This document shows positions 1 to 64,000 of a stretch of 64,000 nucleotides of DNA, piece by piece (positions within the stretch are counted from its first letter, which is position 1; each line of letters opens with the position of its first letter). Source of the DNA: Patescibacteria group bacterium (GTDB lineage: Bacteria; Patescibacteriota; Saccharimonadia; UBA4664; SCTI01); assembly GCA_004297735.1 (NCBI GenBank), contig SCTI01000002.1, positions 160 to 64,159 on the forward strand, written 5' to 3'. The position numbers and the translations under genes are program-made. The notes under the pieces were generated by a model that did not search any database, was not told the DNA's origin, and worked only from the letters and a program-made list of their open reading frames with translations.

Positions 1-154
1 CCCCCACCTTGGTTACCTGAGTTAAGTACAGCAAGGCTAAAACCGAGATCGCGGCAACCACTACTACGGTGGCCGAAACCGGACCAAGCTTCATGTCGGT
101 CTTGGTGCGGTAAAGATTTTGGTTGCGTCGCACAGCAAGTGTGGCGGTGCTCAT
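1..154 (-). CDS. Small single-TM membrane protein, partial at window edge; FtsL-like by position downstream of mraZ-rsmH
   Basis: Minus-strand ATG at 154-152 gives MSTATLAVRRNQNLYRTKTDMKLGPVSATVVVVAAISVLALLYL.. with one hydrophobic helix; dcw-cluster position after rsmH. Confidence 0.4.
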   Translation of the reverse strand, partial: MSTATLAVRRNQNLYRTKTDMKLGPVSATVVVVAAISVLALLYLTQVTKVG

Positions 155-343
155 AATTACTAATTTCCTGTTTATTTTTAAGTTTTAGTTTTTGGTTAAA
201 TCGTTTTTTGGTGCGGTTAGCGGCGCTCATCTCGTTTTTTGGTACACCGCTAACCGCGGCAAACTAGCGGCTATTTAGCGATCTAGCTTGCGAACTTGGA
301 TGCGTCGAGCACGCATGCTCTCTACTTTGATTGGAACTGACAT

Positions 344-1282
344 TCAGCCCTCCTTTTGGTTTTGGTTTATTTTCACTGCGGCTCGGAGTTTGGCGCTCCT
401 AGCACGCGGGTTAAAAGCATCTTCGGTACCGGCTACTGGTTTGGTGGTGAGCTTTTTAAGGCTGGCCACGTGGTCACAGGTGCAAACCGGCTGTTTTGGT
501 GGGCAGGTACAGTCTTTTGACTCGCGGTTAAAAAACTCTTTAACCAAGCCGTCTTCCAGCGAGTGAAAGCTAATGACCGCTATTCTGCCACCTGGCTTAA
601 GCAATCTAACTAGCTTTGGTAAAGCTTGCTCTAGCTGCTCTAGCTCTTGGTTGACGTGGATGCGCAAGGCCTGAAAGGTCTTGGTGGCAGGGTGAATCTT
701 GCTCGCTCCTCTACCGCCCACCGCTTGCTCAACAATTTTAGCTAGTTGAGTGGTGGTCGAAATCGGTCGTTGGCGTACTATCGCCGCCGCAATGCGACGT
801 GAGCGACGTTCACCGCCGTACTGGTAGATTAGATCGGCTAGATCTTTTTCTGACACCGCGTTAACCACGTCGGCCGCCGACGGCGACTGCGACTGGTCCA
901 TGCGCATGTCGAGCGGGGCTTCAGCCATAAAGCTAAATCCGCGCTCTGGGTTGTCAAGCTGTGGTGACGAAACCCCCAGATCCAACAAAACCATGTCGAC
1001 TAAACGACGATCATGTAACAGCTCTTCGGTAGCCGATAAATAATCGCGGCGCATAATCCGGACTCGATCATGGTTGTTAAATCGCTGCTGCAACGCGTGT
1101 ATAGCGCGATGATCGCGATCGGCCAAGATCAAGAAGCCGTCAGGAGCAATCCGCTCAGCAATTGCCGCAGCGTGACCGCCATATCCTGCCGTTCCGTCAA
1201 AGTACAGCTCACCTGGATTTGGATCCAGTAGCTTGACTGTTTGCTCTAAGAGCACCGGAACATGTTTGGCGACGTGGGTCAT
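344..1282 (-). CDS. rsmH: 16S rRNA (cytosine1402-N4)-methyltransferase RsmH (MraW)
   Basis: 312 aa; MTHVAKHVPVLLEQ..FDGTAGYGGHA..LLDLGVSSPQLD motifs typical of RsmH; follows mraZ. Confidence 0.9.
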   Translation of the reverse strand: MTHVAKHVPVLLEQTVKLLDPNPGELYFDGTAGYGGHAAAIAERIAPDGFLILADRDHRAIHALQQRFNNHDRVRIMRRDYLSATEELLHDRRLVDMVLLDLGVSSPQLDNPERGFSFMAEAPLDMRMDQSQSPSAADVVNAVSEKDLADLIYQYGGERRSRRIAAAIVRQRPISTTTQLAKIVEQAVGGRGASKIHPATKTFQALRIHVNQELEQLEQALPKLVRLLKPGGRIAVISFHSLEDGLVKEFFNRESKDCTCPPKQPVCTCDHVASLKKLTTKPVAGTEDAFNPRARSAKLRAAVKINQNQKEG

Positions 1283-1629
1283 TGGTATCTCGACTGTCCG
1301 TAGTTCGTGCTGGCTATCAGTTGGTGACGCGATAGCCTACGGCCAGAGTGGTTTTCAAGGTCACCTACTCAGTAGTCAGTGTTGTGTTTGAGATTTTTGT
1401 TTTTGTTGAGTGTGATGGCTATCGTATGAGCCATCGAGTTGTTGTGGTAAGGAACTGTCATAATTCCGTAAGAATTGTGGCACATTCCTTATAACGATTG
1501 TGTGAGGTGGAGTTGTTTGTTGCTAGGTGCCAGGATGTTTGAACGGATTCCTCGAACCGTCGTACTGACTACCAAGTAGCTAATCTTGAAGTTTTTGTTT
1601 TTGTTTTTAAAGGACGATGCCTGGTTAAG

Positions 1630-2031
1630 TTAGGTAGTTGAGGGAGTCTTGATGCGCCAGTAGCCTCCGGGCATTTTAGTGGCCACCACCTCTTTATTGC
1701 GATCAAAGCCGGCGTAACGGAGCAAATCCTGCTCTATTGTTATACGTCCCTGCTTTGAATCCATGGTGGTTTCCATCATGCCTTCGAGCAACTGATCGGC
1801 CATGTCGGCTAGCTCGCGATCAAAAACGATCGGAGTGGCTCCATTACCCTTCCACTGTCCACTGAGTGCGGTTTCCATTTCGTTGTTCCACACCGCCTCA
1901 CTGTACACATGTAGGTAGTTACCAAAGCCGCGAGTGATGATAACCTTACCGCTTTCAAATTCAGGGCGAAGTTCAGCTGGAATTGTCAGCCGATTTTTGT
2001 CGTCCAATTTGCGCTTAAAGTATCTCATCAA
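1630..2031 (-). CDS. mraZ: Transcriptional regulator MraZ
   Basis: 133 aa, two-repeat MraZ architecture (KLDDKNRLTIPAELR.. / KQGRITIEQDLLRYAG); first gene of dcw-type cluster. Confidence 0.8.
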   Translation of the reverse strand: MMRYFKRKLDDKNRLTIPAELRPEFESGKVIITRGFGNYLHVYSEAVWNNEMETALSGQWKGNGATPIVFDRELADMADQLLEGMMETTMDSKQGRITIEQDLLRYAGFDRNKEVVATKMPGGYWRIKTPSTT

Positions 2032-2089
2032 ACTCTTTCTGCCTCTCTTTCAACCCTCTATGTGCTACCTTGTGTAACCCATTGATTAG

Positions 2090-2145
2090 ATAATACTACC
2101 CACTGCTACCCACTGTCAACGATTTTCTCTATTATTTTACCCACT
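2090..2145 (-). promoter_or_regulatory. mraZ promoter with MraZ operator: three GTGGGTA direct repeats (minus-strand sense), two at 10-bp spacing inside the TTGACA-N18-TATTAT spacer
   Basis: plus-strand tacccac at 2096-2102, 2106-2112, 2138-2144; tgtcaa 2114-2119 and ataata 2090-2095 are the reverse complements of the -35/-10 boxes. Confidence 0.6.
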
Positions 2146-2159
2146 TTATGCATGAATAC

Positions 2160-2188
2160 AAAAAAGACCACCTAATCAGTGGTCTTTT
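2160..2188. terminator. Bidirectional intrinsic terminator (AAAAAAGACCAC-ctaatca-GTGGTCTTTT)
   Basis: Perfect 8-bp GC-containing stem flanked by A-tract and T-tract; lies 3' of the minus-strand ORF 2246-2539. Confidence 0.6.
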
Positions 2189-2245
2189 ACAATAATTGCT
2201 GGGGTTGGCGCATGTAGGGCTACTGCCCCACCTGCGCCGGAACGG

Positions 2246-2539
2246 CTACCCCAAGCGGCGCATCTCGTCGATCATGCCGTCGATCTCGCGAACGCGATTG
2301 CGTCGATGCCGACGCCCACCGTGGCGGACCGGAGGCTCGTGGAGACTCTTGGTCACCTCCTGCGGGCTGCATCCCCTCTCGCGAGCGATATAGCCGACAC
2401 GTAGCGCGGCCTGTTCGTAGCTGAGCCGATCGTCCACCGAAATCTCGTGCAGGGTCGGAACTGGGAAGCCCCACTCGATTAGGAGCCGTTTCGCATCCTG
2501 TTCCGAAAGCGTCTGATTCAAGTCAGGTGCAACTGTCAT
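2246..2539 (-). CDS. Hypothetical small protein, high-G+C autonomous mini-gene (98 aa from internal ATG with SD GGAGGT)
   Basis: ORF track 2246-2608; better start MTVAPDLNQ.. at 2539 preceded by GGAGGTCACGCCGT; own consensus promoter and terminator; G+C visibly above neighbours. Confidence 0.45.
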   Translation of the reverse strand: MTVAPDLNQTLSEQDAKRLLIEWGFPVPTLHEISVDDRLSYEQAALRVGYIARERGCSPQEVTKSLHEPPVRHGGRRHRRNRVREIDGMIDEMRRLG

Positions 2540-2577
2540 ACGGCGTGACCTCCGTGGTCGTTTGGGTACCGTTGCTG

Positions 2578-2612
2578 TGATTTTACAGATGTGAGCGTGT
2601 TTTGTCAATACT
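2578..2612 (-). promoter_or_regulatory. Consensus sigma70-like promoter TTGACA-N17-TAAAAT driving the 2246-2539 mini-gene
   Basis: minus-strand reading TATTGACAAAACACGCTCACATCTGTAAAATC; shares the ATTGACAAAA and CTGTAAAATC words with promoters at 19.9, 21.0 and 21.6 kb. Confidence 0.5.
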
Positions 2613-2647
2613 GTTAAACAAGTTTGACGAACAATATTAAATAATGA

Positions 2648-4036
2648 TTAAAACTTGTCGAGCTGAGCCTGAACTTCGTCCGCTAGCCCATCGATCTTAA
2701 CTCTCACCTGTTCCAAAGTATCGCGGTGACGAATGGTAACCGATTTGTCCTCTAGGGTGTCAAAATCAATCACAATACATAATGGCGTGCCAATCTCGTC
2801 CTGGCGGCGGTAGCGCTTGCCGATATTGCCGTTGTCGTCATACATAACCGCGCCGAACTGCTTTTTGAGGTCGGCGTAAACGTCCTTGGCAACCTTAACC
2901 AGCTCAGGCTTGTTGCGCAGCAGCGGCGATACCGCTACCTTTACCGGGGCTAATTGCGGCTTGAGCTTAAGCACGGTGCGGTCATTCTTGTCGTCCTGCC
3001 AGTAAGCGGCAGTCAGAATAGCCAGCACGGTTCGGTCCACCCCAAAGGTTGGCTCAATCACGTGCGGGATAAATCGCTGGTTGGTGGTTGGGTCGAGGTA
3101 GCCCACATCAACCCCACTGTGCTTGGCATGGTTGCTCAAATCAAAATCGGTGCGGTAAGCCAGGCCGTACAACTCCTTTACGCCAAACGGAAACTCAAAC
3201 TCAAAGTCGATCGTTTTTTTGGAGTAGTGAGCACGGTCAGCCTCGGGAACGTCCAGGTCGTGAATACTGGTCTTTGGCAGGCCAATCAGCTCCATCCAAT
3301 CGCGCATACGCTGCTCCCACTCGGCAAACTGCTGCTCCCACTCCCCTTCGGTCACAAAGTACTCAATCTCCATCTGTTCAAACTCGCGGGTACGGAAAAT
3401 GAAATCTTTAGGTGTGATTTCGTTACGAAAGGCCTTACCGATCTGCGCCAAACCAAACGGCAGCCGTGGATGAATACTATCCATAACGTTTTTAAAGTTT
3501 ACAAACATACCTTGAGCGGTCTCGGGGCGCATATAAACTTGGTTGGCGCTATCCTCGACCACCCCGGCCCGGGTCTCAAACATCAGATTGAACTGACGAG
3601 CGTCGCTCAGTTCGTTGCCCTCCGGGCTCTTGATGCCAAGCTCTTTAATCTTGGCGCTCATTTGGTCTAGCGTCATCCCAACTGGGTCAATATCATGCTC
3701 TTCCAGTAAATGATCCACGCGATAGCGTTTGCGGGTCTTCTTGTCCTCAACCAGTGGGTCGGCAAAGCCGGCGCCGGTGTGCCCACTGGCCTGCCAGACA
3801 CGAGCGTTCATTAAAATAGCGGCATCGACACCGTACATATCATCGCGACTATCAACAAAAAACTGCCACCACAGCTGTTTAATATTGTTTTTAAGCGCCA
3901 CTCCATAAGGACCATAATCCCAGGTACCAGCTAGACCGCCGTAAATTTCGGATCCCTGAAAAATAAAGCCACGTCGCTTGGCCAGCGAGACCAGTTCATC
4001 GATTGTAGGAGTTTGAGTGGTTTTTTTGTCGGCCAT
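2648..4036 (-). CDS. glyQS: Glycine--tRNA ligase (homodimeric alpha2 type)
   Basis: 462 aa; N-terminal FQGSEIYGGLAGTWDYGPYG and class II core typical of GlyRS. Confidence 0.9.
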   Translation of the reverse strand: MADKKTTQTPTIDELVSLAKRRGFIFQGSEIYGGLAGTWDYGPYGVALKNNIKQLWWQFFVDSRDDMYGVDAAILMNARVWQASGHTGAGFADPLVEDKKTRKRYRVDHLLEEHDIDPVGMTLDQMSAKIKELGIKSPEGNELSDARQFNLMFETRAGVVEDSANQVYMRPETAQGMFVNFKNVMDSIHPRLPFGLAQIGKAFRNEITPKDFIFRTREFEQMEIEYFVTEGEWEQQFAEWEQRMRDWMELIGLPKTSIHDLDVPEADRAHYSKKTIDFEFEFPFGVKELYGLAYRTDFDLSNHAKHSGVDVGYLDPTTNQRFIPHVIEPTFGVDRTVLAILTAAYWQDDKNDRTVLKLKPQLAPVKVAVSPLLRNKPELVKVAKDVYADLKKQFGAVMYDDNGNIGKRYRRQDEIGTPLCIVIDFDTLEDKSVTIRHRDTLEQVRVKIDGLADEVQAQLDKF

Positions 4037-4072
4037 AATGTGGCTTATTATAAGGCAAACCCGGTTAGCTGG

Positions 4073-4789
4073 CTACTCTAGCACCTGGGCGGCACGAAAC
4101 CGCTGACCAAAGGTGTGGTCGTAAAAGGCGTTGCAGGCCAGCATTGAATCAACCGCTAGATCGCTCACCGCCTCAATGCGCCGGATTGAACTCAGCGGGT
4201 TGGCCAACATCAATCGCCACAGCTTAATCTGGTCCTGGGTTAAGGGCAGATTGATTGAACCACAGCCGTCCCCAATTATGCCACCGTGCTCGACGCTCAA
4301 ACCATAATTACGGTGCGATTTTGCGCCATGACAGACAACACAGCCGTCCAGCTCCGGGCGGTAACCGAGTTGATCTAGCAAGCGCAGTTTAAACCACAGC
4401 TCGGTTACCGTGTCGGGGTTAGCCGGTATCTCCTTGAGCGTATCGTGCATCAAATCAAACAGCGCCGGGTGTTCCCCTTCGCCACTCAAGCGGTTGGTCA
4501 TCTCGGCAACCAAGTAGGCCAAGCGCATTGCATCGTAGTTATCACCAATCTTCAAATGCGACTGCAGTCGCGCCGAGGTGATAATATCGAGGTTCCGACC
4601 CTCGGTTAACATCAGATCCGATTCAGAGAACAGCTCTAGGTGTCCGGCCAGTTTGCTTTTAATCCGGCGCACCCCTTTGGCTACCGCGCGGATCACCCCC
4701 CGCTCCGGCGTAATTAGCACAATAATACGATCGGCCTCACCAAAGTTATGGCGGCCAATAATAATCCCTTTTGTCTGATAACTTGCCAT
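4073..4789 (-). CDS. recO: DNA repair protein RecO
   Basis: 238 aa; OB-fold N-terminus plus C-terminal Cys cluster (CVVCHG...CGS) as in RecO. Confidence 0.8.
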   Translation of the reverse strand: MASYQTKGIIIGRHNFGEADRIIVLITPERGVIRAVAKGVRRIKSKLAGHLELFSESDLMLTEGRNLDIITSARLQSHLKIGDNYDAMRLAYLVAEMTNRLSGEGEHPALFDLMHDTLKEIPANPDTVTELWFKLRLLDQLGYRPELDGCVVCHGAKSHRNYGLSVEHGGIIGDGCGSINLPLTQDQIKLWRLMLANPLSSIRRIEAVSDLAVDSMLACNAFYDHTFGQRFRAAQVLE

Positions 4790-4826
4790 GCCGTAAGTTT
4801 AGCAGGTATCTGGCGGACGCTTTGGT

Positions 4827-5213
4827 TTAAGCGGACGAGGTATTAAGCGCTACCATCACCTTTTTTACCACCTCATCCGGGGTATGGTGCGACTTAATTA
4901 GATAGTCGGTTACGCCCAGGGCTCGCGCCAGCTCTTGGTTCATGTCAACTTGAGCCTCACCAAGGTTGGTCAGCAAAATTACCGGTACGTTGCGCAATCC
5001 CGGCTTCTTTTTTATCTCTTTTAAAACGTGGAAGCCGTTCATTTTTGGCATCAAAATATCCAGTAAGATGATGTCGGGGGTGTAACCCTCTAATAAATTC
5101 AAGCACTCTTCGCCATTGGTAGCCACCACCACCTCATGACCCTCCATATCAAACTTGGCCTCATACATTTCAACCAGTACGCGATCATCTTCTGCCAACA
5201 TTATCTTTGCCAT
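4827..5213 (-). CDS. Single-domain response regulator (CheY-like receiver)
   Basis: MAKIMLAEDD...DIILLDILMPKMNG...K at expected positions; no output domain. Confidence 0.8.
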   Translation of the reverse strand: MAKIMLAEDDRVLVEMYEAKFDMEGHEVVVATNGEECLNLLEGYTPDIILLDILMPKMNGFHVLKEIKKKPGLRNVPVILLTNLGEAQVDMNQELARALGVTDYLIKSHHTPDEVVKKVMVALNTSSA

Positions 5214-5263
5214 TACTGTACCTCCATTCACTCGATTGGGCTTTGGTTCATCATTATACTACA

Positions 5264-7666
5264 CTACTGCAGCAGCGGAAGCTGCTTAGCAATTGGCAAG
5301 GTAAAGCTAAACCGACTGCCCTTGCCCTCACGGCTGCTAACCCAAATTTTACCACCATGTGATTCAACCAAATTCTTAACAATATAGAGTCCCAAGCCGG
5401 TACCGCCAGCCTGAACGCTCATTGGGTTGTAAATCCGGCCGAACTTCTGGAACAGACGCTCTAGGTGAGCCGGAGTGATGCCGACCCCTTCGTCTTTAAC
5501 GCTTATAACCAGCTCATTACCTTGAGCCTTAAAGTCGATTGAAACCTCGCTCTTAGGTAGAGAGTACTTAATGGCATTATCGACCAAGTTAACCAAAATC
5601 TGCCGCAACCTCACCTCGTCAGCCAACACCAGCGGCAGCTTGTGCTTGCGATTAATCTTTAGCATGATCTGGCGCTCAAATCCTTTGCTCGCCAGTTCGG
5701 CCACTACATCATTAATGAGCGGTTCAACCGCGGTTGGGGCAATTTTGAGCTTGATCTTGCCGCTTTCAATATAGCTAGCGTCCAGCAGATCTTCTACCAA
5801 ATGAATCATACGCTGGTTGGTCTGGTAGACCCTTTCCATAAAGTACAGTTGACGATCGGTTAATGGACCAAAATCCTTTTGCACCAACATACTCAAAAAC
5901 CCTTTAATCGCGGTTAATGGCGTGCGGAGTTCATGCGACACAATTGAGATAAAGTCGCTCTTAACCGCCTCTACCTCTTGCTCACGTTGAATGTTGCTAA
6001 TAATTACGATGCCGCTGGTCACGTTACCGCTGTCGTCAAAGATTGGCGAGCAGCTAATTTCGGTCCACAAAGCCTGGCCGTTCTTGGTCTCAATCAACTG
6101 CTGCCGCTTGGTAACAACCTCGCCTTCCTGTAGTACCTTCCGCAACGGTGTCAGCATCGCCATACTGGTACCTTCGGGAGTCATCGCCTTAACCACATCG
6201 TGGAACGACCGCCCAATCGCCTCCTGCATGGTAAAGCCGGTTAGCTTACTGGCGGCCGGGTTAAAACCAACCACCTTGGTATCACGGTCAAAGATCAGGA
6301 TCCCCTCTTCGGTAAAGGTAAACACCGCCTCCCATCGTTCACGGCGAGCGTTAACCTCGTTGTACAGCTCCCAGTTTTCAATGATCACCGCTAGCCGTGA
6401 GGCAACCAGTCGTAGCAGCTTGGCCTCGTGCGTGTTATAGGCCGAGTCTCGGTGGCTGACCTTGATCACGCCCAGGGCTTTAGAGTGGTAAGTGATCGGC
6501 ACGGTTAGCATGTGGCTTTTGGATATCGCCCCATCATCAATCTCTGGATTATAGGTTTGAGGTTTACGTCGCAAAAACGCCTCCACCACCGGATGATACG
6601 CCCCTAAATGCCACTGGCCGGCATGTTCATGAAAGTGCGTGCTGGTCGCCACCCGCTTAAGCAGCTGCGAATCGGGCTGATACAAGTAAATGCTGACGTT
6701 GGGCGACTCCAGCAGCTGGCTGATCATGGTTAAGTACTTTTTATAGATTTGATCAAAACGGAAACCAACAAAACCACTCAGTTCCGCCAGACTGGATAGC
6801 TCGCGTGAGTGCTTGTTAGCTAAGCGAGCCATCTTGTTGGTCTCAATCGTCTTTTCGACCAACGTGGTGACGTCTCTAGTGGTGATAATGGCGCCCTCGT
6901 ACCGATCGCCGCGAATTAACGGGCTAGCAACCAACTGTAAGTGCTGAATCTTCGACCCAAGATCGGCCTCGGCGTAAAAAGTGGTCTCCCGCCGCTGCTT
7001 AACCAGACCTAAAACCTTATTAATATCGGTATCAAAGCTCAAAAAGCTGGTTACTTCGGGTTGAGCCAAGGCCTCGGTGATTGGCTTGGCCGGCAGCACC
7101 TGGTTAATAATCTCGAACCGCGAACTAACCGTCGTGACCACATCATCGGCGTCAAGAATAATCATGCCAATACTGTGGTTTTGTTGAATCGCGCGCAGCT
7201 TTTCTTGCTCAGCGTACAGGTGGGTTTGGTCGCGAAGGTTGATAAGGACGCCCATAATGCCATCGTTAATGTCCCGATACGGACCCAGCACCGCCTCAAT
7301 TGAGGTGGAGCGATCATCGCAGGAGATTGACATGACCAAGCGCGATTCCTGGCCGGACAGAGCACGCTTAAGAGCTCCATCGGCGTTGTCGTAAGTCAGT
7401 GGCGTTTCGTCTGGGCTGCCGTTGGGCGACTCCACCAACCCCAGAAAGGTGCGGCCGTTAATCTGCTCTTCAGGCAAGCCAAGCAGACGTGCTGCGGCTG
7501 GATTACTGTAGGTGATTACCCCGTCTTGATCTAAACAAAGCAAGCCGTCACGCATACTCTCGCGCATTCGGTCCAACTCGTTTTTAACCTTGGCAGTGGC
7601 GACTTTGGCTGGTGCCGCCACAACCGGCTGCTGGTAGAAATTTGTGGTTCGCCGCGCCATCATCAC
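5264..7666 (-). CDS. Sensor histidine kinase with multiple PAS/GAF domains
   Basis: 800 aa; H-box [15 protein letters not shown] and HATPase_c G-boxes ([19 protein letters not shown]) at C-terminus; PAS-like repeats upstream. Confidence 0.85.
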
Positions 7667-7741
7667 CCTTGTTACTAGTACTTAAAGTACCATGATCCAC
7701 CAGATAGCCTCAAGCATAAGGGCTGTGTTCTGCTCAGTTAT

Positions 7742-8395
7742 CTACGGGTTGATTTTAGCGCCGGCAACGATGGTATTAAACTCGCCGACATACCTTTTAT
7801 CTTCGGTGATCAAAACGATGGTTTTGTCGCGCACCGGCACAATAATAACCACGCCTTCATGGCGCTGATCATCAATGGTCCCTTCAAGTTGGGTGGCGTC
7901 AATCCCCGAAACCTTGGTTCCCTTGCTAGTAACCTTTTTCTGCTTAATTAGGGTTTGATAGTCTTTAACCACATCGGCCTGGGACTGGCGCAGCAGCTTG
8001 AGGCGAAAAGCCTGGGTGTTGCGAGCATCCCGGTTGAGATTAATGGTCACCGTATCAGGGTTAGCGGCAAAATCAACTTGGGTTGGACCGGTGTTGTTAC
8101 GGCCGTAATAGGTGCTCCAGGTTTTGGGTATGGGCAGTACAAAGCCACCGTCTACCGCATCGGCGGTAAAGTTTTTAAATGGTAGTTCGTTAGCTTTGCG
8201 ATTTTCTTCAGCACTTTGCTGTTTTTGCTGTTCTCTAGCGCGCTGCGACTCAGCCTTAACTAAGGTGTTGAGATTACCACGAACATACTCATTGTCTCGG
8301 TAAGCTAGGACTGCTAGAACCCCAAAAACAACCATCCCAATGGCTAAGAAAATGGTAAGAATAAGATGGATGCTGATGCGTTTTTGTTCGTACAT
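7742..8395 (-). CDS. Hypothetical membrane-anchored protein
   Basis: 217 aa with N-terminal TM helix (ILTIFLAIGMVVFGVLAVLAY); no recognised domain. Confidence 0.5.
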   Translation of the reverse strand: MYEQKRISIHLILTIFLAIGMVVFGVLAVLAYRDNEYVRGNLNTLVKAESQRAREQQKQQSAEENRKANELPFKNFTADAVDGGFVLPIPKTWSTYYGRNNTGPTQVDFAANPDTVTINLNRDARNTQAFRLKLLRQSQADVVKDYQTLIKQKKVTSKGTKVSGIDATQLEGTIDDQRHEGVVIIVPVRDKTIVLITEDKRYVGEFNTIVAGAKINP

Positions 8396-8531
8396 TCTGG
8401 TTATGGTTATACCATGAAAAGATCTTTTGGAGCAAGGCTGGCCAATGCGGCCCTCTTTTTAAGTACTATTTTGAATTTAAGAAAATCTATAATATTCGCT
8501 GAATATTATATAAATTATCAAATTCGATAAA

Positions 8532-9008
8532 CTACCCTATTCGATACAAGTAGCTGTTGCGAGTTTTAGAGATCGGCTTGCGCGGCAGCTCAAACACATG
8601 ACAGACAACTCGGGTCGGTCGACTAAGCTCTGATTCGAGCTTAGCGTTTAGCTTGGCCATGTACCGATCAAGCAAAAAAGTGTAAATAACATCCGCTGGC
8701 GGCAAGGTAACCATCCAGTAATTTTGCAGCCTAACACTCACCTGCCGCCGATACGGCCAAGTCCGAGCGTACGACACCAACCACAGTAATGGATTCAGCT
8801 CATACCCAATAGCGTTAGCGCCTCGCCGCGCCGCGGCAATCAACACGGTTCCATCACCGGAGCCAAGATCAATTAAGGTCTCACCGGCCTGCAGTTCGGC
8901 TAGATCAAGTGCGCCCTCAAGCTCGCGTCGTTTAATTGGCAAGTATGGTGCGCCAAAAAAGGTTCCGGCCGCAAAGCACACCGCCAGTACAATCAGCAGC
9001 CACCACAT
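8532..9008 (-). CDS. Small class I SAM-dependent methyltransferase with N-terminal TM helix
   Basis: Motif I LIDLGSGDGTVLIAAARRGA; 158 aa. Confidence 0.6.
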   Translation of the reverse strand: MWWLLIVLAVCFAAGTFFGAPYLPIKRRELEGALDLAELQAGETLIDLGSGDGTVLIAAARRGANAIGYELNPLLWLVSYARTWPYRRQVSVRLQNYWMVTLPPADVIYTFLLDRYMAKLNAKLESELSRPTRVVCHVFELPRKPISKTRNSYLYRIG

Positions 9009-9259
9009 TACAGTAAGGTAGGAGGCTCACCGGCCCAGGCCGCTTCGGTTTCAGCTGGGGCAGCGGTATCAAAGCGCTGCTTGATCTTTTCAACCCGGTT
9101 CTCAACCTCGCCCAGCTCTTTCTTTAGCTCGCTGGCTAGCTCCATCCCCCGCTCAAACTTGGTTAAAGCAGCGTCTAGATCTACCTCGTCCGATTCAAAC
9201 CATTCGGTTATGGCCTCAAGCTCTTTTAATTTGGTTCCAAAATCTGGTTTTGCTGTCAC
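9008..9259 (-). CDS. xseB: Exodeoxyribonuclease VII small subunit
   Basis: 83 aa helical, FE..LEAITEWFE..DLD motif; overlaps xseA stop. Confidence 0.85.
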   Translation of the reverse strand: MTAKPDFGTKLKELEAITEWFESDEVDLDAALTKFERGMELASELKKELGEVENRVEKIKQRFDTAAPAETEAAWAGEPPTLL

Positions 9260-10497
9260 TACTTATCCACCTTTGCGTTGATGTTTCCTGCCGCCAATTG
9301 TACCACGAGCGAATCGCCAACGTTAACCTGCTGCGGCCCGGTAACCACCTGTTCACCCTTGCGTACAATGGCGTAACCGCGCTTTAGGGTGGCGGTCGGG
9401 TCATAGCTTCCTAGCAGGCGGCTGAGCGAGTTAAGGCGCTGCTGCTGCATGGCCAAAGTTTGACGCTGAGCGTTAAGTAGCCGCAACTCTAAGTTTTGCA
9501 GGCGGGCTTGCGGCAGCCGTACAAACCGCTCCAGTACATTAATTTGGCGAATAATGTGGTTCTGGTAACGATCGAGCCGGCCGCGAATGGTTTGTTCAAA
9601 CCGGCGTTGTCGGTGCCCAATGTCCTGTATCACCTCGGCTTTATCTGGAACCACAATTCGAGCCGCATCGGTAGGAGTAGCCGCTCGCACGTCGGCCGCA
9701 AAGTCAGCCAAACTAACGTCCACCTCATGGCCCACCCCAACCAAAGTTGGCACTCGACTACCAGCAATGGCGCGAGCCACCTCCTCGGTATTAAATGCCT
9801 GCAAATCCTCCAAACTACCGCCACCCCGGATCACCACCAGCACGTCGGGAACGCTGGCCTGTTGATTAAAGTACTCAATGGCACGCACAATTTGAGCTGG
9901 GGCCGGCTGTCCCTGCACCTGAACGTCGGCCAGCTGGATCTCCATTCCGCCCCAGCGTTGGCCTAAAATTTTAATAAAATCGGCGTAGGCCGCCGACTGG
10001 CCGGAGGTAACCAAGCCGAGTCGCTCTGGGAACCGCGGCAGCGCCCGTTTACGACTGGCCTCAAACAAACCCTCTTGCTGCAACTTGGCTTTGAGCAGCT
10101 CAAAGGCCCGCTTAAGCGCGCCCTCACCGGCCAGGCTCACCGACTTGACCGTCAGGCTGAACTTACCCCACTTGGTTACCTTTGGCACTCCGGTCACTCG
10201 AATCTTCATGCCATCTTCGATTGGAACTTTTAGCTGGTAGATTGGGATAAAGCACGGCAAAGTGGCGTCCTCATCCTTTAAATCAAAGAACACCCACTTG
10301 CCCTGATTAACCTTGTAGCTGGACACCTCTCCCTCGATCGTAACCGCCGGGAAGGCAAAGTTTAAGGTTTCGTTAAGGATATCTAAAAAGGCCTTAACGC
10401 CAATAATTTGATCTGAGGGTGGCTCCAGTAACTGCATACCTTTTAGTATATCAGGTACAATAGCTCTATGAATCACATTGTCATACTCGGACGCCAA
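9259..10497 (-). CDS. xseA: Exodeoxyribonuclease VII large subunit
   Basis: 412 aa; OB-fold N-terminus and catalytic core (IRGGGSLEDL..EVDVSLADFAADVRAATPT); 5' end overlaps divergent gene, true start may be internal MQLLEPP. Confidence 0.85.
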   Translation of the reverse strand: MASEYDNVIHRAIVPDILKGMQLLEPPSDQIIGVKAFLDILNETLNFAFPAVTIEGEVSSYKVNQGKWVFFDLKDEDATLPCFIPIYQLKVPIEDGMKIRVTGVPKVTKWGKFSLTVKSVSLAGEGALKRAFELLKAKLQQEGLFEASRKRALPRFPERLGLVTSGQSAAYADFIKILGQRWGGMEIQLADVQVQGQPAPAQIVRAIEYFNQQASVPDVLVVIRGGGSLEDLQAFNTEEVARAIAGSRVPTLVGVGHEVDVSLADFAADVRAATPTDAARIVVPDKAEVIQDIGHRQRRFEQTIRGRLDRYQNHIIRQINVLERFVRLPQARLQNLELRLLNAQRQTLAMQQQRLNSLSRLLGSYDPTATLKRGYAIVRKGEQVVTGPQQVNVGDSLVVQLAAGNINAKVDK

Positions 10498-11601
10498 CCA
10501 GAATTTGGCTTGGTAGAGCTTGAATCACGCCTATCGCCAAAACAGATCCAGCCCTGGGGCAGGTCTGCCGCCCTGCTTGAGCGGTCGATTAATCTAAGTG
10601 AGTTTGGGGGTGTTATTAAGGTCGGTCGAATCATCTACCAGGGCCCTGCTCGTGACATTAACGAGGCACCTCTCCCCCTTGACGAGCTGGTGGCCGAATC
10701 CGGCAAAACCACCTTTGGGCTAAGTTACTACGGGCTGAATGCCACCACCGCTTTTGTCCGCAAAACCGGGGTTGCTCTTAAAAAACGCTTAAAGGCCGGC
10801 GGATCGGTTAGGTTTGTGGCGCCACAAACCGGCATCCACCTATCGGCCGCTCAGGTAAAATTTAATGGCTTGTTAAAAAATGGCCATGAGTTACTAATAG
10901 TGATTAATAAGCAGCAGATGGTGGTGGCAATTACCGAACAGGTTCAAGATATCGATAGTTACGCCGCGCGCGACCACCAGCGTCCGACTCGCAGCGCCAA
11001 GGTGGGCATGCTACCACCAAAGCTGGCCCAGATTATGGTTAACACCACTCACGGCAATGAGGTTTTTGATCCCTTTTGCGGCACCGGTGTGATTCTACAG
11101 GAGGCGGCCCTGCTTGGACGTCGGGTGGGTGGCTCCGATCTGTCTGCAGATATGGTTTCGGCCACCCGCGAAAATATGAAATGGCTGAATGATATTGCCG
11201 CCTCCGCTATAGCAGCCGACGAGGCGCTTGAAGCCGACGCTAGAGCGGTTAGACTGCCCTCTGCGAAGGCATCAATTGTTTCCGAAGGCTACCTTGGTCC
11301 CAACATGAGCAGTAAGCCCACCTTAAAGCAGTTAGGGCCGATTCGGGATGAAATGCTGGCGCTTTACCGCGATAGTTTACGCAACTGGGCGGAGCAGCTT
11401 GAGTCGGGTTCCGAGATTGCAATTACCGTACCAGCTTGGCAAACCGCCGATGGCGGCCAGCAGCTACTGGGAATTGTTGACCTGCTACCTGATTTAGGGT
11501 ATACTTTGAGGCAGTTTGCGCATGTCCGTAGTGACGCGCTAATATATCGGCGACCAAACCAGATAGTTGGTCGTCAATTATTAATCTTAAGGAAGAGTTA
11601 A
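10468..11601 (+). CDS. Putative RNA methyltransferase (class I SAM MTase, DPFCGTG N2-guanine/N6-adenine type)
   Basis: 377 aa; DPFCGTGVILQEAALLG motif as in RsmD/RlmL/Trm11-type enzymes; substrate unknown. Confidence 0.5.
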   Translation: MNHIVILGRQPEFGLVELESRLSPKQIQPWGRSAALLERSINLSEFGGVIKVGRIIYQGPARDINEAPLPLDELVAESGKTTFGLSYYGLNATTAFVRKTGVALKKRLKAGGSVRFVAPQTGIHLSAAQVKFNGLLKNGHELLIVINKQQMVVAITEQVQDIDSYAARDHQRPTRSAKVGMLPPKLAQIMVNTTHGNEVFDPFCGTGVILQEAALLGRRVGGSDLSADMVSATRENMKWLNDIAASAIAADEALEADARAVRLPSAKASIVSEGYLGPNMSSKPTLKQLGPIRDEMLALYRDSLRNWAEQLESGSEIAITVPAWQTADGGQQLLGIVDLLPDLGYTLRQFAHVRSDALIYRRPNQIVGRQLLILRKS

Positions 11602-11894
11602 TGTCAAAGACAAAAGCTGGCGGTACAGCTAAAAACGTACATGATTCACCAGGACAACGGCTTGGTGTTAAGTTGTTTGGTGGTCAGTTAGCTATTCCTG
11701 GTAACATTATTGTCCGACAGCGCGGCAGCCGTATGGAAGCCGGAGATGGCACCCGCATGGGTAAAGACCATACCATTTTTGCCACCCGAGCCGGGCGGGT
11801 TAAGTTTACCCTTAAGCAGATTACTAAGTTTACTGGCTCAAAGGTTCGTCGTCAGATCGTAAGTATCGAAGACGAGCAGCCAACCAAGAAATAA
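11601..11894 (+). CDS. rpmA: 50S ribosomal protein L27
   Basis: MSKTKAGGTAKNVHDSPGQRLGVKLFGG... classic L27 N-terminus. Confidence 0.9.
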   Translation: MSKTKAGGTAKNVHDSPGQRLGVKLFGGQLAIPGNIIVRQRGSRMEAGDGTRMGKDHTIFATRAGRVKFTLKQITKFTGSKVRRQIVSIEDEQPTKK

Positions 11895-11914
11895 CTTTTA
11901 TATTTAGGTGAATT

Positions 11915-11946
11915 TAAAAAACCGCCATCTTAGGCGGTTTTTTTGT
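11915..11946. terminator. Bidirectional intrinsic terminator (AAAAAACCGCC-atctta-GGCGGTTTTTTT)
   Basis: GC stem flanked by A- and T-tracts between convergent rpmA and ctpA. Confidence 0.75.
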
Positions 11947-11966
11947 TGCTGTCTTGATCTTAAAAT

Positions 11967-13142
11967 TTACTTCGACAGCTCCTGAATCGCCCGTTCCAGC
12001 TGTGGATCACGGCCGGCGTTCAAGTCAGCCTGCTCCAGCTTAACCTCGATATCAGGCTTAATTCCAACCTTATCAATCCCTTGCCCGCTAGGGGTAAACC
12101 AGTGCGCTACCGTCACCTTAAGCTCAGCGCCATCACCCAGCTTAATTACTTCCTGCACGCTACCCTTACCAAAGCTCTTTTCGCCCAACAGTTGGCCGGC
12201 TTTGTTGTCGCGTAAAGCACCAGCCACAATCTCGCTCGCCGAGGCGCTACCCTCATTAATCAACACCACTAGCGGCAATCCAACCAGCTGGCCGCCACCG
12301 GTAGTCTGGAGTCGCTCAACCGTCCTACCCTGACGCCGCTCCTCTACCACCGTCTTGCCATCAGGCAAGAACTGGCTCGAAACATCAACCGCACCATCCA
12401 AGTACCCACCAGGATTGTTGCGCAGGTCCAAAATCACCTTGGTCGCACCCTGAGCCTTAAGATCAGCGGCGGCCTGCTGGAGCTTAGCTACAGTATCGCT
12501 GCCAAACTGCGTTAGCTGAATATAGCCAATGCCATTCTCTTTCATACTCGACTTAACGCTTGGCACCGTGATCACGTCGCGCACAATCTTAATCTCAATT
12601 GGCTCGCTGCTGCCCCTGATTATCTTAAGCGTTACCTCGCTGCCTTTTGGCCCGCGAATCTTACTTACAGCCTCGTCCAGCGTCATGGTTGAGCTGTCTT
12701 GGCCGTTGATGCTAATAATTACGTCTCCAGCACGCACTCCGGCCTTAGCGGCCGGGCTATCAACAATTGGCGAAACCACGGTCAGCTTGTTGTTGCGAAT
12801 CGCCACCTCGGCGCCTACGCCCGATAAAGTACCATTTAACTGGTCTTCAAGATCCTTGGCTTCCTTTGGCTTAAGGTAAACCGTATAAGGATCTCCCAAT
12901 CCGGCTACCAGCCCGGCCTTCGCACCTTCCAGCGTATCGTTTGGCTTAACCTCACCATCAAACTTTTTAACCAGGGTGTCGTATATCGATGATAGTTCGT
13001 TAAAATCAGGGCGCTCATTTGCGGCCGGACCGCCAAACGTCACCACCGTTGGGGCCAGCTGACCACCAACAAACCCAATCGCTAGCAACACCACCGCTAT
13101 CAGGGTGTTGCGCACACTAAATCGAGAGGGTTCTGGATTCAA
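11967..13142 (-). CDS. ctpA: Carboxyl-terminal processing protease (S41) with PDZ domain
   Basis: 391 aa; N-terminal TM, PDZ segment, S41 core with GSASASEIVAGAL serine motif. Confidence 0.8.
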   Translation of the reverse strand: MNPEPSRFSVRNTLIAVVLLAIGFVGGQLAPTVVTFGGPAANERPDFNELSSIYDTLVKKFDGEVKPNDTLEGAKAGLVAGLGDPYTVYLKPKEAKDLEDQLNGTLSGVGAEVAIRNNKLTVVSPIVDSPAAKAGVRAGDVIISINGQDSSTMTLDEAVSKIRGPKGSEVTLKIIRGSSEPIEIKIVRDVITVPSVKSSMKENGIGYIQLTQFGSDTVAKLQQAAADLKAQGATKVILDLRNNPGGYLDGAVDVSSQFLPDGKTVVEERRQGRTVERLQTTGGGQLVGLPLVVLINEGSASASEIVAGALRDNKAGQLLGEKSFGKGSVQEVIKLGDGAELKVTVAHWFTPSGQGIDKVGIKPDIEVKLEQADLNAGRDPQLERAIQELSK

Positions 13143-13164
13143 AAACTTACCTTTTATTAACTAA

Positions 13165-14295
13165 TTAGAAGTGGATAAAGTACAAATTATCTGATGGGAT
13201 AGTCATTACACTGTATTCGCCAGCGTTATTGAAATTATACTGACTTACAGTAATCATACGTCCTGAAACTGATTCAACATACATAGCATGGCCATATGGC
13301 CCGGCAGTTGTAATGGCAACATCTCCTGGTCGAGGGCTTCCATCAACAGGTATGCCTTCGGCTTGGGCGTTTCCAGGCCACTGCTTGGCGTTCCCCCTAC
13401 CTCCCCAGTATGGCATACGACGTCCGGAATTGGCTACTCGGAAGGCGGTGTAGCTAACACATTCTCGGTTATACATACCCCATCTATCTATAAGTGTGTC
13501 TTTCGGGGCATTACACCATGTGGATGGATAGCCTCCCCCGCAAGGGGTGCCTCCGGAAGGTATGCCTCCAAAACGTGATGCCAAAATAGCCGCTTGCTGC
13601 TTTTTAAGCTCCTCGGCCTTGGCTGAGCTGGCCTTAGCCTGCTCGGCGTACTTCGCCTCATCACCCCTGGTCGAAGCCAAAAGATTTGACTGCTCATTTT
13701 GCTGAATTGCCAACGCCTGAGATAAATTAGTCTGGTTTCTAATTGCCAAATCTAAATCAGCCTGCTGCTTTTCTAGCTCTTCCTTTTGTCGCTGAACCTC
13801 TTTAGCGGCTTCCTGAACGTGATCCTTTAAGGTGTCTAAGTACTGCTGGCGGTCAACATACTCGCTAAAGCTTCGGCTCGAAGCCAACATTTCGAGTGGC
13901 GAAACCTTAGACTCCTGGTAGATAACGCGGACGTTCTCGTCTAGCACCTGCTTTTTTAATGCCAGTTTATCTTTGGCATCATTAATATCTTGAGTTAGCT
14001 TCTGAGCCTTGGCCTTGTTAGCGGCAATTTGCGAGCGAATCGCCTGCGACTGCGCCGCAATCTCGGCCAGCTTGTTGGCCAGCGTGTCGCCCTGAGTTCT
14101 TAAGGTAGCCGCCTGCTGTTGGTTGCGAGCCGCATCGGCGTTAGCGGCCGCGATTTGCTCCTCTAGCGTGGCGGCGTGGGCCGCTACCGGCGCCAACACC
14201 AAACCCAACGCTAGAACCAGCGCTGTTATGGTTTTAAAACTGAAATTTTTGTTTTTTGGTGAAACCATACTAATTAGGTGTTCGCCCCTTAACAC
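13165..14295 (-). CDS. PcsB-like secreted peptidoglycan hydrolase: coiled-coil plus C-terminal CHAP domain
   Basis: 376 aa; signal peptide, long Q/A/K-rich coiled coil, CHAP domain with Cys (YNRECVSYTAFR) and His (GHAMYVESV); immediately downstream of ftsX-ftsE. Confidence 0.75.
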   Translation of the reverse strand: MLRGEHLISMVSPKNKNFSFKTITALVLALGLVLAPVAAHAATLEEQIAAANADAARNQQQAATLRTQGDTLANKLAEIAAQSQAIRSQIAANKAKAQKLTQDINDAKDKLALKKQVLDENVRVIYQESKVSPLEMLASSRSFSEYVDRQQYLDTLKDHVQEAAKEVQRQKEELEKQQADLDLAIRNQTNLSQALAIQQNEQSNLLASTRGDEAKYAEQAKASSAKAEELKKQQAAILASRFGGIPSGGTPCGGGYPSTWCNAPKDTLIDRWGMYNRECVSYTAFRVANSGRRMPYWGGRGNAKQWPGNAQAEGIPVDGSPRPGDVAITTAGPYGHAMYVESVSGRMITVSQYNFNNAGEYSVMTIPSDNLYFIHF

Positions 14296-14417
14296 TGTTT
14301 ACTATACCCCTTTAGGTTTAATAATTCAATAGCGGTTATGATTCAGGCGCCTTAGCGCTTACGCCAAGAGCACGAGAGGTATTATGGCTGAGTTTTAATC
14401 TGGAATCAACCGGCTAA

Positions 14418-15341
14418 TTATAGCTTGAGATAGCGTTTTAGGGCGACCATACTCGAAGCGGTGCCAATTAAAATTCCTAAAGCCAAAAGCGCAAACACCA
14501 CCAGCACCACATTATCTTGGAGCAGCTTAACTACGATTCCGGTGTCGACGTAGTTACCAAGCCGCGGCGCCCCCTTTAAGATCACGGTGTAGGTAAACGC
14601 AATCGCGATAAAGGCCGCAATAATGCCATACAGGGCGGCCTCAAAAATGAACGGCCCACGAATATACCAGTTGGTAGCGCCCACCAGCTTCATGATCTCA
14701 ATCTCCTCCCGGCGGGTAAAGATGGCCATGCGGATGGTGTTAAAGATGATCAAGGTTGAGATGATCACGAACACGACCGAGGCAGCCAGCCCGGTAGCCT
14801 TAAAGAAGTTTGAGGTTTGAATGATCCGGTCGATGGTGGCCTTGCGATCGCCACTGTAGCTAATCGGCTCCCGATCAGCCAGTAGCGGCTTGAACTCCGA
14901 CTGGTTCACCACCGCCGTAATTGGGTCGAGCTTGTTTGGGTCCTTGGCTTTAATTTGGAGCGAAGCCGGCAACGGGTTATCGGTCTCGGTTACCGCCTCG
15001 AGCAGCTTGGGGTTATCCTTGTTTTGCTCACGATACTGCTTGAGCGCCTCGGCCTTGGTCACCAAAACCACTCCCTGAACGTTATCGGTCTGCTCTAACT
15101 TAACCTTGAGTGCCTTAATTTGATCGGGGGTGGCGGAGTCCTTAAGGTACACCGACACATCAATCTTACCAACCACCTCTTTAATGGTTGAGTTGAGGGC
15201 GACGGTGGCCACGTAAGAGACGGCTACCAGAGTAAGCGTAATGGTCATGACGGCTGTAGCGGCGGTGCTTAGCCAAGCGTTGCGGGCAAAGTTGTGCAGC
15301 CCGGTCTTGGTGATCCGGGCGGCTGTTAGCGGATTGATCAT
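14418..15341 (-). CDS. ftsX: Cell division permease-like protein FtsX
   Basis: 307 aa, 4-TM FtsX topology with large extracellular loop; overlaps ftsE by 4 nt. Confidence 0.85.
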   Translation of the reverse strand: MINPLTAARITKTGLHNFARNAWLSTAATAVMTITLTLVAVSYVATVALNSTIKEVVGKIDVSVYLKDSATPDQIKALKVKLEQTDNVQGVVLVTKAEALKQYREQNKDNPKLLEAVTETDNPLPASLQIKAKDPNKLDPITAVVNQSEFKPLLADREPISYSGDRKATIDRIIQTSNFFKATGLAASVVFVIISTLIIFNTIRMAIFTRREEIEIMKLVGATNWYIRGPFIFEAALYGIIAAFIAIAFTYTVILKGAPRLGNYVDTGIVVKLLQDNVVLVVFALLALGILIGTASSMVALKRYLKL

Positions 15342-16018
15342 AGAGCGTACTTCCCCTGCTCTTCGTCCTTGATGATCCGGCCGCGCTGAATGGTAATAAC
15401 CCGCCGCTTGAGCGAGTTTACGATCTCTTTGTTGTGAGTGGTTAACAGGACGGTGGTGCCAAACCGGTTAATCTTTAGCAATAATTCAATGATTTCCCAA
15501 GCATTCTTGGGGTCCAGGTTGCCGGTAGGCTCATCGGCCACCAGGATCTTGGGTTGGCGAACAAGGGCGCGCGCAATCGCGACACGCTGGCGCTCACCAC
15601 CGGATAGTTCGCGCGGAAAGTTCTTTTCTTTACCGCTGAGGCCGACCAGCTGAAGCACGCGGGGCACGCTGCGCTTAATCTCACGGTTGGGAGCGCCGGC
15701 CACCTCAAGCGCAAAGGCCACGTTTTCGTGCACGTTACGGCTTGGTAGTAGCTTAAAGTCCTGGAACACCACGCCAATTCGGCGGCGCAGGTGCGGCACG
15801 TTCTTATACACAATGGTGTCATAATCCAGCCCGCCCACAATAATCTTGCCGGAACTTTGAACCTCTTCGCGGGTAAGCAGTTTAATCAGCGTCGATTTGC
15901 CAGCACCGGACGCACCCACGATAGTCACAAACTCCTTGGGTTGGATGTGCAGATTCAGCCCGCTTAGGGCAATCTGCTTGTTCGGGTACATTTTGGTAAC
16001 GCGATCAAACAGTATCAC
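15338..16018 (-). CDS. ftsE: Cell division ATP-binding protein FtsE
   Basis: 226 aa ABC ATPase: Walker A GASGAGKST, signature LSGGERQRVAIARAL, Walker B ILVADEPTGNLD. Confidence 0.9.
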   Translation of the reverse strand: MILFDRVTKMYPNKQIALSGLNLHIQPKEFVTIVGASGAGKSTLIKLLTREEVQSSGKIIVGGLDYDTIVYKNVPHLRRRIGVVFQDFKLLPSRNVHENVAFALEVAGAPNREIKRSVPRVLQLVGLSGKEKNFPRELSGGERQRVAIARALVRQPKILVADEPTGNLDPKNAWEIIELLLKINRFGTTVLLTTHNKEIVNSLKRRVITIQRGRIIKDEEQGKYAL

Positions 16019-16068
16019 GTGGCTATTTTAGCACTAATGAGCCTATAGCCAAAGTGTTTATGGTTCTT

Positions 16069-17178
16069 TTATTGACCAACCCGACTCGACAGATACGCCT
16101 CAATAAATGGATCTAGATCGCCATCTAGCACCGCCCCCGCCTGACTGGTTTCATGCTTGGTACGCTCATCCTTTACCTTGGTATAGGGGTGCAGCACATA
16201 ATTGCGAATTTGGTTGCCCCAGGCTGCCTCCTGGTTCTCGCCGCGTAACTCACCCAGCTCAGTCTTTTGCTGCTGCAACATTAGCGCAGTTAACCGAGCT
16301 TTAAGAATTGCCAAGGCTTTTTCTTTGTTCTGCAGCTGACTGCGCTCGTTTTGAATCGCGACTACGGTACCGGTCGGAATATGGGTAATCCGAACCGCCG
16401 AATCGGTGGTGTTAACGCTCTGGCCACCGTGACCACCGCTCCGATACACATCCACTCGCAAGTCTTGCTCATCCAGCTCAAACTCTTCGGGGCGATCCAG
16501 CTGTGGCAACACCTCAACCCGAGCAAAGCTGGTTTGGCGCTTAGCATCAGCATTAAATGGACTTTGACGGACCAGACGATGCACTCCGCTCTCCCCCTTT
16601 AGCTTGCCGTAAGCGTACTGGCCATTAACCTCAACCGTCACGCTCTTAATGCCAGCCTCCTCGCCGTCGGACCGCTCAACCACCTCGGCCTTCCAGCCGG
16701 CCTTTTCAAAATACCGTAAATACATCCGCAGCAGCATCTCGGCCCAGTCCTGGGCATCGGTGCCACCAGCACCGGCAAAGATAGAAATAATAGCGTTGTT
16801 GCGATCGTAAGTACCCGACAGTTTCAGCTCAAACTCTTTGGCGGCAAAAGCCTGCTGCAAGCGCTCCAGGTTGGCCTGCAGATCGCCGGCCATCGACTCG
16901 TCGCCCAGCTCGGCCAGCTCCTTAGCTACCATTACGTCCTTATGTAAACCAACCCACTCCTCTAAATGACTCCTTAGCCCTGCCGCCTGCTGGCTAATCG
17001 CCGCCGCGGCTTGCGAGTCATCCCAGAATCCTGGCGCCTGCATCTGAGCATCAAGCTCCTCCAAGCGTCCCTGCTCGGCCTCGAGCCCCAAGCGCCGCAT
17101 GGCCTCCTCGACCAGCAGCTGTAGCTCAACAAACTGTTTAACAATTGATTGCATGATGAATATTATACCTGAAACCAC
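16069..17178 (-). CDS. prfB: Peptide chain release factor 2 (single ORF, no +1 frameshift)
   Basis: SPF tripeptide (VRQSPFNA) and GGQ ([10 protein letters not shown]); continuous frame. Confidence 0.85.
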   Translation of the reverse strand: MVSGIIFIMQSIVKQFVELQLLVEEAMRRLGLEAEQGRLEELDAQMQAPGFWDDSQAAAAISQQAAGLRSHLEEWVGLHKDVMVAKELAELGDESMAGDLQANLERLQQAFAAKEFELKLSGTYDRNNAIISIFAGAGGTDAQDWAEMLLRMYLRYFEKAGWKAEVVERSDGEEAGIKSVTVEVNGQYAYGKLKGESGVHRLVRQSPFNADAKRQTSFARVEVLPQLDRPEEFELDEQDLRVDVYRSGGHGGQSVNTTDSAVRITHIPTGTVVAIQNERSQLQNKEKALAILKARLTALMLQQQKTELGELRGENQEAAWGNQIRNYVLHPYTKVKDERTKHETSQAGAVLDGDLDPFIEAYLSSRVGQ

Positions 17179-17307
17179 AAAAAGCCCCGTACCTGATACC
17201 TTTACCGGTATCCGATGGGGCGATTTGTGGGCTTATCGCGTGCGACAAGCGCCAACTAGAGTAACGGGCCCGAAGGCCCGCTGCCTCTAATTAACGATGC
17301 GTTAACC

Positions 17308-18006
17308 TTATCGGTTGAGTAGCTTTTTAGCCAAGGCACGCTTACTGCGGCGGTAAGCCATCACAGCGTAACCAAGAGCACCACTACCAGCCATGGCCAT
17401 CAGGCCAGCCTCAGGACCGGTCTCCGGAAGAGTGGTCGGCTGAGCGGCGGCTGGGGTAGCCGGAGTCTTTGGCTGCTCGGTAGTAGTAGTTGGGCAGTCA
17501 ACCTGGGCCTTAAACTGGACGAAACGAATCTGTTGGGTCGAAACACCAACGCTAGAAACGGTAACGCCACCGTTTAAGATGCCGTCGGGCAGGCTATTCA
17601 AAACCACGTTGTTCGGGTCAAGCAGCTGGGTGCTACCTGGAACATAGCTCAAACGAGCGGCACTTGAAAGGTTTACACCCGCAGTGTCGGTAATCTGAGT
17701 TGGGTTGGCGTCAGCAGCGGTTACGGTAACCATTGAGCTGTGACTGGTTCCAACAGTGGTAGGCAAAGTAGCCTTAACGTTAACATTGTTGATTGGGTCT
17801 GGACCCGGGTTGTGAATACGTACCTTAAAGGTAACAACCTCACATGGTTTGGCGGTTACAGGATCACCAAAAGTGGTGTTCTGAGTATCGTTCTTTACGC
17901 GATAGATGTTACCGCCCTCGATCTGACCGGCGGCCATTACGGGGGTAGCAACTAAGCTGACGACTGCAACAGCAGCTACAGCGGAAGTCTTAAGATTGAA
18001 GTTCAT
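17308..18006 (-). CDS. Secreted cell-wall-anchored protein with C-terminal LPETG sorting signal
   Basis: Signal peptide MNFNLKTSAVAAVAVVSLVATPVMAAG; C-terminus TTLPETG + hydrophobic segment + RRSKR. Confidence 0.75.
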   Translation of the reverse strand: MNFNLKTSAVAAVAVVSLVATPVMAAGQIEGGNIYRVKNDTQNTTFGDPVTAKPCEVVTFKVRIHNPGPDPINNVNVKATLPTTVGTSHSSMVTVTAADANPTQITDTAGVNLSSAARLSYVPGSTQLLDPNNVVLNSLPDGILNGGVTVSSVGVSTQQIRFVQFKAQVDCPTTTTEQPKTPATPAAAQPTTLPETGPEAGLMAMAGSGALGYAVMAYRRSKRALAKKLLNR

Positions 18007-18194
18007 AGTCTTCTCCTTTCTGATGCTTTCGCACACAGAAAATTAGTTATCTTACGAAGTGATTCGTTAACGCATGTTATTTAGTTGTAAACGTACCACC
18101 TCTGTAAGAGAGACGGTAGACAGGCTAGATAGTCACAGATTATCAAGTTGGGTTGGGGCGGGGCTCGAAAGCCCCACCCCATTGATACCCAGAA

Positions 18195-19517
18195 CTAGTG
18201 CATCGCCGCGGTCACCGTGGTGGTGGTCCCCGGTGTGTCCGAGTCGGTGATGACGACCGCGGAGTCGAACGACCCGGGTGTCCCGGGCGTCTCGGCCTTG
18301 ACGTCGGTGTTACCCGTCGTCGTGACCGTGCCGCCGGTGCCGGTCGCGGTAGCCGTGATCGTCACCATGCCCGCGACCGAAGTCGCCCACATGGTCACCC
18401 GGTAGCACTTGGTGCCGGTCGGGCACGGTGTGCCATCCCAGCGGTACGGAACCGAGATCTTGCCGGCAAACCAGGCCGACGCGTTGCCGCTGGTGATGAC
18501 CGCGTCACCGCTGGCGCCTTCACCCGAAGCCTCGTAGTAAACCTGGCAGTTGCCAGTCACGAAGATGTGGGCGCAGGTCGTCAGCTGGATCGACGGCGGT
18601 GGAATCACCGGCGGAGGCGGCGTGACCGGGGGCGGCGGCGGAGGCGGAACCTCCTTCTTGCAGATATCCCCGTTCACCGTCACGTAGTTGCCGTTGCCGA
18701 CCACCACGATGCTGCACTCCGCAACGATCACGAAGCACTGCTGGATCTGCGAGTTCCACACGTGGTTCTGCTCGGCCTTGCACTGCTGCTCAGCCGAAAC
18801 CACCTGGCCGGGGGTTGCGGTTGGCGGGACCTCAGCCGTCGGCGGGATCTTGCGAACCAGCCGCCTCTTGACCGACTTGACCTTCTTGACGAAGGCCCGG
18901 ACATACGTCTTGCACTTCTGCCACTTCTTGCCGGCCACCACGTTACGGCAGTAGGCCTTCATGAAGGGGCGATACGAGACGCACTCCTTGTACTTCTGGT
19001 GGTAGGTGGTGCTCGTCTCGATCGTCTCGTCGACGTACACCTCCGTCTCACCGGTCGCGTCGTTGTGCACGAACTGCTCCGGCGAGATCGAGATGACCTT
19101 GCTGGTGGGCTTCCCCACCGGCTTCGGCTTCCCGACCCGCTTCTTGCTCGTCGACCGAACGGCCAGCACACCCATGTGGGAATGCCGGTAGTTGCCGTCG
19201 AATGTCGAGTAGACGCCCCCGCTGCACGAGGTGTTGAACGACAGCGTGTAGCCGCCCGGGGTGGTCGTGAAGACCACCTTCGGCGACTGCAGGAACGCCA
19301 TGACCGACTGGTCCTGGTGCATGTAGCCCTGCTCGATGAGCTTGCGCTTCATCGAAGGCAGGAACTTCTTGCCCGCCGGCGTCTTGTAATACGCGACGGC
19401 GCCGGCCTTCGAGGTGAAGCCCGGACCGCAGTACGCCTGGGCCGGCGCGGCGGCGCCGAACGACATCAGGATCGCCGCCACCACGGCGGCGATCGACAGC
19501 ATGACCTTGCGGAACAT
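18195..19517 (-). CDS. Hypothetical secreted Cys-rich protein with poly-Pro linker and Thr/Gly-rich C-terminus; high-G+C xenolog
   Basis: Start chosen at MFRKVMLSIAAVVAAILMSFGAAAPAQA (signal peptide) preceded by GGAGGT; ORF track extends to 19781 in frame; PPPPPPPVTPPPPVIPPPS linker; G/C-rich third positions. Confidence 0.55.
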   Translation of the reverse strand: MFRKVMLSIAAVVAAILMSFGAAAPAQAYCGPGFTSKAGAVAYYKTPAGKKFLPSMKRKLIEQGYMHQDQSVMAFLQSPKVVFTTTPGGYTLSFNTSCSGGVYSTFDGNYRHSHMGVLAVRSTSKKRVGKPKPVGKPTSKVISISPEQFVHNDATGETEVYVDETIETSTTYHQKYKECVSYRPFMKAYCRNVVAGKKWQKCKTYVRAFVKKVKSVKRRLVRKIPPTAEVPPTATPGQVVSAEQQCKAEQNHVWNSQIQQCFVIVAECSIVVVGNGNYVTVNGDICKKEVPPPPPPPVTPPPPVIPPPSIQLTTCAHIFVTGNCQVYYEASGEGASGDAVITSGNASAWFAGKISVPYRWDGTPCPTGTKCYRVTMWATSVAGMVTITATATGTGGTVTTTGNTDVKAETPGTPGSFDSAVVITDSDTPGTTTTVTAAMH

Positions 19518-19883
19518 GGTGACCTCCAGGGTCGTGGGACGGATGAACTTGATGAATCGGCTGACGAACTTGTCAGCCGTCTGGCGGGTGAGGTGCACGT
19601 TGGGCATGACCCCTCCTTTCGGATGGCTGACAAGACTACCGCGTAGCCCAACTACGCGGTTACGGTGATGTGTACCGAAACCTGGGAATATATCGTGGGC
19701 GGCACAAATATATTCCCAGAGTACGGCACACAGCCTAATCGCGTAGAGGACTGTGCAAATGTCTAGTTCTATAGGTATCAAGGGTCTTGATGACCCATGA
19801 CTATCTAGCTTGTCAATGTCCCCTCATCTGAACCAGTTCGGTTGATTTCTCCACCTCACCTCTGTTCTTCAGAGTGAATATAA

Positions 19884-19916
19884 CAATATATCATGCTTAT
19901 GCATTTTTGTCAATAC
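19884..19916 (-). promoter_or_regulatory. Consensus promoter TTGACA-N17-TATATT upstream of the 18195-19517 gene
   Basis: minus-strand reading AAGTATTGACAAAAATGCATAAGCATGATATATT; related to promoters at 2.6, 21.0, 21.6 kb. Confidence 0.5.
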
Positions 19917-20032
19917 TTAAGCTGTATAAAATGCTTATGATTTTAGTGCATTCTCATAAGATATAATTCCTGTGCTTGGGGCCAGATCGTACAATCTGAT
20001 CTGACCCCAGTTCTCTATCTATTCCGAACCTG

Positions 20033-20956
20033 TTAACGTTCGGCGGTCCAGGTTGAGACCATGGCAGAGGCGCGGAGTTCATTGGCCGTGAAGCCTCTGT
20101 TCTCGTTGTTCCGCCCGAACTGCCCTGTATTCCAAGGGTCTGCCAGGTAGAACTTGCCCTGCTTAAAGCCGCGGATCACCAAAAAGTGTCCGCCTCCTGT
20201 AAACGGTCCAGGAGCAAAGAGAATGATCGCGAGACCACCTCTTTGAACGGTATTGGCTACCAAACCGAGATCTCCTCCTGTGCGGCGGGCCTCAAGCCCC
20301 ATACTCAGGAGGGCGGTCAAGATGATGTCTCCGCCACCATGGAAGTAGCTCAACACTCCACCCTGGATAATCTGACTGCAGTACTTGCGAGCCAGACTAA
20401 CAGGAGAGACCCTGCTTCCAGGATGAAGCGTCCGGCCCACCATAGTGAGAGCCGTCACGCCGCAACCCGAACCCTTGATCGTTCTGCCGCCACCGAGGCG
20501 ACAAAACGGCTTGCCTCCCCACTTCTTCGAGGTTTGGTTGAGGCTGACCATCGGATAATGTCCACCGATGGTGTAGCCAAATCCCCTCTTAAAGGGGCGG
20601 ATGTGCGCGCCTGATTGACGCTGAGGGTTCGACGGATGGCGACGAGCCGGCTTGGTGGCCGACTTCGGTGCCTTATCGGTACCCTCTTCTCCCTTCACAA
20701 TCCCCAGATCTTCAATGGTTGTCTCATCTGGAGGAAGCGGCGGGAGCTCGGTCGCAACCGGCGGGGGTGCCTCCGTCGAAGGGGGCAAGGTTTCTTCGGG
20801 TGGGGGCGAAGAATTTGGATCCTCAACCACCACCGTTTCACCGTTACCGGTGATGACGGTTTGAGCCATACCCGAAGCGGGTGCCCAGGTCGCGATCGCC
20901 AGCGTAGCGCTGGCAACCAAAGCCAGGATAATGCTGATGAAGCGTGACATGTACAC
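20033..20956 (-). CDS. Secreted protein with C39-like (papain-fold) cysteine peptidase domain; high-G+C xenolog
   Basis: Signal peptide, Pro-rich linker, then GSGCGVTALTMV (catalytic Cys motif like GCGPTSLAMV), GGGHFLVIRG (His motif), ADPW as in Peptidase_C39_2; SD AGAGGTG. Confidence 0.6.
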   Translation of the reverse strand: MYMSRFISIILALVASATLAIATWAPASGMAQTVITGNGETVVVEDPNSSPPPEETLPPSTEAPPPVATELPPLPPDETTIEDLGIVKGEEGTDKAPKSATKPARRHPSNPQRQSGAHIRPFKRGFGYTIGGHYPMVSLNQTSKKWGGKPFCRLGGGRTIKGSGCGVTALTMVGRTLHPGSRVSPVSLARKYCSQIIQGGVLSYFHGGGDIILTALLSMGLEARRTGGDLGLVANTVQRGGLAIILFAPGPFTGGGHFLVIRGFKQGKFYLADPWNTGQFGRNNENRGFTANELRASAMVSTWTAER

Positions 20957-21002
20957 CTCTAGAGGTTGAATTTTCAGAGAACGTGTCCCTTTACGGGATA
21001 TT

Positions 21003-21036
21003 ACACTATATAATACTTTTGTTTTTTTGTCAATCT
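21003..21036 (-). promoter_or_regulatory. Consensus promoter ATTGACAAAAAAAC..TATA(T/G) upstream of the C39-like gene
   Basis: minus-strand reading AGATTGACAAAAAAACAAAAGTATTATATAGT. Confidence 0.45.
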
Positions 21037-21142
21037 AAGAATCGACTATGTTTAATCTGGTTTTCATCTGTTGAGCGTGGATTCGTGGGAGGTAAAGTGG
21101 GGCCCTGGAGCGGCAGAGTTGCCGCCCCAGGGTTGAGTCGCA

Positions 21143-21430
21143 TCAAAAGCAGGGCCGATGGGCCCAGTACTGGACCGAGTATGAGGGGTAGCCAGCCACC
21201 CTGACTACCTCGACCCAGCGAGTGAGCAGAGGCGCCGAGATGGTGACTTCCTCAAAGTCAAGGCACATCCGGTAAAGCTTTCCGCTGCTGCTCCATCCGG
21301 TGTTGTTGTACGGGCTTGCCGGGGCCTTGGTTGCTGCGGCTGCCCAAAAACAGCACAAGCCGGCCGACAGCAGCATGATGAGCAGGAATGCTCGCCAGCC
21401 CCGGCGGTACAACGACATCAGGTGTGACAT
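21143..21430 (-). CDS. Small hypothetical membrane/secreted protein; high-G+C
   Basis: 95 aa, SD GAGGAGGG 9 nt upstream; N-terminal hydrophobic segment AFLLIMLLSAGLCCFWAAAA. Confidence 0.45.
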   Translation of the reverse strand: MSHLMSLYRRGWRAFLLIMLLSAGLCCFWAAAATKAPASPYNNTGWSSSGKLYRMCLDFEEVTISAPLLTRWVEVVRVAGYPSYSVQYWAHRPCF

Positions 21431-21586
21431 AATCTGGCACCCTCCTCAGGGCTTCAAGATCTACAGATCGTGAACTTCTGCGGTAGGGCATCCGTGCCCC
21501 TCCTATGTGGTTGCTTTCCTATCTGATACGACTCTGGGTGACTTGATCACCCACGAATCAACACATCGCTGTCAACGTACGATGGA

Positions 21587-21620
21587 CAAATATACCATAA
21601 AGCTTACGTTTTGTCAATGA
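21587..21620 (-). promoter_or_regulatory. Consensus promoter TTGACA-N17-TATATT upstream of the 21143-21430 gene
   Basis: minus-strand reading TCATTGACAAAACGTAAGCTTTATGGTATATT; contains CTGTAAAATC word also present in the 2.6-kb promoter. Confidence 0.45.
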
Positions 21621-21701
21621 TTTTACAGCACTGTATAGCTGATTTAATTACCAGTTAATTAAAAATTCGACAGATAGAACGATCTGGATTATGGTCGATA
21701 T

Positions 21702-21947
21702 ATGAACTATATTGATCAGCCTGGCTACGAGGAGTTTAAGGAAGCAATAAAGCGCTTCCACCCCGACACTCAAGAGCGTTTATTGCGCATACATGCTAAA
21801 AATGAGCAAAGGTGGAGAGCTCACGATGAAGATTTTTACGCAGTTATTGAGGATACAACTCAGATGAAGAAGTTATTACGACGGATTAAAAAGCGTCTTG
21901 ATGCATTTGAAAATAAGTCTAAAGCGGTCGGGACAAGAAAAGCCTAA
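21702..21947 (+). CDS. Hypothetical small basic protein (native G+C)
   Basis: 81 aa ORF divergent from the GC-rich array; no recognised domain. Confidence 0.35.
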   Translation: MNYIDQPGYEEFKEAIKRFHPDTQERLLRIHAKNEQRWRAHDEDFYAVIEDTTQMKKLLRRIKKRLDAFENKSKAVGTRKA

Positions 21948-24556
21948 CGTCGTTTTTTGCGTTTTTTGTTTGCCTTTTTAGAGCCCCCAGATGAGCTCTT
22001 TTGTCGTCTAGCAGCACGGTTGCCACCAGATGGAGCAACCTCTTCCCCATCTGATCCGGCCTGGCTCATATCGCTGAGCTCGTGGGCCTGGGCAGCGGCC
22101 CGGGTCATAGCGGTCTGGACCTGTTCACCGGCTGGTTCAATGGTCAGGCTGGCGCGTAAGATTGAATTGGCAATCTCCGCCTCCATAATCTGGATCAGCC
22201 GATTAAATAGGTTGTGACTTTCGCGCTTGTACTCAATTAACGGATCGCGCTGACCAATGGCACGCAGGCCAATACCTTCACGCAGTCGCTCCATGGCCTC
22301 CAGGTGCTCAATCCATAACCGGTCGAGTATCTGCAGGTAAACCAGCCGCTCCAGCAAGCGCATCGCCTCCGACCCCATCTGTTGTTCCCTGGAATCATAC
22401 AGCTTAGCGGTGTAACCAATTAGGATTTGAGCCACATCTCGCGGGTCAGCATCCTTAACCTGATCTATTACCGACTGGTCCAACATCATGCCGGCCTGGA
22501 CCTGTTCAACCACCTTATCGGTATCAAGTATGCCGGTACGCTGATCGGTGTGAGCTTCAACCAACACCGTCATCTCGTGAGCCAGCATCTTCTCAATCTC
22601 TTCCCTCAGGTTGGCGTGCTTGAGCGCCGCCTTGCGTCGGCTGTAAATCACCTCACGGTGTCGGTTCATTACATCGTCAAACTCAACCACCTGCTTGCGA
22701 ATGTCGAAGTTGTGCCCCTCCACCTTCTTTTGGGCGTTTTCAAGACTACGACTAACCACGCCGCTCTCAATCGGCGTTTCGTCGTCAACACCTAGACTTT
22801 GCATCAAACCGGCCACTCGCTCGCCACCAAAGATGCGCATCAGATCATCTTCGAGCGAGACATAAAAACGGGTTGAGCCTGGGTCACCCTGGCGCCCAGC
22901 GCGACCACGCAGCTGGTTGTCGATCCGACGAGACTCGTTGCGCTCGGTACCAATTACGTACAAACCGCCAACCTCCTGCACTCCTTCGCCCAACACAATA
23001 TCGGTACCACGACCGGCGATGTTGGTGGCAAGCGTCACCGCCCCCGGCTGGCCGGCATCGGCCACAATTGAGGCCTCGCGTTCGTTGTTTTTGGCGTTGA
23101 GCACTCGGTGCGGAATCTTAGCCTTACTTAGCAACTGGCTCAGCATTTCGTTCTTAGCGATTGAGGCAGTACCAACCAACACCGGCTGACCGGCCTGGTG
23201 TCGCTCGGCAATATCACCCACCACGGCGTTAAACTTACCCATCTGAGTACGATAAATTCGATCTGGATGGTCAATTCGGATATTGGGTTTGTTGGTTGGA
23301 ACCACCACCACATCTAGCTCATAGACCTTAAAGAACTCCTCTTTTTCGGTCGCGGCGGTACCGGTCATACCGGCCAGCTTCTGGTAAAGGCGGAAGTAGT
23401 TCTGGAAGGTGATGGTGGCTAGCGTCATCGATTCCTGACGAATCTCAACCCCCTCTTTGGCCTCAATCGCCTGGTGTAGACCCTCGCTGTAGCGACGACC
23501 GTGCATTAAGCGACCGGTGAACTCGTCCACAATAATGATCTCGTTTTCGCGCACCACGTAATCTCGATCCTTGAGGTAGAGCGACTGAGCCTTGAGCGAC
23601 TGCTCAACGTGGTGAACGTCCTCAATCCGACCGGCTTCGTAAACATTATCAACACCTAAAGCCTTTTCCAGCTTACAAATACCATCGTCGGTAACACTGA
23701 CCGCCTTTTGCTTTTCGTCCAAGGTGTAATCTGTCCCCTCCTGTAAACCCTGGGCCAAGCGGGCAAACTGACGATACTTGTCGGTGCTTTCGCCGGCCGG
23801 GGCGCTAATGATGAGTGGAGTCCGTGACTCGTCAATCAAGATAGAGTCGACCTCGTCAACAATGGCGTAGGCCAGATCACGCTGCACCATCGCTGGCTCT
23901 TCATTAACCATATTGTCGCGCAAGTAATCAAAACCAAACTCGTTGTTGGTACCGTAGGTAATATCGGCGGTATAGGCTTCGCGGCGGCTAACCGGGCGCA
24001 GATGTTTGAGTCGGACGTCGTCAACACCTTCGGCCCCATAGTCCGGATCGTACAGATAAGCTGATACACCAAAGGTCGCCTGTGGCACAATCACCCCGGT
24101 GGTCAAGCCAAGCGCATGGTAAATCTGAGCCATCCAGCCGGCGTCACGTCGTGCCAGATAGTCGTTAACGGTCACCACGTGAACGCCCTTACCGGCCAAA
24201 GCGTTAAGGTAGGTTGGCGCGGTAGCAACCAGGGTCTTACCCTCACCGGTCCGCATTTCGGCGATTTTACCCTGGTGGAGCACGATTCCGCCGATTAGCT
24301 GGACATCATAATGGCGCTGGCCAATGGTGCGCCTGGCGGCTTCGCGAACCGTGGCAAAGGCTTCGGGCAGGAGATCATCGATGCCGACACCTTCTTTGGC
24401 AAGCTGATCTTTGAGCTTTTGGGTCTGATCTTTGAGCTTAGCATCGGATAATTTCTTGGTTTTGGCTTCGAGTGCGTTGACCTGTTCAACCAGCCGCTGA
24501 GCGCGGTTGACTTCGCGGGAACTGGTATCGCCAAAAATGCGCTGCAACAACTTCAT
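21944..24556 (-). CDS. secA: Preprotein translocase ATPase SecA
   Basis: 870 aa; DEAD-like motor motifs (MRTGEGKTLVA, DEVDSILIDE), preprotein cross-linking and wing/scaffold domains. Confidence 0.95.
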   Translation of the reverse strand: MKLLQRIFGDTSSREVNRAQRLVEQVNALEAKTKKLSDAKLKDQTQKLKDQLAKEGVGIDDLLPEAFATVREAARRTIGQRHYDVQLIGGIVLHQGKIAEMRTGEGKTLVATAPTYLNALAGKGVHVVTVNDYLARRDAGWMAQIYHALGLTTGVIVPQATFGVSAYLYDPDYGAEGVDDVRLKHLRPVSRREAYTADITYGTNNEFGFDYLRDNMVNEEPAMVQRDLAYAIVDEVDSILIDESRTPLIISAPAGESTDKYRQFARLAQGLQEGTDYTLDEKQKAVSVTDDGICKLEKALGVDNVYEAGRIEDVHHVEQSLKAQSLYLKDRDYVVRENEIIIVDEFTGRLMHGRRYSEGLHQAIEAKEGVEIRQESMTLATITFQNYFRLYQKLAGMTGTAATEKEEFFKVYELDVVVVPTNKPNIRIDHPDRIYRTQMGKFNAVVGDIAERHQAGQPVLVGTASIAKNEMLSQLLSKAKIPHRVLNAKNNEREASIVADAGQPGAVTLATNIAGRGTDIVLGEGVQEVGGLYVIGTERNESRRIDNQLRGRAGRQGDPGSTRFYVSLEDDLMRIFGGERVAGLMQSLGVDDETPIESGVVSRSLENAQKKVEGHNFDIRKQVVEFDDVMNRHREVIYSRRKAALKHANLREEIEKMLAHEMTVLVEAHTDQRTGILDTDKVVEQVQAGMMLDQSVIDQVKDADPRDVAQILIGYTAKLYDSREQQMGSEAMRLLERLVYLQILDRLWIEHLEAMERLREGIGLRAIGQRDPLIEYKRESHNLFNRLIQIMEAEIANSILRASLTIEPAGEQVQTAMTRAAAQAHELSDMSQAGSDGEEVAPSGGNRAARRQKSSSGGSKKANKKRKKRR

Positions 24557-24607
24557 AACCTGGTTATTTTAGCACATTTCTCCAGGTGTGACAGGCTCTT
24601 TAAGTGA

Positions 24608-24985
24608 CTACTGTGTATCAACTGGTGGGTAATCAGATTCAGCGACTTGATTACCTCGCCGACGCGGACGGTGCGAGCTATGCTTATCCTTATACTTGAT
24701 AATCTGGGACTTTAGCTTTTGCTCAACAATATCAACCGCAGCATACAAGTTAACCGTGCCCTCCTTGGCAAACATGTCTACGCCGGGCACGTCTAGACGC
24801 ACCTCGCAAATATACTGGTAGCCCTCGCCGGCGCTTTTATCAAACTCCAGTACCACCTTACCCTTGGCGATGGCATGACCTTTGGGCATGTAACGATCCA
24901 GCTGACCAATCTTACGCCCTACGTAGTCCTGTAGCTTGTCGTCCAGCTCCTCGTGATGGCGAGCGGTTAACTGTAGGTTAATCAT
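24608..24985 (-). CDS. hpf: Ribosome hibernation promoting factor / RaiA family
   Basis: 125 aa, beta-alpha-beta-beta-beta-alpha fold signature (MINLQLTARHHEELDDKLQDYV...). Confidence 0.75.
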   Translation of the reverse strand: MINLQLTARHHEELDDKLQDYVGRKIGQLDRYMPKGHAIAKGKVVLEFDKSAGEGYQYICEVRLDVPGVDMFAKEGTVNLYAAVDIVEQKLKSQIIKYKDKHSSHRPRRRGNQVAESDYPPVDTQ

Positions 24986-26208
24986 AGCGTCTTACCTCCA
25001 TAGTAGGTTTGCAGGGCTTCTGGTATGGCCACAGTACCATCCTCGGCCTGATGATTCTCAAGCAACGCAATTAGCAGGCGACTGGTTGCCACGGCGGTGC
25101 CATTTAGGGTATGCACGTGCTCCAGGCTACCATCTTCCTTTCGGGCGCGAATATTTAAGCGGCGAGCCTGATAATCAGTCACATTACTACAGCTGGTGAG
25201 TTCGCGATAGCTGCCATCAACCGGGCTCCAGTACTCAATGTCGTACTTCTTGTAGGCCGGGGCACCCAGATCGCCAGCCGCAATCCGTACCAGCCGATAC
25301 GGGATCTCTAGTTCATGGCAGATCCGTTCCTCAACCTCAACCAGCTTTTGATGCCATTTTTCGCTATCTTCGGGCGAGCAGAACACATACATTTCTAACT
25401 TATTAAACTGATGCACTCTGTATAAGCCCTTACTGTGTTTGCCGTAAGCCCCCGCCTCCTGGCGATAAGCCGGACTGTAGCCAGCATAGAGTAGCGGCAG
25501 CTGATCGGCTTCCAGGATTTCGTCGGCATGATAGCCGGTTAGCGGGATTTCGGCGGTAGCAATCAAGTTAAGGTCGTCGCCCTCAATCTCGTAGATCTGG
25601 CGCTCCTCACCGCGAGGGCTAAAACCGGTCCCGTTCATGGTGCGAGTGTTAGCCATATGCGGCACGCTCATTAGAGTAAAGCCCTCTTTTTCAAGCAGAT
25701 CCATGGCCATGTTTACCACCGCCATCTCGAGGCGGACCAAGGCGCCCTTTAAAAAGTAGAACTTGGCGCCGGCCACCTTGGCGCCACGCTCGAAGTCAAT
25801 CCAGTCGTTGGCTTCACCAAGAGTTAAATGATCCTTAACTCCGTCGCGCTTTTCGGCCTTGCCCCAGGTCCTTTCCTCACGATTATCCTCTTCCCCGCCT
25901 TCGGGTGTGTCAGTGGCAAGCAAGTTTGGAATCTGTTGCAGAACTGCATCCAGCTTTTCGGTGGTTTGCTTAAGCTGTTTTTCGAGCGGTTCAAGCTCGG
26001 CCTTGGCCTGCTGTAGGGCCTTGAGCTCATCCTCGCTAGGCTTACCCTTAACGTTCAGCTGGGCGCGGAGCTGCTCAACCTTGGCAATTTGCTGGGCGCG
26101 ATCGGCATCAAGTTTGATGGCTGCCTTTATATCAACCTTAATTCCTCTCTGCTCAGCTGAGGTTTGGTAATCTTCGGGGTTGGCTCGGAGGTTTTTGATA
26201 TCAATCAT
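24982..26208 (-). CDS. serS: Serine--tRNA ligase
   Basis: 408 aa; N-terminal coiled-coil arm and class II core motifs. Confidence 0.9.
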   Translation of the reverse strand: MIDIKNLRANPEDYQTSAEQRGIKVDIKAAIKLDADRAQQIAKVEQLRAQLNVKGKPSEDELKALQQAKAELEPLEKQLKQTTEKLDAVLQQIPNLLATDTPEGGEEDNREERTWGKAEKRDGVKDHLTLGEANDWIDFERGAKVAGAKFYFLKGALVRLEMAVVNMAMDLLEKEGFTLMSVPHMANTRTMNGTGFSPRGEERQIYEIEGDDLNLIATAEIPLTGYHADEILEADQLPLLYAGYSPAYRQEAGAYGKHSKGLYRVHQFNKLEMYVFCSPEDSEKWHQKLVEVEERICHELEIPYRLVRIAAGDLGAPAYKKYDIEYWSPVDGSYRELTSCSNVTDYQARRLNIRARKEDGSLEHVHTLNGTAVATSRLLIALLENHQAEDGTVAIPEALQTYYGGKTL

Positions 26209-26286
26209 AATAGCTTTATTATAGCGTGCCTAAAGGCTTTTTTATAGGTTGATTGTTACACAAATCAAGCCAAACTCCGGTCTTTA

Positions 26287-27822
26287 TTAGCTTTGTCGCT
26301 TCAAGCGTTTTGTTAGCCAATCGCGATCAAGACTGGCCAAGAACCAGCCCGCCTTTGGACCGTATAGCTTACCCAGGATGACTTGATAAAGCGCCTGGAA
26401 GGCTTCTTTGGGTTGGAGCTCGGCCTCATCTTTGGCGGCATAAATCAGCTGGTGCATGGTTTGGCCATCAATATCGCCAGAATGATCTTCAATTTTAGTA
26501 GCAAGTAGGTCGAGGAACTTCTGCTGGGCGGCGCTAAGGTCGGCTTGAGGAAGCTCTTTTTGAACCTGGAATTTTACTTCATCCGGAGCGTATTTTTCGA
26601 GCCAGTTTTTGACAAAGGTGAGTTCGGCAATAATGATATCGCGCTCGTTTTCAACCTCGTCTTTGTAATCGGTGCGGCGGAGTACTTCGAGCGTTTGCCC
26701 CTCGTCTCCCTGGGCGGCCTGATACACCTGAACCAGGTGCTTAAACGGTACGCTGGAAATCACGCGTTTGGTGTCACCGGCCACCGCAAAGTTGTAGGCA
26801 TCACGAAACTCATGATCCGGATCATCCTGAACGGCAGCAAACTCATCGATTAAGTTATAGAGGCCTTGACCGGGATCAAAGATCAGCTTTCGCTCGGGGC
26901 GGCTGCGAACAATAAAGTAACGCAGGATTTCAGCCGGCATAATTTTGAGAGCTTCTTCAGGGGTAACTCCATTACCCTTTGATGAGCTCATCTTGATATT
27001 TTCGCCAGGACGATGAATGTGACCGTAGCGCGCCGCATCGTACGGCGGCTCGATGCCAAAAATATCGCGAGCAAAATCTACGCCGGTGTCGTACGAGCTA
27101 CCGGAGGCGCCATGCTCTTGGGCGCCAAATGGCTCAACCTGCACGCCTAGCAGAGCCCAGCGCGCCGGCCAGTCGAGACGCCAATCGAGCTTTACTCGTC
27201 CATCATTAAATGGCGTATCGTTAATGGTTTCTTTATCTTTATTGAAAGTATTGAGCTCTCCCTTGGCAAACCGGTTGTCTTCCTGTAACACCGTTACCGG
27301 AGTCCAGTCGGCCGGTAGTTCACGGTTTGATTTTGCTTTAAAGATTTCGCGAATGCGATCAACTTTTGAAAGTGCCTGAGTAATGTACGGAGCCATCTTG
27401 CCAGGCTGATACAGGTCACGGTAGCTTCGAATAATCTCCGGCTTGATTCCCATTGGCTCAAGATGCTGCTCAAACTCAGCAAAAAAGTGGTCGGCATAGG
27501 ATCCGTACTTTGAATCGGTTGGGTTTGGCACCAAACTAATTGGCCAACCCACATACTGCTCAAACTCCTTTGGTAAAAAGTCATAGCGTTTACGTAATGG
27601 GTCAAAGTCGTCCACCACGTGAAGATGGCGAGCCTGGCGACCACGCTGGCGCACCGCCCAGGTTAAGGCCTCGGCGGTCATAATCTCACGGAAATGCCCA
27701 ATGTGGTATGAGGCCGATGGCGAAATGCCGCTCGACACGATAATCTCGCCGTCTGGGTAGCGGCGGATAATCTCGTCGGCGGCTAGGTCGAGCCAAAAAT
27801 TGCTGGTTTTGGTTTCGCTCAT
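26287..27822 (-). CDS. lysS: Lysine--tRNA ligase, class I (LysK-type)
   Basis: 511 aa; VSSGISPSASYHIGHFREIMTAEAL (HIGH region of class I LysRS) and KMSSSKGNG (KMSKS). Confidence 0.7.
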   Translation of the reverse strand: MSETKTSNFWLDLAADEIIRRYPDGEIIVSSGISPSASYHIGHFREIMTAEALTWAVRQRGRQARHLHVVDDFDPLRKRYDFLPKEFEQYVGWPISLVPNPTDSKYGSYADHFFAEFEQHLEPMGIKPEIIRSYRDLYQPGKMAPYITQALSKVDRIREIFKAKSNRELPADWTPVTVLQEDNRFAKGELNTFNKDKETINDTPFNDGRVKLDWRLDWPARWALLGVQVEPFGAQEHGASGSSYDTGVDFARDIFGIEPPYDAARYGHIHRPGENIKMSSSKGNGVTPEEALKIMPAEILRYFIVRSRPERKLIFDPGQGLYNLIDEFAAVQDDPDHEFRDAYNFAVAGDTKRVISSVPFKHLVQVYQAAQGDEGQTLEVLRRTDYKDEVENERDIIIAELTFVKNWLEKYAPDEVKFQVQKELPQADLSAAQQKFLDLLATKIEDHSGDIDGQTMHQLIYAAKDEAELQPKEAFQALYQVILGKLYGPKAGWFLASLDRDWLTKRLKRQS

Positions 27823-27906
27823 ATGATGTGATTTTACCTTAGTTATTGCTTTCTATAAACCAAAATGAGCCCGAGTGGGCTCATTTACCGGTGATCAAAG
27901 TCTATT

Positions 27907-28383
27907 TTATTCGATATGCTTGATCTTGTAGGTCATAGTGCCCGAAGGAACCGAAATCTCAACCTCTTCACCCTTGCCCTTGCCCATAAGCGCCTGGCCG
28001 ATTGGTGACTCATTCGAAATCTTACCGAGCTCCGGATTGGCCTCGGTGGAGCCAACGATGGTGTACTTCTGTTCACCATCTTCAAGCTCCAAGTGTACGG
28101 TCGAGCCAATATCAACCTTGTCGGTCTTTTTGGGAGCCTTAATGATTACCACGTTGCGCAAAATCTGCTCAACCTCGGCAATGCGCCCTTCCACAAATGA
28201 CTGGTGCTCTTTGGCAGCATCCCAAGAAGCGTTTTCGCTAAGGTCACCAAACTCCTTGGCCTCCTTCAGCTCCTTAGCAATCTGGGGACGCTGATTTTTG
28301 GTCAAATCCTCCAGCTCGGCCTTGAGCTTTTCAACGCCTTCCTTGGTTAGGTAAAACTCTTTTTTAGTTGTAGGTGCACTCAT
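27907..28383 (-). CDS. greA: Transcription elongation factor GreA
   Basis: 158 aa; coiled-coil N-domain and FKBP-like C-domain; GDLSENA acidic tip motif. Confidence 0.9.
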   Translation of the reverse strand: MSAPTTKKEFYLTKEGVEKLKAELEDLTKNQRPQIAKELKEAKEFGDLSENASWDAAKEHQSFVEGRIAEVEQILRNVVIIKAPKKTDKVDIGSTVHLELEDGEQKYTIVGSTEANPELGKISNESPIGQALMGKGKGEEVEISVPSGTMTYKIKHIE

Positions 28384-28629
28384 GTGTGCCTCCTTTCTTG
28401 TTCCCTCATTTTTTGCTTGGCATAAAAACGCCCGAGGAAAAACCTCGGTGCCAGGCAGAGTCTATAAGCTTAAAAGTAAGTGCGGACACTTACGATGTAA
28501 TGTATTGTCCCGCAGCCAACGCCTAAGGTCAAGCGTTACTCTTGTTAATGTGGTTTAAAAGCAGTATTTGGGCTTAACAAAGGTAAAGTTTTTAAATACA
28601 AGCGTTGTTATTGACTGACATTAGCGTCT

Positions 28630-30681
28630 TTATTTAACGCAGCCGCCAGGCCGCTTAAAGCACCACGCTAGCGTTTCGCGAGTGGCCGGAGCAGCATATT
28701 GAGCGCCTTCACCCGAGTTTTCAACCAAGATAACTGTGACGATTTGCGGATCATCATACGGGGCGAAAGCGGTGAACCAGGCATGTGGCTTGCGCTTACC
28801 ATTGGGATCGGTCTCGGCGGTACCGGTTTTACCGGCAACCGGTACCGGTACCTCTCGCTCCATCTGGCAGCAGGCGGTACCGTAGGATTCAGATACCACC
28901 TTGCGCATGGCTTGGCGAATGAGCTGAATATTGGCCGGGCTAATAAAGTTTTGGCGGACAACTTCGGTGCTGCTAGCGCGGATGGTGCGACCACCGGCAT
29001 CTTGGACCTCTTTTAAAATATGCGGCTTCAACACATTGCCGCCGTTAGCCACCGCCGCCGTAGCCACCGCCATTTGCAAGGGTGAGGCGCGGAGGTCACC
29101 CTGCCCAACCGAAATGTTGTAGGTGTCTCCCAGGTACCACCCCTCACCACTAGCCTTCTTTTTACTGGCCGGAGTTGGTACTAGGCCGGCGGTTTCACCC
29201 GGCAGGTCAACTCCGGTCTTAGCCCCTAGGCCAAACTTGTTATAGTAAGCCGTCAACCGATCAACCCCTAAGCCGGCAATATTACCAAAACCACCACCAA
29301 CGGTATAAAAGAAGACGTTTGAGCTAACCGCAATCGCTCGTGAAATGTTAACCACTCCCAAGCCACCCTCTTCGTACGAACGAAAGGTGTACTTGGTGTT
29401 GGGGTCATACCGGTTAGGCACCTCCAGCGAACCGGTATCGTTCACGGTGGTAGATGGAGAAATAACTCCTTCTTGCAAGCCGGCTGAGCCGATTAACGGC
29501 TTGATGATCGAGCCAACCGGGTAGGCTCCGCCCATCGCCTTGTTAAACAGCGGTTGCGCCGAGTCATTAAGCAGCCGGCTGTAATCACTCTGACCAATAC
29601 CCTTAGCAAACAGGTTGTTGTCGTAGCTAGGCAGGTTGACCGCCGCCAATATCTCGCCGGTTTTTGGGTTGAGCGCAATCCCGCTAGCACGCGGACTGCC
29701 GCTAGCCTGCATCTGCTTTTTTATCGCTTCGGTCATCTGCTGTTGTAGCTCGGTGTCGATGGTTAGAACTAGGTTAGAGCCAGGCACCGACGGCTGCGAA
29801 CTAAGCAGCTTGATTGGCCGACCCGACGCGTCGACCTCGGTCTGCTCGCGTCCGTTTTGGCCGCGTAGCTCCTTTTCGTACTGCAGCTCCACCCCTAGTT
29901 TACCGGCATAATCGGTTGGGGCGTAATCGGGGTTGCGAATTAAGTCCTGTTCGCTAACTCTACCGGTATAGCCCAATATCGCCGAGAGCAAGGTTTGGTC
30001 GCGGTAGTCTCGGATCGGGTTTACATCTAAACTAAATCCCGGTGTGGTGGCCGACAGCTGATCAAAGTCGAGGGCGGTCTCGCGCGGCACATTATCGGCA
30101 ACCAGTCGCGGCTGTGTGGCCGCCAAACAGTCAAATTCGGCCCTAAACTGTGGCGTACCAGCTTTAAGCGCTTGATCTATACAGGAGCGTTCAACGCGTT
30201 GCTCAATCTCTTGCCCACTTACCCCCAGAGAAGCGCCAACGGTAGCGTAAATCTGACGACGGTGATTGATGTCACGCGGCAGCAAGCTGGGTATTACCGT
30301 AACATCAAAGCTAGCCAGGTTCTGGGCCAAGGTCACCTTGTTGCGATCGTAAATAACCCCTCTTGGCGCCCTAGTTACCTTTTGGCGCAGGCGGTTTCCG
30401 TCGGCGAGCCCAAGATTACGGTCGCCATCAATAATCTGCAAGCGAAACATTTGAATCGCTAGTACCGCCATCACCAAAAAAACCGCCCCCACAATAATAA
30501 TCAAGCGGCGTCGGCTGGTAGGAGTTTCGATCACTCCCGCCTCGGCGTCGGCTGGCAGAATGGCCTCAATCCATCTTTCGTTACCACCCTGATCACGCTT
30601 AATCACTGGATCGCCCTTATGGGGTGACTGCTCGCCACCAAAACCGAATATAGGCTCTTTGGCTTTACGGCTCACAGCCAA
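28630..30681 (-). CDS. mrdA: Penicillin-binding protein 2 (elongation transpeptidase)
   Basis: 683 aa; SxxK (GSIIKP), SxN (SSNVFF), KTG (AGKTGTAE) motifs; follows mreBCD. Confidence 0.85.
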   Translation of the reverse strand: MAVSRKAKEPIFGFGGEQSPHKGDPVIKRDQGGNERWIEAILPADAEAGVIETPTSRRRLIIIVGAVFLVMAVLAIQMFRLQIIDGDRNLGLADGNRLRQKVTRAPRGVIYDRNKVTLAQNLASFDVTVIPSLLPRDINHRRQIYATVGASLGVSGQEIEQRVERSCIDQALKAGTPQFRAEFDCLAATQPRLVADNVPRETALDFDQLSATTPGFSLDVNPIRDYRDQTLLSAILGYTGRVSEQDLIRNPDYAPTDYAGKLGVELQYEKELRGQNGREQTEVDASGRPIKLLSSQPSVPGSNLVLTIDTELQQQMTEAIKKQMQASGSPRASGIALNPKTGEILAAVNLPSYDNNLFAKGIGQSDYSRLLNDSAQPLFNKAMGGAYPVGSIIKPLIGSAGLQEGVISPSTTVNDTGSLEVPNRYDPNTKYTFRSYEEGGLGVVNISRAIAVSSNVFFYTVGGGFGNIAGLGVDRLTAYYNKFGLGAKTGVDLPGETAGLVPTPASKKKASGEGWYLGDTYNISVGQGDLRASPLQMAVATAAVANGGNVLKPHILKEVQDAGGRTIRASSTEVVRQNFISPANIQLIRQAMRKVVSESYGTACCQMEREVPVPVAGKTGTAETDPNGKRKPHAWFTAFAPYDDPQIVTVILVENSGEGAQYAAPATRETLAWCFKRPGGCVK

Positions 30682-31193
30682 GATCCTCGACGAAGCTCGC
30701 TGGTAATCCGCGCGCGCCGGTCGCGAGTAAGTTCGCGCACCGCAAACAAAACTCCGACCACAATCACATTAAAAATCGCTTCGATTCCGGTTCGCTGAAC
30801 CACTACCGCCCAGTCGATGCCGGCGGTAGAACCAACCACTCCCAGTACAATAAATAGATTGGCGACTATTGTACTAATCACCACCACCGCGGCCGCTAAC
30901 GAAAACGACTCGGCGTACAAACCAAACTGACGGGCCGAGATTATAGCGAGCGTTACCACCGTAAAGAAAGCTGTACGCAAGCCAAAATCACTGCCGCTGG
31001 CTAAATCAAGCAGTAAGCCACATAGCACGGCGCTAGCTACCGCCGTAGTGGCCCTAGCCCACAGTGCCGTCACCACCACCACCGCCAGCACCACATTAGG
31101 CATAACTCCCAGCGGTCGAACATGGCTAAACCAAGATAGCTGCAACCAGACCGCCGCCAAAAGTGCTCCAACCTGCATAACAATTGCTAGCAT
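30672..31193 (-). CDS. mreD: Rod shape-determining protein MreD
   Basis: 173 aa polytopic membrane protein between mreC and pbp2. Confidence 0.6.
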   Translation of the reverse strand: MLAIVMQVGALLAAVWLQLSWFSHVRPLGVMPNVVLAVVVVTALWARATTAVASAVLCGLLLDLASGSDFGLRTAFFTVVTLAIISARQFGLYAESFSLAAAVVVISTIVANLFIVLGVVGSTAGIDWAVVVQRTGIEAIFNVIVVGVLFAVRELTRDRRARITSELRRGSWL

Positions 31194-31212
31194 ATCTTAC
31201 CTCCGCTCCAAG

Positions 31213-32019
31213 TTACGGCTGCGAAACCACATAAACCACCTCTAAGCGATTAAAGGCCACTCCCGAGGTTACCTGAGCCACCTGGAACACCCCGTTGTCG
31301 CGGCGTTCAACCGTCTGCACCTTGCCAATAATCAAGCCCTTAGGTATCTCGCTGCCGGTACCGGCGGTCACCACCGTATCGCCAGGCGAAACCGTTTCGG
31401 TTTGAGCAATCTTGTCCATAACCAAACCGCCACCAATCTGGCCGTAAATGGTACCGGTTGGTCGATTTGGCGCGTCCTGGTCGAGGGCGGTCACTCGAAA
31501 AGTCGGGTCAATCACCAAAAAGACCTTGGCGGTGGTAGGCGTAACTTCTTGCACCGTACCAACCAGGGCTCCCTGACTAATCACCGCCATCCCCGACCTT
31601 ACCCCATCGGTGCTGCCGCGTCCGATAGTAATAAACTGGCGAAAATTATCCGGTTGATACCCTATCACTTCGGCCCCAATTAGCTTGTCGGGTCGAACGC
31701 CACCCAGATTAAGCTGCTTGCGTAGCTCGTCGTTTTGCGCCGCAACCTCAACCTCTTGGCTCAACCGCTGCTTTAAATCGGCCACCTCACTACGAAGCTG
31801 CTGGTTTTCCTTAGCCAAGCCTCCAATCGAGGTTGCGGCGGTTAGCCAGCCGGAGGTTGACGCGCTCATCTTGCTCAAAATGCCGGCAAATGGAGCGCCA
31901 ATGGTTGCCACGCCGCTCTGAACCGGACGCAACAGACCGGCCGAACCAAGCGCTACCAGCAACAAGCCAATTGCCATCAGGCCTAAAATCTTTCGCTGTA
32001 CGCTACGCCCTCGCTTCAT
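31213..32019 (-). CDS. mreC: Rod shape-determining protein MreC
   Basis: 268 aa; N-terminal TM, coiled coil, beta-rich C-domain. Confidence 0.8.
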   Translation of the reverse strand: MKRGRSVQRKILGLMAIGLLLVALGSAGLLRPVQSGVATIGAPFAGILSKMSASTSGWLTAATSIGGLAKENQQLRSEVADLKQRLSQEVEVAAQNDELRKQLNLGGVRPDKLIGAEVIGYQPDNFRQFITIGRGSTDGVRSGMAVISQGALVGTVQEVTPTTAKVFLVIDPTFRVTALDQDAPNRPTGTIYGQIGGGLVMDKIAQTETVSPGDTVVTAGTGSEIPKGLIIGKVQTVERRDNGVFQVAQVTSGVAFNRLEVVYVVSQP

Positions 32020-32031
32020 ATCATTCCCGCC

Positions 32032-33072
32032 CTACTTAAACTGGGTTGGCACCAAGATATCCTTGAGCGTATCGATATCCTCTAGCACCAGACCGGTCCC
32101 CCGCGCCACCGCCGTTAGCGGGTCATCGGCCACGTGTACCGGCATCTTAGTTTGCTGCATCAGTAGAGCATCCAGGCCTTTAAGTAAGGCGCCGCCGCCC
32201 GCCAAAACAATGCCACGCTCCAAAATGTCCGCCACCAGCTCTGGCGGAGTCTCCTCGATCGTGATCTTAACCGCCTCAACAATCTCGCGAACACTCTTAG
32301 CTAGCGCCTTCCGAATCTGCTCATTGGTTACCTGAACCTCTTTTGGCAAACCGGTCACCAAATCACGCCCCCGCATCGGCATCGACTTAGGCTTGTCTAG
32401 CTGGTGAGCCGCTCCGACCGTTACCTTAATCTGCTCAGCGGTCCGCTCACCAATAGTCAGGTTGAACTCATCGCGAGCAAACTGGATAATGTCTTCGCTT
32501 AGTTCGTCACCGGCAACCCGGATACTGCGGCTGGCCACAATCCCACCCAGCGAAATCACCGCGACCTCGGTGGTACCACCGCCAATATCGACAATCATTG
32601 AACCGGCTGGATCCTGAATTGGCAGTCGACAGCCGATCGCCGCGGCCATTGGCTCTTCGATGAGGAAGGTCTGGCGGGCGCCGGCGTTGGTGGCGGCGTC
32701 TTCCACCGCGCGCTTTTCCACCTCGGTTACGCCGCTGGGGATGCCAACCACCACCCTTGGTCTGGCCAGCAAGTTCCAGCGCTGGGGATGCACCTTGTCG
32801 ATAAAGTAGCGCAACATCTGCTCGGTAACCTCAAAGTCGCTGACAACACCGTCTACTAGTGGTCGGGTCGCCACAATACTGCTGGGAGTACGCCCAACCA
32901 TCTTTTTAGCCTCGTCACCAATGGCTAATACCTGGTTGGTTTTGGTGTTAATTGCCACCACGCTTGGTTCGTTGATCACAATCCCACGGCCGCGCACATA
33001 CACCAGGGTGTTAGCGGTCCCTAGATCGATCCCAATATCGTGCGAAAATCTTCCGAGTAGTCGGTCAAACAA
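32032..33072 (-). CDS. mreB: Rod shape-determining protein MreB (actin-like)
   Basis: 346 aa; IGIDLGTANTLVYV phosphate-1 and actin-fold motifs. Confidence 0.95.
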   Translation of the reverse strand: MFDRLLGRFSHDIGIDLGTANTLVYVRGRGIVINEPSVVAINTKTNQVLAIGDEAKKMVGRTPSSIVATRPLVDGVVSDFEVTEQMLRYFIDKVHPQRWNLLARPRVVVGIPSGVTEVEKRAVEDAATNAGARQTFLIEEPMAAAIGCRLPIQDPAGSMIVDIGGGTTEVAVISLGGIVASRSIRVAGDELSEDIIQFARDEFNLTIGERTAEQIKVTVGAAHQLDKPKSMPMRGRDLVTGLPKEVQVTNEQIRKALAKSVREIVEAVKITIEETPPELVADILERGIVLAGGGALLKGLDALLMQQTKMPVHVADDPLTAVARGTGLVLEDIDTLKDILVPTQFK

Positions 33073-33339
33073 TGTCTATACCAGCGTTACCATCTTGAGT
33101 TAGTTTAACAGGTTTGAGGGGTTTGAGGCTAGGGGTGACTTAGGGCGGCTTCACCTCCATGTGCTGTTTTGTAAAATGGGCTGTTTAAAGATTTTTAAAC
33201 GAGAGCAGCCGCGCGCTACCTGAGAATATTCCTTTAAAAAGTAAATTTTGGCCCTCACACCTGTTAAAAGATCCTTAAACAGGTGTTTTGCTATAATTAG
33301 AGCTAAGAGCTCTTCACATCTGACCGAAAGAAGTCGCAC

Positions 33340-33510
33340 ATGGCCATTAAACACGACTGCACTTACGAGGAGTTCGAACCCCCCGAAATTCGTCGCGTCC
33401 GCGAGCGCCTCCAGGAGCAGCTGGCCAGACAAGGCATCGCCCTCCGAGGTCGACCTCCTGTCTGGGTTGTCGGCGCCAGCATCAAGCCTGTTTCAACCAG
33501 AACCAAGTAG
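33340..33510 (+). CDS. Small hypothetical GC-rich ORF (56 aa) with own extended -10 promoter and terminator
   Basis: ATGGCCATTAAACAC... to TAG at 33508-33510; not in ORF track (<60 aa); preceded by TGcTATAAT and followed by hairpin+T-tract. Confidence 0.3.
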   Translation: MAIKHDCTYEEFEPPEIRRVRERLQEQLARQGIALRGRPPVWVVGASIKPVSTRTK

Positions 33511-33515
33511 CTCAA

Positions 33516-33560
33516 CGGGCCCGGGTGGAATGTTCCTACCCGGGCCGCAGTGTTTTTTAT
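33516..33560 (+). terminator. Intrinsic terminator (GGCCCGGGTGG..CCACCCGGGCC + TTTTTTATT)
   Basis: GC stem then T-tract on the plus strand in the 500-nt mreB-proS intergenic region. Confidence 0.6.
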
Positions 33561-33575
33561 TGAGTAATAATTAGA

Positions 33576-34823
33576 TTATTTGAAAAGTTTGAGAGCTTCG
33601 GCGTGCGAGACAAGCTTTGACTCCGCTTCGTTACGACGTTTTACTTCGACACTGTTTTCTTTGAGCGTCTTAGGGCTAACCGTTAATCGGACCGGCATAC
33701 CCATCAGGTCGGCGTCGGCGAACTTGGCGCCAGCTGGAATGTCACGGTCGTCGTAAATTGTTTCAATACCCTGCGCTTTAAGGTCAGCGTAGAGCTTGTC
33801 GGCGGCCTTGACGACGTCTTCATCCTCACCGATTCGAACAATGTGAGCCTTTGCCGGCGCAATCTCTTCTGGCCAAATCATGCCTTTATCGTCGTGGAAC
33901 AGCTCAATCAGTACGCCCATAACGCGCGCCGGGCCAATACCGTAAGAACCCATGATGACCGGCTTAACCGAGCCATCCTCATCGGTAAACTTGAGACCGA
34001 GTGGGTCGGAGAACTTGGTACCGAGCGTAAAAATGTTACCAACCTCGGAGGCGTTAACCTTTTCGAGCTTGTTTTTATCGAGGCCAAGATCGTTAAGGAC
34101 CTCATCGGTGTAAACCTCTTCGTTGACGGCCAGCTTCTTGTCGCGATCTAGGTAAATAACATCCTCTCCGGCCTCAATTATGGCCTGGAACTCATGCGAG
34201 TACTTGCTAAAACTGCCGCCGCTGGCAAAAGTAATAAAGGTGTGGTCACCGATTCCAAGGCGCTGAAATACTTTGGTGTAAACCTCTTTCATTTTTTCGT
34301 AATACTCATCATGCTGCTTTTGGTCGCGGCTAAAGGAATAGAGGTCCTTCATAATAAACTCGCGCGTACGCATGATGCCGCTCTTGGCCCTAACCTCATT
34401 GCGGAACTTGGCCTGGAACTGGTAAACATACTGCGGCAGATCACGGTAGCTGCTAATGTTTTCAGCCATTAGCTCGGTTAGCGGCTCTTCGTGAGTAAAA
34501 CCAAGACCCAGCTCGGTGTCGTTGTGCAACTTGGTGCGGAACCAAACGTCGACCTGCTTATCGTCCCAACGGTTGGTTTTTTGCCACAGTTCGGGCGGCT
34601 GCAGCGCGGTCATGGTTAGTTCCTGGCCGCCGGCTGCATTCATCTCTTCGCGGATGATGCCAATAATGCTGTTGAGCGTCTTGAGGCCCAGCGGCAGCAT
34701 AACGTAAGCACCGGCCATCTGCTTATGAACAAAGCCCGCTCGCAGCAGTAGCTGAGCGCTAATTGCCTCCTCATCCCTGGGAGCTTCACGTCTAGTCTTG
34801 GTAAAAAGTTGAGATAGTTTCAT
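33576..34823 (-). CDS. proS: Proline--tRNA ligase (short form lacking insertion editing domain)
   Basis: 415 aa class II; MRTREFIMKDLYSF motif 2 region. Confidence 0.85.
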   Translation of the reverse strand: MKLSQLFTKTRREAPRDEEAISAQLLLRAGFVHKQMAGAYVMLPLGLKTLNSIIGIIREEMNAAGGQELTMTALQPPELWQKTNRWDDKQVDVWFRTKLHNDTELGLGFTHEEPLTELMAENISSYRDLPQYVYQFQAKFRNEVRAKSGIMRTREFIMKDLYSFSRDQKQHDEYYEKMKEVYTKVFQRLGIGDHTFITFASGGSFSKYSHEFQAIIEAGEDVIYLDRDKKLAVNEEVYTDEVLNDLGLDKNKLEKVNASEVGNIFTLGTKFSDPLGLKFTDEDGSVKPVIMGSYGIGPARVMGVLIELFHDDKGMIWPEEIAPAKAHIVRIGEDEDVVKAADKLYADLKAQGIETIYDDRDIPAGAKFADADLMGMPVRLTVSPKTLKENSVEVKRRNEAESKLVSHAEALKLFK

Positions 34824-34825
34824 GT

Positions 34826-35581
34826 TTAGCTTTGGCTGATTGCAATAAAAGCAATGTAGTTATTAAAGGCGTGCAGTGCGATTCCTGGGATGATCGACCC
34901 AAGCCGTACGTACAAGAAACATAGTACCAGACCAATCACGAAGGTGTATACAATCACATTGGGCTGAACGTGAGCCAAGCCAAACAAAAAGCTCGATATG
35001 GCCGCCCCGGCGATTAAGCCAAATCGCTTTGATAGGGCTGGAAAGACAAAGCCACGAAACACCGTTTCTTCGACAAAAGCCGGTAGAACAACCAAGACCA
35101 CCGGCAGCCACCCTCTCAAGCTGGTTGCCAAGCCATCAAAATCGTTGGTCTGCGGCTCATCTGGATTAAAACCGGGAACCAGCAGTTGCACAACGACGTA
35201 CAGTATTTGCACCACTAAAATAAAGGCGATGAATAATCCGCCAATATACAGCAGCGCCTTCCACCAGCTAAACCCGCGAAAGCCAAGGTCGCGCCAGTTT
35301 GCACCGGTTCGATGTAAAAGGTAACCAATAATCGCTAACGACCCAATGGCATCAACGATAGCAAAGATTAAGTTCGCCTCCGGCTTATTGGAGTTAATTA
35401 GCTCATTAAATGGCTGGAAAACAGGGAACAACCCGGCTGCAACGGCGAACCATACATAAAAAGCAAATGGCAGAACCACCCAAGCGCCAGCAAACAAAGC
35501 CAAGGCATGTCGGGCGCTCCATGGCACCGAGCGTAAACGCTGAGCGGTGCTAGTACTAGTTGAGGCGCTGGATGTCGACAA
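34826..35581 (-). CDS. CPBP family intramembrane metalloprotease (CAAX protease/Abi)
   Basis: EExxxR (FVEETVFRG), FxxxH (LFGLAHV), HxxxN (HAFNN) motifs in polytopic protein. Confidence 0.75.
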   Translation of the reverse strand: MSTSSASTSTSTAQRLRSVPWSARHALALFAGAWVVLPFAFYVWFAVAAGLFPVFQPFNELINSNKPEANLIFAIVDAIGSLAIIGYLLHRTGANWRDLGFRGFSWWKALLYIGGLFIAFILVVQILYVVVQLLVPGFNPDEPQTNDFDGLATSLRGWLPVVLVVLPAFVEETVFRGFVFPALSKRFGLIAGAAISSFLFGLAHVQPNVIVYTFVIGLVLCFLYVRLGSIIPGIALHAFNNYIAFIAISQS

Positions 35582-36635
35582 AGGTCACCACGACCATTAA
35601 GGCGATTAAAGCGGCAAAACCAATGGTATGTACGGTAGCCTCAAAGCGTTCCGACAGCCGTCGGCGGGTAAGCTTTTGGGCAGCGATTAAGGTCCAGCGC
35701 CCACCGTCTAGGGCGGGCAGCGGTAGAGAGTTTAGCACCGCTAACGATACCGAGATTGAGGCGACAAACAACAGTACGTACGACACTCCAAAGTAAGCCA
35801 TGTTGGCCAAAATCGACACAATTCCAACCGGACCGGCTACCTGCTGACTCACCTGCCCCTGCGTTAGCAAGCCGGCTACCAAACCACCAAAAGCCGCCAG
35901 TGTAGCCCACACCATCTGGGCGGTCAAACCGGCCGCGGTGATTACCGCGTCTACCGGACGATACTGTAGCTTGTAGGTTTGAATTGGTGTGACTCCAAGT
36001 TGGCCCTGTTTTTCGTCAGCGCCACGCAAAGTAGTTGTAATGGTGCGAGTGCCCTGGTCACCTGCAACCTCAAAGCTAACCGTTTGGCCGGCCTGAGCCT
36101 TGGTGAAATCAAGCAACTGCTGCTCCGATTCCAGGGGCTGGCCGTTGGCGCTTAACACCACCTCTCCCCGCTCAATTCCCGCCTTAGCGGCCGGTGAATC
36201 TTTGGCGACCGATACCACCATTACCTGTTTGGGCTGATCGTAGGTTGGTTGGCCAAAGCTAAACTGATTGGCCAGTACCGGTGGCAGCCCACTAATACAT
36301 AGTCCGAGCAAGATGATGTAAGCGGCAACCAAGTTCATGGTGACTCCGGCAAACAAAATCTTGGTCTTTGACCAAAAACTGGCCGCGTTAAAACTGCCAG
36401 CCCCTTGGTCTGCCGTATCCTCACCCTTGAGTTTGACAAATCCGCCCAACGGCAACCAGTTGATTGAATAAACCGTCCGGCCGACTTTTTTGCCAATAGC
36501 GCGGGGCGGGAAACCAAAACCAAACTCCTCTACCTCAACCCCGCTACGCCTGGCCGCCACAAAATGACCCAGCTCGTGCACAAACACCAGTAGTCCAAAA
36601 ATTGCAATTACTAACAGAATAATAAGCAAGCTCAT
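35556..36635 (-). CDS. rseP: Site-2 zinc metalloprotease RseP (M50) with PDZ
   Basis: HELGHF HExxH motif in TM1, PDZ domain, LDGG motif. Confidence 0.85.
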   Translation of the reverse strand: MSLLIILLVIAIFGLLVFVHELGHFVAARRSGVEVEEFGFGFPPRAIGKKVGRTVYSINWLPLGGFVKLKGEDTADQGAGSFNAASFWSKTKILFAGVTMNLVAAYIILLGLCISGLPPVLANQFSFGQPTYDQPKQVMVVSVAKDSPAAKAGIERGEVVLSANGQPLESEQQLLDFTKAQAGQTVSFEVAGDQGTRTITTTLRGADEKQGQLGVTPIQTYKLQYRPVDAVITAAGLTAQMVWATLAAFGGLVAGLLTQGQVSQQVAGPVGIVSILANMAYFGVSYVLLFVASISVSLAVLNSLPLPALDGGRWTLIAAQKLTRRRLSERFEATVHTIGFAALIALMVVVTFVDIQRLN

Positions 36636-36669
36636 CTCCTTCTATTGTAGCTAACTTGACGCCCTAGGG

Positions 36670-37362
36670 CTATACGCCAAAGTTACGTTTACGTTTGGCG
36701 TACTCGGTTAAGGCCGCGTCAAACTCAGCCTCATTAAAGTCGGGCCACATTACATCGCTAAAGTACAGCTCGCTGTAGGCCGACTCCCAAATTAGGTAGT
36801 TGCTTAAGCGCTGCTCTCCCGATGTCCGGATAATTAAATCTGGGTCGGGAATACCGGCAGTTGATAAGTGCTCCCCAAAGCTAGATTCGTCAACCGACTT
36901 TACCCCGCTGGCCAGCAGCTTGTTGACCGCCTCTACAATATCGCGGCGCCCACCGTAGTTAAAACAAATATTAATGGTGCCGCCGCTGTTGTGGCGAGTA
37001 AGTTTTTGCAACTTGTCAAAGCCCTCCAGCAGACCTTCATCAACCCCTTCGCTGGAGCCAATAATATTAATGCGGATGCCTTTATCGTGCAGGCGTTTGC
37101 CCTCTTCTTTTAGGACCCAACCCACCAATTTCATCAAATAACCAACCTCTTCTTCGGTGCGAGACCAGTTTTCGGTCGAAAAAACGTAGCCGGTCACGTA
37201 CTTCACCCCTCGGTCAAAGGCCAAGTCGGCAATTTTGAGCAGGTTTTGGTAACCAGCCTTATGGCCCTCTTTGGTTTCGAGCCCTTTAGCCTTGGCCCAG
37301 CGGCGATTGCCATCTGGAATTACAGCGACATGAGTGGGTGTGGTAGGACTGGTTTGCGACAT
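36670..37362 (-). CDS. uppS: Undecaprenyl diphosphate synthase (cis-isoprenyl transferase)
   Basis: HVAVIPDGNRRWAKAKG and downstream motifs. Confidence 0.9.
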   Translation of the reverse strand: MSQTSPTTPTHVAVIPDGNRRWAKAKGLETKEGHKAGYQNLLKIADLAFDRGVKYVTGYVFSTENWSRTEEEVGYLMKLVGWVLKEEGKRLHDKGIRINIIGSSEGVDEGLLEGFDKLQKLTRHNSGGTINICFNYGGRRDIVEAVNKLLASGVKSVDESSFGEHLSTAGIPDPDLIIRTSGEQRLSNYLIWESAYSELYFSDVMWPDFNEAEFDAALTEYAKRKRNFGV

Positions 37363-37386
37363 GATTGGTATTATAGCGCGGACGGA

Positions 37387-37947
37387 TTAAACCGTCATGA
37401 GCTCGGCCTCTTTGGCCTTGGCAATATCGGTAATTTTTTGCTTGTACTGGTCAATCTTTTTGTTAAGTGACTGTTCGGCAAACTTCATATCATCCTGAGT
37501 CGCCTGCTTGTCCTTTTCTAGCTTTTTGACCTCATTAAGCACGTCATGGCGAATGTTGCGCAAGCTAATGTTACACTGCTCCACCTTGTTGCCAAGTTCT
37601 TTAACGATCTGGCGGCGGCGCTCCTCGGTCATTGGCGGGACATTCAAGCGCACAGCGTTACCGTCGCTAGCCGGGTTAAGACCCAAAGCCTGGTCCTCGC
37701 GAATGGTCTTTTCGATTACCGCTACCAAGTTCTTATCCCACGGGCTAATGGTGATGGTTTGTGCATCAGGTGTGGTGATGGTGGCTACGGCTTTAAGCGG
37801 CGTCTGCTGACCCCACTGCTCCACCATAATGTTTTCGACCATGCTGGTCTGGGCTCGACCGGTTCGCAAACTGTTGAGTTCATCTTTAAGATGCTCAATC
37901 GCCTTATCCATCCGCCCATCGGCGGCGCTCACCACCTGTGTCACCAT
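37387..37947 (-). CDS. frr: Ribosome recycling factor
   Basis: 186 aa; typical RRF helical-bundle sequence. Confidence 0.9.
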   Translation of the reverse strand: MVTQVVSAADGRMDKAIEHLKDELNSLRTGRAQTSMVENIMVEQWGQQTPLKAVATITTPDAQTITISPWDKNLVAVIEKTIREDQALGLNPASDGNAVRLNVPPMTEERRRQIVKELGNKVEQCNISLRNIRHDVLNEVKKLEKDKQATQDDMKFAEQSLNKKIDQYKQKITDIAKAKEAELMTV

Positions 37948-37948
37948 T

Positions 37949-38539
37949 TTACAGCTCCCCGCCTAGCTCAATGCGCTTAAACTGACGAATCACAATTCGT
38001 TCACCCAGCTTAGACGACAGATCGGTCATCATTTGCTCAATGGTTTGATCGCCATCCTTAATAAATGGCTGCTTGGTTAAACAAACACTTTCGTAAAACT
38101 TAGCCAACTTACCATCAATAATCTTATCGGCAATCTCGGCTGGCTTGCCTTCAACGTCAACCGCAAACACCTCTTTTTCCTTAGCAATCTCTGCCTCTGG
38201 CACACTCTCTGGGTCCAGGTACTGGGGGTTAGCAGCGGCTATCTGTAGCGCCATATTGCGAGCAAACTCCTGAAAGTCCTCGGTGCGAGCCACAAAATCG
38301 GTCTCACAGTTGACCTCAACCAGGACACCAATCTTGCCACCGTGAACGTAACTCGCGATGGTGCCTTCTTTAGCCTCGCGGTCGCCACGCTTGGCCACCC
38401 GGGCGGCACCCTTTTTACGCATGGCGGTTACCGCGGCTTCAAAGTCACCACCGGCTTCAACCAAAGCCTTTTTGGCGTCCATCATGCCGGCGCCGGTTAG
38501 CTCTCGCAGTTTCTTAATATCGGCTACTTCTACGCTCAC
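37949..38539 (-). CDS. tsf: Elongation factor Ts (short form)
   Basis: 196 aa; N-terminal UBA-like [16 protein letters not shown]. Confidence 0.9.
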
Positions 38540-39285
38540 TTAACCTCTCCTTCTTTTTTGGTATCTTCTTTAGCATCCTCAACCGGAGCCTTTTGGGCAT
38601 GTAGTTTAGCGCCTTCAGCGACGGCGGCAGCGATTCGGCCGGTAATCAACTGAATCGACTTGATCGCATCATCGTTGGCTGCAATTGGGTAGTCGGCCAA
38701 ATCCGGGTTGGCGTTGCTGTCGGCCACACCAATCACGGTTAGACCCAAGTTACGAGCCTCGGCAATGGCAATGTGGTCACGCGTCATGTCGACCACAAAG
38801 ACCGCCTTTGGCAGCTCGTCCATCTTTTTAATACCGCCAAAAATACGCTCCAAATGGTTCTTTTCGTTGGTCAGGTCCAGGACCTCTTTCTTGTTGTACT
38901 TACCAGCAAAGTCACCCGACTCCAAGCCAGCTTCAAGCTCCTTAAGTCGCTCCACGCGACTGCGAATGGTACGGAAGTTGGTCAAAAGACCACCCAGCCA
39001 GCGCTCGGTTACATAAGGCATACCGGCAGCCTCAGCTTCCTTTTTAATAATCGCTTGGGCCTGGCGCTTGGTGCCAACAAATAGCACGCTGCCGCCGTCT
39101 TCGGCAATCTTGCAAGCGGCCTTTTCCGCCTCCTCAAGCTGCTCAGCGGTCTGAGTTAGGTCAATAACGTGAATACCGCTGCGAGCCCCAAAAATGTACG
39201 GGCGCATCTGCGGGTTCCAACGACGAGTCTGGTGGCCAAAATGAGCACCAGCTTCCAATAACTGTTTAATAGTTTGATCTGCCAT
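38536..39285 (-). CDS. rpsB: 30S ribosomal protein S2
   Basis: 249 aa; [17 protein letters not shown] signature. Confidence 0.95.
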
Positions 39286-39413
39286 AAATTGTCTCCTTAG
39301 TCTTTGCTTCAGGCGACCGCTGAGTTTTAGGTTCGGCGGAGGATTGATGCCTGAGCTGTAACGTTAATCAATGCAACTTGGTTAGAATACCAGATTTGAG
39401 AGGTTTGGGCAAG

Positions 39414-39989
39414 CTATTGAGCCGGCCGCACCCACATTCGTTCAACCCAACCATTTCTGGGTTCTTCAAACGTATCATCGGTTGAATTAAATCCAAGCTT
39501 TTTGAGGATTTTTACGCTTGGAGCATTACTATCTTCACAAAATGCCACGAACTCTGTTATCTCCATACTAGTCTGAGCCATCTGCATTAAGGCTTGAATT
39601 GAAGCGGTAACGAGGCCCCTGCCCCTCATCGAAGGGTCGAGAAAATAACCAAAACCGATCACGGTTGGGTTGGGCGTTCCGGACATGTAGCCATTGTCCT
39701 GCCATAAGTTGACCCAACCCACCATATTATCTTGCTGCACAAGGGTGTAGCGAAGGATATCAGGCTTACTTTGGCCTCTCCTAATCTCATTGACCACATC
39801 TGCCTCGTTGAGCATTTTGGAGGCCACAGTGACACGGTCGCGTATGCTCGGATCAGCCTCGAGTATTTCAATAGTCCTTTTAGCATCAGATTCCTGTACT
39901 AACCTCAGGTAGACATCATCTTGCACTTGGACTTTTTGTAGTGCCGGAATTTGGTGTAAGTCTCTTGCAATATTTTTTGGCTTTGTCAT
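39414..39989 (-). CDS. GNAT family N-acetyltransferase
   Basis: 191 aa; acetyl-CoA binding motif RGRGLVTASIQALM. Confidence 0.65.
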   Translation of the reverse strand: MTKPKNIARDLHQIPALQKVQVQDDVYLRLVQESDAKRTIEILEADPSIRDRVTVASKMLNEADVVNEIRRGQSKPDILRYTLVQQDNMVGWVNLWQDNGYMSGTPNPTVIGFGYFLDPSMRGRGLVTASIQALMQMAQTSMEITEFVAFCEDSNAPSVKILKKLGFNSTDDTFEEPRNGWVERMWVRPAQ

Positions 39990-40080
39990 ACCAAAACTAT
40001 ACTATAAATTTTTGAGATCAGAATTCGTTAATATTAGTTGTTTACGATAAATAGGCCTGGTGGATACGGTCTCACGACGA

Positions 40081-40152
40081 GGGGCCGAGCTGGTGCTATA
40101 CTTTGGCTTCGTCACCCGCTGTATTGGGGTTCGATTCCCCATAGCTCCACCA
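40081..40152 (+). ncRNA. 72-nt tRNA-Ala/tmRNA-TLD-like mini-RNA; no anticodon/D arms recognisable
   Basis: Acceptor 5' GGGGCCG pairs with 3' TAGCTCC via G3:U70; 37-nt body; T-arm TGGGG-TTCGATT-CCCCA; discriminator A + encoded CCA; 3' end CATAGCTCCACCA identical to tRNA-Ala/tmRNA ends; terminator 13 nt downstream. Confidence 0.5.
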
Positions 40153-40164
40153 GGTTAATAAACA

Positions 40165-40193
40165 AAAATAGCCGCCCGGAGCGGCTATTTTTG
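40165..40193. terminator. Bidirectional intrinsic terminator (AAAAATAGCCGC-ccgga-GCGGCTATTTTT)
   Basis: Perfect 12-nt arms including A/T tracts immediately after the mini-RNA. Confidence 0.7.
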
Positions 40194-40317
40194 TAGTCAG
40201 TGTTGTCGGGCCAGTGCCACAGCTCCACCAGATACATTCGATACCTTTGTATCGATTTGATTGTAGCGCATTCTACTCCTTGACGCCATCCCCTTTTTCA
40301 GGTAAGATGGTCGAGTT

Positions 40318-40713
40318 ATGAAAACCGATATTCATCCGACATTATTCGACACCAAGGTGCACTGCAACGGTTGTGATACCAACTTCACTACTCGCGCCAC
40401 GGTGCCAGAGATCACAGTTGAGATTTGTTCGAACTGTCATCCGTTCTACACCGGCAAGCAAAAGCTGGTGGATACCGCTGGTCGCGTTGAGAAGTTTGAG
40501 GCTCGCCGTAAGGCCGCCGAGGCCAAGAAGGCCGCTAGCTTAAAGGCAGCCGATGTTAAGGCTGAGCGTGAGGCCAAAAAGGCTCAAAAGAACGACCCTG
40601 AGCTTAAGGAAATTGCCGAGGAGCTCAAGGATCAGACCATTGATGAGCCAGCCGAGGTTGATGCTCCGGCTCCAGAAGCTGAGACCGAAAAGACCGATTC
40701 AACCGAATCTTAA
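40318..40713 (+). CDS. rpmE: 50S ribosomal protein L31 with Lys/Ala/Glu-rich C-terminal extension
   Basis: [25 protein letters not shown]...[13 protein letters not shown]; promoter TTGACG-N17-TAAGAT upstream. Confidence 0.85.
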
Positions 40714-40779
40714 ATAATTATTAAACTTAGCAGCACGTTCGTTATTCGGCGTGCTGTTTTGTTATGATGGAGTACAGAT

Positions 40780-41826
40780 ATGGATGCCACCGAGCAAAAA
40801 ACCCGCGAGGAGTACGGTCAGCTAGAACAAAAGCTGATGGATAGCTCGTTGTTTGGTACGCCAGAATACGTAAAAGCGGCTAAGCGTCAGACCGAGCTAA
40901 AGCCCTTGATGGCGCTGTACGATGAGCGACGGCTGGTTGAGGATGATTTAAAGGCGCTGGAAGATCCAGAGATGGCCGAGCTAGCCGCTGGCGAACGGCC
41001 AGGCCTAGAGGCGCGGTTGGCCGAGGTTCAAGACAAGTTAAAGGTAGCTCTGGTGCCCAAAGATCCAAATGACGGCAAAAACGTAATTATTGAGATTAGG
41101 GCCGGGGCCGGCGGTGATGAGTCGACCTTGTTTGGCGCTGAGCTTTTTAGGGCTTACAGCCGCTACGCCGAAGCTCGTGGCTGGAAGGTAGAGGTTGATA
41201 GCGAAAGCCCCAGTGATGTTGGTGGCTACAAAGAGATTGTGTTTGAGATCCGCGGTGACGGTGTCTATGGCGACATGAAGTACGAGTCGGGCGTGCACCG
41301 CGTCCAGCGCGTACCGGCCACCGAATCGCAAGGCCGAGTTCATACCTCGACCATAACCGTTGCGGTACTGCCGGAGGCCGAGGAGACTGAGCTGGCGATC
41401 AACGAGAATGATTTGCGCATCGACGTGTTTCGAAGCGGTGGCCACGGTGGCCAGAGCGTTAACACTACCGACTCGGCGGTGCGTATTACTCACCTACCTA
41501 CCGGCACGGTGGTAACCTGTCAGGACGAAAAGAGTCAGCTTAAAAACAAGCAAAAGGCTATGGGCGTGCTACGCTCTCGCCTGCTGGCCCAAAAGCTTGA
41601 GGCCGAGCAGCGCGAAAACCGCGAGGCGCGCCTGGCTCAGATTGGCACCGGCGATCGTAGCGAAAAGATTCGCACCTATAACTTCCCCCAAGACCGCATT
41701 ACCGATCACCGTATTGGCCGCACCCAGCACGGTCTCCCGCAGTTTATGGCCGGTGAAATTAGCGGCATGATTGAGGCCCTAAAAGCCGAAGATCTTAAAC
41801 GGGCATTAGAAACTGCAGGCCTGTAA
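40780..41826 (+). CDS. prfA: Peptide chain release factor 1
   Basis: PxT tripeptide ([10 protein letters not shown]) and GGQ ([10 protein letters not shown]). Confidence 0.9.
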
Positions 41827-42632
41827 TGACGGTTGGGCAGCTAATTGAACAAAGCGTTGCGCAGTTAGAGGTCGCCGGGGTTACCGGGGCAAGACTGGAC
41901 GCCCAGCTGCTAATTGCTCATGCGGTCGGGCGCAACCGCGCCTGGGTGATGGCTCACCCGGAGTTTGAGCTAGGCTTAGATCAGCTAGAGCTAGTAAAAG
42001 ACTTGATGCAACGACGTGCTCAGCGTGAGCCGGTCGTTCATTTAACAAACAAGCGTGAATTCTACGGTTTAGAGTTTTACATTAACGCCGATGTGCTCAC
42101 CCCTAGAGCCGAAACCGAACAGATGGTTGAGTGGGCGGTAAAGAGCGCCCCCAAAGACTCCCGCTTAATTGACGTTGGCACCGGTAGTGGCGCGATCGCG
42201 GTGGCGATTGCCAAGCAGCGGCCGGACCTCAAGATTATGGCAACCGATGTTACCGACGAGGCTTTGGCGGTGGCGCGGCAAAATATTGCGGCTCACAAAG
42301 TTCAGGTTGAGCTGGTTAAATCCGACCTATTTGAATCGGTTAAGGGTGAGTTTGATACGGTGGTAACCAACCTGCCCTACCTGCAAGATGACGCCGAACT
42401 GATGCCCGAGGTGCAAAAGGAGCCGGCGGTGGCTCTGCACGGCGGAGCGGACGGCCTTGATCTGTACCGTCGCTTTTTGCAGCAGCTGCCCTCGCACTTA
42501 CGCCCTGGCGGCTATCTGTTTACCGAATGCGACCCCTGGCAGCACGCCGGCTTAATTGAAGCCGCTGCAAATCAGCAGCTTTTACTGCAGCAAGAGGGTT
42601 ATTTTATTTTGGGATTTCAGCTCGCGAGCTAA
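41826..42632 (+). CDS. prmC: Release factor glutamine N5-methyltransferase PrmC (HemK)
   Basis: 268 aa; DVGTGSGAIAV motif I and NLPY (VVTNLPYL) motif IV; overlaps prfA stop. Confidence 0.85.
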   Translation: MTVGQLIEQSVAQLEVAGVTGARLDAQLLIAHAVGRNRAWVMAHPEFELGLDQLELVKDLMQRRAQREPVVHLTNKREFYGLEFYINADVLTPRAETEQMVEWAVKSAPKDSRLIDVGTGSGAIAVAIAKQRPDLKIMATDVTDEALAVARQNIAAHKVQVELVKSDLFESVKGEFDTVVTNLPYLQDDAELMPEVQKEPAVALHGGADGLDLYRRFLQQLPSHLRPGGYLFTECDPWQHAGLIEAAANQQLLLQQEGYFILGFQLAS

Positions 42633-42633
42633 A

Positions 42634-43779
42634 CTACTGCCGAGGCGCCTCACCCAGCGTTACCTCAATTGTCTGCTGCTGGCCATCACGCCACACCGTC
42701 AGCTTAACCTTATCTCCAGGCTTGTAATCGTTAATTAAGGTTGAGAGACTGTGATCTTCATCAATGGTCTTGTTGTTAACCTTAATAATAATGTCGCCCT
42801 CTTTTAATCCGGCCTTAGCGGCGGGACTGTCGGCCGCTATTGCGGGCTGACCCTGACTGCTGGTTAAGTAGGCACCGGCGGTGACCTTAAGGTCGTTACT
42901 GGCGGCAAACTCCTTGGTTACAGGTATGTAGCGCACTCCAATGTAAGCCTTTACTATCTTCCCCTGGGTTTTAACCGTTTCTAGCTGGGCTGCAATTTGG
43001 TTGATGGGAATAGCAAACCCTATACCCTGGGCATTACCCGCCACAGCGGTATTGATACCAATCACCTTACCGGTCAGATCCACCAGCGGACCACCCGAGT
43101 TGCCAGGATTAATGGCGGCATCGGTTTGAAAAAGATTCTGGAGCTGCTCAACCTTGTTGCCCTGCTGATCACCGGCAGCCACCGGGCGCCCTAAGCCCGA
43201 AATGATACCGGTGGTAACGGTGTTTTCAAACTGCCCAAGCGCGTTTCCGATCGCCATAACCTGCGTACCAACCTGAATCTTTGATGAGTCACCTAGCTCA
43301 GCCGCTTTTAGCCCACTGGCTTTGATCCGTAAAAAGGCAGTGTCATTTTGGGCGTCACGCGCCACCACCTGCACATCCTTATACTCCTTACCTTCCGAGG
43401 TAAAAACGGTTAGATTACTGGCACCTTCAATCACATGGTTGTTGGTGATGATCAAGCCATCCGAACTGGCAATAACCCCAGTACCGGCGCCCTGGGTGGT
43501 TTGTGAGGCCCCAAAAAAGCTAAAGCCGGTTGATTCCGAGGTGATCGAGACCACACTCGGTGAGACCTTTTTTGCCACCTCGATCGTGGCCGAACTTTGT
43601 TCTAATAAGATTGACTGTTTGCTAACAGGAATCAAGCCCGGCACCAGCCGAGCCAGTCCAAAAGTGGTTAAAGACCCGCCAATAATGCCGCAGATCAATG
43701 CCACTAGTACAAATCGCCCGGCAAATGGACGGGGCGTTAGCGGATTTGATTTAGTTGGTTTTGCCTCGGTATCTGTCAT
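42634..43779 (-). CDS. htrA: HtrA/DegP-family serine protease with PDZ
   Basis: Catalytic triad context, GNSGGPL serine motif, C-terminal PDZ; N-terminal TM. Confidence 0.85.
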   Translation of the reverse strand: MTDTEAKPTKSNPLTPRPFAGRFVLVALICGIIGGSLTTFGLARLVPGLIPVSKQSILLEQSSATIEVAKKVSPSVVSITSESTGFSFFGASQTTQGAGTGVIASSDGLIITNNHVIEGASNLTVFTSEGKEYKDVQVVARDAQNDTAFLRIKASGLKAAELGDSSKIQVGTQVMAIGNALGQFENTVTTGIISGLGRPVAAGDQQGNKVEQLQNLFQTDAAINPGNSGGPLVDLTGKVIGINTAVAGNAQGIGFAIPINQIAAQLETVKTQGKIVKAYIGVRYIPVTKEFAASNDLKVTAGAYLTSSQGQPAIAADSPAAKAGLKEGDIIIKVNNKTIDEDHSLSTLINDYKPGDKVKLTVWRDGQQQTIEVTLGEAPRQ

Positions 43780-43821
43780 CCGATTATACTCCTCTACCCC
43801 TTGAATTAGATTAAGATTTGA

Positions 43822-44580
43822 TTAAATCGTGCCATTCCAGCGAGTGCCAGCAATCACAATTGCCAGCAGCGCCGCGCCAATGGCCACATACTCAATTAGC
43901 CGACTGCGACTTAGTCGCTTAAGGCTGTGAGCGGTGACAATACTAACGAAACAATAACCTATACCCGCTATTATAATAGCGGCTTGCGGCACAATTATAT
44001 AGCCTCCCCCAATATCATAGTTAACCTGCCAGATGTACAACACCCACCCTACCTGAGCGGCTACTAAACCCCAGGTTGCCGCTAAGATATTGGCGGCCTT
44101 TTGTTGAGTCGATTCAAGCAGCCAGCGAGCGTTGGCGTAACTGGCTAACCATAACACCACCAACATAACCGCATCCGGCCAGTGCCAAAAGGCGGTGGCT
44201 AAAAAGATGGCCGAAACCGCTAAAAGCTGGCCCACACCAGCAATCAGCGGGTATAGTCTTGGCTGCTGCCATCGCCATAATATTACCGACCAAGTGGCAT
44301 AAAAGATGGCAAGCGTAAGCTGGCTGGCCACCGGGAATACCGCTTGCCCAACCGGGGGCTGGTTCAACCCGATCAACACCACCACGCTCAGCCCGGCCAG
44401 TATTTCGGGTGTTAACCCAATTAGAGCCCTGTGGCTACGCCCTCGCCGATACCATCGAACTGCTGCTACTACTAGCACCAAAGTGGCGGCCAGCCAAGCA
44501 AAGCCATAGTGGCTTAAGAGCAGCACCGTAATGGCAAGAGCTAGCTGAACGAGAGCGAAAAAAAAGACGGTTAGAGTCAT
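43822..44580 (-). CDS. Hypothetical polytopic membrane protein
   Basis: 252 aa with about 7 hydrophobic helices; no recognised motif. Confidence 0.45.
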   Translation of the reverse strand: MTLTVFFFALVQLALAITVLLLSHYGFAWLAATLVLVVAAVRWYRRGRSHRALIGLTPEILAGLSVVVLIGLNQPPVGQAVFPVASQLTLAIFYATWSVILWRWQQPRLYPLIAGVGQLLAVSAIFLATAFWHWPDAVMLVVLWLASYANARWLLESTQQKAANILAATWGLVAAQVGWVLYIWQVNYDIGGGYIIVPQAAIIIAGIGYCFVSIVTAHSLKRLSRSRLIEYVAIGAALLAIVIAGTRWNGTI

Positions 44581-45965
44581 GGCTGTGTTGGTAGTTGATA
44601 ATCCTTACCCACCATTATAACAATGTCTGCCGAAGATGCAGGTTTAGCCGCTGGATCCCCCTTAACCACCGGCGCTTTAAAGCGCTGCTGTAGGTACCTA
44701 ACGGTATATGGCTTGGTGCCATTGCTGTAGTCAACCAGCTGAGTGGTGGGTTGCTGCTGAGTTGCCGTAGTTGTACCAACCACCTGGTAACTATAGGCCG
44801 ATAACTGGCGGTTCAGCCGATCGGCCAGACCGGTTCGGCCGCTGGCGTTAACAATCTCAATCTTAGGTGACTCTTTCTTAAGGTAGCCATCGGCAAAAAT
44901 GGTATGAACCAGCTCTTGAATCTCGCTGTAGTCAAACGAGCCTGCTCGAGGCAGTAGAATCGATCCAGCCCCCTTAAAGGTGTTAGAGCCATTAACCAGT
45001 AGGCCACCCTCTTCGTTGGTGAGAACCTTGGTTGTTATGGTGTCGGTTTTAGCATCTTTTAATAACTCTGCTAATTTTTGCACTTCGTTTAGCTGCAAGT
45101 CCATCCGAACATGATCGCCAATGCCGTCAATTAAAGCGCTCATCTTGATTGGATTGGTTAAGGTCTTAGCGGCCAAAACTTCGTGGCGCAGAGCGAGGAG
45201 TACCTCTTGCTGACGCGCGGCTCGCCCAAAATCACCCTCGCATACTCCATGACGACATCGGACGTACTTTAAGGCGGTGGCTCCGTTTAGTTTTTGTGCT
45301 CCCGGCTTGAGCGAAAATGGGCAGTAATTACGGCCGTTATCGCAGGGATAATCGGGATCATAAAGCGCTTTTTCGGGATTAACCTGGACGCCCCCTACCG
45401 CATCAACCGACTGCTTAAAGGCCCCAAAATCGGCTTGAATGTAGTAATGAATTGGCAGGTCCAGGATTTGGCTAACCACCTGTTTTGACAGCTCCGGACC
45501 ACCATAGGTGCCGGCAGCGTTAATCTTAGCCGCACCATAACCTGGAATTTTAACGTACAAATCACGCGGGATGCTCAGCATGGCTACATCCTTATGGATT
45601 GGATCAATGCTGGCCACCATAATGGTGTCGGTAAGCGCGCCGGCGGTGTGCTCTGCTCCGCCCACGCCTAGCAAGAGGATGTTAATCCGGCCATCTCCCT
45701 CCCCTTTTAGGCGGGTTGGGTCAATTTGGCCTTTAAGCGCAGGGGCGCCTTGGCTCGGCTTAGCAACCACTTTTTGGCTAGCTAAAACCGCCTTAACGCT
45801 CAGCATAGCTAAAACCGCCAGTACGAGCGAGATAATAATTACCCCAATGTGCTGACGGCGATCAAGAATAGTGCCGGCGATCCGGCGGCCAAAACTAGTG
45901 CTTGATGCTCCCATTGCAATCCAGTATATCAAACTATAAGCGTAAGCGTAAAAGCTTGCTGCCAT
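44577..45965 (-). CDS. LytR-CpsA-Psr (LCP) family cell-envelope phosphotransferase
   Basis: N-terminal TM; LCP core LLLGVGG...DTIMVASI...LSIPRDLYV. Confidence 0.75.
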   Translation of the reverse strand: MAASFYAYAYSLIYWIAMGASSTSFGRRIAGTILDRRQHIGVIIISLVLAVLAMLSVKAVLASQKVVAKPSQGAPALKGQIDPTRLKGEGDGRINILLLGVGGAEHTAGALTDTIMVASIDPIHKDVAMLSIPRDLYVKIPGYGAAKINAAGTYGGPELSKQVVSQILDLPIHYYIQADFGAFKQSVDAVGGVQVNPEKALYDPDYPCDNGRNYCPFSLKPGAQKLNGATALKYVRCRHGVCEGDFGRAARQQEVLLALRHEVLAAKTLTNPIKMSALIDGIGDHVRMDLQLNEVQKLAELLKDAKTDTITTKVLTNEEGGLLVNGSNTFKGAGSILLPRAGSFDYSEIQELVHTIFADGYLKKESPKIEIVNASGRTGLADRLNRQLSAYSYQVVGTTTATQQQPTTQLVDYSNGTKPYTVRYLQQRFKAPVVKGDPAAKPASSADIVIMVGKDYQLPTQP

Positions 45966-46642
45966 CTAGTTTAATCGGTATACTTGGGTCTAGTAATTTT
46001 CTTATTGTGAACCCAGATCTTAACCACCCTAACTCAACCACCGCTACCAGCGGCGAACCGACACCGTCCTTAGTTGAACGGATTTTTTCTCATTGGCTGG
46101 TTAGCTGGGTGATTATACCGGCCGCACTCATTTTCCTGCTACACAACTTTGTGTTTAGCGCTTACCACGTGGTTGGCAGCAGCATGATACCCAACCTGCA
46201 CGACTCTGACTACTTAATCATCTCTAAGGTCGGAAAGACGGTTAGCGGACTGAGCGGTCAAAAGTACACCGCTGAGCGTGGTCAAATCGTGGTCTTCCAC
46301 TACCCTAAAGAGCCACAATACGACTTTGTTAAGCGGGTGGTTGGATTGCCGGGAGAGCGAGTAGTGGTTAGAGATGGCAAGATCACCGTTTATAATACCG
46401 AACACCCAAATGGTTTTGATCCCGACACCACTCACACCACTACCGGCAGCTACACTCAGGCCGGACCGGACGATGAGCCGATTGACGTCACGGTGCCAGA
46501 AGGCAACATTTTTGTGGTTGGCGACAATCGTACACCCAATGGCTCCACCGACTCACGCGAATGGGGCTTTTTACCTAGCAGCGATATCGTGGGTAACGTG
46601 GTGCTTCGACTCTACCCGCTTAACTCAATTAAACTGTTTTAA
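45902..46642 (+). CDS. lepB: Signal peptidase I (S26)
   Basis: Catalytic Ser in VVGSSMIPNL, Lys region, GDNRTPNGSTDSREWG box E; 5' end overlaps divergent LCP gene so true start is probably downstream/non-ATG. Confidence 0.8.
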   Translation: MMLPLQSSISNYKRKRKSLLPSSLIGILGSSNFLIVNPDLNHPNSTTATSGEPTPSLVERIFSHWLVSWVIIPAALIFLLHNFVFSAYHVVGSSMIPNLHDSDYLIISKVGKTVSGLSGQKYTAERGQIVVFHYPKEPQYDFVKRVVGLPGERVVVRDGKITVYNTEHPNGFDPDTTHTTTGSYTQAGPDDEPIDVTVPEGNIFVVGDNRTPNGSTDSREWGFLPSSDIVGNVVLRLYPLNSIKLF

Positions 46643-47537
46643 GTTTTTGCAATAATTGATCAAGCTCGGCTTGATCGCGATAACTCAGTACCAGGCTTCC
46701 GCCCTTGGCGCCGGCTTTAGCTCGTACCGAAACACCTAAACGCTGCGACACCGCCTTAATGGTGTCGGCAGAGACTGTAATTGAGTTTGAAGCTGGGCTC
46801 TTGTGAACGGATTGAGGGGCGGTAGGGGCATTAGCCTGCTGCGCTAGCGCCTCAGCCTGGCGGACGCTCAGACCCTGGTCGATAATTGCTTTCAGTAGGC
46901 CTTCCCGTTCGTCTGGGTTCACGGCCAGAATGGCACGACCATGAGCCTCCGATATCTTGCCGGCAGCTAATGCCTGCAAGGCCGCTTCGGGAAGTTGCAG
47001 TAAGCGCAGCTGGTTCGAAATCGTTGATTTGGCTCGACCCACCCGCTTGGCTACCTGGTCTAGCGACAGATTAAACTCGTCCATTAGCTTCTTGTAGGCC
47101 ACCGCCGCCTCAAGCGGGTTGAGGTTGGCGCGCTGGACGTTTTCGATCAAGGCCAGCTCTAGCTTTTGCTGTTCACCAAAACTTCGCACTATTACCGGTG
47201 CGGTGGCTTGACCGGCCAGCTTACTAGCCCTCAGTCGTCGCTCGCCAGCAATCAACTGGTAGCGGTCACCGTCTTGGCTGACAACCAGCGGCTGTAACAC
47301 GCCGTGCTCTTTAATTGAGCTCGCCAAAGCCTCCAGCTCGGCTTGATCAAACTGGGTTCGAGGTTGATGTGGGTTGGGGTCAATTTGCTCAACCTTAATT
47401 AGCTGAACGGCTTCACCTAAGTTGGCGGCTGAACTAGTGGCGATTGCGCCCGACTCGGCTGGCTCTACCCCCGTGGGCTCCAATTTGGTGGGTATCAGCG
47501 AATCTAAGCCTCGCCCTAAACCGCGTGGTTTACTCAT
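46629..47537 (-). CDS. parB: Chromosome partitioning protein ParB (Spo0J)
   Basis: ParB box GERRLRA, HTH, 302 aa. Confidence 0.85.
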   Translation of the reverse strand: MSKPRGLGRGLDSLIPTKLEPTGVEPAESGAIATSSAANLGEAVQLIKVEQIDPNPHQPRTQFDQAELEALASSIKEHGVLQPLVVSQDGDRYQLIAGERRLRASKLAGQATAPVIVRSFGEQQKLELALIENVQRANLNPLEAAVAYKKLMDEFNLSLDQVAKRVGRAKSTISNQLRLLQLPEAALQALAAGKISEAHGRAILAVNPDEREGLLKAIIDQGLSVRQAEALAQQANAPTAPQSVHKSPASNSITVSADTIKAVSQRLGVSVRAKAGAKGGSLVLSYRDQAELDQLLQKLKTV

Positions 47538-48349
47538 GCTGCCACCTTCTTTTTAGCAGCCTCAGCGGCGCCCTTTTTGGTCTTAGCCTGAGCCTTGGCT
47601 CGCTTGGTCACCTCTTTGGCGAGAGCGTTGTAGCTACGAGCACCCTTACTCCATTTGTCGTAGTGGCTGATTGGCTGACCGTAGCTGGGAGCCTCAGCTA
47701 AGCGAACGTTACGAGGGATAATGGTGTCAAAAACCTTGTCGGGAAAATGACGCTTAACCTCTTGGTGCACCTGTGCACTTAGAGTGGTACGACCGTTATG
47801 CATGGTCAAAACCACCCCCATTAAATCTAGTTCTGGGTTGAGCGCCTGGCGCACTCGCTGAACGGTCTGAATTAGCTGGCCAAGACCTTCAAGAGCGTAA
47901 AACTCGGCCTGGACCGGGATAATAAGCGAGTCGGCGGCGGTTAGGCCATTAACGGTCAACAACCCGAGCGATGGCGGGCAATCAATTAAAATGTAGTCGT
48001 ATGGTAGATCCTGGAGCGCTTGCCGCAGCTTAAACTCGCGCTGCTTGGTGTCGACCAGCTCTACCTCGGCGGCCGCTAAAACTGGGGCGGCAGGCAGCAC
48101 CACGACGCCGTTGTAGTTGGTGCGCAGAGCGGCTTCGTGGGGGTGAACATCACCGGTCAGCACGTCATATAAACTGGTGTCGACCATACTCTTATCCACG
48201 CCCAGACCGCTGGTGGTGTTACCCTGAGGGTCCAGATCGACCACCATTACTCGCGCCGAACCTTTGGCTAAAAATGCAGCCAAATTAATGGTGGTGGTGG
48301 TCTTTCCGACTCCCCCTTTTTGGTTAGCTATCGCGATAACGTGTGCCAC
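47534..48349 (-). CDS. parA: Chromosome partitioning ATPase ParA (Soj)
   Basis: Deviant Walker A KGGVGKTT; 271 aa with basic C-tail. Confidence 0.9.
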   Translation of the reverse strand: MAHVIAIANQKGGVGKTTTTINLAAFLAKGSARVMVVDLDPQGNTTSGLGVDKSMVDTSLYDVLTGDVHPHEAALRTNYNGVVVLPAAPVLAAAEVELVDTKQREFKLRQALQDLPYDYILIDCPPSLGLLTVNGLTAADSLIIPVQAEFYALEGLGQLIQTVQRVRQALNPELDLMGVVLTMHNGRTTLSAQVHQEVKRHFPDKVFDTIIPRNVRLAEAPSYGQPISHYDKWSKGARSYNALAKEVTKRAKAQAKTKKGAAEAAKKKVAA

Positions 48350-48399
48350 TCGAACCCTCTTTGTATTAGCTGAATTATACCATCAACGAGCTTGTGTTT

Positions 48400-49263
48400 C
48401 TATGGTTTTGGAGTGACCGCTACTGGTGTGGCTACCACCACAATGCGCTGAGTTTCACGGACATCGTTACAGGTGTAAATTGTTAGCTGCGGTGTCGCGG
48501 TCTGGTTGAGCACCGCCACTTCGGTACGAGGCACCACTCGCTTGGCTTGAACCGCATACTGACGACGGGTACCCTGGTTGTCGACCAAAATCAGGTCGCC
48601 TACCTCTAGCTTATCGAGATTATATAGCGTGGTGGTGTTGGGCGGCAGATACTTAAACCGGTGGCCGGCCAACACGTAGTTACCACTGTCTACGCTACCG
48701 GTTTGATTCCAGACTCCCTCAGCCCGATCCAATACCGTTAAATCGGCACCAGCCAGCACCGCTGTATCCACCCCAATCTTGGGTATCACCAGTCGGTTTT
48801 GGGTGGTTGGTGCGGCCTGCGTAAAGGTTGGTGACGGTTGAACCGCGGTAGCCGGCTGCGATGGCGCGATCATGTGGCCAACTCGATACTGGACCTCGGG
48901 TACCCAAGGGTATAGGGCGATGGCCGCGGCCAAAAAGGTTGCCACTAGGCTAGCGCGAACCACCCAACGATAGCGACCTAGATGCCGCCGCCAGTGCGAA
49001 TAAGCCGCCCGCAAGTGCTCGGCGTTGAACTGTCGCTGAACCGCCGCGGTGTCCGCCAGAACCTGCTGCACCGAGTCCGGCTGTAGTTTAAAAAAGCGAG
49101 GCTCACTGGTCAGCTGCAGCTGAAGATCAATGGGGACTTGTTTGCAAACCTTGTTGCGGCTATCTAGAAAATATCGGTATGGCCCCTTCTCCCAGGTTTG
49201 GTCGGGGCTGAACAGACTTGGAGGAGACTGCAGGTAGGCTGAGCGACTAAAAGAAGGTTGCAT
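48400..49263 (-). CDS. Sortase family transpeptidase
   Basis: TM anchor then sortase core: catalytic His (VLAGHR), TLxTC-like LTIYTCN Cys, conserved Arg; adjacent to LAATG-bearing protein. Confidence 0.65.
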   Translation of the reverse strand: MQPSFSRSAYLQSPPSLFSPDQTWEKGPYRYFLDSRNKVCKQVPIDLQLQLTSEPRFFKLQPDSVQQVLADTAAVQRQFNAEHLRAAYSHWRRHLGRYRWVVRASLVATFLAAAIALYPWVPEVQYRVGHMIAPSQPATAVQPSPTFTQAAPTTQNRLVIPKIGVDTAVLAGADLTVLDRAEGVWNQTGSVDSGNYVLAGHRFKYLPPNTTTLYNLDKLEVGDLILVDNQGTRRQYAVQAKRVVPRTEVAVLNQTATPQLTIYTCNDVRETQRIVVVATPVAVTPKP

Positions 49264-50635
49264 AGCGGCGCCTGGCCCAGACTAAGCCAGCCAGCGAAAC
49301 CGCCATTGCCGCCGCGCCGGCCAAACTTAATATAACTGCGTTGTCGCCGGTAGCAGCTAGGCTAGATGAGCTGGCGGCGGATCCGCTGTTGGTTGTAGCC
49401 GCAGGGGCGGTACTGGTAGCTGCTGGCGCAGACGAACTAGCCACCGGCTCCGGCGTGGCAGCTGCCACAGCTACCACCAGGGTTAGCTGAGTTTGCCCAA
49501 CTGTAGCACCGCTACCATCGGTCGCCACTACGGTAACCTGATGCTGACCGTTGGCGATGCTCTGATCAGCGGTTACGGTCCAGTTACCACTCGAGTTCGA
49601 GGTGGCCTTAAACGACTTGCCGTCAACCGTAACGGTAACGGTAGAGTTTGGCTCGCTGGTACCGCTAAAGACCGGGTTAGCAGTGGTCACGTTGGTGGGA
49701 TTAGCTACGGCTACTCCGCTCACCGACTGTACCGCGGTAGCCTTGGCGGCCGCGGCCTGCACGATAAAGGCTGGCGTGGTGCTGGTGGCACCACCAAACT
49801 GAACCCACTCGCTAGCCTGATCGCCAACCTTAGCCCTGGCCTGCCACTGATACTGGCCATCATCGAGATTATCCACCGTCACACTTGGATTGAGATTGCT
49901 GCCATTAGCCGAAACCGCCGAGCCGGTATGAGTGGCCTCACCAGTAAACGGAGTGCCAATCGGTCGGACCTCAACCTCGGGCGTAACCGAGCCGCTGTTG
50001 GCATCGGTCTCAATAGTAAAACTAAGCTTAACGCTCTTTTGCTGTACCGTCCCACCGGCTGCCACCGCTTCACCGCTGGCGGTGAGCTGCTTTAAGCTGG
50101 TCGGATTAACCGCCTCAACCTCTTTAGTTGGGGCCTTGGGCTGCTCTTTTTTGGGCTGATTTAAAAACCACCAGCCAATCGCGGCGCCAACCGCAACCAG
50201 TAGTAAGACAATTAAGCCGACAACCAGCGGCCAGCGACGCTTAGGCGGCTCGGGAGCGTTTGGTACCGGTCGCGGTTCTGGTGGAGGTGGCGGAGTTTCG
50301 GCAGGCGTAGGCGCTGGGGCCGGCTTAGGGGTAGCCTCAGGAGCCTTTTTGGCGGCCGCCCTTACATACGAAGCCTTTGGCGCGGTGCTCATGCTGGTAG
50401 CTAGCGGCGTTTGGTTTACCGGGTTAGGAGCCGGGACCGGGCGGGCATGAAAAGCGCTCGCCTCATAGGCGTTGGCACTGGTGGTATTAATCTGATTGTT
50501 GGTACCCGATCCATTCAGCAGATTCATCCGCGGATTATTGGTTGGATTCGGGGTACCGCTGGTAAGTGAATCCATACTCCGTCCGTTATCACACGTACTT
50601 GAATTAAGCATAGCAATAACCATAAGCAGATTCAA
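49247..50635 (-). CDS. Cell-surface protein with Pro-rich region, TM signal-anchor, Ig-like beta-rich repeats and C-terminal LAATG sorting signal
   Basis: ..SSSLAATGDNAVILSLAGAAAMAVSLAGLVWARRRYATFF at C-terminus (LAxTG + hydrophobic + RRR). Confidence 0.65.
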   Translation of the reverse strand: MNLLMVIAMLNSSTCDNGRSMDSLTSGTPNPTNNPRMNLLNGSGTNNQINTTSANAYEASAFHARPVPAPNPVNQTPLATSMSTAPKASYVRAAAKKAPEATPKPAPAPTPAETPPPPPEPRPVPNAPEPPKRRWPLVVGLIVLLLVAVGAAIGWWFLNQPKKEQPKAPTKEVEAVNPTSLKQLTASGEAVAAGGTVQQKSVKLSFTIETDANSGSVTPEVEVRPIGTPFTGEATHTGSAVSANGSNLNPSVTVDNLDDGQYQWQARAKVGDQASEWVQFGGATSTTPAFIVQAAAAKATAVQSVSGVAVANPTNVTTANPVFSGTSEPNSTVTVTVDGKSFKATSNSSGNWTVTADQSIANGQHQVTVVATDGSGATVGQTQLTLVVAVAAATPEPVASSSAPAATSTAPAATTNSGSAASSSSLAATGDNAVILSLAGAAAMAVSLAGLVWARRRYATFF

Positions 50636-50721
50636 GGGCTTTTAAGCGTTTTTTAATGATTACACACATTAAAAAACCGGCCGCCTAGCCGGAATCTTAA
50701 TAGCTTTGATTAATCGGCTAG

Positions 50722-51039
50722 CTAAGCCGACTTAGCCTTACCAATTGAGGTGACCTTAATCTGGGTGTAGCGCTGACGGTGACCGGTCAACTTTTTAACC
50801 CGCTTTTTGGCCTTAAACTTGAGCACCTTAATCTTATCGCCCTTGGTCTCGCCCAAGACCTCAGCCGCTACGACCACGCCCTTAACTCGAGGCGCGCCTA
50901 CCTCAACCTTATCGCCATCAATTACCATTAAAGGCTCAAAGGTCAGTTTTTTGGCGTCATCAGATACCAGATCAATTTCTAGGGTCTGGTTTGGCTCAAC
51001 TAAATGCTGTTTGCCGCCGGCTAAAATTACTGCTTGCAT
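50722..51039 (-). CDS. rplU: 50S ribosomal protein L21
   Basis: MQAVILAGGKQHLVEPNQTLEIDL... typical L21. Confidence 0.85.
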   Translation of the reverse strand: MQAVILAGGKQHLVEPNQTLEIDLVSDDAKKLTFEPLMVIDGDKVEVGAPRVKGVVVAAEVLGETKGDKIKVLKFKAKKRVKKLTGHRQRYTQIKVTSIGKAKSA

Positions 51040-51109
51040 GGGTATATAACCACTTAAATAACCTCACCACTATAACCAAAATCTTCAGGTTTGTAAAGAA
51101 GTAAAGGCG

Positions 51110-52222
51110 CTACGACCCAAACTGAATCTTTTTACGCCTAATCGCGATCGATTCCAGAAGGCCGACTGCGATTAGCGACACCAACAAGCTGGTGCCTCCG
51201 TAGCTGATAAATGGCAGTGGAATACCGGTCACCGGCATCAGCCCAATATTCATACCAATATTAATAAACAGGTGGAACAGCAGCATGGTGACCACGCCGA
51301 CCGCTACAAACACCCCAAAACGATCTTCGGCTCTTGAAGCAATGTAGATCCCGCGTAGCAACAGTACGGTAAATAGCAGTAGCACGATCAGGCCGCCAAT
51401 AAATCCCATTTTTTCGCTTAACACCGCAAAAATAAAATCGGTGTGTTGTGATGGTAAAAAGTTAAGTTGCGACTGACTACCGGCGGCCAACCCGCGCCCG
51501 TACAGCTGCCCACTACCCACCGCGATCGTAGACTGAACCACGTTGTAGCCGGTGCTAAGCGGGTCGGCGGTTGGGTTTAAGAACACCTCTAGACGGGCGC
51601 GCTGGTACGGTTTAAGCACAAACTGGATAAAGATTGGCAGGCTTACCACGGCGGCACCAAACAGCGCCGCAAAGTAGGTCCAGCGCACCTGGGCCATTAT
51701 CGCCATTACCAGCCAAATAGCACCAAACACTAGGGCCGTTCCTAGGTCTGGCTGAGCCAACACCAGCAGGCCAGGGACCGCCACATACAGTAACGAGATC
51801 GCCACCGGGCGAATTCGATCCATTGAGTCATAGTTGGCACTAAAGTACTTAGCCAACACCAAGATCATCACAATCTTAGCGAACTCCGATGGCTGAAACT
51901 GGAAAAAGCCAAGATCAATCCACCTGGTAGCACCCAGGGCAGTCTTGCCCAATACAAAAACCGCCAACAAGCTGACCAACATCGCCACATACAAAACCGG
52001 GGTAACCTTGCTCCAGCCACGGTAGTCCATGCGCGCCGCAAGCCCGAACCCAACCAACGCAATAACTAAAAAATAAACTTGGTGAGCAGCGTCCACCGGC
52101 GCAACCAAGTTAGCCGCCTTAAACGAGGTTGAGTAGATTACCACCACCCCCACAAGAGACAGTGCAAGCGCTGCGCCAAACAGCACCCAATCAAAGTTTT
52201 TCCAGAACCGCGACTTAAACAT
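51110..52222 (-). CDS. SEDS family peptidoglycan glycosyltransferase (RodA/FtsW)
   Basis: 370 aa, 10-TM SEDS topology and motifs; RodA vs FtsW not resolved. Confidence 0.8.
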   Translation of the reverse strand: MFKSRFWKNFDWVLFGAALALSLVGVVVIYSTSFKAANLVAPVDAAHQVYFLVIALVGFGLAARMDYRGWSKVTPVLYVAMLVSLLAVFVLGKTALGATRWIDLGFFQFQPSEFAKIVMILVLAKYFSANYDSMDRIRPVAISLLYVAVPGLLVLAQPDLGTALVFGAIWLVMAIMAQVRWTYFAALFGAAVVSLPIFIQFVLKPYQRARLEVFLNPTADPLSTGYNVVQSTIAVGSGQLYGRGLAAGSQSQLNFLPSQHTDFIFAVLSEKMGFIGGLIVLLLFTVLLLRGIYIASRAEDRFGVFVAVGVVTMLLFHLFINIGMNIGLMPVTGIPLPFISYGGTSLLVSLIAVGLLESIAIRRKKIQFGS

Positions 52223-52467
52223 TAAGTTCTATTATACGCGGTAAGCCGGGTCAACAAAATCTACCAAGACCCTGGTGGAACTGTTGGGGCGCCTCTCTAA
52301 CCCAGATTCTGGCAGATAGCAGTTTTACACGCTATTTGCAGGGTGGGCATTTGACTATCGGATGGCGCTTTGCGCATGCTGAAGACCCACCGATCGGTGG
52401 GTCCCGAGGTCCACTGGCAAGGGGACGCGGGGCAACGTACTACAACCCCGCAAAGGAGGTGGAGTAC

Positions 52468-52653
52468 ATGGGAAAGCCAAAGTTCGACACCCAGTCGAAC
52501 AACTCGAATGCGTGGGTCGGTGTCCGCGAAGGTCAGGACAGATCATCCGGCAAGACGCATACCGAGATCATCGTGCATGACAAGAGCAACAACGATCACG
52601 CTCACGTCGGCATCGATAAGAGCGGCAATCAGATATATCGCCGTGATCGCTAA
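52468..52653 (+). CDS. Hypothetical small polar protein (61 aa)
   Basis: SD AAAGGAGGTG 7 nt before ATG (MGKPKFDTQSNNS...); GC hairpin after stop. Confidence 0.45.
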   Translation: MGKPKFDTQSNNSNAWVGVREGQDRSSGKTHTEIIVHDKSNNDHAHVGIDKSGNQIYRRDR

Positions 52654-52699
52654 ATAGCGACACCGAGGCCCTTCCGGCCTCGGGCCGGGAGGGCCTCAT

Positions 52700-53026
52700 C
52701 TATACGCGGCGCGTCAGGCCATCCTCGCGAGCTACTCCCTCACCGAACGCCGATGCAATCGCGCTGTAGCGCGCGAGGAGCACCAGAGCGTTCGCAATCT
52801 CGCCATGCTCAGCCGGTACGAGAAACTCTCGCATCCACGCTGAGTTCGGAGTCGCAGCCATTATGTCCGCGAGCACAGCAGCCTCTTCGGGATCTGCTGC
52901 CGCCCAACGATCACGAATCAGCTTCGAAGCTTGATCGATCGATCGGTCATCGAAGTCGTCCTCGTCGAAGCGACGGCGCATTTCATCGCGCAGCTCGACC
53001 AAGTCTTGTAATTCACTGTTACCCAT
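52700..53026 (-). CDS. Hypothetical acidic protein (108 aa), islet cargo
   Basis: ORF with G/C-rich third positions; divergent from recombinase gene. Confidence 0.45.
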   Translation of the reverse strand: MGNSELQDLVELRDEMRRRFDEDDFDDRSIDQASKLIRDRWAAADPEEAAVLADIMAATPNSAWMREFLVPAEHGEIANALVLLARYSAIASAFGEGVAREDGLTRRV

Positions 53027-53268
53027 GGCTTTATTGTCGAACAGGCCAGCGACTCATGCAAGCACGAGCGTGTCCAATCGCCCGTCCGATCGCGTCAGAG
53101 TGCTCGCTCCTGAACTTCCCGCATTCAGGCGCTTTCCGCTCGATTAAGGCCTAGGACTATCTAGGGCCCTTTGCCCTCCCTTACTACAAACGCCTCCAGA
53201 TCTGGCAAAATACGTATTGGCTTAACTACTGATACGAGCTAAGATCCTTAACGAAAGGAGGTGCACAT

Positions 53269-55002
53269 ATGAGTGAAAGTGATAAAACTGTGACTCTCGC
53301 TCAAGCGCCCAAGAAGGCGCTGGTGTATCTCCGTGTGTCCTCGGCCCAGCAGGCCGAGACCGACTACGACGTTGAGGGCTTCTCGATCCCAGCTCAGCGC
53401 GAGGCCTGCAGGCGCCGTGCCGCGGAGCTAGAAGCTGAGGTCGAAGCAGACTTCGTCGATCGCGGCGAGTCGGCCAGAAGCGCTGACCGCCCAGCCCTGC
53501 AACGGATGCTGGCCAGGCTTGAAGCCGGCGGCATCGATTACGTCATCGTCCACAAGCTGGATCGACTGGCGCGTAACCGGGCCGACGACGTCGAGATCGC
53601 GATGCGGATCAAGGCAGGCGGTGCGGTGCTGGTCTCCGTCACCGAGAACATCGATGAGACGCCATCCGGGATGTTGGTTCACGGAATCATGTCCTCGATC
53701 GCCGAGTTCTATAGCCGCAACCTGGCCTCAGAGATCGTCAAAGGCTCCCGGCAGAAGGCCAAGAACGGCGGCACGCTGACCCGGGCGCCCATTGGGTACC
53801 TGAACGTGCGCGAGTTCGTAGATGGCCGCGAGATCCGCACTATCGGTATCGACGAGGAACGAGCGCCGTACGTGCAGCTGGCGTTCGAGCTCTACGCCAC
53901 CGGCAACTACTCGCTGTCGCAGCTCTCCACGCTGCTCGAACACCAGGGGCTGCGTTCCCGGGCTACTCGCCGGCGGCCGAGCGTCCCGGTCACGGCCAGC
54001 AAGCTTCAGGCGATTCTGCGCAACCCGTACTACAAGGGCATCGTCTCCTACCAAGGCGAGAGCTTCCCCGGTCGGCATCAGCCGCTCGTTGACGACGATC
54101 TGTTTGAGCGAGTCGGCCAAGTCCTCTCCGGCAAGAAGCTCAGTGGCGAGCGGGACCGCAAGCACCGTCACTACCTCAAGGGCTCGCTCTACTGCGGCGA
54201 GTGCGGCCGCCGTCTGACGTTCAGTCGCAACACCGGCAATGGTGGCTCCTACGACTACTTCGTCTGCAGTGGCAAGCAGCGCAAGACCTGCAGCCAGGGA
54301 TATCTGCGCACCGATCACATCGAGGCTGAGGTCGAGAAGCTCTACGCGACAGTCCAGCTGACGACCAAGCAGCGCGCAGAGATCCGCCGCCTGGTTGAGA
54401 CACACCTCGATGCCATGCGGGCGGTGACCGACGCCGAAGCCAACAAAGCCACGGCTGAGATCACAAAGCTGCTGCGCGAAGAACGCAAGCTGCTTGAGCT
54501 GTACTACGCAGACCTCGTGAGCCGCGAGGCCTACGCCGAAGAGACCAAGCGGATTGCCGACGGCAAGCGGGCCGCCCAGCGACGTATTGACGAAGCTTCA
54601 GGAACTACACAGGAGCTACTCGAGGCACTCAACCGTGCGCTGGAGATGACAACCAACGCGCACAAGACCTACCTGATGTCCGACTTCACCGGACGCCGCC
54701 TAATGAACCAAATGTTCTTCAAGCGGATCGAGGTCAAGGCCGACGAGATCGATGACGTCAAGCTCTCCGACCCCTACGCCCAGCTACTGGCCCAGGACCT
54801 GCTGGCAGAAGCCGAGGAAGCCGCCAGAGAGGCCGCCGCTACCGGCGTCTGGGAGGCCCCGGAACTTCAGGCCGAACCGGCCACAGGGCCCGGAAACCAA
54901 AGAACCCTCGGCCTTTCTTTGGCCGAGGGTTCCATTAGTACTGCTGTCATGGAGCTGTGGGGATTCGAACCCCAAGCACGAAGATTATCGGTCCTTTGCT
55001 AG
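53269..55002 (+). CDS. Large serine recombinase (resolvase/invertase N-domain + recombinase domain + zinc ribbon + coiled coil)
   Basis: LVYLRVSSAQQ catalytic-Ser motif; CGECGRRL...C..C zinc ribbon; 577 aa; last about 17 codons read into the tRNA-like target sequence; SD AAAGGAGGTG. Confidence 0.85.
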   Translation: MSESDKTVTLAQAPKKALVYLRVSSAQQAETDYDVEGFSIPAQREACRRRAAELEAEVEADFVDRGESARSADRPALQRMLARLEAGGIDYVIVHKLDRLARNRADDVEIAMRIKAGGAVLVSVTENIDETPSGMLVHGIMSSIAEFYSRNLASEIVKGSRQKAKNGGTLTRAPIGYLNVREFVDGREIRTIGIDEERAPYVQLAFELYATGNYSLSQLSTLLEHQGLRSRATRRRPSVPVTASKLQAILRNPYYKGIVSYQGESFPGRHQPLVDDDLFERVGQVLSGKKLSGERDRKHRHYLKGSLYCGECGRRLTFSRNTGNGGSYDYFVCSGKQRKTCSQGYLRTDHIEAEVEKLYATVQLTTKQRAEIRRLVETHLDAMRAVTDAEANKATAEITKLLREERKLLELYYADLVSREAYAEETKRIADGKRAAQRRIDEASGTTQELLEALNRALEMTTNAHKTYLMSDFTGRRLMNQMFFKRIEVKADEIDDVKLSDPYAQLLAQDLLAEAEEAAREAAATGVWEAPELQAEPATGPGNQRTLGLSLAEGSISTAVMELWGFEPQARRLSVLC

Positions 55003-55016
55003 ACCAACTCAGCCCC
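54950..55016 (-). ncRNA. Truncated tRNA-Ala/tmRNA-TLD-like mini-gene (paralog of 40081-40152), 3' CCA region replaced by islet
   Basis: minus sense GGGGCTG-AGTTGGTCTAGCAAAGGACCGATAATCTTCGTGCT-TGGGG-TTCGAAT-CCCCA-CAGCTCC-A; G3:U70; body and T-arm homologous to the 40.08-kb copy. Confidence 0.45.
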
Positions 55017-55144
55017 GCGTAAAAGCCATTGCTACCACCAAGGCATTTACAGTATTTCAAACAGTTATTAACAAAAAATTATCGATTTGACATGGAATGC
55101 AAAAATGTTAATCTATATCTGTACGAGGATTATCGGTCCTACCT

Positions 55145-55173
55145 AAAAAACCGGCCATCATGGCCGGTTTTTT
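55145..55173. terminator. Bidirectional intrinsic terminator (AAAAAACCGGCCA-tca-TGGCCGGTTTTTT)
   Basis: 3' of ileS on minus strand and 3' of islet on plus strand. Confidence 0.75.
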
Positions 55174-55185
55174 AGTGCCTATTTT

Positions 55186-58137
55186 TTAGCTCTTCTTCAA
55201 CGAGATTATCAGCTCTTCCCCATCAACTTTGGTGTGCTGCGTATCCTCAAAGTGATCCGAACCGCTCGTCACCTTCTCCGCCAAAACCTCTTGGGCAATT
55301 GTCGCCTGATGCTCTTTGAGGGCCTCGCTGAGATCTTTTGCTTCACCGACTACGTCAAAGTTGAGCTCGATTCGGTCATCAACTTGGAGACCAGCCCGTT
55401 TACGCAAGTTCTGAACATGGCGAACCACATCGCGCATGATGCCCTCGCGCTTGAGTTCGGGAGTGATAGTGGTGTTAATCTCTACACCTGATTTGTACTC
55501 ACCAGACGCCCTCTCGAACTTGACCTCCTTAACGTTCAGCTCTTCTTTAGCGATATTTAATAAACTTTCTTCCAATGGATCTGTCCACTGCAGCGTAGCC
55601 ATACTGAGTGGCTGACGAACCTTGATACCCGTGCCTCTTGCCCTGAGCTCGAGCCCCTGGGTAATGAGCCTTCGTAGAACGGTCATGCGTTCTAATAAAT
55701 CCTCATCAATCTCCCCGGTCTCCGGCCAGTCGCTCAGATGAACCGAAGCTGGAACGTCCATACCGGCAGTCAGCTCGCGCCACAGCTTATCGGACACAAA
55801 TGGACTCCACGGCGCCAGTAGCTGCGCGATTCGCGCCATGGCGTAATGCAGCGTGGCGTAGGCGGCCTGCTTGTCGCCATCATCCTCACTCTTCCAAAAG
55901 CGGCGGCGACTGCGGCGCACGTACCAGTTAGACAGATCATCGATCAGCTCGCGAATTGGACGGGTCGCCTTAGCGATTTGGTAGGCATCGGCCTGCTTGG
56001 TCGATTCGGCAATGGTTTGGTTGAGGCGAGCGAGTAGCCACTGGTCCAAAATGTTGTCGCTGTCTGGCTGGGTTAGAGTTTTTGGCGGCTGCCAGTTGTC
56101 TACCTCGGCGTAGGTACTAAAGAAGCTATACACGTTCCAGAGTCGAAGGAAAACGTTGCGCGCGGTCTCCTGCACGGCCTCGGACGAAAAACGAACATCC
56201 TCACCGGCCACAACCGGGCTCGACATCAAGAAGAAGCGCAGACTATCGGCACCCTGCGTACTAAAGAGCTCGGCTGGATCGGGGTAATTTTTTAATCGTT
56301 TACTCAGCTTTTTGCCATCGGCGGCCAGGACGAGCCCGTTCACGACCACGTTTTTATAGGCCGGCTTATCCATTAGGGCGGTCCCGAGTACGTGTAGGGT
56401 GTAGAACCAGCCGCGAGTCTGGTCCAGACCTTCGGCAATAAACTCAGCCGGGAAGGCCTTGGCGAAGCCATCTTTATGCTCAAACGGATAGTGATCCTGG
56501 GCGTATGGCATCGCCCCGCTCTCAAACCAACAGTCAAACACCTCTTCGGTGCGTTTGTAGGTTTTACCATCGCGTTTAATAACGATTTCATCAATGCCGG
56601 GACGGTGCAGATCAAACTCTTTATCGTGGCCACTGAGCTCACGGAGTTCGTCGAGACTACTAATGACGATGATGTCCTCAGTATCCTCCACGTTCACCCA
56701 AATTGGTAGCGGCGCGCCCCAGAACCGGTTGCGGCTAAAGTTCCAGTCACGCGCGTCGGCCAGCCAGTTACCAAAGCGACCTTGTTTAATGTGATCTGGC
56801 ACCCAGTTAACCTGGTTGTTGTTGGCGACCAGTTTTTCGCGCAGATCGGTTACCTTAATAAACCAGCTTGGAGTCGCAAAGTACATCAGCGGAGTCTCAC
56901 AGCGCCAGCAGAACGGGTAGGTGTGCTCAAAGGTTTCGGCGGCGAAGATGCGGCCCTTGGCGGTCAGGTCGGCGATAATGTGTGGGTCGGCGTCCTTAAA
57001 GAAGGTGCCAACGATTGATTCCAGGCCGTCAACTTGCTTGAGAGCTTCAACCATGACGCCAAATCCGTCCACGCTTTCGATGAGCGGCAGATTTTCGCGC
57101 TTACCAAGCTCTAGGTCGGTCTCGCCATAGCGCGGCGCGACATGGAGGACCCCGGTGCCGTCTTCAAGGCTAACCGAGTCATCGGCGTAGACTTGATGCG
57201 CATTATTAAGCTGGGCTTCGTCGGTTACTGCGAGCTTATACAGCGGCAGATACCGCTTGCCCACCAAATCGCTTCCTTTGTGCTCTGCGACCACCTTGTA
57301 GTCGGCTTTGCGCAGCTCCAGCTCGCTTAGGCGCTTCTTAGCCAAGATGAGTCGCTCGCCTCGCTTCCACTCCTCACCTTCACCCGAATTGGTCAGCTCA
57401 ACCGTGACGTATTCAGCTTTTACGTCAACCGCCAGAGCAGCGTTAGCTGGCAATGTCCACGGCGTAGTGGTCCAGGCAAGCAGCGAGGTGTTTTCATCAT
57501 CTTTTAATTGGAACTTAACGTAAACGCTGGGGTCGGGCACGTTATCTTTGTAGTTTTGATTAACCTCAAAGTTACTTAAGGTGGTGGCGCAACGCGGACA
57601 GTACGGGCTAGAACGAAAACCGCGGTAAACCAATCCTTTTTCGTGCAGCTGACTCAACACCCACCAGACGCTTTCAATGTAGTTATCGTCCAGGGTGGCA
57701 TAGGAGTTTTCTTGATCGCTCCAGCGACCCAGGCGAGTCATAAACTCTTCCCACTCATTCTTATACTTAAAGACGCTGGCGCGGGCAGCTTCATTAAACT
57801 TATCTACACCAAGCTCCAGAATCTGGCGCTTGCTGGTTATGCCTAGCTGTTTTTCAACCTCATTTTCAACCGGTAAACCATGGGTGTCCCAGCCGTTGCG
57901 GCGCGGGACATAGTAGCCGCGCATGGTTTTATAGCGGGTGATTGAATCTTTTTCGGTCAGAGCCACCACGTGACCATAGTGCGGCAAGCCGTTGGCAAAT
58001 GGCGGGCCGTCATAAAAGCTGAATCGATCGCTGCCCTGACGCTGCTCAACGCTTTGTTCGAAGGTTTTTTCATCCTTCCAAGTCTTGAGCATCTCGGCTT
58101 CGAAGGCGGGAAAGTCGGCTGGCTGGGCTTTTTTCAT
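55186..58137 (-). CDS. ileS: Isoleucine--tRNA ligase (type 2, eukaryote-like)
   Basis: 983 aa; GPPFANGLPHYGH (HIGH) and KLSKR (KMSKS-like); size and N-terminus typical of type-2 IleRS. Confidence 0.9.
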   Translation of the reverse strand: MKKAQPADFPAFEAEMLKTWKDEKTFEQSVEQRQGSDRFSFYDGPPFANGLPHYGHVVALTEKDSITRYKTMRGYYVPRRNGWDTHGLPVENEVEKQLGITSKRQILELGVDKFNEAARASVFKYKNEWEEFMTRLGRWSDQENSYATLDDNYIESVWWVLSQLHEKGLVYRGFRSSPYCPRCATTLSNFEVNQNYKDNVPDPSVYVKFQLKDDENTSLLAWTTTPWTLPANAALAVDVKAEYVTVELTNSGEGEEWKRGERLILAKKRLSELELRKADYKVVAEHKGSDLVGKRYLPLYKLAVTDEAQLNNAHQVYADDSVSLEDGTGVLHVAPRYGETDLELGKRENLPLIESVDGFGVMVEALKQVDGLESIVGTFFKDADPHIIADLTAKGRIFAAETFEHTYPFCWRCETPLMYFATPSWFIKVTDLREKLVANNNQVNWVPDHIKQGRFGNWLADARDWNFSRNRFWGAPLPIWVNVEDTEDIIVISSLDELRELSGHDKEFDLHRPGIDEIVIKRDGKTYKRTEEVFDCWFESGAMPYAQDHYPFEHKDGFAKAFPAEFIAEGLDQTRGWFYTLHVLGTALMDKPAYKNVVVNGLVLAADGKKLSKRLKNYPDPAELFSTQGADSLRFFLMSSPVVAGEDVRFSSEAVQETARNVFLRLWNVYSFFSTYAEVDNWQPPKTLTQPDSDNILDQWLLARLNQTIAESTKQADAYQIAKATRPIRELIDDLSNWYVRRSRRRFWKSEDDGDKQAAYATLHYAMARIAQLLAPWSPFVSDKLWRELTAGMDVPASVHLSDWPETGEIDEDLLERMTVLRRLITQGLELRARGTGIKVRQPLSMATLQWTDPLEESLLNIAKEELNVKEVKFERASGEYKSGVEINTTITPELKREGIMRDVVRHVQNLRKRAGLQVDDRIELNFDVVGEAKDLSEALKEHQATIAQEVLAEKVTSGSDHFEDTQHTKVDGEELIISLKKS

Positions 58138-58420
58138 GGGGTCTCCTGTAGGTCCGACCTAGCAAAGGGTCGGACCTCTTATCTAGTGGGTAATCTTTTG
58201 TTAATCTAGCTTATTCGAGAAAGGTCGGACCCTTTGCTAGGTCGGACCCTAAACACACAAAACCTCTCGTCGGCAGGAGTCCAATGTGGACGGTTCCATC
58301 CTGCTTCCCGAGAGGGCACTTAATTCGCACTTTTTACGCCGTACTCGCGTCTGGTTCTACTTGGTCTAAACCGTTCTTCCAGCTGCTTCGCGGGTGATAA
58401 CCGCTCATGAACCGAGGTTC
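58138..58420 (-). promoter_or_regulatory. ileS leader: T-box riboswitch candidate of the ultrashort-Stem-I type plus 26-bp inverted repeat next to the SD
   Basis: minus sense: GCGG-UUAUCAC-CCGC hairpin with AUC(A) in terminal loop; antiterminator-like GCAGGA-[UGGAACC]-GUCCA-cau-UGGAC-UCCUGC (rc of 58273-58304); then 25/26-bp IR 58151-58176 vs 58223-58248 ending 13 nt before AGGAGA SD. Confidence 0.5.
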
Positions 58421-58460
58421 AATGCATGTGTAATTGTACCCTTACAATACCGGTATTTTA

Positions 58461-58721
58461 TCAGCCTAGCAAGCTGTTGGCGCCCTGGACCAACAGCTGC
58501 ATTAGCAAAAAAGCGACCAGCGGAGCAAAATCAATCATCTGTGTCTTTGGCAGAATCATCCGAATTGGTATTAATACTGGCTCGGTTAAATCAACCAATA
58601 GCGCGCCAAAACCGCCCTTGGGGTTTGGGTCGATCCAGCTCATTAATACGCGCGCCAATAAAACGATATTAAAAATAAAGACAAATAAATTAATAAAATT
58701 TAAAGAAAACTCGGCTAGCAT
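58461..58721 (-). CDS. yggT: YggT (YlmG/Ycf19) family membrane protein
   Basis: 86 aa, two TM helices, typical YggT sequence; precedes ileS as in Gram-positive division clusters. Confidence 0.75.
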   Translation of the reverse strand: MLAEFSLNFINLFVFIFNIVLLARVLMSWIDPNPKGGFGALLVDLTEPVLIPIRMILPKTQMIDFAPLVAFLLMQLLVQGANSLLG

Positions 58722-58725
58722 TGGC

Positions 58726-59070
58726 TTATAAACCGCCTCGGTAGGCGTCGGCCACTCGCTGTGGAGCCGGTAGCTCGCTCTCCCATTTTGCGGTCAAGGA
58801 GCCATCGCCATCGGTCACTAGTATCGCCGGTCGCTGCATTACCCCATACAGCTCGGCCAAAGCGATGCCGTCGCGGCTGTCCGCGTCAAGCAAATCAACC
58901 GTAATACCCTCTTCACGCTCAAGTTTGCGCACCAAGTAGTCAATGTGGCGATCAGCCGGGGTACTTTTAGTAAACAGCAACGTAACTTTCATGCTTACAA
59001 GTATACCAAATATAAAAGCGCTTTCGCGCCCCGAGTCATTTGTGACCCGAGGCGCTAACCAGTAGCTCAT
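58726..59070 (-). CDS. Hypothetical protein with thioredoxin/glutaredoxin-like fold lacking CxxC (alternative start MKVTLLF at 58992)
   Basis: Strong SD GGAGGAAT before ATG at 59070 overlapping upstream stop (ATGA coupling); MKVTLLFTKSTPAD..ITVDLLDADSRDGIALAELYGVMQRPAILVTDGDG resembles Grx beta-alpha-beta-alpha pattern without cysteines. Confidence 0.4.
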   Translation of the reverse strand: MSYWLAPRVTNDSGRESAFIFGILVSMKVTLLFTKSTPADRHIDYLVRKLEREEGITVDLLDADSRDGIALAELYGVMQRPAILVTDGDGSLTAKWESELPAPQRVADAYRGGL

Positions 59071-59357
59071 GCCAGGGATTCCTCCGGCGGCTCAACGTCG
59101 CAAACACCCCTCAACCAGAGCTCGGTATCGAGCTGGTGCGCGAAGCGCTTGAGGCTGAGATTGCGCCCAACCTTGACGTCAACCGAGACGGAGGTCGAAA
59201 AGTCTCTACCCTCGCCAAAGCGCTCAAGCGCTCGGCGATCCTCCGGGCTGATGTATTCTGGTCCACCTATTCCAGAGTGGTCCAGGCGAACCAGCAACTT
59301 GCAGGCAGATAAGGCTGATTTGACGGTCAGGCGATACGTGGGCGGCTCCTTAAGCAT
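59067..59357 (-). CDS. Hypothetical protein (96 aa), GC-rich
   Basis: SD GAGGAGGAG before ATG (MLKEPPTYRL...); translationally coupled to downstream ORF. Confidence 0.4.
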   Translation of the reverse strand: MLKEPPTYRLTVKSALSACKLLVRLDHSGIGGPEYISPEDRRALERFGEGRDFSTSVSVDVKVGRNLSLKRFAHQLDTELWLRGVCDVEPPEESLA

Positions 59358-59764
59358 TACTCCTCCTCGCAATTGGTGACCCAACAAAAAAGAGTCCGCT
59401 TGGACTCCCTACTGCGTTTGCTTGTGCGTTTAAGCTACGATGAAGTCCGAGGTTGATGGCCAAGCATCAGCAGGCCGCTCACGACGAGCAGGACTACGGT
59501 GACGAGACTGTTACCAACGGTCTTCATACGGCTTAGACTACGCCTCCAATTTAATGATGTCAACAGATTAAGATAAGAAAGTTTCGGACCGGGCCCGACG
59601 CCTTCCCTTTGCAGAGAAAGTGTCGGAACCCAGCCCGTGTCTGCCCTCGGCCGTCAACCGAAGGCTAGATGTAGATCACTATCCTTTCCACCCCTGGTCG
59701 TGATCAAAATACCAAGGGATAACCTCGCCGACGGGATGCCGGCAAGACTGCTGCGACGGACGAC

Positions 59765-62700
59765 CTAGCTGCAGCCGGCGGTGCTGCCACAGCTATTGCA
59801 GACGGGGCAAGGCCCACCCTTGCGAACCATCAAGCCACCGCAATCGGAACAGATGCCCGCCACGGACAGGCCGAGGTAGGTAAGCGGCTGCTCCGCAGGC
59901 GAATCCGGCTTGCTACCGTCACCGGTTGTCGAAACAGCAAGCTCCTGCTGAGCTGCCTCCGCGTACTCGACCGGAGTCGACCCACCGGCATCCTCAGCCA
60001 TCTTGCGCTTGCGCACCTCAGGCGTCAAGATGCCGAGCTCCTCCTGGACATCCGTATCCAGGAAGCGGCTGGCCAGCCAGCGCATGATGTAGTCCGGCAG
60101 ACTCTTGGCGAACGGGATCTCGATGTTCTCGGTGATCCCTTCCGGCTCGAATCGCACGAAGCTGAACTTCTCCACCAGCGTCTCAAGCGGCACCCCGTAC
60201 TGGAGCGCGATCGAGATCGCCGTGGCGAAGGAGTTCATCATGCCCTTGAGCGCTGAGCCTTCCTTGCCGAGACCGTTGATGAAGATCTCTCCCATCGTCC
60301 CGTCCTCGTACATACCGGCCACAATGTAGCCTTCGTGACCTCCGAGGACGAACTTGTGAGTGATCGACTTGCGCTCCCGCGGCATCCTCCGGCGAGCCGG
60401 TGTGCCGCGAGCGATCTCGACGAGGATCAGGGTGATCATCTCCGACTCGTCCGCCGTCAGGACCTTGCGGTCACCAATGAGGGACTCGTAGAGATCGCCG
60501 ACTGCCTTGAGTGTGGGCACGCCCTTGATCAGGGCATGCTCGAACACCTCGCACAAGGCCTCGACCGCCGCGCGCTGGATCGGCTCGCCGAGCTCAACGC
60601 CCGACTCGCCCTTACCCATCTGCGCGTCCGTGCGCAGCGCCTGGGCGGTCTTGGACCCATCGCGGTAGATGGCCAGAGCCTTGACGCCGAGGCGCCAGGC
60701 CTGGGTGTACGCGTCAGCGATGTCCTCGACGGTGGTCTCCTGCGGCATGTTGACCGTCTTGGAGATCGCACCGCTGATGAACGGCTGAACCGCACCCATC
60801 ATCTTGATGTGGCCCATGTGGCTGATCGCCCGCTCGCCGACCGCGACATCGAACACCGGCAGGTGCTTCGGGTCGAGACCCGGAGCGCCGATGATCGTGC
60901 CGTGCTCGGTGATGTACTCCTCGATGACCTCGATCTTCTGGTCGTTGTACCCGAGGGTACGCAGAGCCAGCGGAACCGTCCGGTTAGGGATGGTCATCTG
61001 ACCGCCACCAACCAGCTCCTTGAACTTGACCAGCGAGAAGTCCGGCTCGACGCCGGTGGTGTCGCAGTCCATCAGGAACGAGATCGTCCCCGTCGGTGCG
61101 AGCACCGTGGCCTGCGCGTTGCGGTAGCCGTGCTGCTCGCCGAGCGTGACCGCCTGATGCCAGGCAAGGCGCGCCTCGGCCAGCAGATCCATGTCACGAA
61201 TGTGACCATCCGGGATCTGCTGTGCGGCGTCATGGTGCATCCGCATCACCTTGTTGTGCGGCTCGCGGTTATCGGCGTACCTGTCGTACGGACCGATGGC
61301 CGCCGCGATCTTGGCCGACTGAGCGTAAGCCCGACCGGTCATGAGCGCGGTGATGGCCGCCGCCGTTGCCCGACCCTTGTCGGAGTCGTACGGCATGCCG
61401 TTGGCCATCAGGTAGGCACCGAGGTTGGCGTACCCCAGGCCGAGCTGACGGAACGCTCGCGCGTTATCACCGATCTCCTCCGTCGGGTAGGACGAAGGGC
61501 CAACGATGATCTCCTGCGCCAGGAACACGATGTCCACCGCTTGCTTGAAGCGCTCGGTGTCGAACGTGCCATCCTCACGCCGGAACTTCATCAGGTTCAG
61601 CGAGGCCAGGTTGCAGGCCGAGTCATCGACATGCATGTACTCGCTGCACGGGTTCGAGGCGTTGATGCGCCCCGAGTTCGGATCGGTGTGCCACTGGTTG
61701 ATGGTGGTGTCGTACTGCACGCCAGGGTCGGCACAGCGCCAGGCCGCCTCCGCGATGTCTCGCATCAGGTCCCGAGCCGGAATCGGATCGCCGACCGGAT
61801 CCCCGGTCTTGCGAGCGATCAGGTGCCAGTCCTCGTCGTTCTCGACCGCCTGCATGAACTCGTCCGACACGCGGACCGAGTTGTTGGCGTTCTGGTACTG
61901 AACGTGCCTGAAGCCGCGACCGTCGATGGACATGTCGAAGCCCTTTTCCTGCAGAGCCCCGGCCACCTCTTCGGCCTCGACCTTACACCAGATGAACTCC
62001 CGGATGTCCGGGTGGTCCACGTCCAGCACTACCATCTTGGCCGCCCGACGTGTCTTGCCGCCGGACTTGATGGTGCCGGCCCAGGAGTCGGCGCCACGCA
62101 TGAACGACACCGGTCCGCTGGCCGTGCCGCCCTTGCTCAGCGGCTCCATCGAACCGCGGATCGCCGACAGGTTGATGCCGGAACCGGAGCCGCCGCGGAA
62201 GATCTTACCCTCCCGCGTGTTCCAGTCCAGGATCGAATCCATCGTGTCCTCGACACTCAGGATGAAGCAGGCCGAGCACTGCGGGTTCTCTTCGAACCCG
62301 ACGTTGAACCAGACCGGGCTGTTGAAAGCCGCCGCCTGGTCCAGCAGCAGGAAGAGCAGCTCGTCGTAGAAGATCGAGGCCGGGTGATCGGGCTCCTGCT
62401 CACGCAGAACCTCGATCTTCCCCCGCCCAGGACCGAAGTAGCCCCTGGCCATACCCCACTGGGTGATGGTCTTGGCAACCCGGCCGGTCATCTGCCTGAC
62501 CGAGCGCTCACGCGTCGGTGAGCCCAGCTGTCCGCGGAAGTACTTCTGCGCCACGATGTTGGTGGCGTTCTGGCTCCACAACTTCGGGAACTCGACGTCC
62601 TTCTGCTCGAACGCGACCTTGTCGCCGTGACCGATGCGCGCGTCACGGGTCTCCCAGTCGACGGTGTCGAACGGGTGCACGCCCTCCTTGGTGAAGTAGC

Positions 62701-62782
62701 GCGTGATCTTGAGAGGCTTGCTAGCTACGCCGTTATGGGGCGCCGCCAGCGTCTGCTGACCTTCGGTTTCGGTCGATGCCAT
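59765..62782 (-). CDS. nrdJ: Ribonucleoside-diphosphate/triphosphate reductase class II (adenosylcobalamin-dependent), high-G+C xenolog
   Basis: 1005 aa; class II RNR core; C-terminal Cys-rich zinc ribbon CSDCGGLMVRKGGPCPVCNSCGSTAGCS; G/C-rich third positions unlike adjacent nrdR. Confidence 0.85.
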   Translation of the reverse strand: MASTETEGQQTLAAPHNGVASKPLKITRYFTKEGVHPFDTVDWETRDARIGHGDKVAFEQKDVEFPKLWSQNATNIVAQKYFRGQLGSPTRERSVRQMTGRVAKTITQWGMARGYFGPGRGKIEVLREQEPDHPASIFYDELLFLLLDQAAAFNSPVWFNVGFEENPQCSACFILSVEDTMDSILDWNTREGKIFRGGSGSGINLSAIRGSMEPLSKGGTASGPVSFMRGADSWAGTIKSGGKTRRAAKMVVLDVDHPDIREFIWCKVEAEEVAGALQEKGFDMSIDGRGFRHVQYQNANNSVRVSDEFMQAVENDEDWHLIARKTGDPVGDPIPARDLMRDIAEAAWRCADPGVQYDTTINQWHTDPNSGRINASNPCSEYMHVDDSACNLASLNLMKFRREDGTFDTERFKQAVDIVFLAQEIIVGPSSYPTEEIGDNARAFRQLGLGYANLGAYLMANGMPYDSDKGRATAAAITALMTGRAYAQSAKIAAAIGPYDRYADNREPHNKVMRMHHDAAQQIPDGHIRDMDLLAEARLAWHQAVTLGEQHGYRNAQATVLAPTGTISFLMDCDTTGVEPDFSLVKFKELVGGGQMTIPNRTVPLALRTLGYNDQKIEVIEEYITEHGTIIGAPGLDPKHLPVFDVAVGERAISHMGHIKMMGAVQPFISGAISKTVNMPQETTVEDIADAYTQAWRLGVKALAIYRDGSKTAQALRTDAQMGKGESGVELGEPIQRAAVEALCEVFEHALIKGVPTLKAVGDLYESLIGDRKVLTADESEMITLILVEIARGTPARRRMPRERKSITHKFVLGGHEGYIVAGMYEDGTMGEIFINGLGKEGSALKGMMNSFATAISIALQYGVPLETLVEKFSFVRFEPEGITENIEIPFAKSLPDYIMRWLASRFLDTDVQEELGILTPEVRKRKMAEDAGGSTPVEYAEAAQQELAVSTTGDGSKPDSPAEQPLTYLGLSVAGICSDCGGLMVRKGGPCPVCNSCGSTAGCS

Positions 62783-62936
62783 TGAGCATCTTCCCCTTTC
62801 TGCCTACAGGCAGTCGTTGATAGGCTGCCTGGCGGCAGTACTACGTAGTTGGCTTGTCAAAGACCTTTCGGATACAAACGTACTGTTAGATACCCGTGAG
62901 ATGGCTGCGCGAAGCAGCTACCACACGGACCCCCAA

Positions 62937-63401
62937 CTATCTTTTTAATGGACGGCGCTTTAGTCTAGCCAGTTCGGCTTCAAACGACTCCACATCGGTA
63001 AAGGAGCGATACACGCTAGCAAAGCGGACATAAGCCACGTCATCAAGCTCCAGCAAGTGATCCATGGCCAGCTCGCCAATTCGCTCCACCGACACCTCCG
63101 GCTCCCCCAGCGAACGAAGTTCACGCTCAATCTGGTTGATGGTTTCCTCAAGCTGCGAAGCGGCAACCGGACGCTTTTCGCAAGCCCGGTACAGCCCGCC
63201 AGCCAGCTTTTGACGATCAAATGGCTCACGGCGGCCGTCCTTCTTTATAATGGTCAGTCGAGGCTGTTCGGTTCGTTCGTAGGTGGTAAAACGAAAGCTA
63301 CACTTTAGACACTGACGCCGACGGCGGATTTGAGCGCCGTCCTCTAAGTCGCGCGACTCAATCACCTTAGAATCTAAGTAACCACAATCTGGGCATCTCA
63401 T
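62937..63401 (-). CDS. nrdR: Transcriptional repressor NrdR
   Basis: MRCPDCGYLDSKVIESR zinc ribbon + ATP-cone; 154 aa; native G+C. Confidence 0.9.
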   Translation of the reverse strand: MRCPDCGYLDSKVIESRDLEDGAQIRRRRQCLKCSFRFTTYERTEQPRLTIIKKDGRREPFDRQKLAGGLYRACEKRPVAASQLEETINQIERELRSLGEPEVSVERIGELAMDHLLELDDVAYVRFASVYRSFTDVESFEAELARLKRRPLKR

Positions 63402-63605
63402 ACCGAAACAGTCTCCCCTACACCGATTTAAAATGAGCGATTAACACCACCCTTGGTGTATTATTCTTGTGCTTACTCCATATCTAGCGTAAGCACTATC
63501 TACTATAACGCTTGTGCTCCTATGGATGTCAATCTTGATTTTAGGTATAAATGTTAGGTAAATAATTTTGACCTAGGTTCACTTCGCGTGAACCAGGTCC
63601 ACAGT

Positions 63606-64000
63606 CTAGTGCTTGCGGCGGCGGATGAAGGCCGGTACATCCAGGTCGTCATCGCTAACTCGACCGGTAACCGCGCCGGCGGCTCGCTGGATTAGCGAAC
63701 GAGCACCCTTTTTAGCAGGCTCGGGCGAAGCGCTGGGCTTGGCGGTCTTTTTTGGCTCATCATTAAATAGATCGTGGTCGTCATCGTCGTGATCAGCTGG
63801 GGTGGCCTCGTCTTCCGGCTCAATTGAGCTAACGGTGGGCTGAGGTTTCTTGGCAAACAGGTCATCTTCATCAGCCGTGCTGTCGGCCGAATCGATCGAA
63901 GCTGAGCTGGTTTGTTCATCAATAAAAGGCTTGGCGGCAAACCGATGGGCCACCGGCTGTGGTTCTGGCTCCGGCTCATCAACCTTAATATCGATGGCGG
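63606..64000 (-). CDS. ftsZ: Cell division protein FtsZ, C-terminal part (gene continues beyond window edge)
   Basis: Acidic disordered linker ending in conserved C-terminal peptide DDLDVPAFIRRRKH; frame stays open to position 64000 (track M is a GTG). Confidence 0.6.
   Translation of the reverse strand, partial: AIDIKVDEPEPEPQPVAHRFAAKPFIDEQTSSASIDSADSTADEDDLFAKKPQPTVSSIEPEDEATPADHDDDDHDLFNDEPKKTAKPSASPEPAKKGARSLIQRAAGAVTGRVSDDDLDVPAFIRRRKH

Follow-up and report, generated by a model that had tools for sequence, protein, structure and literature searches.

What occupies the short, GC-rich interval between glyS and mraZ in this Patescibacteria bacterium, and how might it act there? The interval lies on a 64,000-nt stretch of DNA (referred to below as the window). 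A preliminary description had proposed that it holds an autonomous, compositionally foreign mini-gene inserted between conserved genes, had pointed to a similar unit at 33.3 kb between mreB and proS, and had suggested toxin/antitoxin-like, addiction-type or effector roles for such units.

The glyS-mraZ unit and its reading frame

The proposal that the interval holds a self-contained mini-gene, complete with promoter, Shine-Dalgarno sequence, ORF and terminator, was borne out in its outline, with all parts on the minus strand. The reading frame, ORF98 (positions 2246–2539), starts with ATG and ends with TAG; its coordinates had been given correctly, and the length of 98 resolves into 97 codons plus the stop codon. 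A putative σ70-type promoter at 2580–2608 consists of a −35 element TTGACA (2608–2603), a 17-nt spacer and a −10 element TAAAAT (2585–2580). Spacing and motifs are thus as first described, but the promoter is an 11/12 match in a consensus scan rather than a perfect one, and promoter-like sites number four in the 900-nt region, against 0.9 expected from shuffled sequences. In the 5′UTR (2540–2579), the Shine-Dalgarno sequence GGAGGT (2553–2548) is located 8 nt ahead of the ATG within a small GACC/GGUC hairpin that is predicted in all four of the sequences compared, and GCAACGGUACCCAAACGACCA is invariant in alignments.

At its other end, ORF98 runs into a predicted RNA hairpin (2198–2256, minus strand) with an outer stem UGGGGU/ACCCCA and an inner stem GGCGCA.GGUGGGGC-AGUA-GCCCUAC.UGCGCC (2207–2238). 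An intrinsic terminator follows at 2155–2188, recognized in a scan by its 11-bp stem and T-run, with the hairpin AAAAGACCAC...GTGGTCTTTT+T at 2188–2162 (minus strand). It had been called bidirectional, but only the minus strand passed the T-run rule. Its sequence varies among relatives, and the hairpin is maintained via changes on both sides. The terminator would close the transcript of the mini-gene and, probably, transcripts reading through from glyS. Beyond it, and outside the unit, lies the predicted mraZ promoter (2090–2145, minus strand; TTGACA-18-TATTAT at 2119–2090), with three AGTGGGTA boxes at 2097, 2107 and 2138; promoter and boxes are conserved in alignments of the relatives.

As for its composition, the local GC content at the unit is indeed raised, reaching 0.65–0.67 in 200-nt windows versus about 0.50 on each side, but its foreignness had been overstated. 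The ORF98 CDS has a GC content of 0.616 versus a gene mean of 0.537 (z=+2.3) and ranks fourth of 47 genes, after a class II ribonucleotide reductase, a serine recombinase and an unknown 528-aa gene; 150-nt windows with a GC content of at least 0.63 are found at many places across the 64 kb. The excess is shared by all three codon positions and accompanies an Arg/Gly/Pro-rich protein, and the 3′ hairpin, not the CDS, accounts for part of the peak seen in windows of GC content.

Long chance ORFs arise in GC-rich DNA, three ORFs overlap here and ORF98 matches no family, all of which would suit an intergenic spacer in which a GC-rich composition left a frame open by chance. A word-index search revealed, however, that NCBI had already annotated ORF98 as hypothetical protein EPO04_01630 of a Patescibacteria bacterium, and two homologues with 79% and 72% amino acid identity in the protein alignment (78% and 70% by BLASTP) share its location in the order glyS, ORF, mraZ, rsmH. 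Together with a more divergent allele described below, four genomes carry ORF98 (the window, L001, L003 and L091; L002 is a 747-nt ENA fragment of one of them). Among the first three, substitutions at codon positions 1/2/3 number 10/10/33, 14/13/31 and 8/5/22 in the pairwise comparisons (chi-square about 5e-5 for the excess in 10/10/33), dN/dS ranges from 0.20 to 0.34, and the sole indel, of 6 nt, is in frame. The alignments show both the start codon and its Shine-Dalgarno sequence to be conserved. Selection on another frame or strand in relatives had been considered as evidence against the gene; the opposite was found, as the proposed frame is the one under purifying selection in the syntenic relatives. 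Judged by these alignments, ORF98 is a genuine protein-coding gene under purifying selection, because it has syntenic homologues, substitutions concentrated at third positions and a dN/dS of 0.2–0.34. The same third-position excess, low dN/dS, in-frame indels and conserved start with its Shine-Dalgarno sequence make a spurious ORF exceedingly improbable.

The family is very small. When a profile was run against 1.84 billion representative proteins, significant E-values were confined to ORF98's own cluster; no match was obtained among 185,579 GTDB species genomes, and relatives of ORF98 were not found in phage and plasmid collections (BLAST) or in IMG/VR. When the 80 GTDB loci whose GlyS is closest (72% identity or less) were searched by tblastn, no relative of ORF98 came up either. 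Few distant relatives still have mraZ no more than about 3 kb downstream of glyS, and in these (e.g. L011 and L087) other genes occupy the gap. The comparison of presence and absence that had been suggested thus places ORF98 in only a few related Saccharimonadales (TM7) genomes; the bacterium itself was assigned to the Saccharimonadia/Saccharimonadales from the names borne by the closest ProS proteins. A search of the literature on Saccharibacteria with mraZ returned author-name matches only. Given this tiny family and the other genes found between glyS and mraZ in distant relatives, ORF98 appears to be a lineage-specific addition at this site that is neither recent nor demonstrably mobile. 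The idea of an insertion accordingly keeps some, weak, backing from the narrow-clade restriction and from the other glyS-mraZ genes, but none from the GC content, which is no outlier.

Constraint at the ends of the ORF98 mRNA

Computed by segment over the four genomes, mean pairwise identity amounts to 0.89 for the promoter, 0.87 for the 5′UTR, 0.64 for the CDS, 0.93 for the 59 nt comprising the stop codon and 3′ hairpin, 0.48 for the spacer after the hairpin and 0.64 for the terminator. The untranslated ends of the ORF98 mRNA are far better conserved than its coding part, which is unusual but not unprecedented. Synonymous sites in glyS, recO and proS are near saturation (dS 0.9 to above 2).

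The 3′ hairpin and terminator together have a predicted folding energy of −50 kcal/mol (z=−4.3 versus shuffled sequences), and the outer stem of the hairpin includes the last ORF98 codon and the UAG. Over five distinct sequences, pairing is retained in 90/90 cells and 16 of the 18 pairs are invariant. Two changes fall in the stem, both of them C to U and both keeping a G·U pair, and the other three are in the loop or internal loop; by a rough estimate, five random changes would spare all pairs with a chance of about 0.02–0.05. The G·U pairs are valid on the sense strand only, pointing to an element that acts at the RNA level, and a 1-nt indel within the internal loop excludes coding constraint on either strand. 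As there are no compensatory double changes among the five sequences, the case for the structure is one of conservation and energy only.

The hairpin is single-copy in the about 735 kb examined, for which reason we rejected a dispersed REP-like repeat. Rfam 15 gave no match across the whole window, and a relaxed threshold yielded chance-level matches only. Stop-codon read-through or recoding via the hairpin was rejected because the 1-nt internal-loop indel breaks any downstream frame, and MraZ boxes within the hairpin were rejected on their spacing of 22–23 nt versus 10. Two matches to the hairpin pattern in IMG/VR are due to chance and lie inside a GHSLGGAVAL coding motif. When whole transcripts of two divergent alleles are folded, CGGUACCC in the 5′UTR pairs with GGGUAGCCG at the stop codon, as it does in the alifold consensus, and the bases involved are all invariant; we nevertheless do not regard this closing helix as an established feature, as its duplex energy is no better than that of shuffled sequences.

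The most divergent allele, L091, resides on a 369-kb JGI contig that was retrieved by a 22-mer from the invariant mraZ leader. Relative to the window, its GlyS and MraZ are 90% and 91% identical, the ORF98 promoter is kept, and the 5′UTR and hairpin are 88% and 94% identical, the latter with one loop change. The ORF between them encodes 93 aa that are 33–38% identical to the ORF98 proteins, retaining the core residues W23, P26, Y41, ARE..C.P, L66 and PP, with a dN of about 0.7 versus 0.05–0.07 in neighboring genes. Divergence begins right after the first four codons and stops at the last codon. In GlyS, L091 is 94% identical to L001 and L003, and the window 91%; with its GlyS nearer to these two than the GlyS of the window is, the ORF98 allele of L091 is incongruent with species relationships. 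Based on these comparisons, the allele may reflect either a burst of protein change in its lineage or an exchange of alleles between conserved ends.

A reading in which the RNA is central has to be weighed at this point. The main function would then reside in the 5′UTR and in the stop-codon hairpin, which measures about 95 nt when the terminator is counted in. They might yield a small RNA derived from the 3′UTR, affect processing or stability, or regulate the adjacent mraZ/dcw promoter in cis, and the ORF would be a fast-evolving, secondary passenger. Such a reading would fit ends that are far better conserved than the CDS, above all in L091, where they are 88–94% identical while the protein drops to about 38%; it would also fit the stability and strand specificity of the hairpin and the unvarying position of the unit directly upstream of the mraZ promoter. 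Yet the CDS is clearly under purifying selection in three genomes, and even L091 has retained the reading frame, the length and the core residues. Furthermore, the hairpin has neither an Rfam match nor covariation, and the terminator intervenes between it and the mraZ promoter. Like familiar 3′UTR stabilizer hairpins and 3′UTR-derived small RNAs, the ORF98 mRNA has a conserved, stable hairpin between stop codon and terminator; unlike in 3′UTR-derived small RNAs, the conserved part is a stem and not a single-stranded seed, and the hairpin takes in the stop codon. We consider an RNA-centered unit rather unlikely.

Properties of the ORF98 product

ORF98 matched no family at threshold in Pfam, PHROG, NCBIfam or PADLOC, and a sequence search of the PDB gave no match. 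Weak HMM matches (E 1e-5 to 1e-3) were obtained with GC-rich, Arg/Ala-rich metagenomic proteins composed of repeated HTH_23-type modules, one of which has been named a CsgD-family regulator by JGI. When the four-member ORF98 family was aligned with hhalign to an alignment of HTH_23-type modules, residues 40–77 matched with a probability of 91.5% and an E-value of 9e-7, and pairwise BLASTP of ORF98 with such a module gave 43% identity over 42 aa. Among curated HTH families, Pfam returned none for ORF98 and NCBIfam only the HTH stretch of BilQ (E 0.068).

An AF2 model built from the four sequences (pLDDT 78, pTM 0.67) predicts helices at residues 13–22, 27–35, 41–55, 59–67 and 80–96, with helix 41–55, a GCS turn and helix 59–67 coinciding with the HTH aligned by hhalign. 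In our reading, the pattern A-x-x-x-G-C-S...V...L at residues 52–66 agrees with the classical HTH motif. A first AF2 model had a pLDDT of 64 and its Foldseek search was uninformative; structural neighbors of the ORF98 model, HTH proteins included, were not found. The 97-aa protein is hydrophilic and without a hydrophobic stretch; it contains 14 Arg (K+R 16, D+E 15), and the HTH-like module, at about residues 40–67, is followed by an arginine-rich tail, RHGGRRHRRNRVR, at residues 72–84. We infer from alignment and model that the ORF98 product is probably a small, soluble, helical nucleic-acid-binding protein and not a toxin. It resembles small stand-alone HTH regulators (Cro/Xre-like, excisionase-like, and HTH_23/HTH_28 transposase-type) in its size of ~100 aa, its HTH motif pattern, the hhalign result and the AF2 geometry, but differs from them in falling below the Pfam and NCBIfam thresholds, in having no structural neighbor, and in its Arg-rich tail and long C-terminal helix.

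The earlier suggestion of a toxin/antitoxin, addiction or effector role has to be seen against these properties. Type I toxins of the hok/sok kind are short, hydrophobic membrane peptides that are paired with an antisense RNA gene and whose mRNA folds back from 5′ to 3′ end (fbi-tac). A toxin of the type I-like kind, with an mRNA silenced by such 5′-3′ pairing, would be in line with a small stand-alone gene, a Shine-Dalgarno sequence partly within a hairpin, a 5′UTR that closes on the stop codon both in the alifold consensus and when two divergent alleles are folded for minimum free energy, and a fast-evolving protein; the small gene, the partly sequestered Shine-Dalgarno sequence and the predicted 5′UTR-3′ closing helix are the features in which the unit is like hok/sok. 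Unlike hok/sok, however, ORF98 does not encode a hydrophobic peptide: its product is hydrophilic and basic, has no membrane helix, and is modeled by AF2 as a soluble helical bundle. The closing helix is not above chance, the 5′-3′ duplex doing no better than shuffles. In addition, no antisense RNA gene is apparent, since a consensus scan of positions 1900–2800, in itself weak evidence, found no promoter-like site on the plus strand, and a partner ORF, of which a type II module would have one co-transcribed with the toxin, is lacking, since the check for a partner gene found a single conserved ORF between glyS and mraZ in each of the window, L001, L003 and L091. No toxin/antitoxin, defense or phage family matches ORF98, and the gene is single-copy, syntenic at a fixed chromosomal site, off mobile elements and without mobile relatives. 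On this evidence a toxin, addiction or effector role is very improbable, and the toxin/antitoxin guess has to be corrected.

The HTH similarity raises a further alternative, in which the unit would be left over from mobile or horizontally acquired DNA. Its source might be a transposase-like gene of a GC-rich donor, represented by OrfA or by an N-terminus with the HTH, or the unit might be a cassette that is exchanged within conserved ends. The GC content of 0.616 versus 0.537 would speak for such an origin, and so would a sequence that resembles nothing but the transposase-type HTH_23 modules of GC-rich metagenomic proteins. The incongruence of the L091 allele with the GlyS tree, the gain and loss of genes in both intergenic slots and the presence of a serine recombinase elsewhere in the window point in the same direction. 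Neither flanking repeats nor an adjacent recombinase were found, however; phage, plasmid and viral relatives are lacking, the HTH_Tnp families gave no match to ORF98, and the gene is under purifying selection at one fixed site in four genomes. Moreover, the divergence in L091 stops right at the start and stop codons, as selection would explain more readily than recombination with randomly placed breakpoints. A mobile remnant is improbable.

We therefore favor, with a probability of about 0.55, the reading of positions 2155–2608 (minus strand) as a clade-restricted, separately transcribed small gene for a nucleic-acid-binding protein, the mRNA of which has strongly constrained regulatory ends. 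As a hypothetical protein without a family in four related genomes, ORF98 is like other orphan small genes of Patescibacteria/CPR; it is unlike them in the unusually strong constraint on both UTRs of its unit and in its incongruently divergent allele. The protein, with its HTH-like module and arginine-rich tail, would bind nucleic acid, and its role would be that of a nucleoid-type protein or a lineage-specific regulator and not that of a toxin. At the RNA level, the invariant 5′UTR and the 59-nt UAG hairpin would set translation and/or stability of the mRNA, and the hairpin may be a binding site of the ORF98 protein itself. Such an RNA-level role would explain why the ends are retained despite fast evolution of the protein.

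The proS-mreB slot and a possible regulatory role

The second unit that had been described as similar lies between mreB (32,032–33,072, minus strand) and proS (33,576–34,823, minus strand), antisense to both. Its ORF, extended −10 element and terminator were found as described, but the likeness to ORF98 is confined to both being small monocistronic genes, without sequence similarity. ORF56 (33,340–33,510, plus strand) starts with ATG and comprises 56 codons plus a stop codon. An extended −10 element, TGcTATAAT, was read from the sequence at 33,289–33,297, and a scan identified a terminator at 33,518–33,556 (hairpin GGCCCGGGT...ACCCGGGCC and T-run at 33,518–33,546), both on the plus strand. A homologue of 53 aa with 55% identity was found by synteny at the same place in L005/L006 (genome of L001/L005). 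This one pair shows a dN/dS of 0.21, codon-position differences of 15/12/25 and in-frame indels of 12 and 3 nt, suggesting that ORF56 is probably coding. Nothing significant was found for ORF56 in Pfam or PHROGs, and the idea of its transcript as a structured RNA was rejected at a z-score of −1.3.

In relatives, the place of ORF56 is taken by a 177-aa or 332-aa protein with RNA-polymerase-alpha-CTD domains, by a 248-aa unknown, by pairs of 212 and 200 or 116 and 138 aa, by a 157-aa gene, or by no ORF. The slot between proS and mreB is hypervariable, with ORF56 one of many alternative occupants. Its terminator persists beside proS in L005 and also in L095, which is without ORF56.

In the divergent region between mreB and ORF56, a perfect 28-bp palindrome had been reported at 33,260–33,287. 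A palindrome is present, but it is located at 33,258–33,285 (CACCTGTTAAAAGATCCTTAAACAGGTG), abutting the ORF56 promoter, and is imperfect: 13 of 15 positions pair, and perfect pairing is limited to the outer 8 bp of each arm. A second copy, CTGTTTAAAGATTTTTAAACGA at 33,181–33,202, had been missed. The two sites are spaced 80–81 bp apart in the window and in L005, and in L005 and L094 the counterpart of the 33,258–33,285 site is palindromic without a mismatch. At an equal distance from the palindrome, L005 has TGaTATAAT in place of the extended −10 element. In L094 the same palindrome precedes an unrelated 248-aa gene, and a copy of the type found at 33,181–33,202 occurs in L095. Elsewhere in the 64-kb window the palindrome was not found, and it is missing also from more distant relatives. 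The suggested operator function is plausible in that an inverted repeat at a promoter is kept in position across relatives, but the repeat is imperfect, duplicated and placed also before a different gene. These comparisons make a good case for an operator, which belongs to the promoter frame of the slot and to the upstream region of mreB and not to ORF56 specifically. ORF56 itself would be driven by an extended −10 promoter abutting one of two conserved, palindromic operator-like sites.

The two loci can be joined in a speculative scheme, which we consider quite unlikely. An autoregulatory RNA-protein module would be located where the mraZ/dcw cell-division cluster begins, its fast-evolving, Arg-rich, HTH-like protein recognizing the stop-codon hairpin of its own mRNA and/or the TGTTTAAAGATCTTTAAACA palindromes upstream of mreB, with the RNA ends kept constant as the protein varies or is traded among strains. 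As far as the palindromes are concerned, their co-occurrence with ORF98 in 3/3 genomes is the sole link. With regard to the hairpin, the combination of an Arg-rich segment with a conserved hairpin in its own transcript would liken ORF98, by analogy, to arginine-rich-motif peptides and their RNA hairpins (lambda N-boxB, HIV Tat-TAR); unlike in lambda N-boxB, the hairpin in question takes in the stop codon of the ORF98 mRNA itself and does not occupy a nut-like site.

Irrespective of this scheme, glyS-mraZ and proS-mreB emerge as hot spots between housekeeping genes at which small genes come and go. If ORF98 were merely an orphan gene, the finding would be of modest value. Saccharibacteria have very small genomes with few recognizable regulators. 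With mRNA ends more constrained than its CDS, the unit would lend itself to the study of UTR-level control in an uncultivated phylum. If our favored reading is true, the gene immediately ahead of the mraZ/dcw promoter encodes a clade-specific nucleic-acid-binding protein, and this protein would be a candidate for a regulator particular to the lineage.

Gene content and composition of the window

Across window positions 1-64000, the minus strand carries 42 of the 46 long ORFs, and the same interval holds neither a tRNA gene nor an Rfam match at the gathering score. The three GC-richest genes, with GC3 values of 0.77-0.86 against a mean of 0.60, encode an uncharacterised protein of 528 aa whose gene is shadowed by a long antisense ORF (18195-19781, minus strand), a large serine recombinase (53269-55002, plus strand) and a class II B12-dependent ribonucleotide reductase (59765-62782, minus strand). 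All three are possibly horizontally acquired DNA.

Occupants of the proS-mreB slot

The intergenic slot between proS and mreB holds a different small gene in nearly every related genome. Occupants are found on the minus strand in loci L007 (5300-5833), L010 (6634-7632) and L094 (3811-4557), as well as in L009 (5235-6519), L098 (4287-5010) and L099 (4312-4785). Two stand-alone slot proteins, one of 177 aa and one of 332 aa with several repeats, are made up of RNA polymerase α-CTD domains. In locus L095 (3749-3934), the slot has no ORF; it keeps the terminator hairpin beside proS, together with two more short hairpins and a palindrome resembling that at window positions 33181-33202. This stretch may represent either a small non-coding transcript or the slot in its empty state.

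In the minimum-free-energy fold of the transcript of ORF56, the small ORF in the window's own slot, the 5'UTR segment AGAGCUCUU (33304-33320) pairs with the stop-codon region (33500-33515), resembling the pairing predicted for the transcript of ORF98, the mini-gene between glyS and mraZ. At z=-1.3 the ORF56 fold falls short of significance, and L005, a locus carrying an ORF56 homologue, does not obviously retain the pairing.

The mraZ promoter and the glyS-mraZ gap

Within window positions 2029-2154 (minus strand), the mraZ promoter, TTGACA-18-TATTAT, occupies 2119-2090. Three AGTGGGTA boxes overlap it, the second lying 10 nt from the first and the third another 31 nt on; this array looks like a MraZ operator. 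The 61-nt mraZ leader has an identity of 0.94 across four genomes, a conservation equal to that of the ORF98 hairpin.

In L091, a related contig with a divergent ORF98 allele, an extra 194-aa ORF (2531-3115, plus strand) separates glyS from the mini-gene promoter; a Pfam search with it returned no match. It is present in that genome alone, and the glyS-mraZ gap is therefore a gene-gain site, too.

Follow-up and report, generated by a model that had tools for sequence, protein, structure and literature searches.

An old Saccharimonadia surface-protein locus with covarying complementarity between the leader and 3' UTR of a GC3-rich gene

Three neighbouring genes in the 64-kb stretch of DNA analysed here (the window) had been described as G+C-rich secreted-protein cassettes of foreign origin, and the question raised by the locus is whether they were taken from high-G+C hosts or belong to the lineage itself. 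The window comes from a deep Saccharimonadia (TM7) genome, its closest SecA matches (54-65%) being all Saccharimonadia, which bears out the suspicion that the backbone belongs to an epibiont lineage; Saccharimonadia are known for epibionts of Actinobacteria. The open reading frames of the preliminary description were recovered on the minus strand at 21143-21430 (gene C), 20033-20950/20956 (gene B), 18195-19517 (gene A) and 2246-2539 (gene D), and all cassette features given below lie on this strand. With about even confidence, we read the array as an old, lineage-conserved surface-protein locus of Saccharimonadia, whose strongly expressed mRNAs may be closed by a bracket of paired ends and whose coding RNA may be under selection.

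The array appears to consist of stand-alone transcription units, in keeping with its modular look: one for a small, variable secreted protein (C), one for a C39-like peptidase that is likewise secreted (B), and one shared by two genes, A and that of a sortase-anchored LPxTG protein. A near-consensus promoter precedes each cassette, as reported earlier: TTGACA-N17-TATATT with a TG extension for A (19885-19913), TTGACA-N17-TATAGT for B (21005-21033), TTGACA-N17-TATATT with a TG extension for C (21589-21617) and TTGACA-N17-TAAAAT for D (2580-2608). These are four of the five occurrences of TTGACA-N17-TANNNT in 64 kb (0.27 expected) and four of the window's five best sigma-70 matches (11/12). All four share the core ATTGACAAAA; the other short words thought to link the spacers do not amount to homology, and MAFFT aligns the A and C spacers at the promoter only.

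G+C hairpins without a U-tract are present 12-25 nt past all three array stop codons, as described, with stems of 12-13 bp containing 7-10 G-C pairs. They lie at 18154-18181 for A (12-bp stem), 19977-20009 for B (12-bp stem, conserved in the related locus L001) and 21103-21132 for C (13-bp stem, also conserved in L001), the third being displaced by about 6-10 nt from its earlier placement at 21093-21126. Strong G+C hairpins of this type number 23 in the window against 0-7 in shuffles. Hairpins lacking a U-tract are found in the backbone as well (58150-58177, 59026-59055), which also has the canonical A/T-flanked terminators attributed to it (2162-2188, 27863-27886, 55143-55175). The hairpins had been taken for terminators of actinobacterial style; that of A lies instead between two conserved helices joining the 5' and 3' UTRs, and U-less hairpins so placed probably do not end the transcript.

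For both A and B, related Saccharimonadia carry orthologs in the same gene neighbourhood. The order secA-(small)-C39-A-LPxTG-prfB was found in the window, L001 and L086; in the JGI contig carrying P0006 an A homolog and then a 232-aa gene lie between secA and prfB, and in L084 an A homolog and a 231-aa gene lie downstream of secA. B, A and the LPxTG partner recur together in this gap, and the cargo of the secA-proximal slot differs in a related genome: the slot holds C in the window, and genes for 137-aa and 261-aa secreted proteins in L086. Such syntenic orthologs, which the preliminary description had itself named as contrary evidence, largely refute for A and B the proposal that A, B and C were recently taken from high-G+C actinobacterial hosts and given a local promoter, with imported terminators; for the array as a whole we regard that origin as highly improbable. 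A has 83 relatives among 1.84 billion cluster representatives, all from uncultured metagenomic contigs, and none is named actinobacterial (one, P0011, is named 'Candidatus Binatia bacterium' by NCBI). The proteins are rich in lysine, unlike actinobacterial ones in composition, with Lys:Arg ratios of 32:13 in A and 196:56 in six other A-family genes, against 44:59 in NrdJ. B is not compositionally deviant, and the G+C enrichment ends at the coding sequence, leaders and spacers having 36-51% G+C. Moreover, a GC3 of 0.81-0.91 is kept among A homologs only 30-48% identical, with saturated synonymous sites, where amelioration would have erased a relic of transfer.

The genome does carry an actinobacterial-type NrdJ, however, and the codon usage of A correlates with that of this gene at r 0.95, against 0.38-0.56 with backbone and ribosomal genes. 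The window also includes an island with a large serine recombinase, and no relative of C or D was detected outside L001. NrdJ, used here as a positive control for the appearance of real transfer, is the one gene of the window that looks taken from high-G+C Actinomycetota, its named nearest homologs among more than 8000 matches being Solirubrobacteraceae (70-72% identity). Acquisition from high-G+C Actinomycetota is likely for this gene, and is not supported for A and B.

Gene A (18195-19517) encodes a secreted Cys-rich protein of 440 aa, with predicted signal-peptide cleavage between AQA and YCGPGF. An N-domain of helices and three beta strands of ~28 residues is followed by a Cys/poly-Pro linker and an Ig-like C-domain; the N-domain matches no solved fold, and the protein has no sorting signal of its own. 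Since the C-terminal domain is of the Ig-like adhesin type and the gene adjoins one for a sortase substrate, A may plausibly act at the cell surface or in contact with a host. This partner (17308-18006, GC3 0.52) encodes 232 aa with a signal peptide, a DUF11-type repeat and an LPETG sortase signal. Wherever the contig of a retrieved locus reaches past the A-family gene, such a partner follows, and the LPxTG C-terminal end is found in 9/9 partner proteins examined. No promoter-like site occurs between A and its partner, and the two are probably co-transcribed, judging from the sequence; the array locus has no sortase gene. The preliminary description overlooked this partner, the structured leader of A (~370 nt) and the inverted repeats on either side of A and of C. 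Gene B (20033-20950) encodes a secreted C39-like (papain-fold) cysteine peptidase with a signal peptide and a Pro-rich linker, identical to NCBI EPO04_01720. It belongs to Pfam PF13529 (E 3.3e-9, 37.9 bits against a cutoff of 24), and Gln139, Cys163 and His255 are invariant in five relatives.

The markedly high G+C and GC3 ascribed to the array apply to A, C and, weakly, D, but not to B. Against 52 backbone genes (0.577±0.047), GC3 reaches 0.91 in A (z about 6-7), 0.76 in C (z 3.9) and 0.71 in D (z 2.9), whereas B, at 0.63 (z 1.1), is within the backbone range. The bias is a property of the A family, its GC3 being 0.65-0.91 in 10 of 11 independent lineages and that of neighbouring genes about 0.25-0.69. 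By locus, the values against neighbours are 0.91 vs 0.43-0.69 (window), 0.88 vs 0.55-0.66 (L001), 0.88 vs 0.42-0.60 (L082), 0.745 vs 0.25-0.35 (L085), 0.89 vs 0.46-0.60 (L086), 0.81-0.86 vs 0.38-0.58 (L087, L089, L092) and 0.84, 0.65 and 0.80 vs 0.36-0.60 (L096-L098). The sole exception is L084, where a genome background of 0.68-0.73 leaves the A-family gene without an excess. Ribosomal-protein and EF-Ts genes are not GC3-rich (0.43-0.57) and prefer TTT/ATT, whereas A prefers TTC/ATC. Against synonymous-codon permutations, the coding RNA is over-structured in the A family (z -4.3 to -12) and in B (-5.4), compared with +0.8 to -2.2 in nine backbone genes and the partner. This excess is not specific to A, since the probably transferred NrdJ shows it as well (z about -4).

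One way to account for such a GC3 without selection on RNA is G+C-biased gene conversion at a hotspot where alleles are swapped via natural transformation, and G+C-rich surface-antigen loci are indeed known in low-G+C genomes. A block of ~2.1 kb around A (about 17800-19900) is about 90-98% identical to L001, against 75-80% for the backbone, and dS climbs with distance from A, from 0.34 in A to 0.62 in the partner, 0.96 in B and at least 1.2 in secA and prfB. The low dS of A (0.34 against 1.2-1.7) fits synonymous constraint, but also recent allelic exchange, because dS is reduced in the non-biased partner too. Conversion should, however, enrich the non-coding flanks, yet the A leader has 49% G+C and the A-partner spacer 45%, and the enrichment is frame-specific, GC1 being as low as 0.53. 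The effect would be far larger than reported for bacteria, the excess coding-sequence structure would be left unexplained, and the window holds no silent donor copies of A. We therefore consider gene conversion rather unlikely. Under the reading of a lineage-conserved, RNA-selected locus, the G+C-rich, over-structured coding sequence would reflect selection at the RNA level and neither translation speed nor a relic of transfer, although we know of no well-documented bacterial precedent for RNA-stability selection holding GC3 near 0.9.

A structured leader of 340-480 nt precedes every A-family gene, with an equivalent promoter that far upstream. Promoter, leader, coding sequence and 3' structures occur together in 15/15 retrieved loci with an upstream region (11 lineages), forming one ancient co-evolving unit and not, as had been thought, foreign cargo given a common local promoter. 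In the window the leader spans 19518-19884; folding z-scores of leaders were -5.8, for this one, and -6.0. It comprises a 5' hairpin with an SD-like GAGGTG (about 19845-19872), a long hairpin (19652-19746) capped by the conserved loop GTGCCGCCCACG and an in-frame upstream ATG at 19607, with the RBS GGAGGGG and a 30-codon extension of GC3 0.90. Among four leader sequences compensatory changes affect 15 of 51 pairs, a value reached in 0/500 shuffles.

A leader stretch of 27-29 nt and sequence past the 3' hairpin of A are complementary to each other and covary. The outer 5' arm (19786-19814), which holds the family-wide core CTAGATAGTCATGGG, is complementary to 18119-18147 (29 nt, 83%). Over nine loci, 87.7% of the cells of this 28-pair helix are paired, vs 27-40% when the arms are slid, and 10 pairs have changed on both sides. 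The core motif was found in 14/14 fetched A-family loci with a leader, a single time in each, and in 0/81 other loci; three further A-family loci have it too. Nested within the outer helix, with the hairpin between the two, an inner helix joins 19764-19781 (TTGATACCTATAGAACTA) to 18182-18197, which comprises the stop codon and TTCTGGGTATCAA. Pairing is more stable between cognate than between non-cognate arms (outer -34.4 vs -26.5, inner -27.2 vs -21.2 kcal/mol), although recovery of the inner helix is uneven, the cognate ranking 1-2 in 6/12 loci.

Covarying complementarity would be equally expected of DNA inversion sites kept identical by recombination, with A (and C) as an invertible phase-variation segment, and phase variation is typical of surface-adhesin genes. 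In most loci the repeats match perfectly over their central 14-22 bp, the core sequence itself being conserved and not its pairing alone; there is no wobble bias towards the sense strand (13 G.U vs 10 A.C); and a third copy of the 10-mer CTAGATAGTC (three occurrences vs 0.06 expected) lies 105 nt upstream of the window's sole recombinase gene. That gene, however, encodes the large serine recombinase, which is integrase-type, 34 kb from the array and within a strain-specific island, and no A-family locus examined has an adjacent recombinase. A single orientation relative to promoter and partner is seen in all 15 loci with an upstream region, and flipping A would yield no productive alternative gene arrangement. 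The second, nested pair, separated from the first by hairpins, fits an RNA junction and not a recombination site, and the leader that contains the 5' arm has covarying RNA structure independent of it. Inversion is thus, in our judgement, unlikely. Still less credible are the repeats as termini of a transposable or integron-like cassette moving A-type genes, even though the family occupies at least three genomic contexts (secA-prfB, histidine kinase to PGK/TIM, and UvrC-side) and the secA-proximal slot has variable cargo: no locus has a transposase or integron integrase, inspection recognised no attC-like site, the promoter and partner lie outside the repeats yet always accompany A, and the repeat is embedded in the conserved leader.

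Gene C (21143-21430) encodes a 95-aa secreted protein with a signal peptide and two cysteines in its mature part, and has no Pfam, NCBIfam or PHROG match. Its promoter is 94-96% and its leader (21431-21588) 92-96% identical in L001, while the protein, which evolves fast (dN/dS 0.76), is only 43% identical. The leader includes a short upstream ORF starting at 21491 and preceded by an SD, and a 5' bracket arm (21541-21562, GTTGATTCGTGGGTGATCAAGT) complementary to 21077-21098 (22 nt, 82%); the pairing is kept in L001 (25 nt, 76%) and differs in sequence from the A bracket. Cassette D (2246-2608) has a 97-aa ORF that, lacking a signal peptide, is not a secreted-protein gene; a G+C hairpin and then the canonical terminator at 2162-2188 mark its 3' end, and no bracket repeat was found. 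C has a bracket of its own, and B and D would use the promoter-plus-hairpin part alone.

In the mechanism that we propose for A, the consensus promoter would yield a long primary transcript that reads past the U-less hairpin into the partner gene. Pairing of the leader core with sequence past the hairpin would form the outer helix of 27-29 bp, and pairing of the next leader segment with the stop-codon region the inner one, so that the whole A message would be closed into a junction resembling rRNA-operon processing stalks. Cleavage by a double-strand RNase, protection of both ends, or both may then produce a very stable A mRNA, split from that of the partner.

Several known systems share parts of this arrangement. 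The Mycoplasma pneumoniae P1 operon and Borrelia vls are G+C-rich loci for surface antigens, and their genomes are reduced or A+T-rich. As with A, the bacterium depends on a host and the gene for its surface protein stands far above the genome in composition. These loci recombine with silent repeat copies, whereas the window has none of A, in which the bias is confined almost wholly to third codon positions. Sortase-anchored adhesins and pili (FctA/Spy0128, EbpB) differ in that A has neither sorting signal nor solved-fold match for its N-domain, and its locus no sortase; B resembles stand-alone C39-like peptidases (PF13529), not being fused to an ABC exporter. In Clostridioides difficile cwpV, inverted repeats are likewise tied to the long leader of a cell-wall protein gene, but there they flank a short leader segment, an invertible switch seen in both orientations, while those of A flank the whole gene and one orientation only is seen. 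The mRNA stabilisers of very abundant secreted or surface proteins (long S-layer leaders, the STAB-SD of B. thuringiensis cryIIIA, the cry1A 3' retroregulator hairpin) have in common with A a consensus promoter, a long structured 5' UTR, a stable 3' stem-loop and an SD-like GAGGTG near the 5' end without a start codon; they are not known to have a conserved end-to-end bracket or gene-wide G+C-rich synonymous bias, and cysteine, in which A is rich, is usually missing from S-layer proteins. The icaR mRNA of Staphylococcus aureus is also a bacterial message in which the two UTRs pair with each other, and the resulting duplex is a substrate of RNase III. There the Shine-Dalgarno sequence is masked by the pairing and translation is repressed, whereas the arms of A, 170-320 nt upstream of the start, leave the RBS untouched, and the helix is longer and conserved over a whole gene family. 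RNase III processing stalks of rRNA operons likewise have arms about 0.4-1.9 kb apart that flank long, highly structured RNA, and a helix of more than 20 bp covarying between species. Unlike these, A encloses a protein-coding message, its cleavage is a prediction, and its junction has a second, inner helix and 3' hairpins.

The secA (21944-24556) and prfB (16069-17178) genes enclose four consecutive genes on the minus strand: gene C (21143-21430), encoding a 95 aa protein with a signal peptide, gene B (20033-20950, 305 aa), gene A (18195-19517, 440 aa) and a partner gene encoding an LPETG protein (17308-18006, 232 aa). The product of gene B is identical to NCBI EPO04_01720 ('Patescibacteria group bacterium'), and the nearest SecA matches among 185,579 species genomes belong to Saccharimonadia (54-65% identity). 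In Logan contig L001, whose SecA is 89% identical, a small gene, a C39 peptidase gene, an A homolog and an LPxTG gene occur in the order seen in the window, while the order in contig L086 is secA-137aa-261aa-C39-A-LPxTG-prfB. The slot next to secA in L086 (1098-2466) encodes a pair of other secreted proteins, of 137 aa and 261 aa (the latter with a GC3, or G+C at third codon positions, of 0.82), indicating that the cargo at this slot is variable; both genes have a promoter of ATTGACAAA type and a G+C hairpin lacking a U-tract. More distant relatives retain the order HPF-secA-...-prfB-ftsE-ftsX, and in distant Saccharimonadales the secA-prfB gap harbors genes for an M16-type peptidase (on the basis of its HxxEH motif) and MurD/MurL-like ligases. 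Since these are housekeeping genes and no cassettes occur among them, the notion of the gap as a variable hotspot was rejected. Also, a G+C-poor ORF of 81 aa (G+C 0.41; 21702-21947, plus strand) is arranged tail-to-tail with secA; it is kept in L001 (51% over 55 aa) and gives only weak KxDL and PHROG matches. In L086, a 92-aa ORF occurs on the opposite strand between the partner gene and prfB.

The preliminary description had presented A, B and C as high-G+C cassettes that looked like acquired foreign genes fitted with a local promoter, with terminators of actinobacterial style, and as candidates for host-derived or host-interaction effectors should the genome be that of an epibiont of high-G+C hosts. 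Several of the signals behind it are real. The pattern TTGACA-N17-TANNNT occurs five times in the window, versus 0.27 expected. Of these five, four belong to A, B, C and the mini-gene D (2246-2539) as their promoters and have ATTGACAAAA in common. Downstream of the stop codons of A, B and C there is in each case a strong G+C hairpin without a U-tract; hairpins of such strength number 23 in the window against 0-7 in shuffled sequences, and a few are found outside the array. The window backbone has 52% G+C and a GC3 of 0.577±0.047 (52 ordinary genes), from which A (0.91, z about 6-7), C (0.76) and D (0.71) stand apart. The parts that did not hold are the composition of B, whose GC3 of 0.63 is not deviant, and the secretion of D; the LPETG gene has a GC3 of 0.52. 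The array hairpins have stems of 12-13 bp, but their tails (ACCCAACTTG, AGCACAGGAA and CCCCACTTTA) lack a U-tract, and canonical intrinsic terminators were rejected. A shared origin of the spacers of A and C was likewise discarded, as their MAFFT alignment covers the promoter only; an apparent common motif, TTGACA...GGGTSATCAAG...ACCC, was not taken as significant. Integron gene cassettes were rejected because every gene is served by a separate consensus promoter, the repeats lie on either side of the ORF and do not make up a compact attC, and intI is absent. Further strong U-less G+C hairpins occur in the backbone at 58150-58177 and 59026-59055 (minus strand), one just upstream of a 983-aa tRNA-synthetase-like gene (55186-58137) and the other within an ORF at 58726-59070.

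The product of gene B matches Pfam PF13529 (Peptidase C39-like) over residues 159-273 (37.9 bits versus a cutoff of 24, E 3.3e-9), and five relatives, down to 32% identity, all keep the catalytic residues Q139, C163 (within SxCG) and H255 (within GxGH). From its sequence, it is a C39-like papain-fold peptidase. A role as the bacteriocin-processing C39 domain of an ABC exporter was considered and rejected: such domains are fused to an ABC transporter and have a double-glycine leader substrate nearby, whereas B is stand-alone, with its own signal peptide and a Pro-rich linker, and scores 15.6 against PF03412 (threshold 22). The partner protein has the layout of a sortase substrate, consisting of a signal peptide, the LPxTG motif, a hydrophobic stretch and a basic tail (LPETG...RRSKRALAKKLLNR), and LPxTG, as LPETG, LPQTG, LPSTG or LPNTG, is present at the partner C-terminus in all nine loci examined. 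Against the DUF11/B_ant repeat profiles it reaches 24.4 for TIGR01451 (cutoff 24) and 20.7 for Pfam DUF11 (cutoff 24.6). Sequence searches of PDB gave no match for B or the partner. Gene C evolves very fast, with 43% protein identity and a dN/dS of 0.76 between the window and L001, while its promoter and leader (5' UTR) are 92-96% identical. Its leader contains a short upstream ORF (21431-21491, minus strand) with its own SD, AGGAGGGG, which overlaps the start of C out of frame; four of its six substitutions with respect to L001 fall at third positions, and its GC3 is only 0.45.

In order to find A-family loci, an N-domain alignment of 11 sequences was used. Searching all 1.84 billion cluster representatives with HMMER recovered 83 relatives of A, where a word-indexed search recovered one. 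Members of the family consist of a signal peptide cleaved before YCGPGF, the N-domain, a Cys/Pro-rich linker and a conserved C-domain of ∼110 aa, to which PKD or FctA pilin domains are added in some. The C-domain carries the motif ...RWDGTPCPxGxxCYRxTxWA... in A and the family-consensus motif EASDPDGD, from which the sequence of A itself deviates. Members with the C-domain (P0015-P0050) mostly end in ...P(V/I)xxD(E/D)F, which may be a sorting or processing signal; A of the window has a Thr/Gly-rich tail instead. The AlphaFold model of A reaches a pLDDT of 83 when based on an alignment and 41 from the single sequence, and the N-domain matches no solved fold. No description of A-family proteins, of their leader or of their codon anomaly was found in the literature searched. 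Together, the peptidase, the Cys-rich Ig-domain protein A and the putatively sortase-anchored partner make the locus a strong candidate for a surface apparatus for host contact in Saccharibacteria.

The foreign-gene reading does not survive for A and B. Orthologs of A occupy the same secA-prfB site in L001, in L086 and in the JGI contig carrying P0006, a homolog 48% identical to A, and in contig L084 an A homolog lies downstream of secA, past the Mur genes. None of the 83 relatives bears an actinobacterial name, and all retrieved A-family contexts are small-genome neighborhoods of Patescibacteria/Saccharimonadia type. A recent origin of A as an Actinomycetota xenolog was rejected, since no homolog named from the donor group is among the 83 and the site is not empty in relatives. 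The composition of A is atypical, as expected of a transferred gene, yet ten of the eleven lineages share it, and the opposite is indicated by GC1 and by Lys/Arg usage: K outnumbers R by 32:13 in A and by 196:56 across six relatives, the family being Lys-rich, versus a K:R ratio of 44:59 in NrdJ. This class II (B12-dependent) ribonucleotide reductase (59765-62782, minus strand), with a GC3 of 0.86 and more than 8000 strong matches, has its nearest named relatives in Solirubrobacteraceae (Actinomycetota; 70-72% identity). Judging from these matches, NrdJ was probably transferred from a high-G+C actinobacterium into the Saccharimonadia genome, and it serves here as a control for real transfer. 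As to phages, tblastn recovered no phage relatives of A and only C39-like regions of 27-32% identity for gene B, and none of A, B, C, D and the partner had a match in PHROGs.

Across the family, the GC3 of the A genes is 0.65-0.91 versus 0.25-0.60 in their neighbors in 10 of 11 independent lineages. The most extreme case is L085, in which the A-family gene has a GC3 of 0.745 in a genome of about 0.30; the exception is L084, with 0.69 in a genome already at 0.68-0.73. The adjoining LPxTG gene is enriched in none of them (0.25-0.55). The relatives of A are only 30-48% identical, and even the two closest genomes differ to saturation at the synonymous sites of the backbone (dS 1.2-1.7), so that a relic of transfer in A would have decayed. 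The enrichment is confined to third positions (GC1 is 0.53) and to coding sequence, leaders and spacers having 36-51% G+C. Ordinary translational selection was rejected as its cause, because the genes for L27, S2, L21, L31 and EF-Ts have a GC3 of 0.43-0.57 and prefer TTT and ATT, whereas A uses TTC and ATC. A possible 30-codon in-frame extension of A (19518-19607, minus strand), with an upstream ATG and the strong RBS GGAGGGG ahead of the signal peptide, shares the coding regime, as its GC3 is 0.90; non-conserved in-frame extensions occur also in L084, L085, L086 and L089. A 482-aa Arg-rich ORF antisense to A (18198-19646, plus strand) is a shadow frame such as any GC3-rich gene is expected to produce, and not evidence of a gene.

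Biased gene conversion accompanying allelic exchange remains a rival explanation for the A-family GC3, since the low dS at A and the reduced dS in the adjoining partner fit recent exchange of alleles; silent donor cassettes for A were searched for in the window and none was found. Selection on the RNA is suggested by a different measure: A-family coding sequences are more structured than permutations of their synonymous codons (z -4.3 to -12), while nine backbone genes and the partner gave values of +0.8 to -2.2. The specificity of this measure for A is limited, given that B (z -5.4) and NrdJ (z about -4) are also over-structured.

Every A-family gene is preceded by a consensus promoter 340-480 nt upstream and by a conserved leader. 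In the window this leader has a folding z of -5.8, and among the four closest leaders compensatory changes occur at 15 of 51 predicted pairs, including those of a long hairpin (19652-19746) with the invariant loop GTGCCGCCCACG. The most conserved leader element, the core CAARCTRGRTAGWYATGGG, occurs a single time in each of the 14 A-family loci fetched with their leader and is missing from 81 other loci. The 27-29 nt around the core have their complement 50-190 nt downstream of the stop codon, on the far side of the G+C hairpin, the arms in the window being 19786-19814 and 18119-18147. Over nine loci, 87.7% of the cells of this outer helix are paired, versus 27-40% when the partner arm is slid; 10 of 28 pairs have changed on both sides, and the covariation score was reached in none of 500 shuffles. 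In cofolding, a second, nested helix joins the stop-codon region to the part of the leader immediately 3' of the core, and the G+C hairpin(s) fall in the junction between the two helices. Cognate arms pair better than non-cognate ones, a difference that is clear in the outer helix but less consistent in the inner. A separate pair of arms brackets gene C (21541-21562/21077-21098), unrelated in sequence to that of A, and around B and D no such repeats were seen beyond a 7+4-nt match for B detected by eye. The A-to-partner spacer (133-243 nt) has no recognizable promoter. Rfam gave no family at gathering score in the window, with only chance-level matches (E at least 0.5) in 17900-21800. Also, a small hairpin followed by an SD-like AGAGGTGG lacking a start codon is located just after the A promoter (19845-19872, minus strand) and recurs at 18090-18112 (minus strand), between the outer 3' arm, which it directly follows, and the partner gene. 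Most A leaders have GAGGTG near their 5' end, and this hairpin plus SD-like element may act as a 5' stabilizer.

Alternatively, the complementary arms could be DNA inversion sites delimiting an invertible segment, inasmuch as inverted repeats do flank A (29 nt at 83%) and C (22 nt at 82%) and wobble counts do not discriminate between the RNA and DNA readings; against this, a single orientation was found in 15 of 15 loci, none of the retrieved A-family loci is adjoined by a recombinase, and the nested second helix at A argues for RNA. A third copy of the 10-mer CTAGATAGTC from the core of the A arms occurs at 53155-53164 (minus strand), 105 nt upstream of the start of a serine recombinase and within the near-palindrome GGCCTAGGACTATCTAGGGCC; three occurrences compare with 0.06 expected in the window, and the third copy may be due to chance or may link the recombinase to the A-gene repeats. 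This large serine recombinase (53269-55002, GC3 0.77) belongs to a G+C-rich island (52336-55180) which is likely an integrated element. The island carries a 13-nt direct repeat, GATTATCGGTCCT, at 54983 and 55128, and its segment at about 54940-55000 resembles a tRNA 3' end by eye, ARAGORN finding no tRNA gene in the window.

Returning to pairing at the RNA level, the simplest account, every RNA-level step of which we infer, is that of a conserved surface-protein locus with a closed A message. The locus would be made up of units with strong expression and a promoter each, A would share a transcript with its partner, and the leader of A, both arms presumably residing in one transcript, would pair with the 3' UTR so as to close the message much as processing stalks close rRNA, selection maintaining the G+C-rich, over-structured coding RNA. 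The A locus is in this sense a candidate for a new mRNA architecture, tied to a probable host-contact apparatus of Saccharibacteria. The broader proposal, which we put forward tentatively and consider rather unlikely as a whole, is that A-family mRNAs form a new class of 'closed' bacterial mRNA, processed and stabilized like rRNA precursors through a conserved multi-helix junction of the 5' and 3' UTRs, and that selection on RNA structure or stability has held synonymous sites at ∼80-90% G+C throughout the history of the family, in genomes with a GC3 of 0.25-0.6.

Atypical G+C content and codon usage are routine evidence for horizontal transfer. The A family keeps 'foreign-looking' codons even though promoter, leader and partner gene have been passed down with it at one site, which makes it a clear counter-example, and the family calls for caution in predicting islands in reduced genomes. 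If the RNA reading is true, the family would offer a case in which selection acting on synonymous sites through the RNA can be put to the test, and an mRNA architecture, new in kind, in which the ends of the message are paired around the whole coding region. Were the message closed as proposed, it would also imply that the gene follows a codon regime of its own, set neither by mutation bias nor by translational selection, and tied to the main surface adhesin system of Saccharibacteria. The flanks of A match the processing stalk of rRNA operons in having complementarity of at least 20 bp with compensatory changes.

What the first reader, a model, noticed from the sequence alone, without database searches (positions are those of the whole stretch)
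40056..40230. 72-nt TLD-only mini-RNA (tRNA-Ala/tmRNA-like without anticodon arm) with duplicated 3'-end cores and inverted CCTGGTGGA flanks
40081-40152 has a 7-bp acceptor stem with G3:U70 (the alanine identity pair), a T-arm TGGGG-TTCGATT-CCCCA, discriminator A and an encoded CCA. The 3' end CATAGCTCCACCA matches tRNA-Ala and tmRNA termini, and an intrinsic terminator follows 13 nt later. Only 37 nt lie between acceptor and T-arm, and I could not fold D or anticodon arms. Its 5' GGGGCCGAGCUGG resembles tmRNA 5' ends (GGGGCUGAUUCUGG). The locus therefore looks like a tmRNA tRNA-like domain without the mRNA-like domain, or a severely reduced tRNA-Ala. A second CACAGCTCCACCAG core lies 85 nt downstream at 40218-40230. 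CCTGGTGGA (40056-40064) and its reverse complement TCCACCAGG (40146-40154) bracket the gene, and the same 9-mer marks the left edge of the 52-kb islet. A homologous copy is the integration target at 54950-55016. The locus appears to be both a possible aminoacylatable small RNA and a recombination hotspot.
Basis: seen in the sequence. Interest (0 to 1): 0.7.

Follow-up and report, generated by a model that had tools for sequence, protein, structure and literature searches.

The report
Anticodon-less tmRNA-like small RNA gene
The 72-base gene is real: it looks like the top half of an alanine tRNA (the tRNA-like end of tmRNA) with no anticodon arm and no tag-coding part, it has a better-kept twin 15 kb away that a small mobile element has hit, and in these tiny bacteria this little-known RNA family comes with its own antisense RNA.

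Summary
Window 40081-40152(+) ("A") is a tRNA-like gene: acceptor stem with G3:U70, 37 nt instead of D and anticodon arms, a canonical T-arm, A73, an encoded CCA and a terminator. Its stem is imperfect (C6.A67, G7.U66). ARAGORN and Rfam at gathering score find nothing.

A paralog "B" lies at 55016-54950(-). B has syntenic orthologs in three related Saccharimonadales contigs. One intact ortholog aligns end to end with Rfam tmRNA, interior deleted (38.4 bits, below the 47-bit cut-off).

Fifteen family members share a covarying fold: acceptor, about 11-nt linker, one irregular hairpin abutting the T-arm.

A 2.67-kb serine-recombinase islet sits exactly at B's CCA end; relatives keep the empty site. 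The repeated 3' core after A looks like an older att scar.

The "inverted flanks" are a leader-trailer helix that covaries between orthologs.

New: in eight Patescibacteria loci (not A's ortholog) a separately promoted small RNA begins with 12-20 nt complementary to the hairpin and co-evolves with it.

A is the more decayed copy. Verdict: a new variant of the rare CDS-less (TLD-only) tmRNA-like RNAs. Charging with alanine, SmpB binding and expression are all untested.

The parts
40081..40152 (+). Mini tRNA-like (TLD-type) RNA gene A. Acceptor 5' strand 40081-40087; linker plus irregular hairpin 40088-40124 (stem 40098-40106 with 40116-40124, loop 40107-40115); T-arm 40125-40141; acceptor 3' strand 40142-40148; discriminator A 40149; CCA 40150-40152.
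   Evidence: Sequence. Family covariance model R1 gives 67.8 bits. Ortholog in L126:2264-2335. C6.A67 mismatch and G7.U66 wobble read directly from the sequence.
40056..40064 (+). Leader segment CCUGGUGGA, complementary to the 3' end plus trailer UCCACCAGG (40146-40154). Predicted leader-trailer helix of the primary transcript.
   Evidence: precursor fold z = -3.4. Duplex test: -21.4 kcal/mol against -8.0 +/- 2.2, 0 of 300 shuffles. The same helix with different sequences is present in L133, L131, L130, L054 and L056.
40164..40192 (+). Intrinsic terminator of gene A (AAAAAUAGCCGC-CCGGA-GCGGCUAUUUUU).
   Evidence: fold of 40081-40195, z = -3.0. The G+C core of the stem is the same in L126, one outer pair covaries (U:A to C:G) and the loop differs.
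40218..40230 (+). Second copy of the 3'-end core (CACAGCTCCACCA), followed by a weak hairpin at 40238-40255. Read as the displaced original 3' end (att scar).
   Evidence: L126 has the same arrangement, and both of its cores carry GTTCC instead of GCTCC.
39976..39988 (-). 5' end of the GNAT mRNA (AUGACAAAGCCAAA...), complementary in 12 of 13 positions to the hairpin of A (40102-40114). A possible but weak counterpart of the antisense partner seen at B.
   Evidence: score 10.5; 0 of 200 local shuffles. Equal scores occur elsewhere in the 64-kb window, and there is no counterpart in L126.
54950..55016 (-). Mini tRNA-like RNA gene B, a paralog of A. Perfect 7-bp acceptor stem with G3:U70; hairpin region 55000-54975; T-arm 54974-54958; discriminator A at 54950. 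The encoded CCA has been removed by the islet insertion.
   Evidence: z = -2.95; Rfam tRNA 27.3 against cut-off 29; mascRNA 28.6; 75.3 bits. Syntenic orthologs L133:5292-5361, L131:7105-7174 and L130:5240-5309.
55035..55044 (-). Leader segment GCCUUGGUGG of B. It pairs with CCACCAGGG(UC), which is now displaced to 52279-52271.
   Evidence: reconstructed empty site -20.7 kcal/mol, 1 of 300 shuffles. Covariation: L133 GCAAUGGUGG/CCACCAUUGC, L131 GCCUUGGUGG/CCACCAAGGC, L130 GCACUUGGUG/CACCAAGUGC.
55121..55178 (+). Predicted antisense small RNA, partner of B. The first 20 nt, GUACGAGGAUUAUCGGUCCU (55121-55140), pair with B at 54995-54976. It ends at the bidirectional ileS terminator (55143-55175).
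   Evidence: score 15.5 against a window background of 10.5 or less; 0 of 200 shuffles. The pair co-evolves in L133, L131 and L130.
55087..55114 (+). Promoter-like site for the partner small RNA: TTGACA (55087-55092), 16 nt, TAATCT (55109-55114). The -10 hexamer ends 6 nt before the seed.
   Evidence: Read. Not called by the strict scan in the window. The homologous sites are called by the tool in L131, L007, L056 and L054. TTGAC is invariant in alignment A2.
52280..54949 (.). 2.67-kb integrated islet bounded by the shared core TGGA (52276-52279 and 54950-54953). It carries two small ORFs and the recombinase, and supplies a terminator (54933-54901, minus strand) behind the truncated gene B.
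   Evidence: Homology to the relatives' empty site resumes exactly at CCACCA.
53269..55002 (+). Large serine recombinase gene (Resolvase, Recombinase and Zn_ribbon_recom domains). Its last 17 codons and stop lie beyond the junction, antisense to gene B.
52271..52279 (-). Displaced 3' end and trailer of B (UCCACCAGG read on the minus strand), at the far junction of the islet.

Best explanation
A is a chromosomal gene, possibly a decaying one, for a roughly 70-nt tRNA-like RNA of the tmRNA-TLD type that has no coding part.

Shown:
- Its architecture is acceptor stem with G3:U70 and A73, about 11 unpaired nt containing GG, one irregular hairpin that abuts the T-stem, a T-arm, and CCA.
- This architecture is shared, with covariation, by paralog B, their orthologs and nine other bacterial sequences.
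- A leader about 17 nt upstream of G1 pairs with the CCA end and trailer, and this helix covaries.
- B's CCA end is the attachment site of a serine-recombinase islet.
- A carries a duplicated 3' core.

Inferred:
- The transcript is cut by RNase P at G1 and trimmed to CCA.
- AlaRS charges it, because G3:U70 and A73 suffice for that enzyme.
- Like the TLD-only RNA of phage DS6A, it binds SmpB and EF-Tu but cannot supply a reading frame. It would therefore compete with, or tune, trans-translation rather than perform it.
- In B and in other Patescibacteria, the amount or fold of the RNA is set by a dedicated small RNA. The 5' end of that RNA pairs with the hairpin that stands where the anticodon arm would be.
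- A has lost a clear partner and has picked up stem defects.
For: Anatomy.

Family fold: RNAalifold finds 19 pairs, 11 of them with compensatory changes. In the pair count, 95.4% of cells are paired against 47-59% when partners are slid. The covariation score is 0.52 against 0.05-0.18, and 0 of 500 shuffles reach it.

Covariance model R1 separates members (43-84 bits) from true tRNAs (19-31 bits).

Homology to tmRNA: L133 aligns to RF00023 over positions 1-374 at 38.4 bits, E = 3.9e-14.

Orthologs: L126 for A (including an A:U to G:C change at the hairpin's closing pair). L133, L131 and L130 for B, with the acceptor stem, linker and T-arm identical in the window, L133 and L131 while the hairpin diverges.

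Leader-trailer helix.

Islet at the CCA end, with empty sites in relatives.

Partner small RNA.

Precedent: CDS-less tmRNA forms exist, and the DS6A form inhibits tmRNA in E. coli (PMC4131195, PMC11915505). Patescibacteria usually carry a standard tmRNA as well (5252 in 6765 genomes).
Against: - No expression, processing or charging data exist.
- A has a C6.A67 mismatch and its fold is no better than shuffles.
- A is 80% identical to its L126 ortholog against 86% for the whole intergenic alignment, so there is no sign of purifying selection on A.
- A is absent from the closest relative sampled (L125, L31 90% identical) and from L127 and L128.
- B is absent from L134, L135 and L136 and deleted in L132. 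The genes are therefore dispensable.
- The tmRNA and tRNA models stay below their cut-offs.
- Family members outside this clade were found with a pattern that fixed positions 1-5, the 3' strand and the T-loop. G3:U70 conservation in them is therefore by ascertainment.
- I could not check that this genome has ssrA and smpB.
Confidence: 0.5

Rival explanations
1. A is a dead relic: a pseudogene or att-site debris left by integrative elements that carry a mimic of the TLD 3' end. It has no present function. Only B-type genes are functional.
For: - Derived C6 and U66 weaken the stem, whereas B-type genes and L126 have U6:A67 and G7:C66.
- A diverges as fast as its flanks.
- A is missing in L125.
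- A has no clear antisense partner.
- The duplicated core and the variable cargo between rpsB and rpmE show repeated rearrangement at this site.
- The islet's own attP half (CCCCAACAGTTCCA) mimics the gene's 3' end.
Against: - A keeps G3:U70, A73, CCA, a perfect T-arm, the leader-trailer helix and a strong terminator.
- The whole unit is retained in L126, with a compensatory change in the hairpin and a better stem.
- A has a complete 5' strand, which att debris would lack.
Confidence: 0.25
2. The RNA is never trimmed to a tRNA-like end. The leader-trailer helix persists, and the roughly 110-nt panhandle with an internal tRNA-like module acts as a protein scaffold or decoy, in the manner of bacterial Y-RNA-like YrlA. 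It is not aminoacylated.
For: - The leader-trailer helix of 8-18 bp covaries and includes the CCA.
- In minimum-energy folds of the precursors this helix wins over the acceptor stem.
- L056 has CCC instead of CCA.
Against: - CCA sits exactly after A73 in nine of ten Patescibacteria members.
- G1 lies in an RNase P-type context.
- There is no Rfam YrlA or Y RNA match.
- No conserved protein neighbour was found.
- The helix is absent in L007 and L026.
Confidence: 0.1
3. It is a reduced tRNA-Ala kept as an alanine donor for a non-ribosomal reaction (for example cell-wall cross-bridge or lipid aminoacylation). It is excluded from decoding because it lacks an anticodon arm.
For: G3:U70 and A73 suffice for AlaRS (established knowledge). 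B lies next to ftsW, with sortase genes nearby.
Against: - No Fem/MurM-type or aminoacyl-lipid synthase gene is linked to it.
- Distribution is patchy even among close relatives.
- A8 and the end-to-end tmRNA-model alignment point to a TLD rather than a tRNA.
Confidence: 0.06
4. The mini RNA and its partner small RNA together form a new two-piece tmRNA. The partner's 5' end replaces the hairpin's 5' strand, like helix P2, and its downstream part supplies a minimal message or a stop codon.
For: - The topology fits. The partner pairs with the loop and 3' strand, so its remainder emerges where PK1 and the message lie in tmRNA.
- UAA follows the seed within 1-8 codons in all partners.
- Two-residue tags are known (PMC11915505).
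Against: - In the window and its orthologs only about 9 nt separate the seed from the terminator hairpin. That is too short to reach the decoding centre.
- The UAA there is part of the palindromic terminator.
- No conserved frame or tag exists.
- Stop codons are expected by chance in A+T-rich RNA.
- Patescibacteria normally have a standard tmRNA.
Confidence: 0.04

Closest known systems
tRNA-like domain (TLD) of tmRNA (ssrA; Rfam RF00023)
   Same: GGGGCUGA... 5' end with A8. G3:U70, A73 and CCA. No D-stem and no anticodon arm. One helix leaves after a GG-containing loop and returns next to the T-arm. The gene's 3' end is used as an integration site. An intact ortholog aligns end to end with the model.
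   Different: No message, resume codon, stop codon or pseudoknots; 37 nt instead of about 300. It lacks the UUCGAC and GGAC motifs that flank P2. Scores are below the gathering cut-off and ARAGORN does not call it.
CDS-less (TLD-only) tmRNA homologs: mycobacteriophage DS6A, jakobid and oomycete mitochondria, Mallomonadaceae plastids, Patescibacteria genus 9FT-COMBO-53-11 (PMC4131195, PMC11915505)
   Same: About 65-80 nt, TLD only, no tag frame. One reported case is in the same phylum. The DS6A form inhibits tmRNA in E. coli.
   Different: I could not compare sequences with those entries. The phage-type TLD-only RNAs I found (73-80 nt, UUCGAC...GGAC, inner UAAAGCC-loop-GGAA hairpin) form a different subfamily. 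No antisense partner or leader-trailer helix has been described for any of them, as far as my literature searches show.
tRNA-Ala
   Same: G3:U70, A73, the CAUAGCUCCACCA 3' end, and the T-arm.
   Different: No cloverleaf. A8 (G8 in L130) instead of U8. No anticodon. Rfam tRNA scores 27.3 bits for B (cut-off 29) and nothing for A. ARAGORN is negative.
Antisense RNA pairs with private, fast-evolving specificity (plasmid CopA/CopT and RNAI/RNAII, type I toxin-antitoxin RNAs)
   Same: A short RNA with its own promoter and terminator. Complementarity is centred on a hairpin loop of the target. The two sequences change together between close relatives.
   Different: The target is a tRNA-like RNA, not an mRNA or a replication primer. 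No toxin peptide or replicon is involved. The partner gene may be divergent, upstream or downstream.
tRNA and tmRNA genes as attachment sites of integrative elements
   Same: The islet is inserted at the 3' end of B. The element's attP half resembles the gene's 3' end. A repeated 3' core lies beside A.
   Different: The recombinase is a large serine recombinase and the crossover lies within TGGA at the CCA. The insertion therefore removes the CCA instead of restoring the gene.
mascRNA / MEN-beta tRNA-like RNAs and bacterial YrlA
   Same: Small tRNA-like folds without decoding function. The mascRNA model gives the best weak Rfam hit for A (22.7 bits) and B (28.6 bits).
   Different: mascRNA is a eukaryotic family and the match is generic acceptor plus T-arm. 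There is no YrlA hit and no Ro60 gene nearby.

Membership tests
tmRNA (standard ssrA) | tRNA-like domain: acceptor stem with G3:U70, T-arm, no anticodon arm | tested here: met
   A has one mismatch (C6.A67). B and the orthologs are perfect.
tmRNA (standard ssrA) | mRNA-like domain with resume codon, tag reading frame and stop codon | tested here: not met
   Only 35-37 nt lie between the acceptor stem and the T-arm. ARAGORN finds no tag.
tmRNA (standard ssrA) | Pseudoknots PK1-PK4 and long helix P2 | tested here: not met
   A single irregular hairpin of 6-9 pairs.
tmRNA (standard ssrA) | Rfam RF00023 score at or above the gathering cut-off (47 bits) | tested here: not met
   L133 ortholog 38.4 bits. 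L126 partial match at 20.5 bits. The window has none at gathering score.
CDS-less / TLD-only tmRNA homologs | About 65-80 nt RNA consisting of the TLD alone, closer to tmRNA than to tRNA | tested here: inconclusive
   End-to-end tmRNA-model alignment for L133 (E = 3.9e-14). For B, however, the tRNA model is the best hit within the clan (27.3 bits). A matches only through its 3' half.
CDS-less / TLD-only tmRNA homologs | Alanylation by AlaRS and binding of SmpB | not testable with these tools
   Needs biochemistry. The presence of smpB and ssrA in this genome was not checked, because only 64 kb are available.
canonical tRNA-Ala | Cloverleaf with D-arm and anticodon arm bearing an alanine anticodon; U8 | tested here: not met
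   ARAGORN finds none. Rfam tRNA is below cut-off. A8 is read from the sequence.
integration site (attB) of a serine-recombinase element | Recombinase gene at the junction, insertion absent from relatives, and flanks that rejoin into an intact site | tested here: met
   Met for B. The large serine recombinase has Resolvase, Recombinase and Zn_ribbon_recom domains. L133 and L130 have the uninterrupted gene followed by the ftsW promoter. Homology resumes at CCACCA at 52279.
integration site (attB) of a serine-recombinase element | The same for locus A | tested here: inconclusive
   There is only a duplicated 13-nt core 66 nt downstream, conserved and co-varying in L126. No recombinase is present and no empty-site comparison was possible.
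antisense RNA pair | Separate promoter and terminator, complementarity above chance, and co-variation between orthologs | tested here: met
   Met for B and seven other Patescibacteria loci. Transcription itself was not shown.
antisense RNA pair | The same for locus A | tested here: inconclusive
   A 12-of-13 match to the 5' end of the GNAT mRNA. The score equals the window-wide background and there is none in L126.
type I toxin-antitoxin | Small toxic peptide encoded by the target RNA | tested here: not met
   No conserved ORF in either RNA. The 27-codon ORF over the window partner starts upstream of the predicted start site and is not conserved in L133 (read).

The most novel reading that the evidence does not exclude
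The mini RNA and its antisense small RNA form an RNA-only toxin-antitoxin or abortive-infection module.

The alanine-accepting TLD mimic would block trans-translation by soaking up SmpB, EF-Tu or stalled ribosomes. The short, privately matched antisense RNA would keep it unfolded or degraded. Loss of the antisense RNA, by phage attack or loss of the locus, would free the inhibitor.

This reading would explain four things: the fast co-evolution of hairpin and seed, the patchy distribution, the position in integration hotspots, and the phage-borne TLD-only relatives.
Probability: 0.2. Interest if true: 0.85.

Novelty: new variant of a known kind. Interest (0 to 1): 0.64.

Why it matters
The 2025 tmRNA database lists only nine "standard, no CDS" tmRNA sequences, and nobody knows what they do in cells.

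This work adds three things:
- A chromosomal family that ARAGORN and the Rfam cut-offs miss. It now has a covariation-supported fold and a working covariance model.
- A clear case of such a gene serving as the landing site of a minimal serine-recombinase element.
- A dedicated, co-evolving antisense RNA, seen in at least three named Patescibacteria groups plus one unclassified member. This implies that the cell must control the RNA.

Together these make the question [quoted passage not shown] testable. A two-gene construct of about 300 bp would be enough for the test.

The work also warns annotators that such genes and their att scars sit unannotated beside core translation genes.

Tried and rejected
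- ARAGORN and Rfam at gathering score on the whole window found nothing.
- The narrow pattern GGGGCYGAGYTGGT... gave 0 hits in viral contigs and 2 in metagenomes. The close subfamily is therefore rare or too divergent for exact patterns.
- Conserved protein neighbours: clustering of flanking ORFs gave only IS-type transposase or HTH genes in a few non-Patescibacteria loci. It gave unrelated housekeeping genes in Patescibacteria loci. No protein partner emerged.
- Split-tmRNA idea: the partners have no conserved frame or tag, and the window partner is only a seed plus a terminator.
- Small protein in the partner: the 27-codon ORF is not conserved.
- Direct repeats as att duplication: rejected. 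No gene 5' half precedes the upstream copy. In L007 and L056 the copy is inverted, on the same strand, and has its own promoter.
- Upstream similarity between A and B is too weak for a local alignment; only the T-arm and 3' strand align.
- Relatives of the serine recombinase in viral contigs: none.
- BLAST of the B-type ortholog (L133 sequence) against 50,697 phage records: no match. A phage-type TLD-only query hit only the T-arm of an annotated, full-length tmRNA in crAss-like phage cr10_1.
- Literature searches found no description of this family or its partner.
Full report
**1. What is at the coordinates**

- GGGGCCG at 40081-40087.
- 37 nt at 40088-40124.
- T-arm UGGGG-UUCGAUU-CCCCA at 40125-40141.
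- UAGCUCC at 40142-40148, A at 40149, CCA at 40150-40152.
- An A-tract/G+C hairpin/U-tract terminator at 40164-40192.
- A second CACAGCTCCACCA at 40218-40230.
- CCTGGTGGA at 40056-40064, facing its complement at 40146-40154.

Both short motifs are over-represented in the window. They occur 3 times against 0.14 expected and 4 times against 0.40 expected, and no shuffle of 100 reaches the observed counts.

One correction is needed. The stem has five good pairs including G3:U70, then a C6.A67 mismatch and a G7.U66 wobble. The isolated 72-mer folds no better than shuffles (z = -0.37).

ARAGORN finds no tRNA or tmRNA anywhere in the 64 kb. Rfam finds nothing at gathering score. With relaxed thresholds only the T-arm and 3' strand of A touch the permuted-tmRNA models, and the generic mascRNA model gives 22.7 bits.

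**2. A second, better copy**

On the minus strand at 55016-54950 lies this sequence:
GGGGCUGAGUUGGUCUAGCAAAGGACCGAUAAUCUUCGUGCUUGGGGUUCGAAUCCCCACAGCUCCA

It has a perfect 7-bp stem with G3:U70 and folds well (z = -2.95). It scores 27.3 bits on Rfam tRNA (cut-off 29) and 28.6 bits on mascRNA. I call the two genes A and B. A covariance model built later finds only these two in the window, at 67.8 and 75.3 bits.

**3. Organism and orthologs**

The L31 protein next to A is identical to one from a Patescibacteria MAG, and its relatives are Saccharimonadales.

Loci around L31 homologs show the following:
- The interval between rpsB and rpmE holds different cargo in every genome. The window has a GNAT gene. 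L126 has a HAD gene plus a small ORF. L125 has a 359-residue ORF. L127 has a 938-residue ORF. L128 has three small ORFs.
- L126 (L31 83% identical) has an ortholog of A with its leader, terminator and second core.
- L125 (90% identical), L127 and L128 have none.

Compared with L126, A is 80% identical, while the whole intergenic alignment is 86% identical. A is therefore not visibly under purifying selection. B-type genes and L126 carry U6:A67 and G7:C66, so the two stem defects of A are derived. The hairpin's closing pair changes from A:U to G:C between A and L126.

Loci around ileS homologs show B-type genes in the same place, between ileS and ftsW, in L133, L131 and L130. The gene has been deleted in L132, and there is no room for it in L134, L135 and L136.

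In the window, L133 and L131 the acceptor stem, linker and T-arm are identical, while the hairpin differs strongly.

The intact L133 gene aligns to the Rfam tmRNA model from position 1 to 374 with the 308-nt interior skipped. The score is 38.4 bits with E = 3.9e-14, still below the 47-bit cut-off.

**4. A family with a supported fold**

A degenerate pattern scan of species-representative genomes returned 61 loci. Besides real tRNA-Ala genes and actinobacterial tRNA-Ala-like repeats, they include two groups:
- 67-72-nt sequences like A and B, from Peribacteria, Doudnabacteria, other Patescibacteria, Pseudomonadota and Acidobacteria.
- 77-80-nt TLD-only forms with the tmRNA motifs UUCGAC and GGAC.

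The second group also fills viral contigs, with 60 stretches returned. It often sits in tRNA arrays.

Fifteen sequences of the first group align to one structure: acceptor stem, about 11 unpaired nt containing GG, an irregular hairpin that abuts the T-stem, and the T-arm. In the pair count, 95.4% of cells are paired against 47-59% for slid partners. The covariation score is 0.52 against 0.05-0.18, and no shuffle of 500 reaches it.

Positions 1-5, the 3' strand and the T-loop were fixed by the search pattern in the non-syntenic members, so their constancy there says nothing. The hairpin helix was not constrained, and all five of its outer pairs show compensatory changes.

The covariance model scores non-training members at 43-55 bits (L002 at 37.8) and true tRNAs at 19-31 bits.

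**5. The inverted 9-mers are an RNA helix**

In every Saccharimonadales copy a leader segment about 17 nt upstream of G1 is complementary to the CCA end plus trailer, and the sequences differ while the pairing is kept:

| Locus | Leader | 3' end plus trailer |
|---|---|---|
| A | CCUGGUGGA | UCCACCAGG |
| L133 | GCAAUGGUGG | CCACCAUUGC |
| L131 | GCCUUGGUGG | CCACCAAGGC |
| L130 | GCACUUGGUG | CACCAAGUGC |

L056 has 18 pairs.

Duplex energies beat shuffled leaders in the reconstructed B site, L133, L131, L130, A, L054 and L056 (0-4 of 300) and in L126 (9 of 300). They do not in L007, L026 or the non-Patescibacteria members.

A conserved TGn-type extended -10 element upstream would place the transcription start at this leader (my reading).

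**6. Recombination**

The ORF at 53269-55002 is a large serine recombinase.

Read on B's strand, the gene ends ...CAGCUCCA and is followed by foreign sequence. The missing CCACCAGGG and the ftsW promoter reappear at 52279 and below. L133 and L130 have the uninterrupted site.

The two junctions share TGGA (52276-52279 and 54950-54953), which bounds a 2.67-kb islet. The islet's attP half (CCCCAACAGTTCCA) resembles the gene's 3' end.

The insertion removes B's encoded CCA and supplies a terminator. tRNA genes in a related Saccharibacteria contig encode CCA, so B may be impaired.

At A, the second core followed by a weak hairpin looks like the displaced original 3' end. In L126 both cores carry GTTCC, as expected for att cores or gene conversion. 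No recombinase remains there, so this part is inference.

**7. An unexpected partner**

Just after the ileS terminator, 124 nt upstream of B, lies AGGACCGATAATCCTCGT. This is a same-sense copy of B's hairpin loop and 3' strand.

The copy changes together with the hairpin in the orthologs:
- L133: GACTAACAATCTTCG.
- L131: GACTAACACTCTTCGTGT.
- L130: GCTAWATTCACAACCYTAGC.

On the opposite strand a promoter-like site points into the copy, with its -10 hexamer ending 5-7 nt before it. The site reads TTGACA-16-TAATCT in the window. In the orthologs it is TTGACG-16-TACTAT, TTGACC-16-TATTAT and TTGACC-17-TAAAAT. The bidirectional ileS terminator follows.

The predicted product is a roughly 55-nt RNA. 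Its first 20 nt pair with B without a gap, including two G.U pairs.

The same design recurs elsewhere. Each case has a strong promoter call and a terminator or terminator-like hairpin:
- Peribacteria: L026 with 14 of 14 matching positions, and L054 with 12 of 12 (divergent upstream).
- Doudnabacteria: L007 with 19 of 20 (downstream, same strand).
- Another Patescibacteria genome: L056 with 15 of 15 (upstream, same strand).

Shuffle tests give observed scores of 12-18 against 7.5 +/- 1 (0-1 of 200). The six non-Patescibacteria members and L126 show nothing.

For A there is only a 12-of-13 match to the first nucleotides of the apparently leaderless GNAT mRNA. That score is also reached elsewhere in the window, so I treat it as a lead only.

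No conserved protein accompanies the RNA pair, and the partner holds no conserved reading frame.

**8. Comparison with what is known**

CDS-less tmRNA homologs have been reported in four settings: mycobacteriophage DS6A ("TLD only"), jakobid and oomycete mitochondria, two plastids of about 65 bp, and one Patescibacteria genus. The 2025 database holds nine such "standard, no CDS" sequences.

The DS6A form inhibits tmRNA in E. coli, perhaps by titrating SmpB (PMC4131195, PMC11915505).

Patescibacteria genomes usually contain a standard tmRNA (5252 in 6765 genomes). The mini RNA is therefore most likely an addition, not a replacement. This could not be checked for the present genome.

I found no description of an antisense partner or a leader-trailer helix for such RNAs.

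**9. Verdict**

Gene A is the weaker of two paralogs and may be decaying. The family, its fold, the islet insertion and the co-evolving antisense RNA are shown by sequence comparison. Processing, charging with alanine, SmpB binding and any effect on trans-translation are inferred.

The most interesting reading still open is an RNA-only inhibitor/anti-inhibitor module. I rate it at about one chance in five.

Noticed in passing
L063-L122 (IMG/VR contigs), e.g. L064:1927-2005, L099:3578-3657; also L006, L027, L034, L038, L055, L058, L061: A large set of 73-80-nt TLD-only tmRNA-like genes in viral contigs and some bacterial genomes. The usual layout is GGGGCUGAAAUGGUxUCGAC, a helix, a conserved inner hairpin (UAAAGCC-loop-GGAA), GGAC, the T-arm and the acceptor strand. 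They are often embedded in tRNA arrays. ARAGORN does not call them in the bacterial loci tested (the viral loci were not scanned). They are far more numerous than the single phage example (DS6A) cited in the literature I read.
   Followed up: partly
L012:3914-4405, L043:1879-2060, L048:2118-2297, L049:6128-6344 and about 15 other Actinomycetota loci: Multi-copy 76-79-nt tRNA-Ala-like elements (GGGGCGCAGCTGGTAGCGGC...GGGGTTCGAGTCCCCTCAGCTCCA) that lack part of the acceptor 5' strand and D-stem. They occur in tandem with conserved flanks. They could be pseudo-tRNAs or a repeat family.
   Followed up: no
window 53269-55002 (+): The serine recombinase ORF runs across the islet junction. Its last 17 codons and stop come from host DNA antisense to gene B. 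In the excised circle it would instead end after about 15 different codons. The protein's C-terminus therefore depends on the integration state.
   Followed up: partly
L132:5560-5745: In this relative the mini-RNA gene is precisely missing, while its promoter, leader (up to ..CATTGGTGG) and the partner small RNA region remain. The breakpoints coincide with the short repeat TGGTGG/TGGTTG. The partner's terminator has also lost the UAA/A-tract symmetry.
   Followed up: partly
window 39290-40317; L125, L126, L127, L128 equivalent intervals: The rpsB-rpmE interval carries a different cargo gene in each of five related genomes. In the window and in L126, the only two examined for this, the cargo starts as an apparently leaderless mRNA right after a TATAGT -10 element. 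The ileS-ftsW interval is a second such hotspot: L131 has a TatA gene and an 806-residue ORF there.
   Followed up: partly
L022:5824-5984: In a Pseudomonadota MAG a 69-nt family member is followed 6 nt later by a predicted suppressor tRNA (anticodon UUA). This suggests a phage-type tRNA cluster.
   Followed up: no
L035, L124, L047, L022, L123, L014 (hairpin loops): Non-Patescibacteria members have a 7-nt hairpin loop of the form CUNNNCA on a GGG/UCC stem. It is anticodon-loop-like but has C at the position of purine 37. These members lack the antisense partner. The meaning is unknown.
   Followed up: no
window 55020-55033 (-), L131, L133: The leader stretch AAUGGCUUUUACGC immediately 5' of G1 is identical in the window, L131 and L133, although it is not part of the mature tRNA-like fold or of the leader-trailer helix. 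The reason is unknown.
   Followed up: no
window 60001-62000: G+C content rises to 0.64 against about 0.52 for the window, over a 1005-residue ORF (59765-62782, minus strand) with long overlapping ORFs on the other strand. Not examined.
   Followed up: no
L137 (MT774382.1 26352-26737): crAss-like phage cr10_1 carries an annotated 386-nt tmRNA. Its T-arm and acceptor 3' strand lie near the gene's 5' end, as in permuted tmRNA genes.
   Followed up: no
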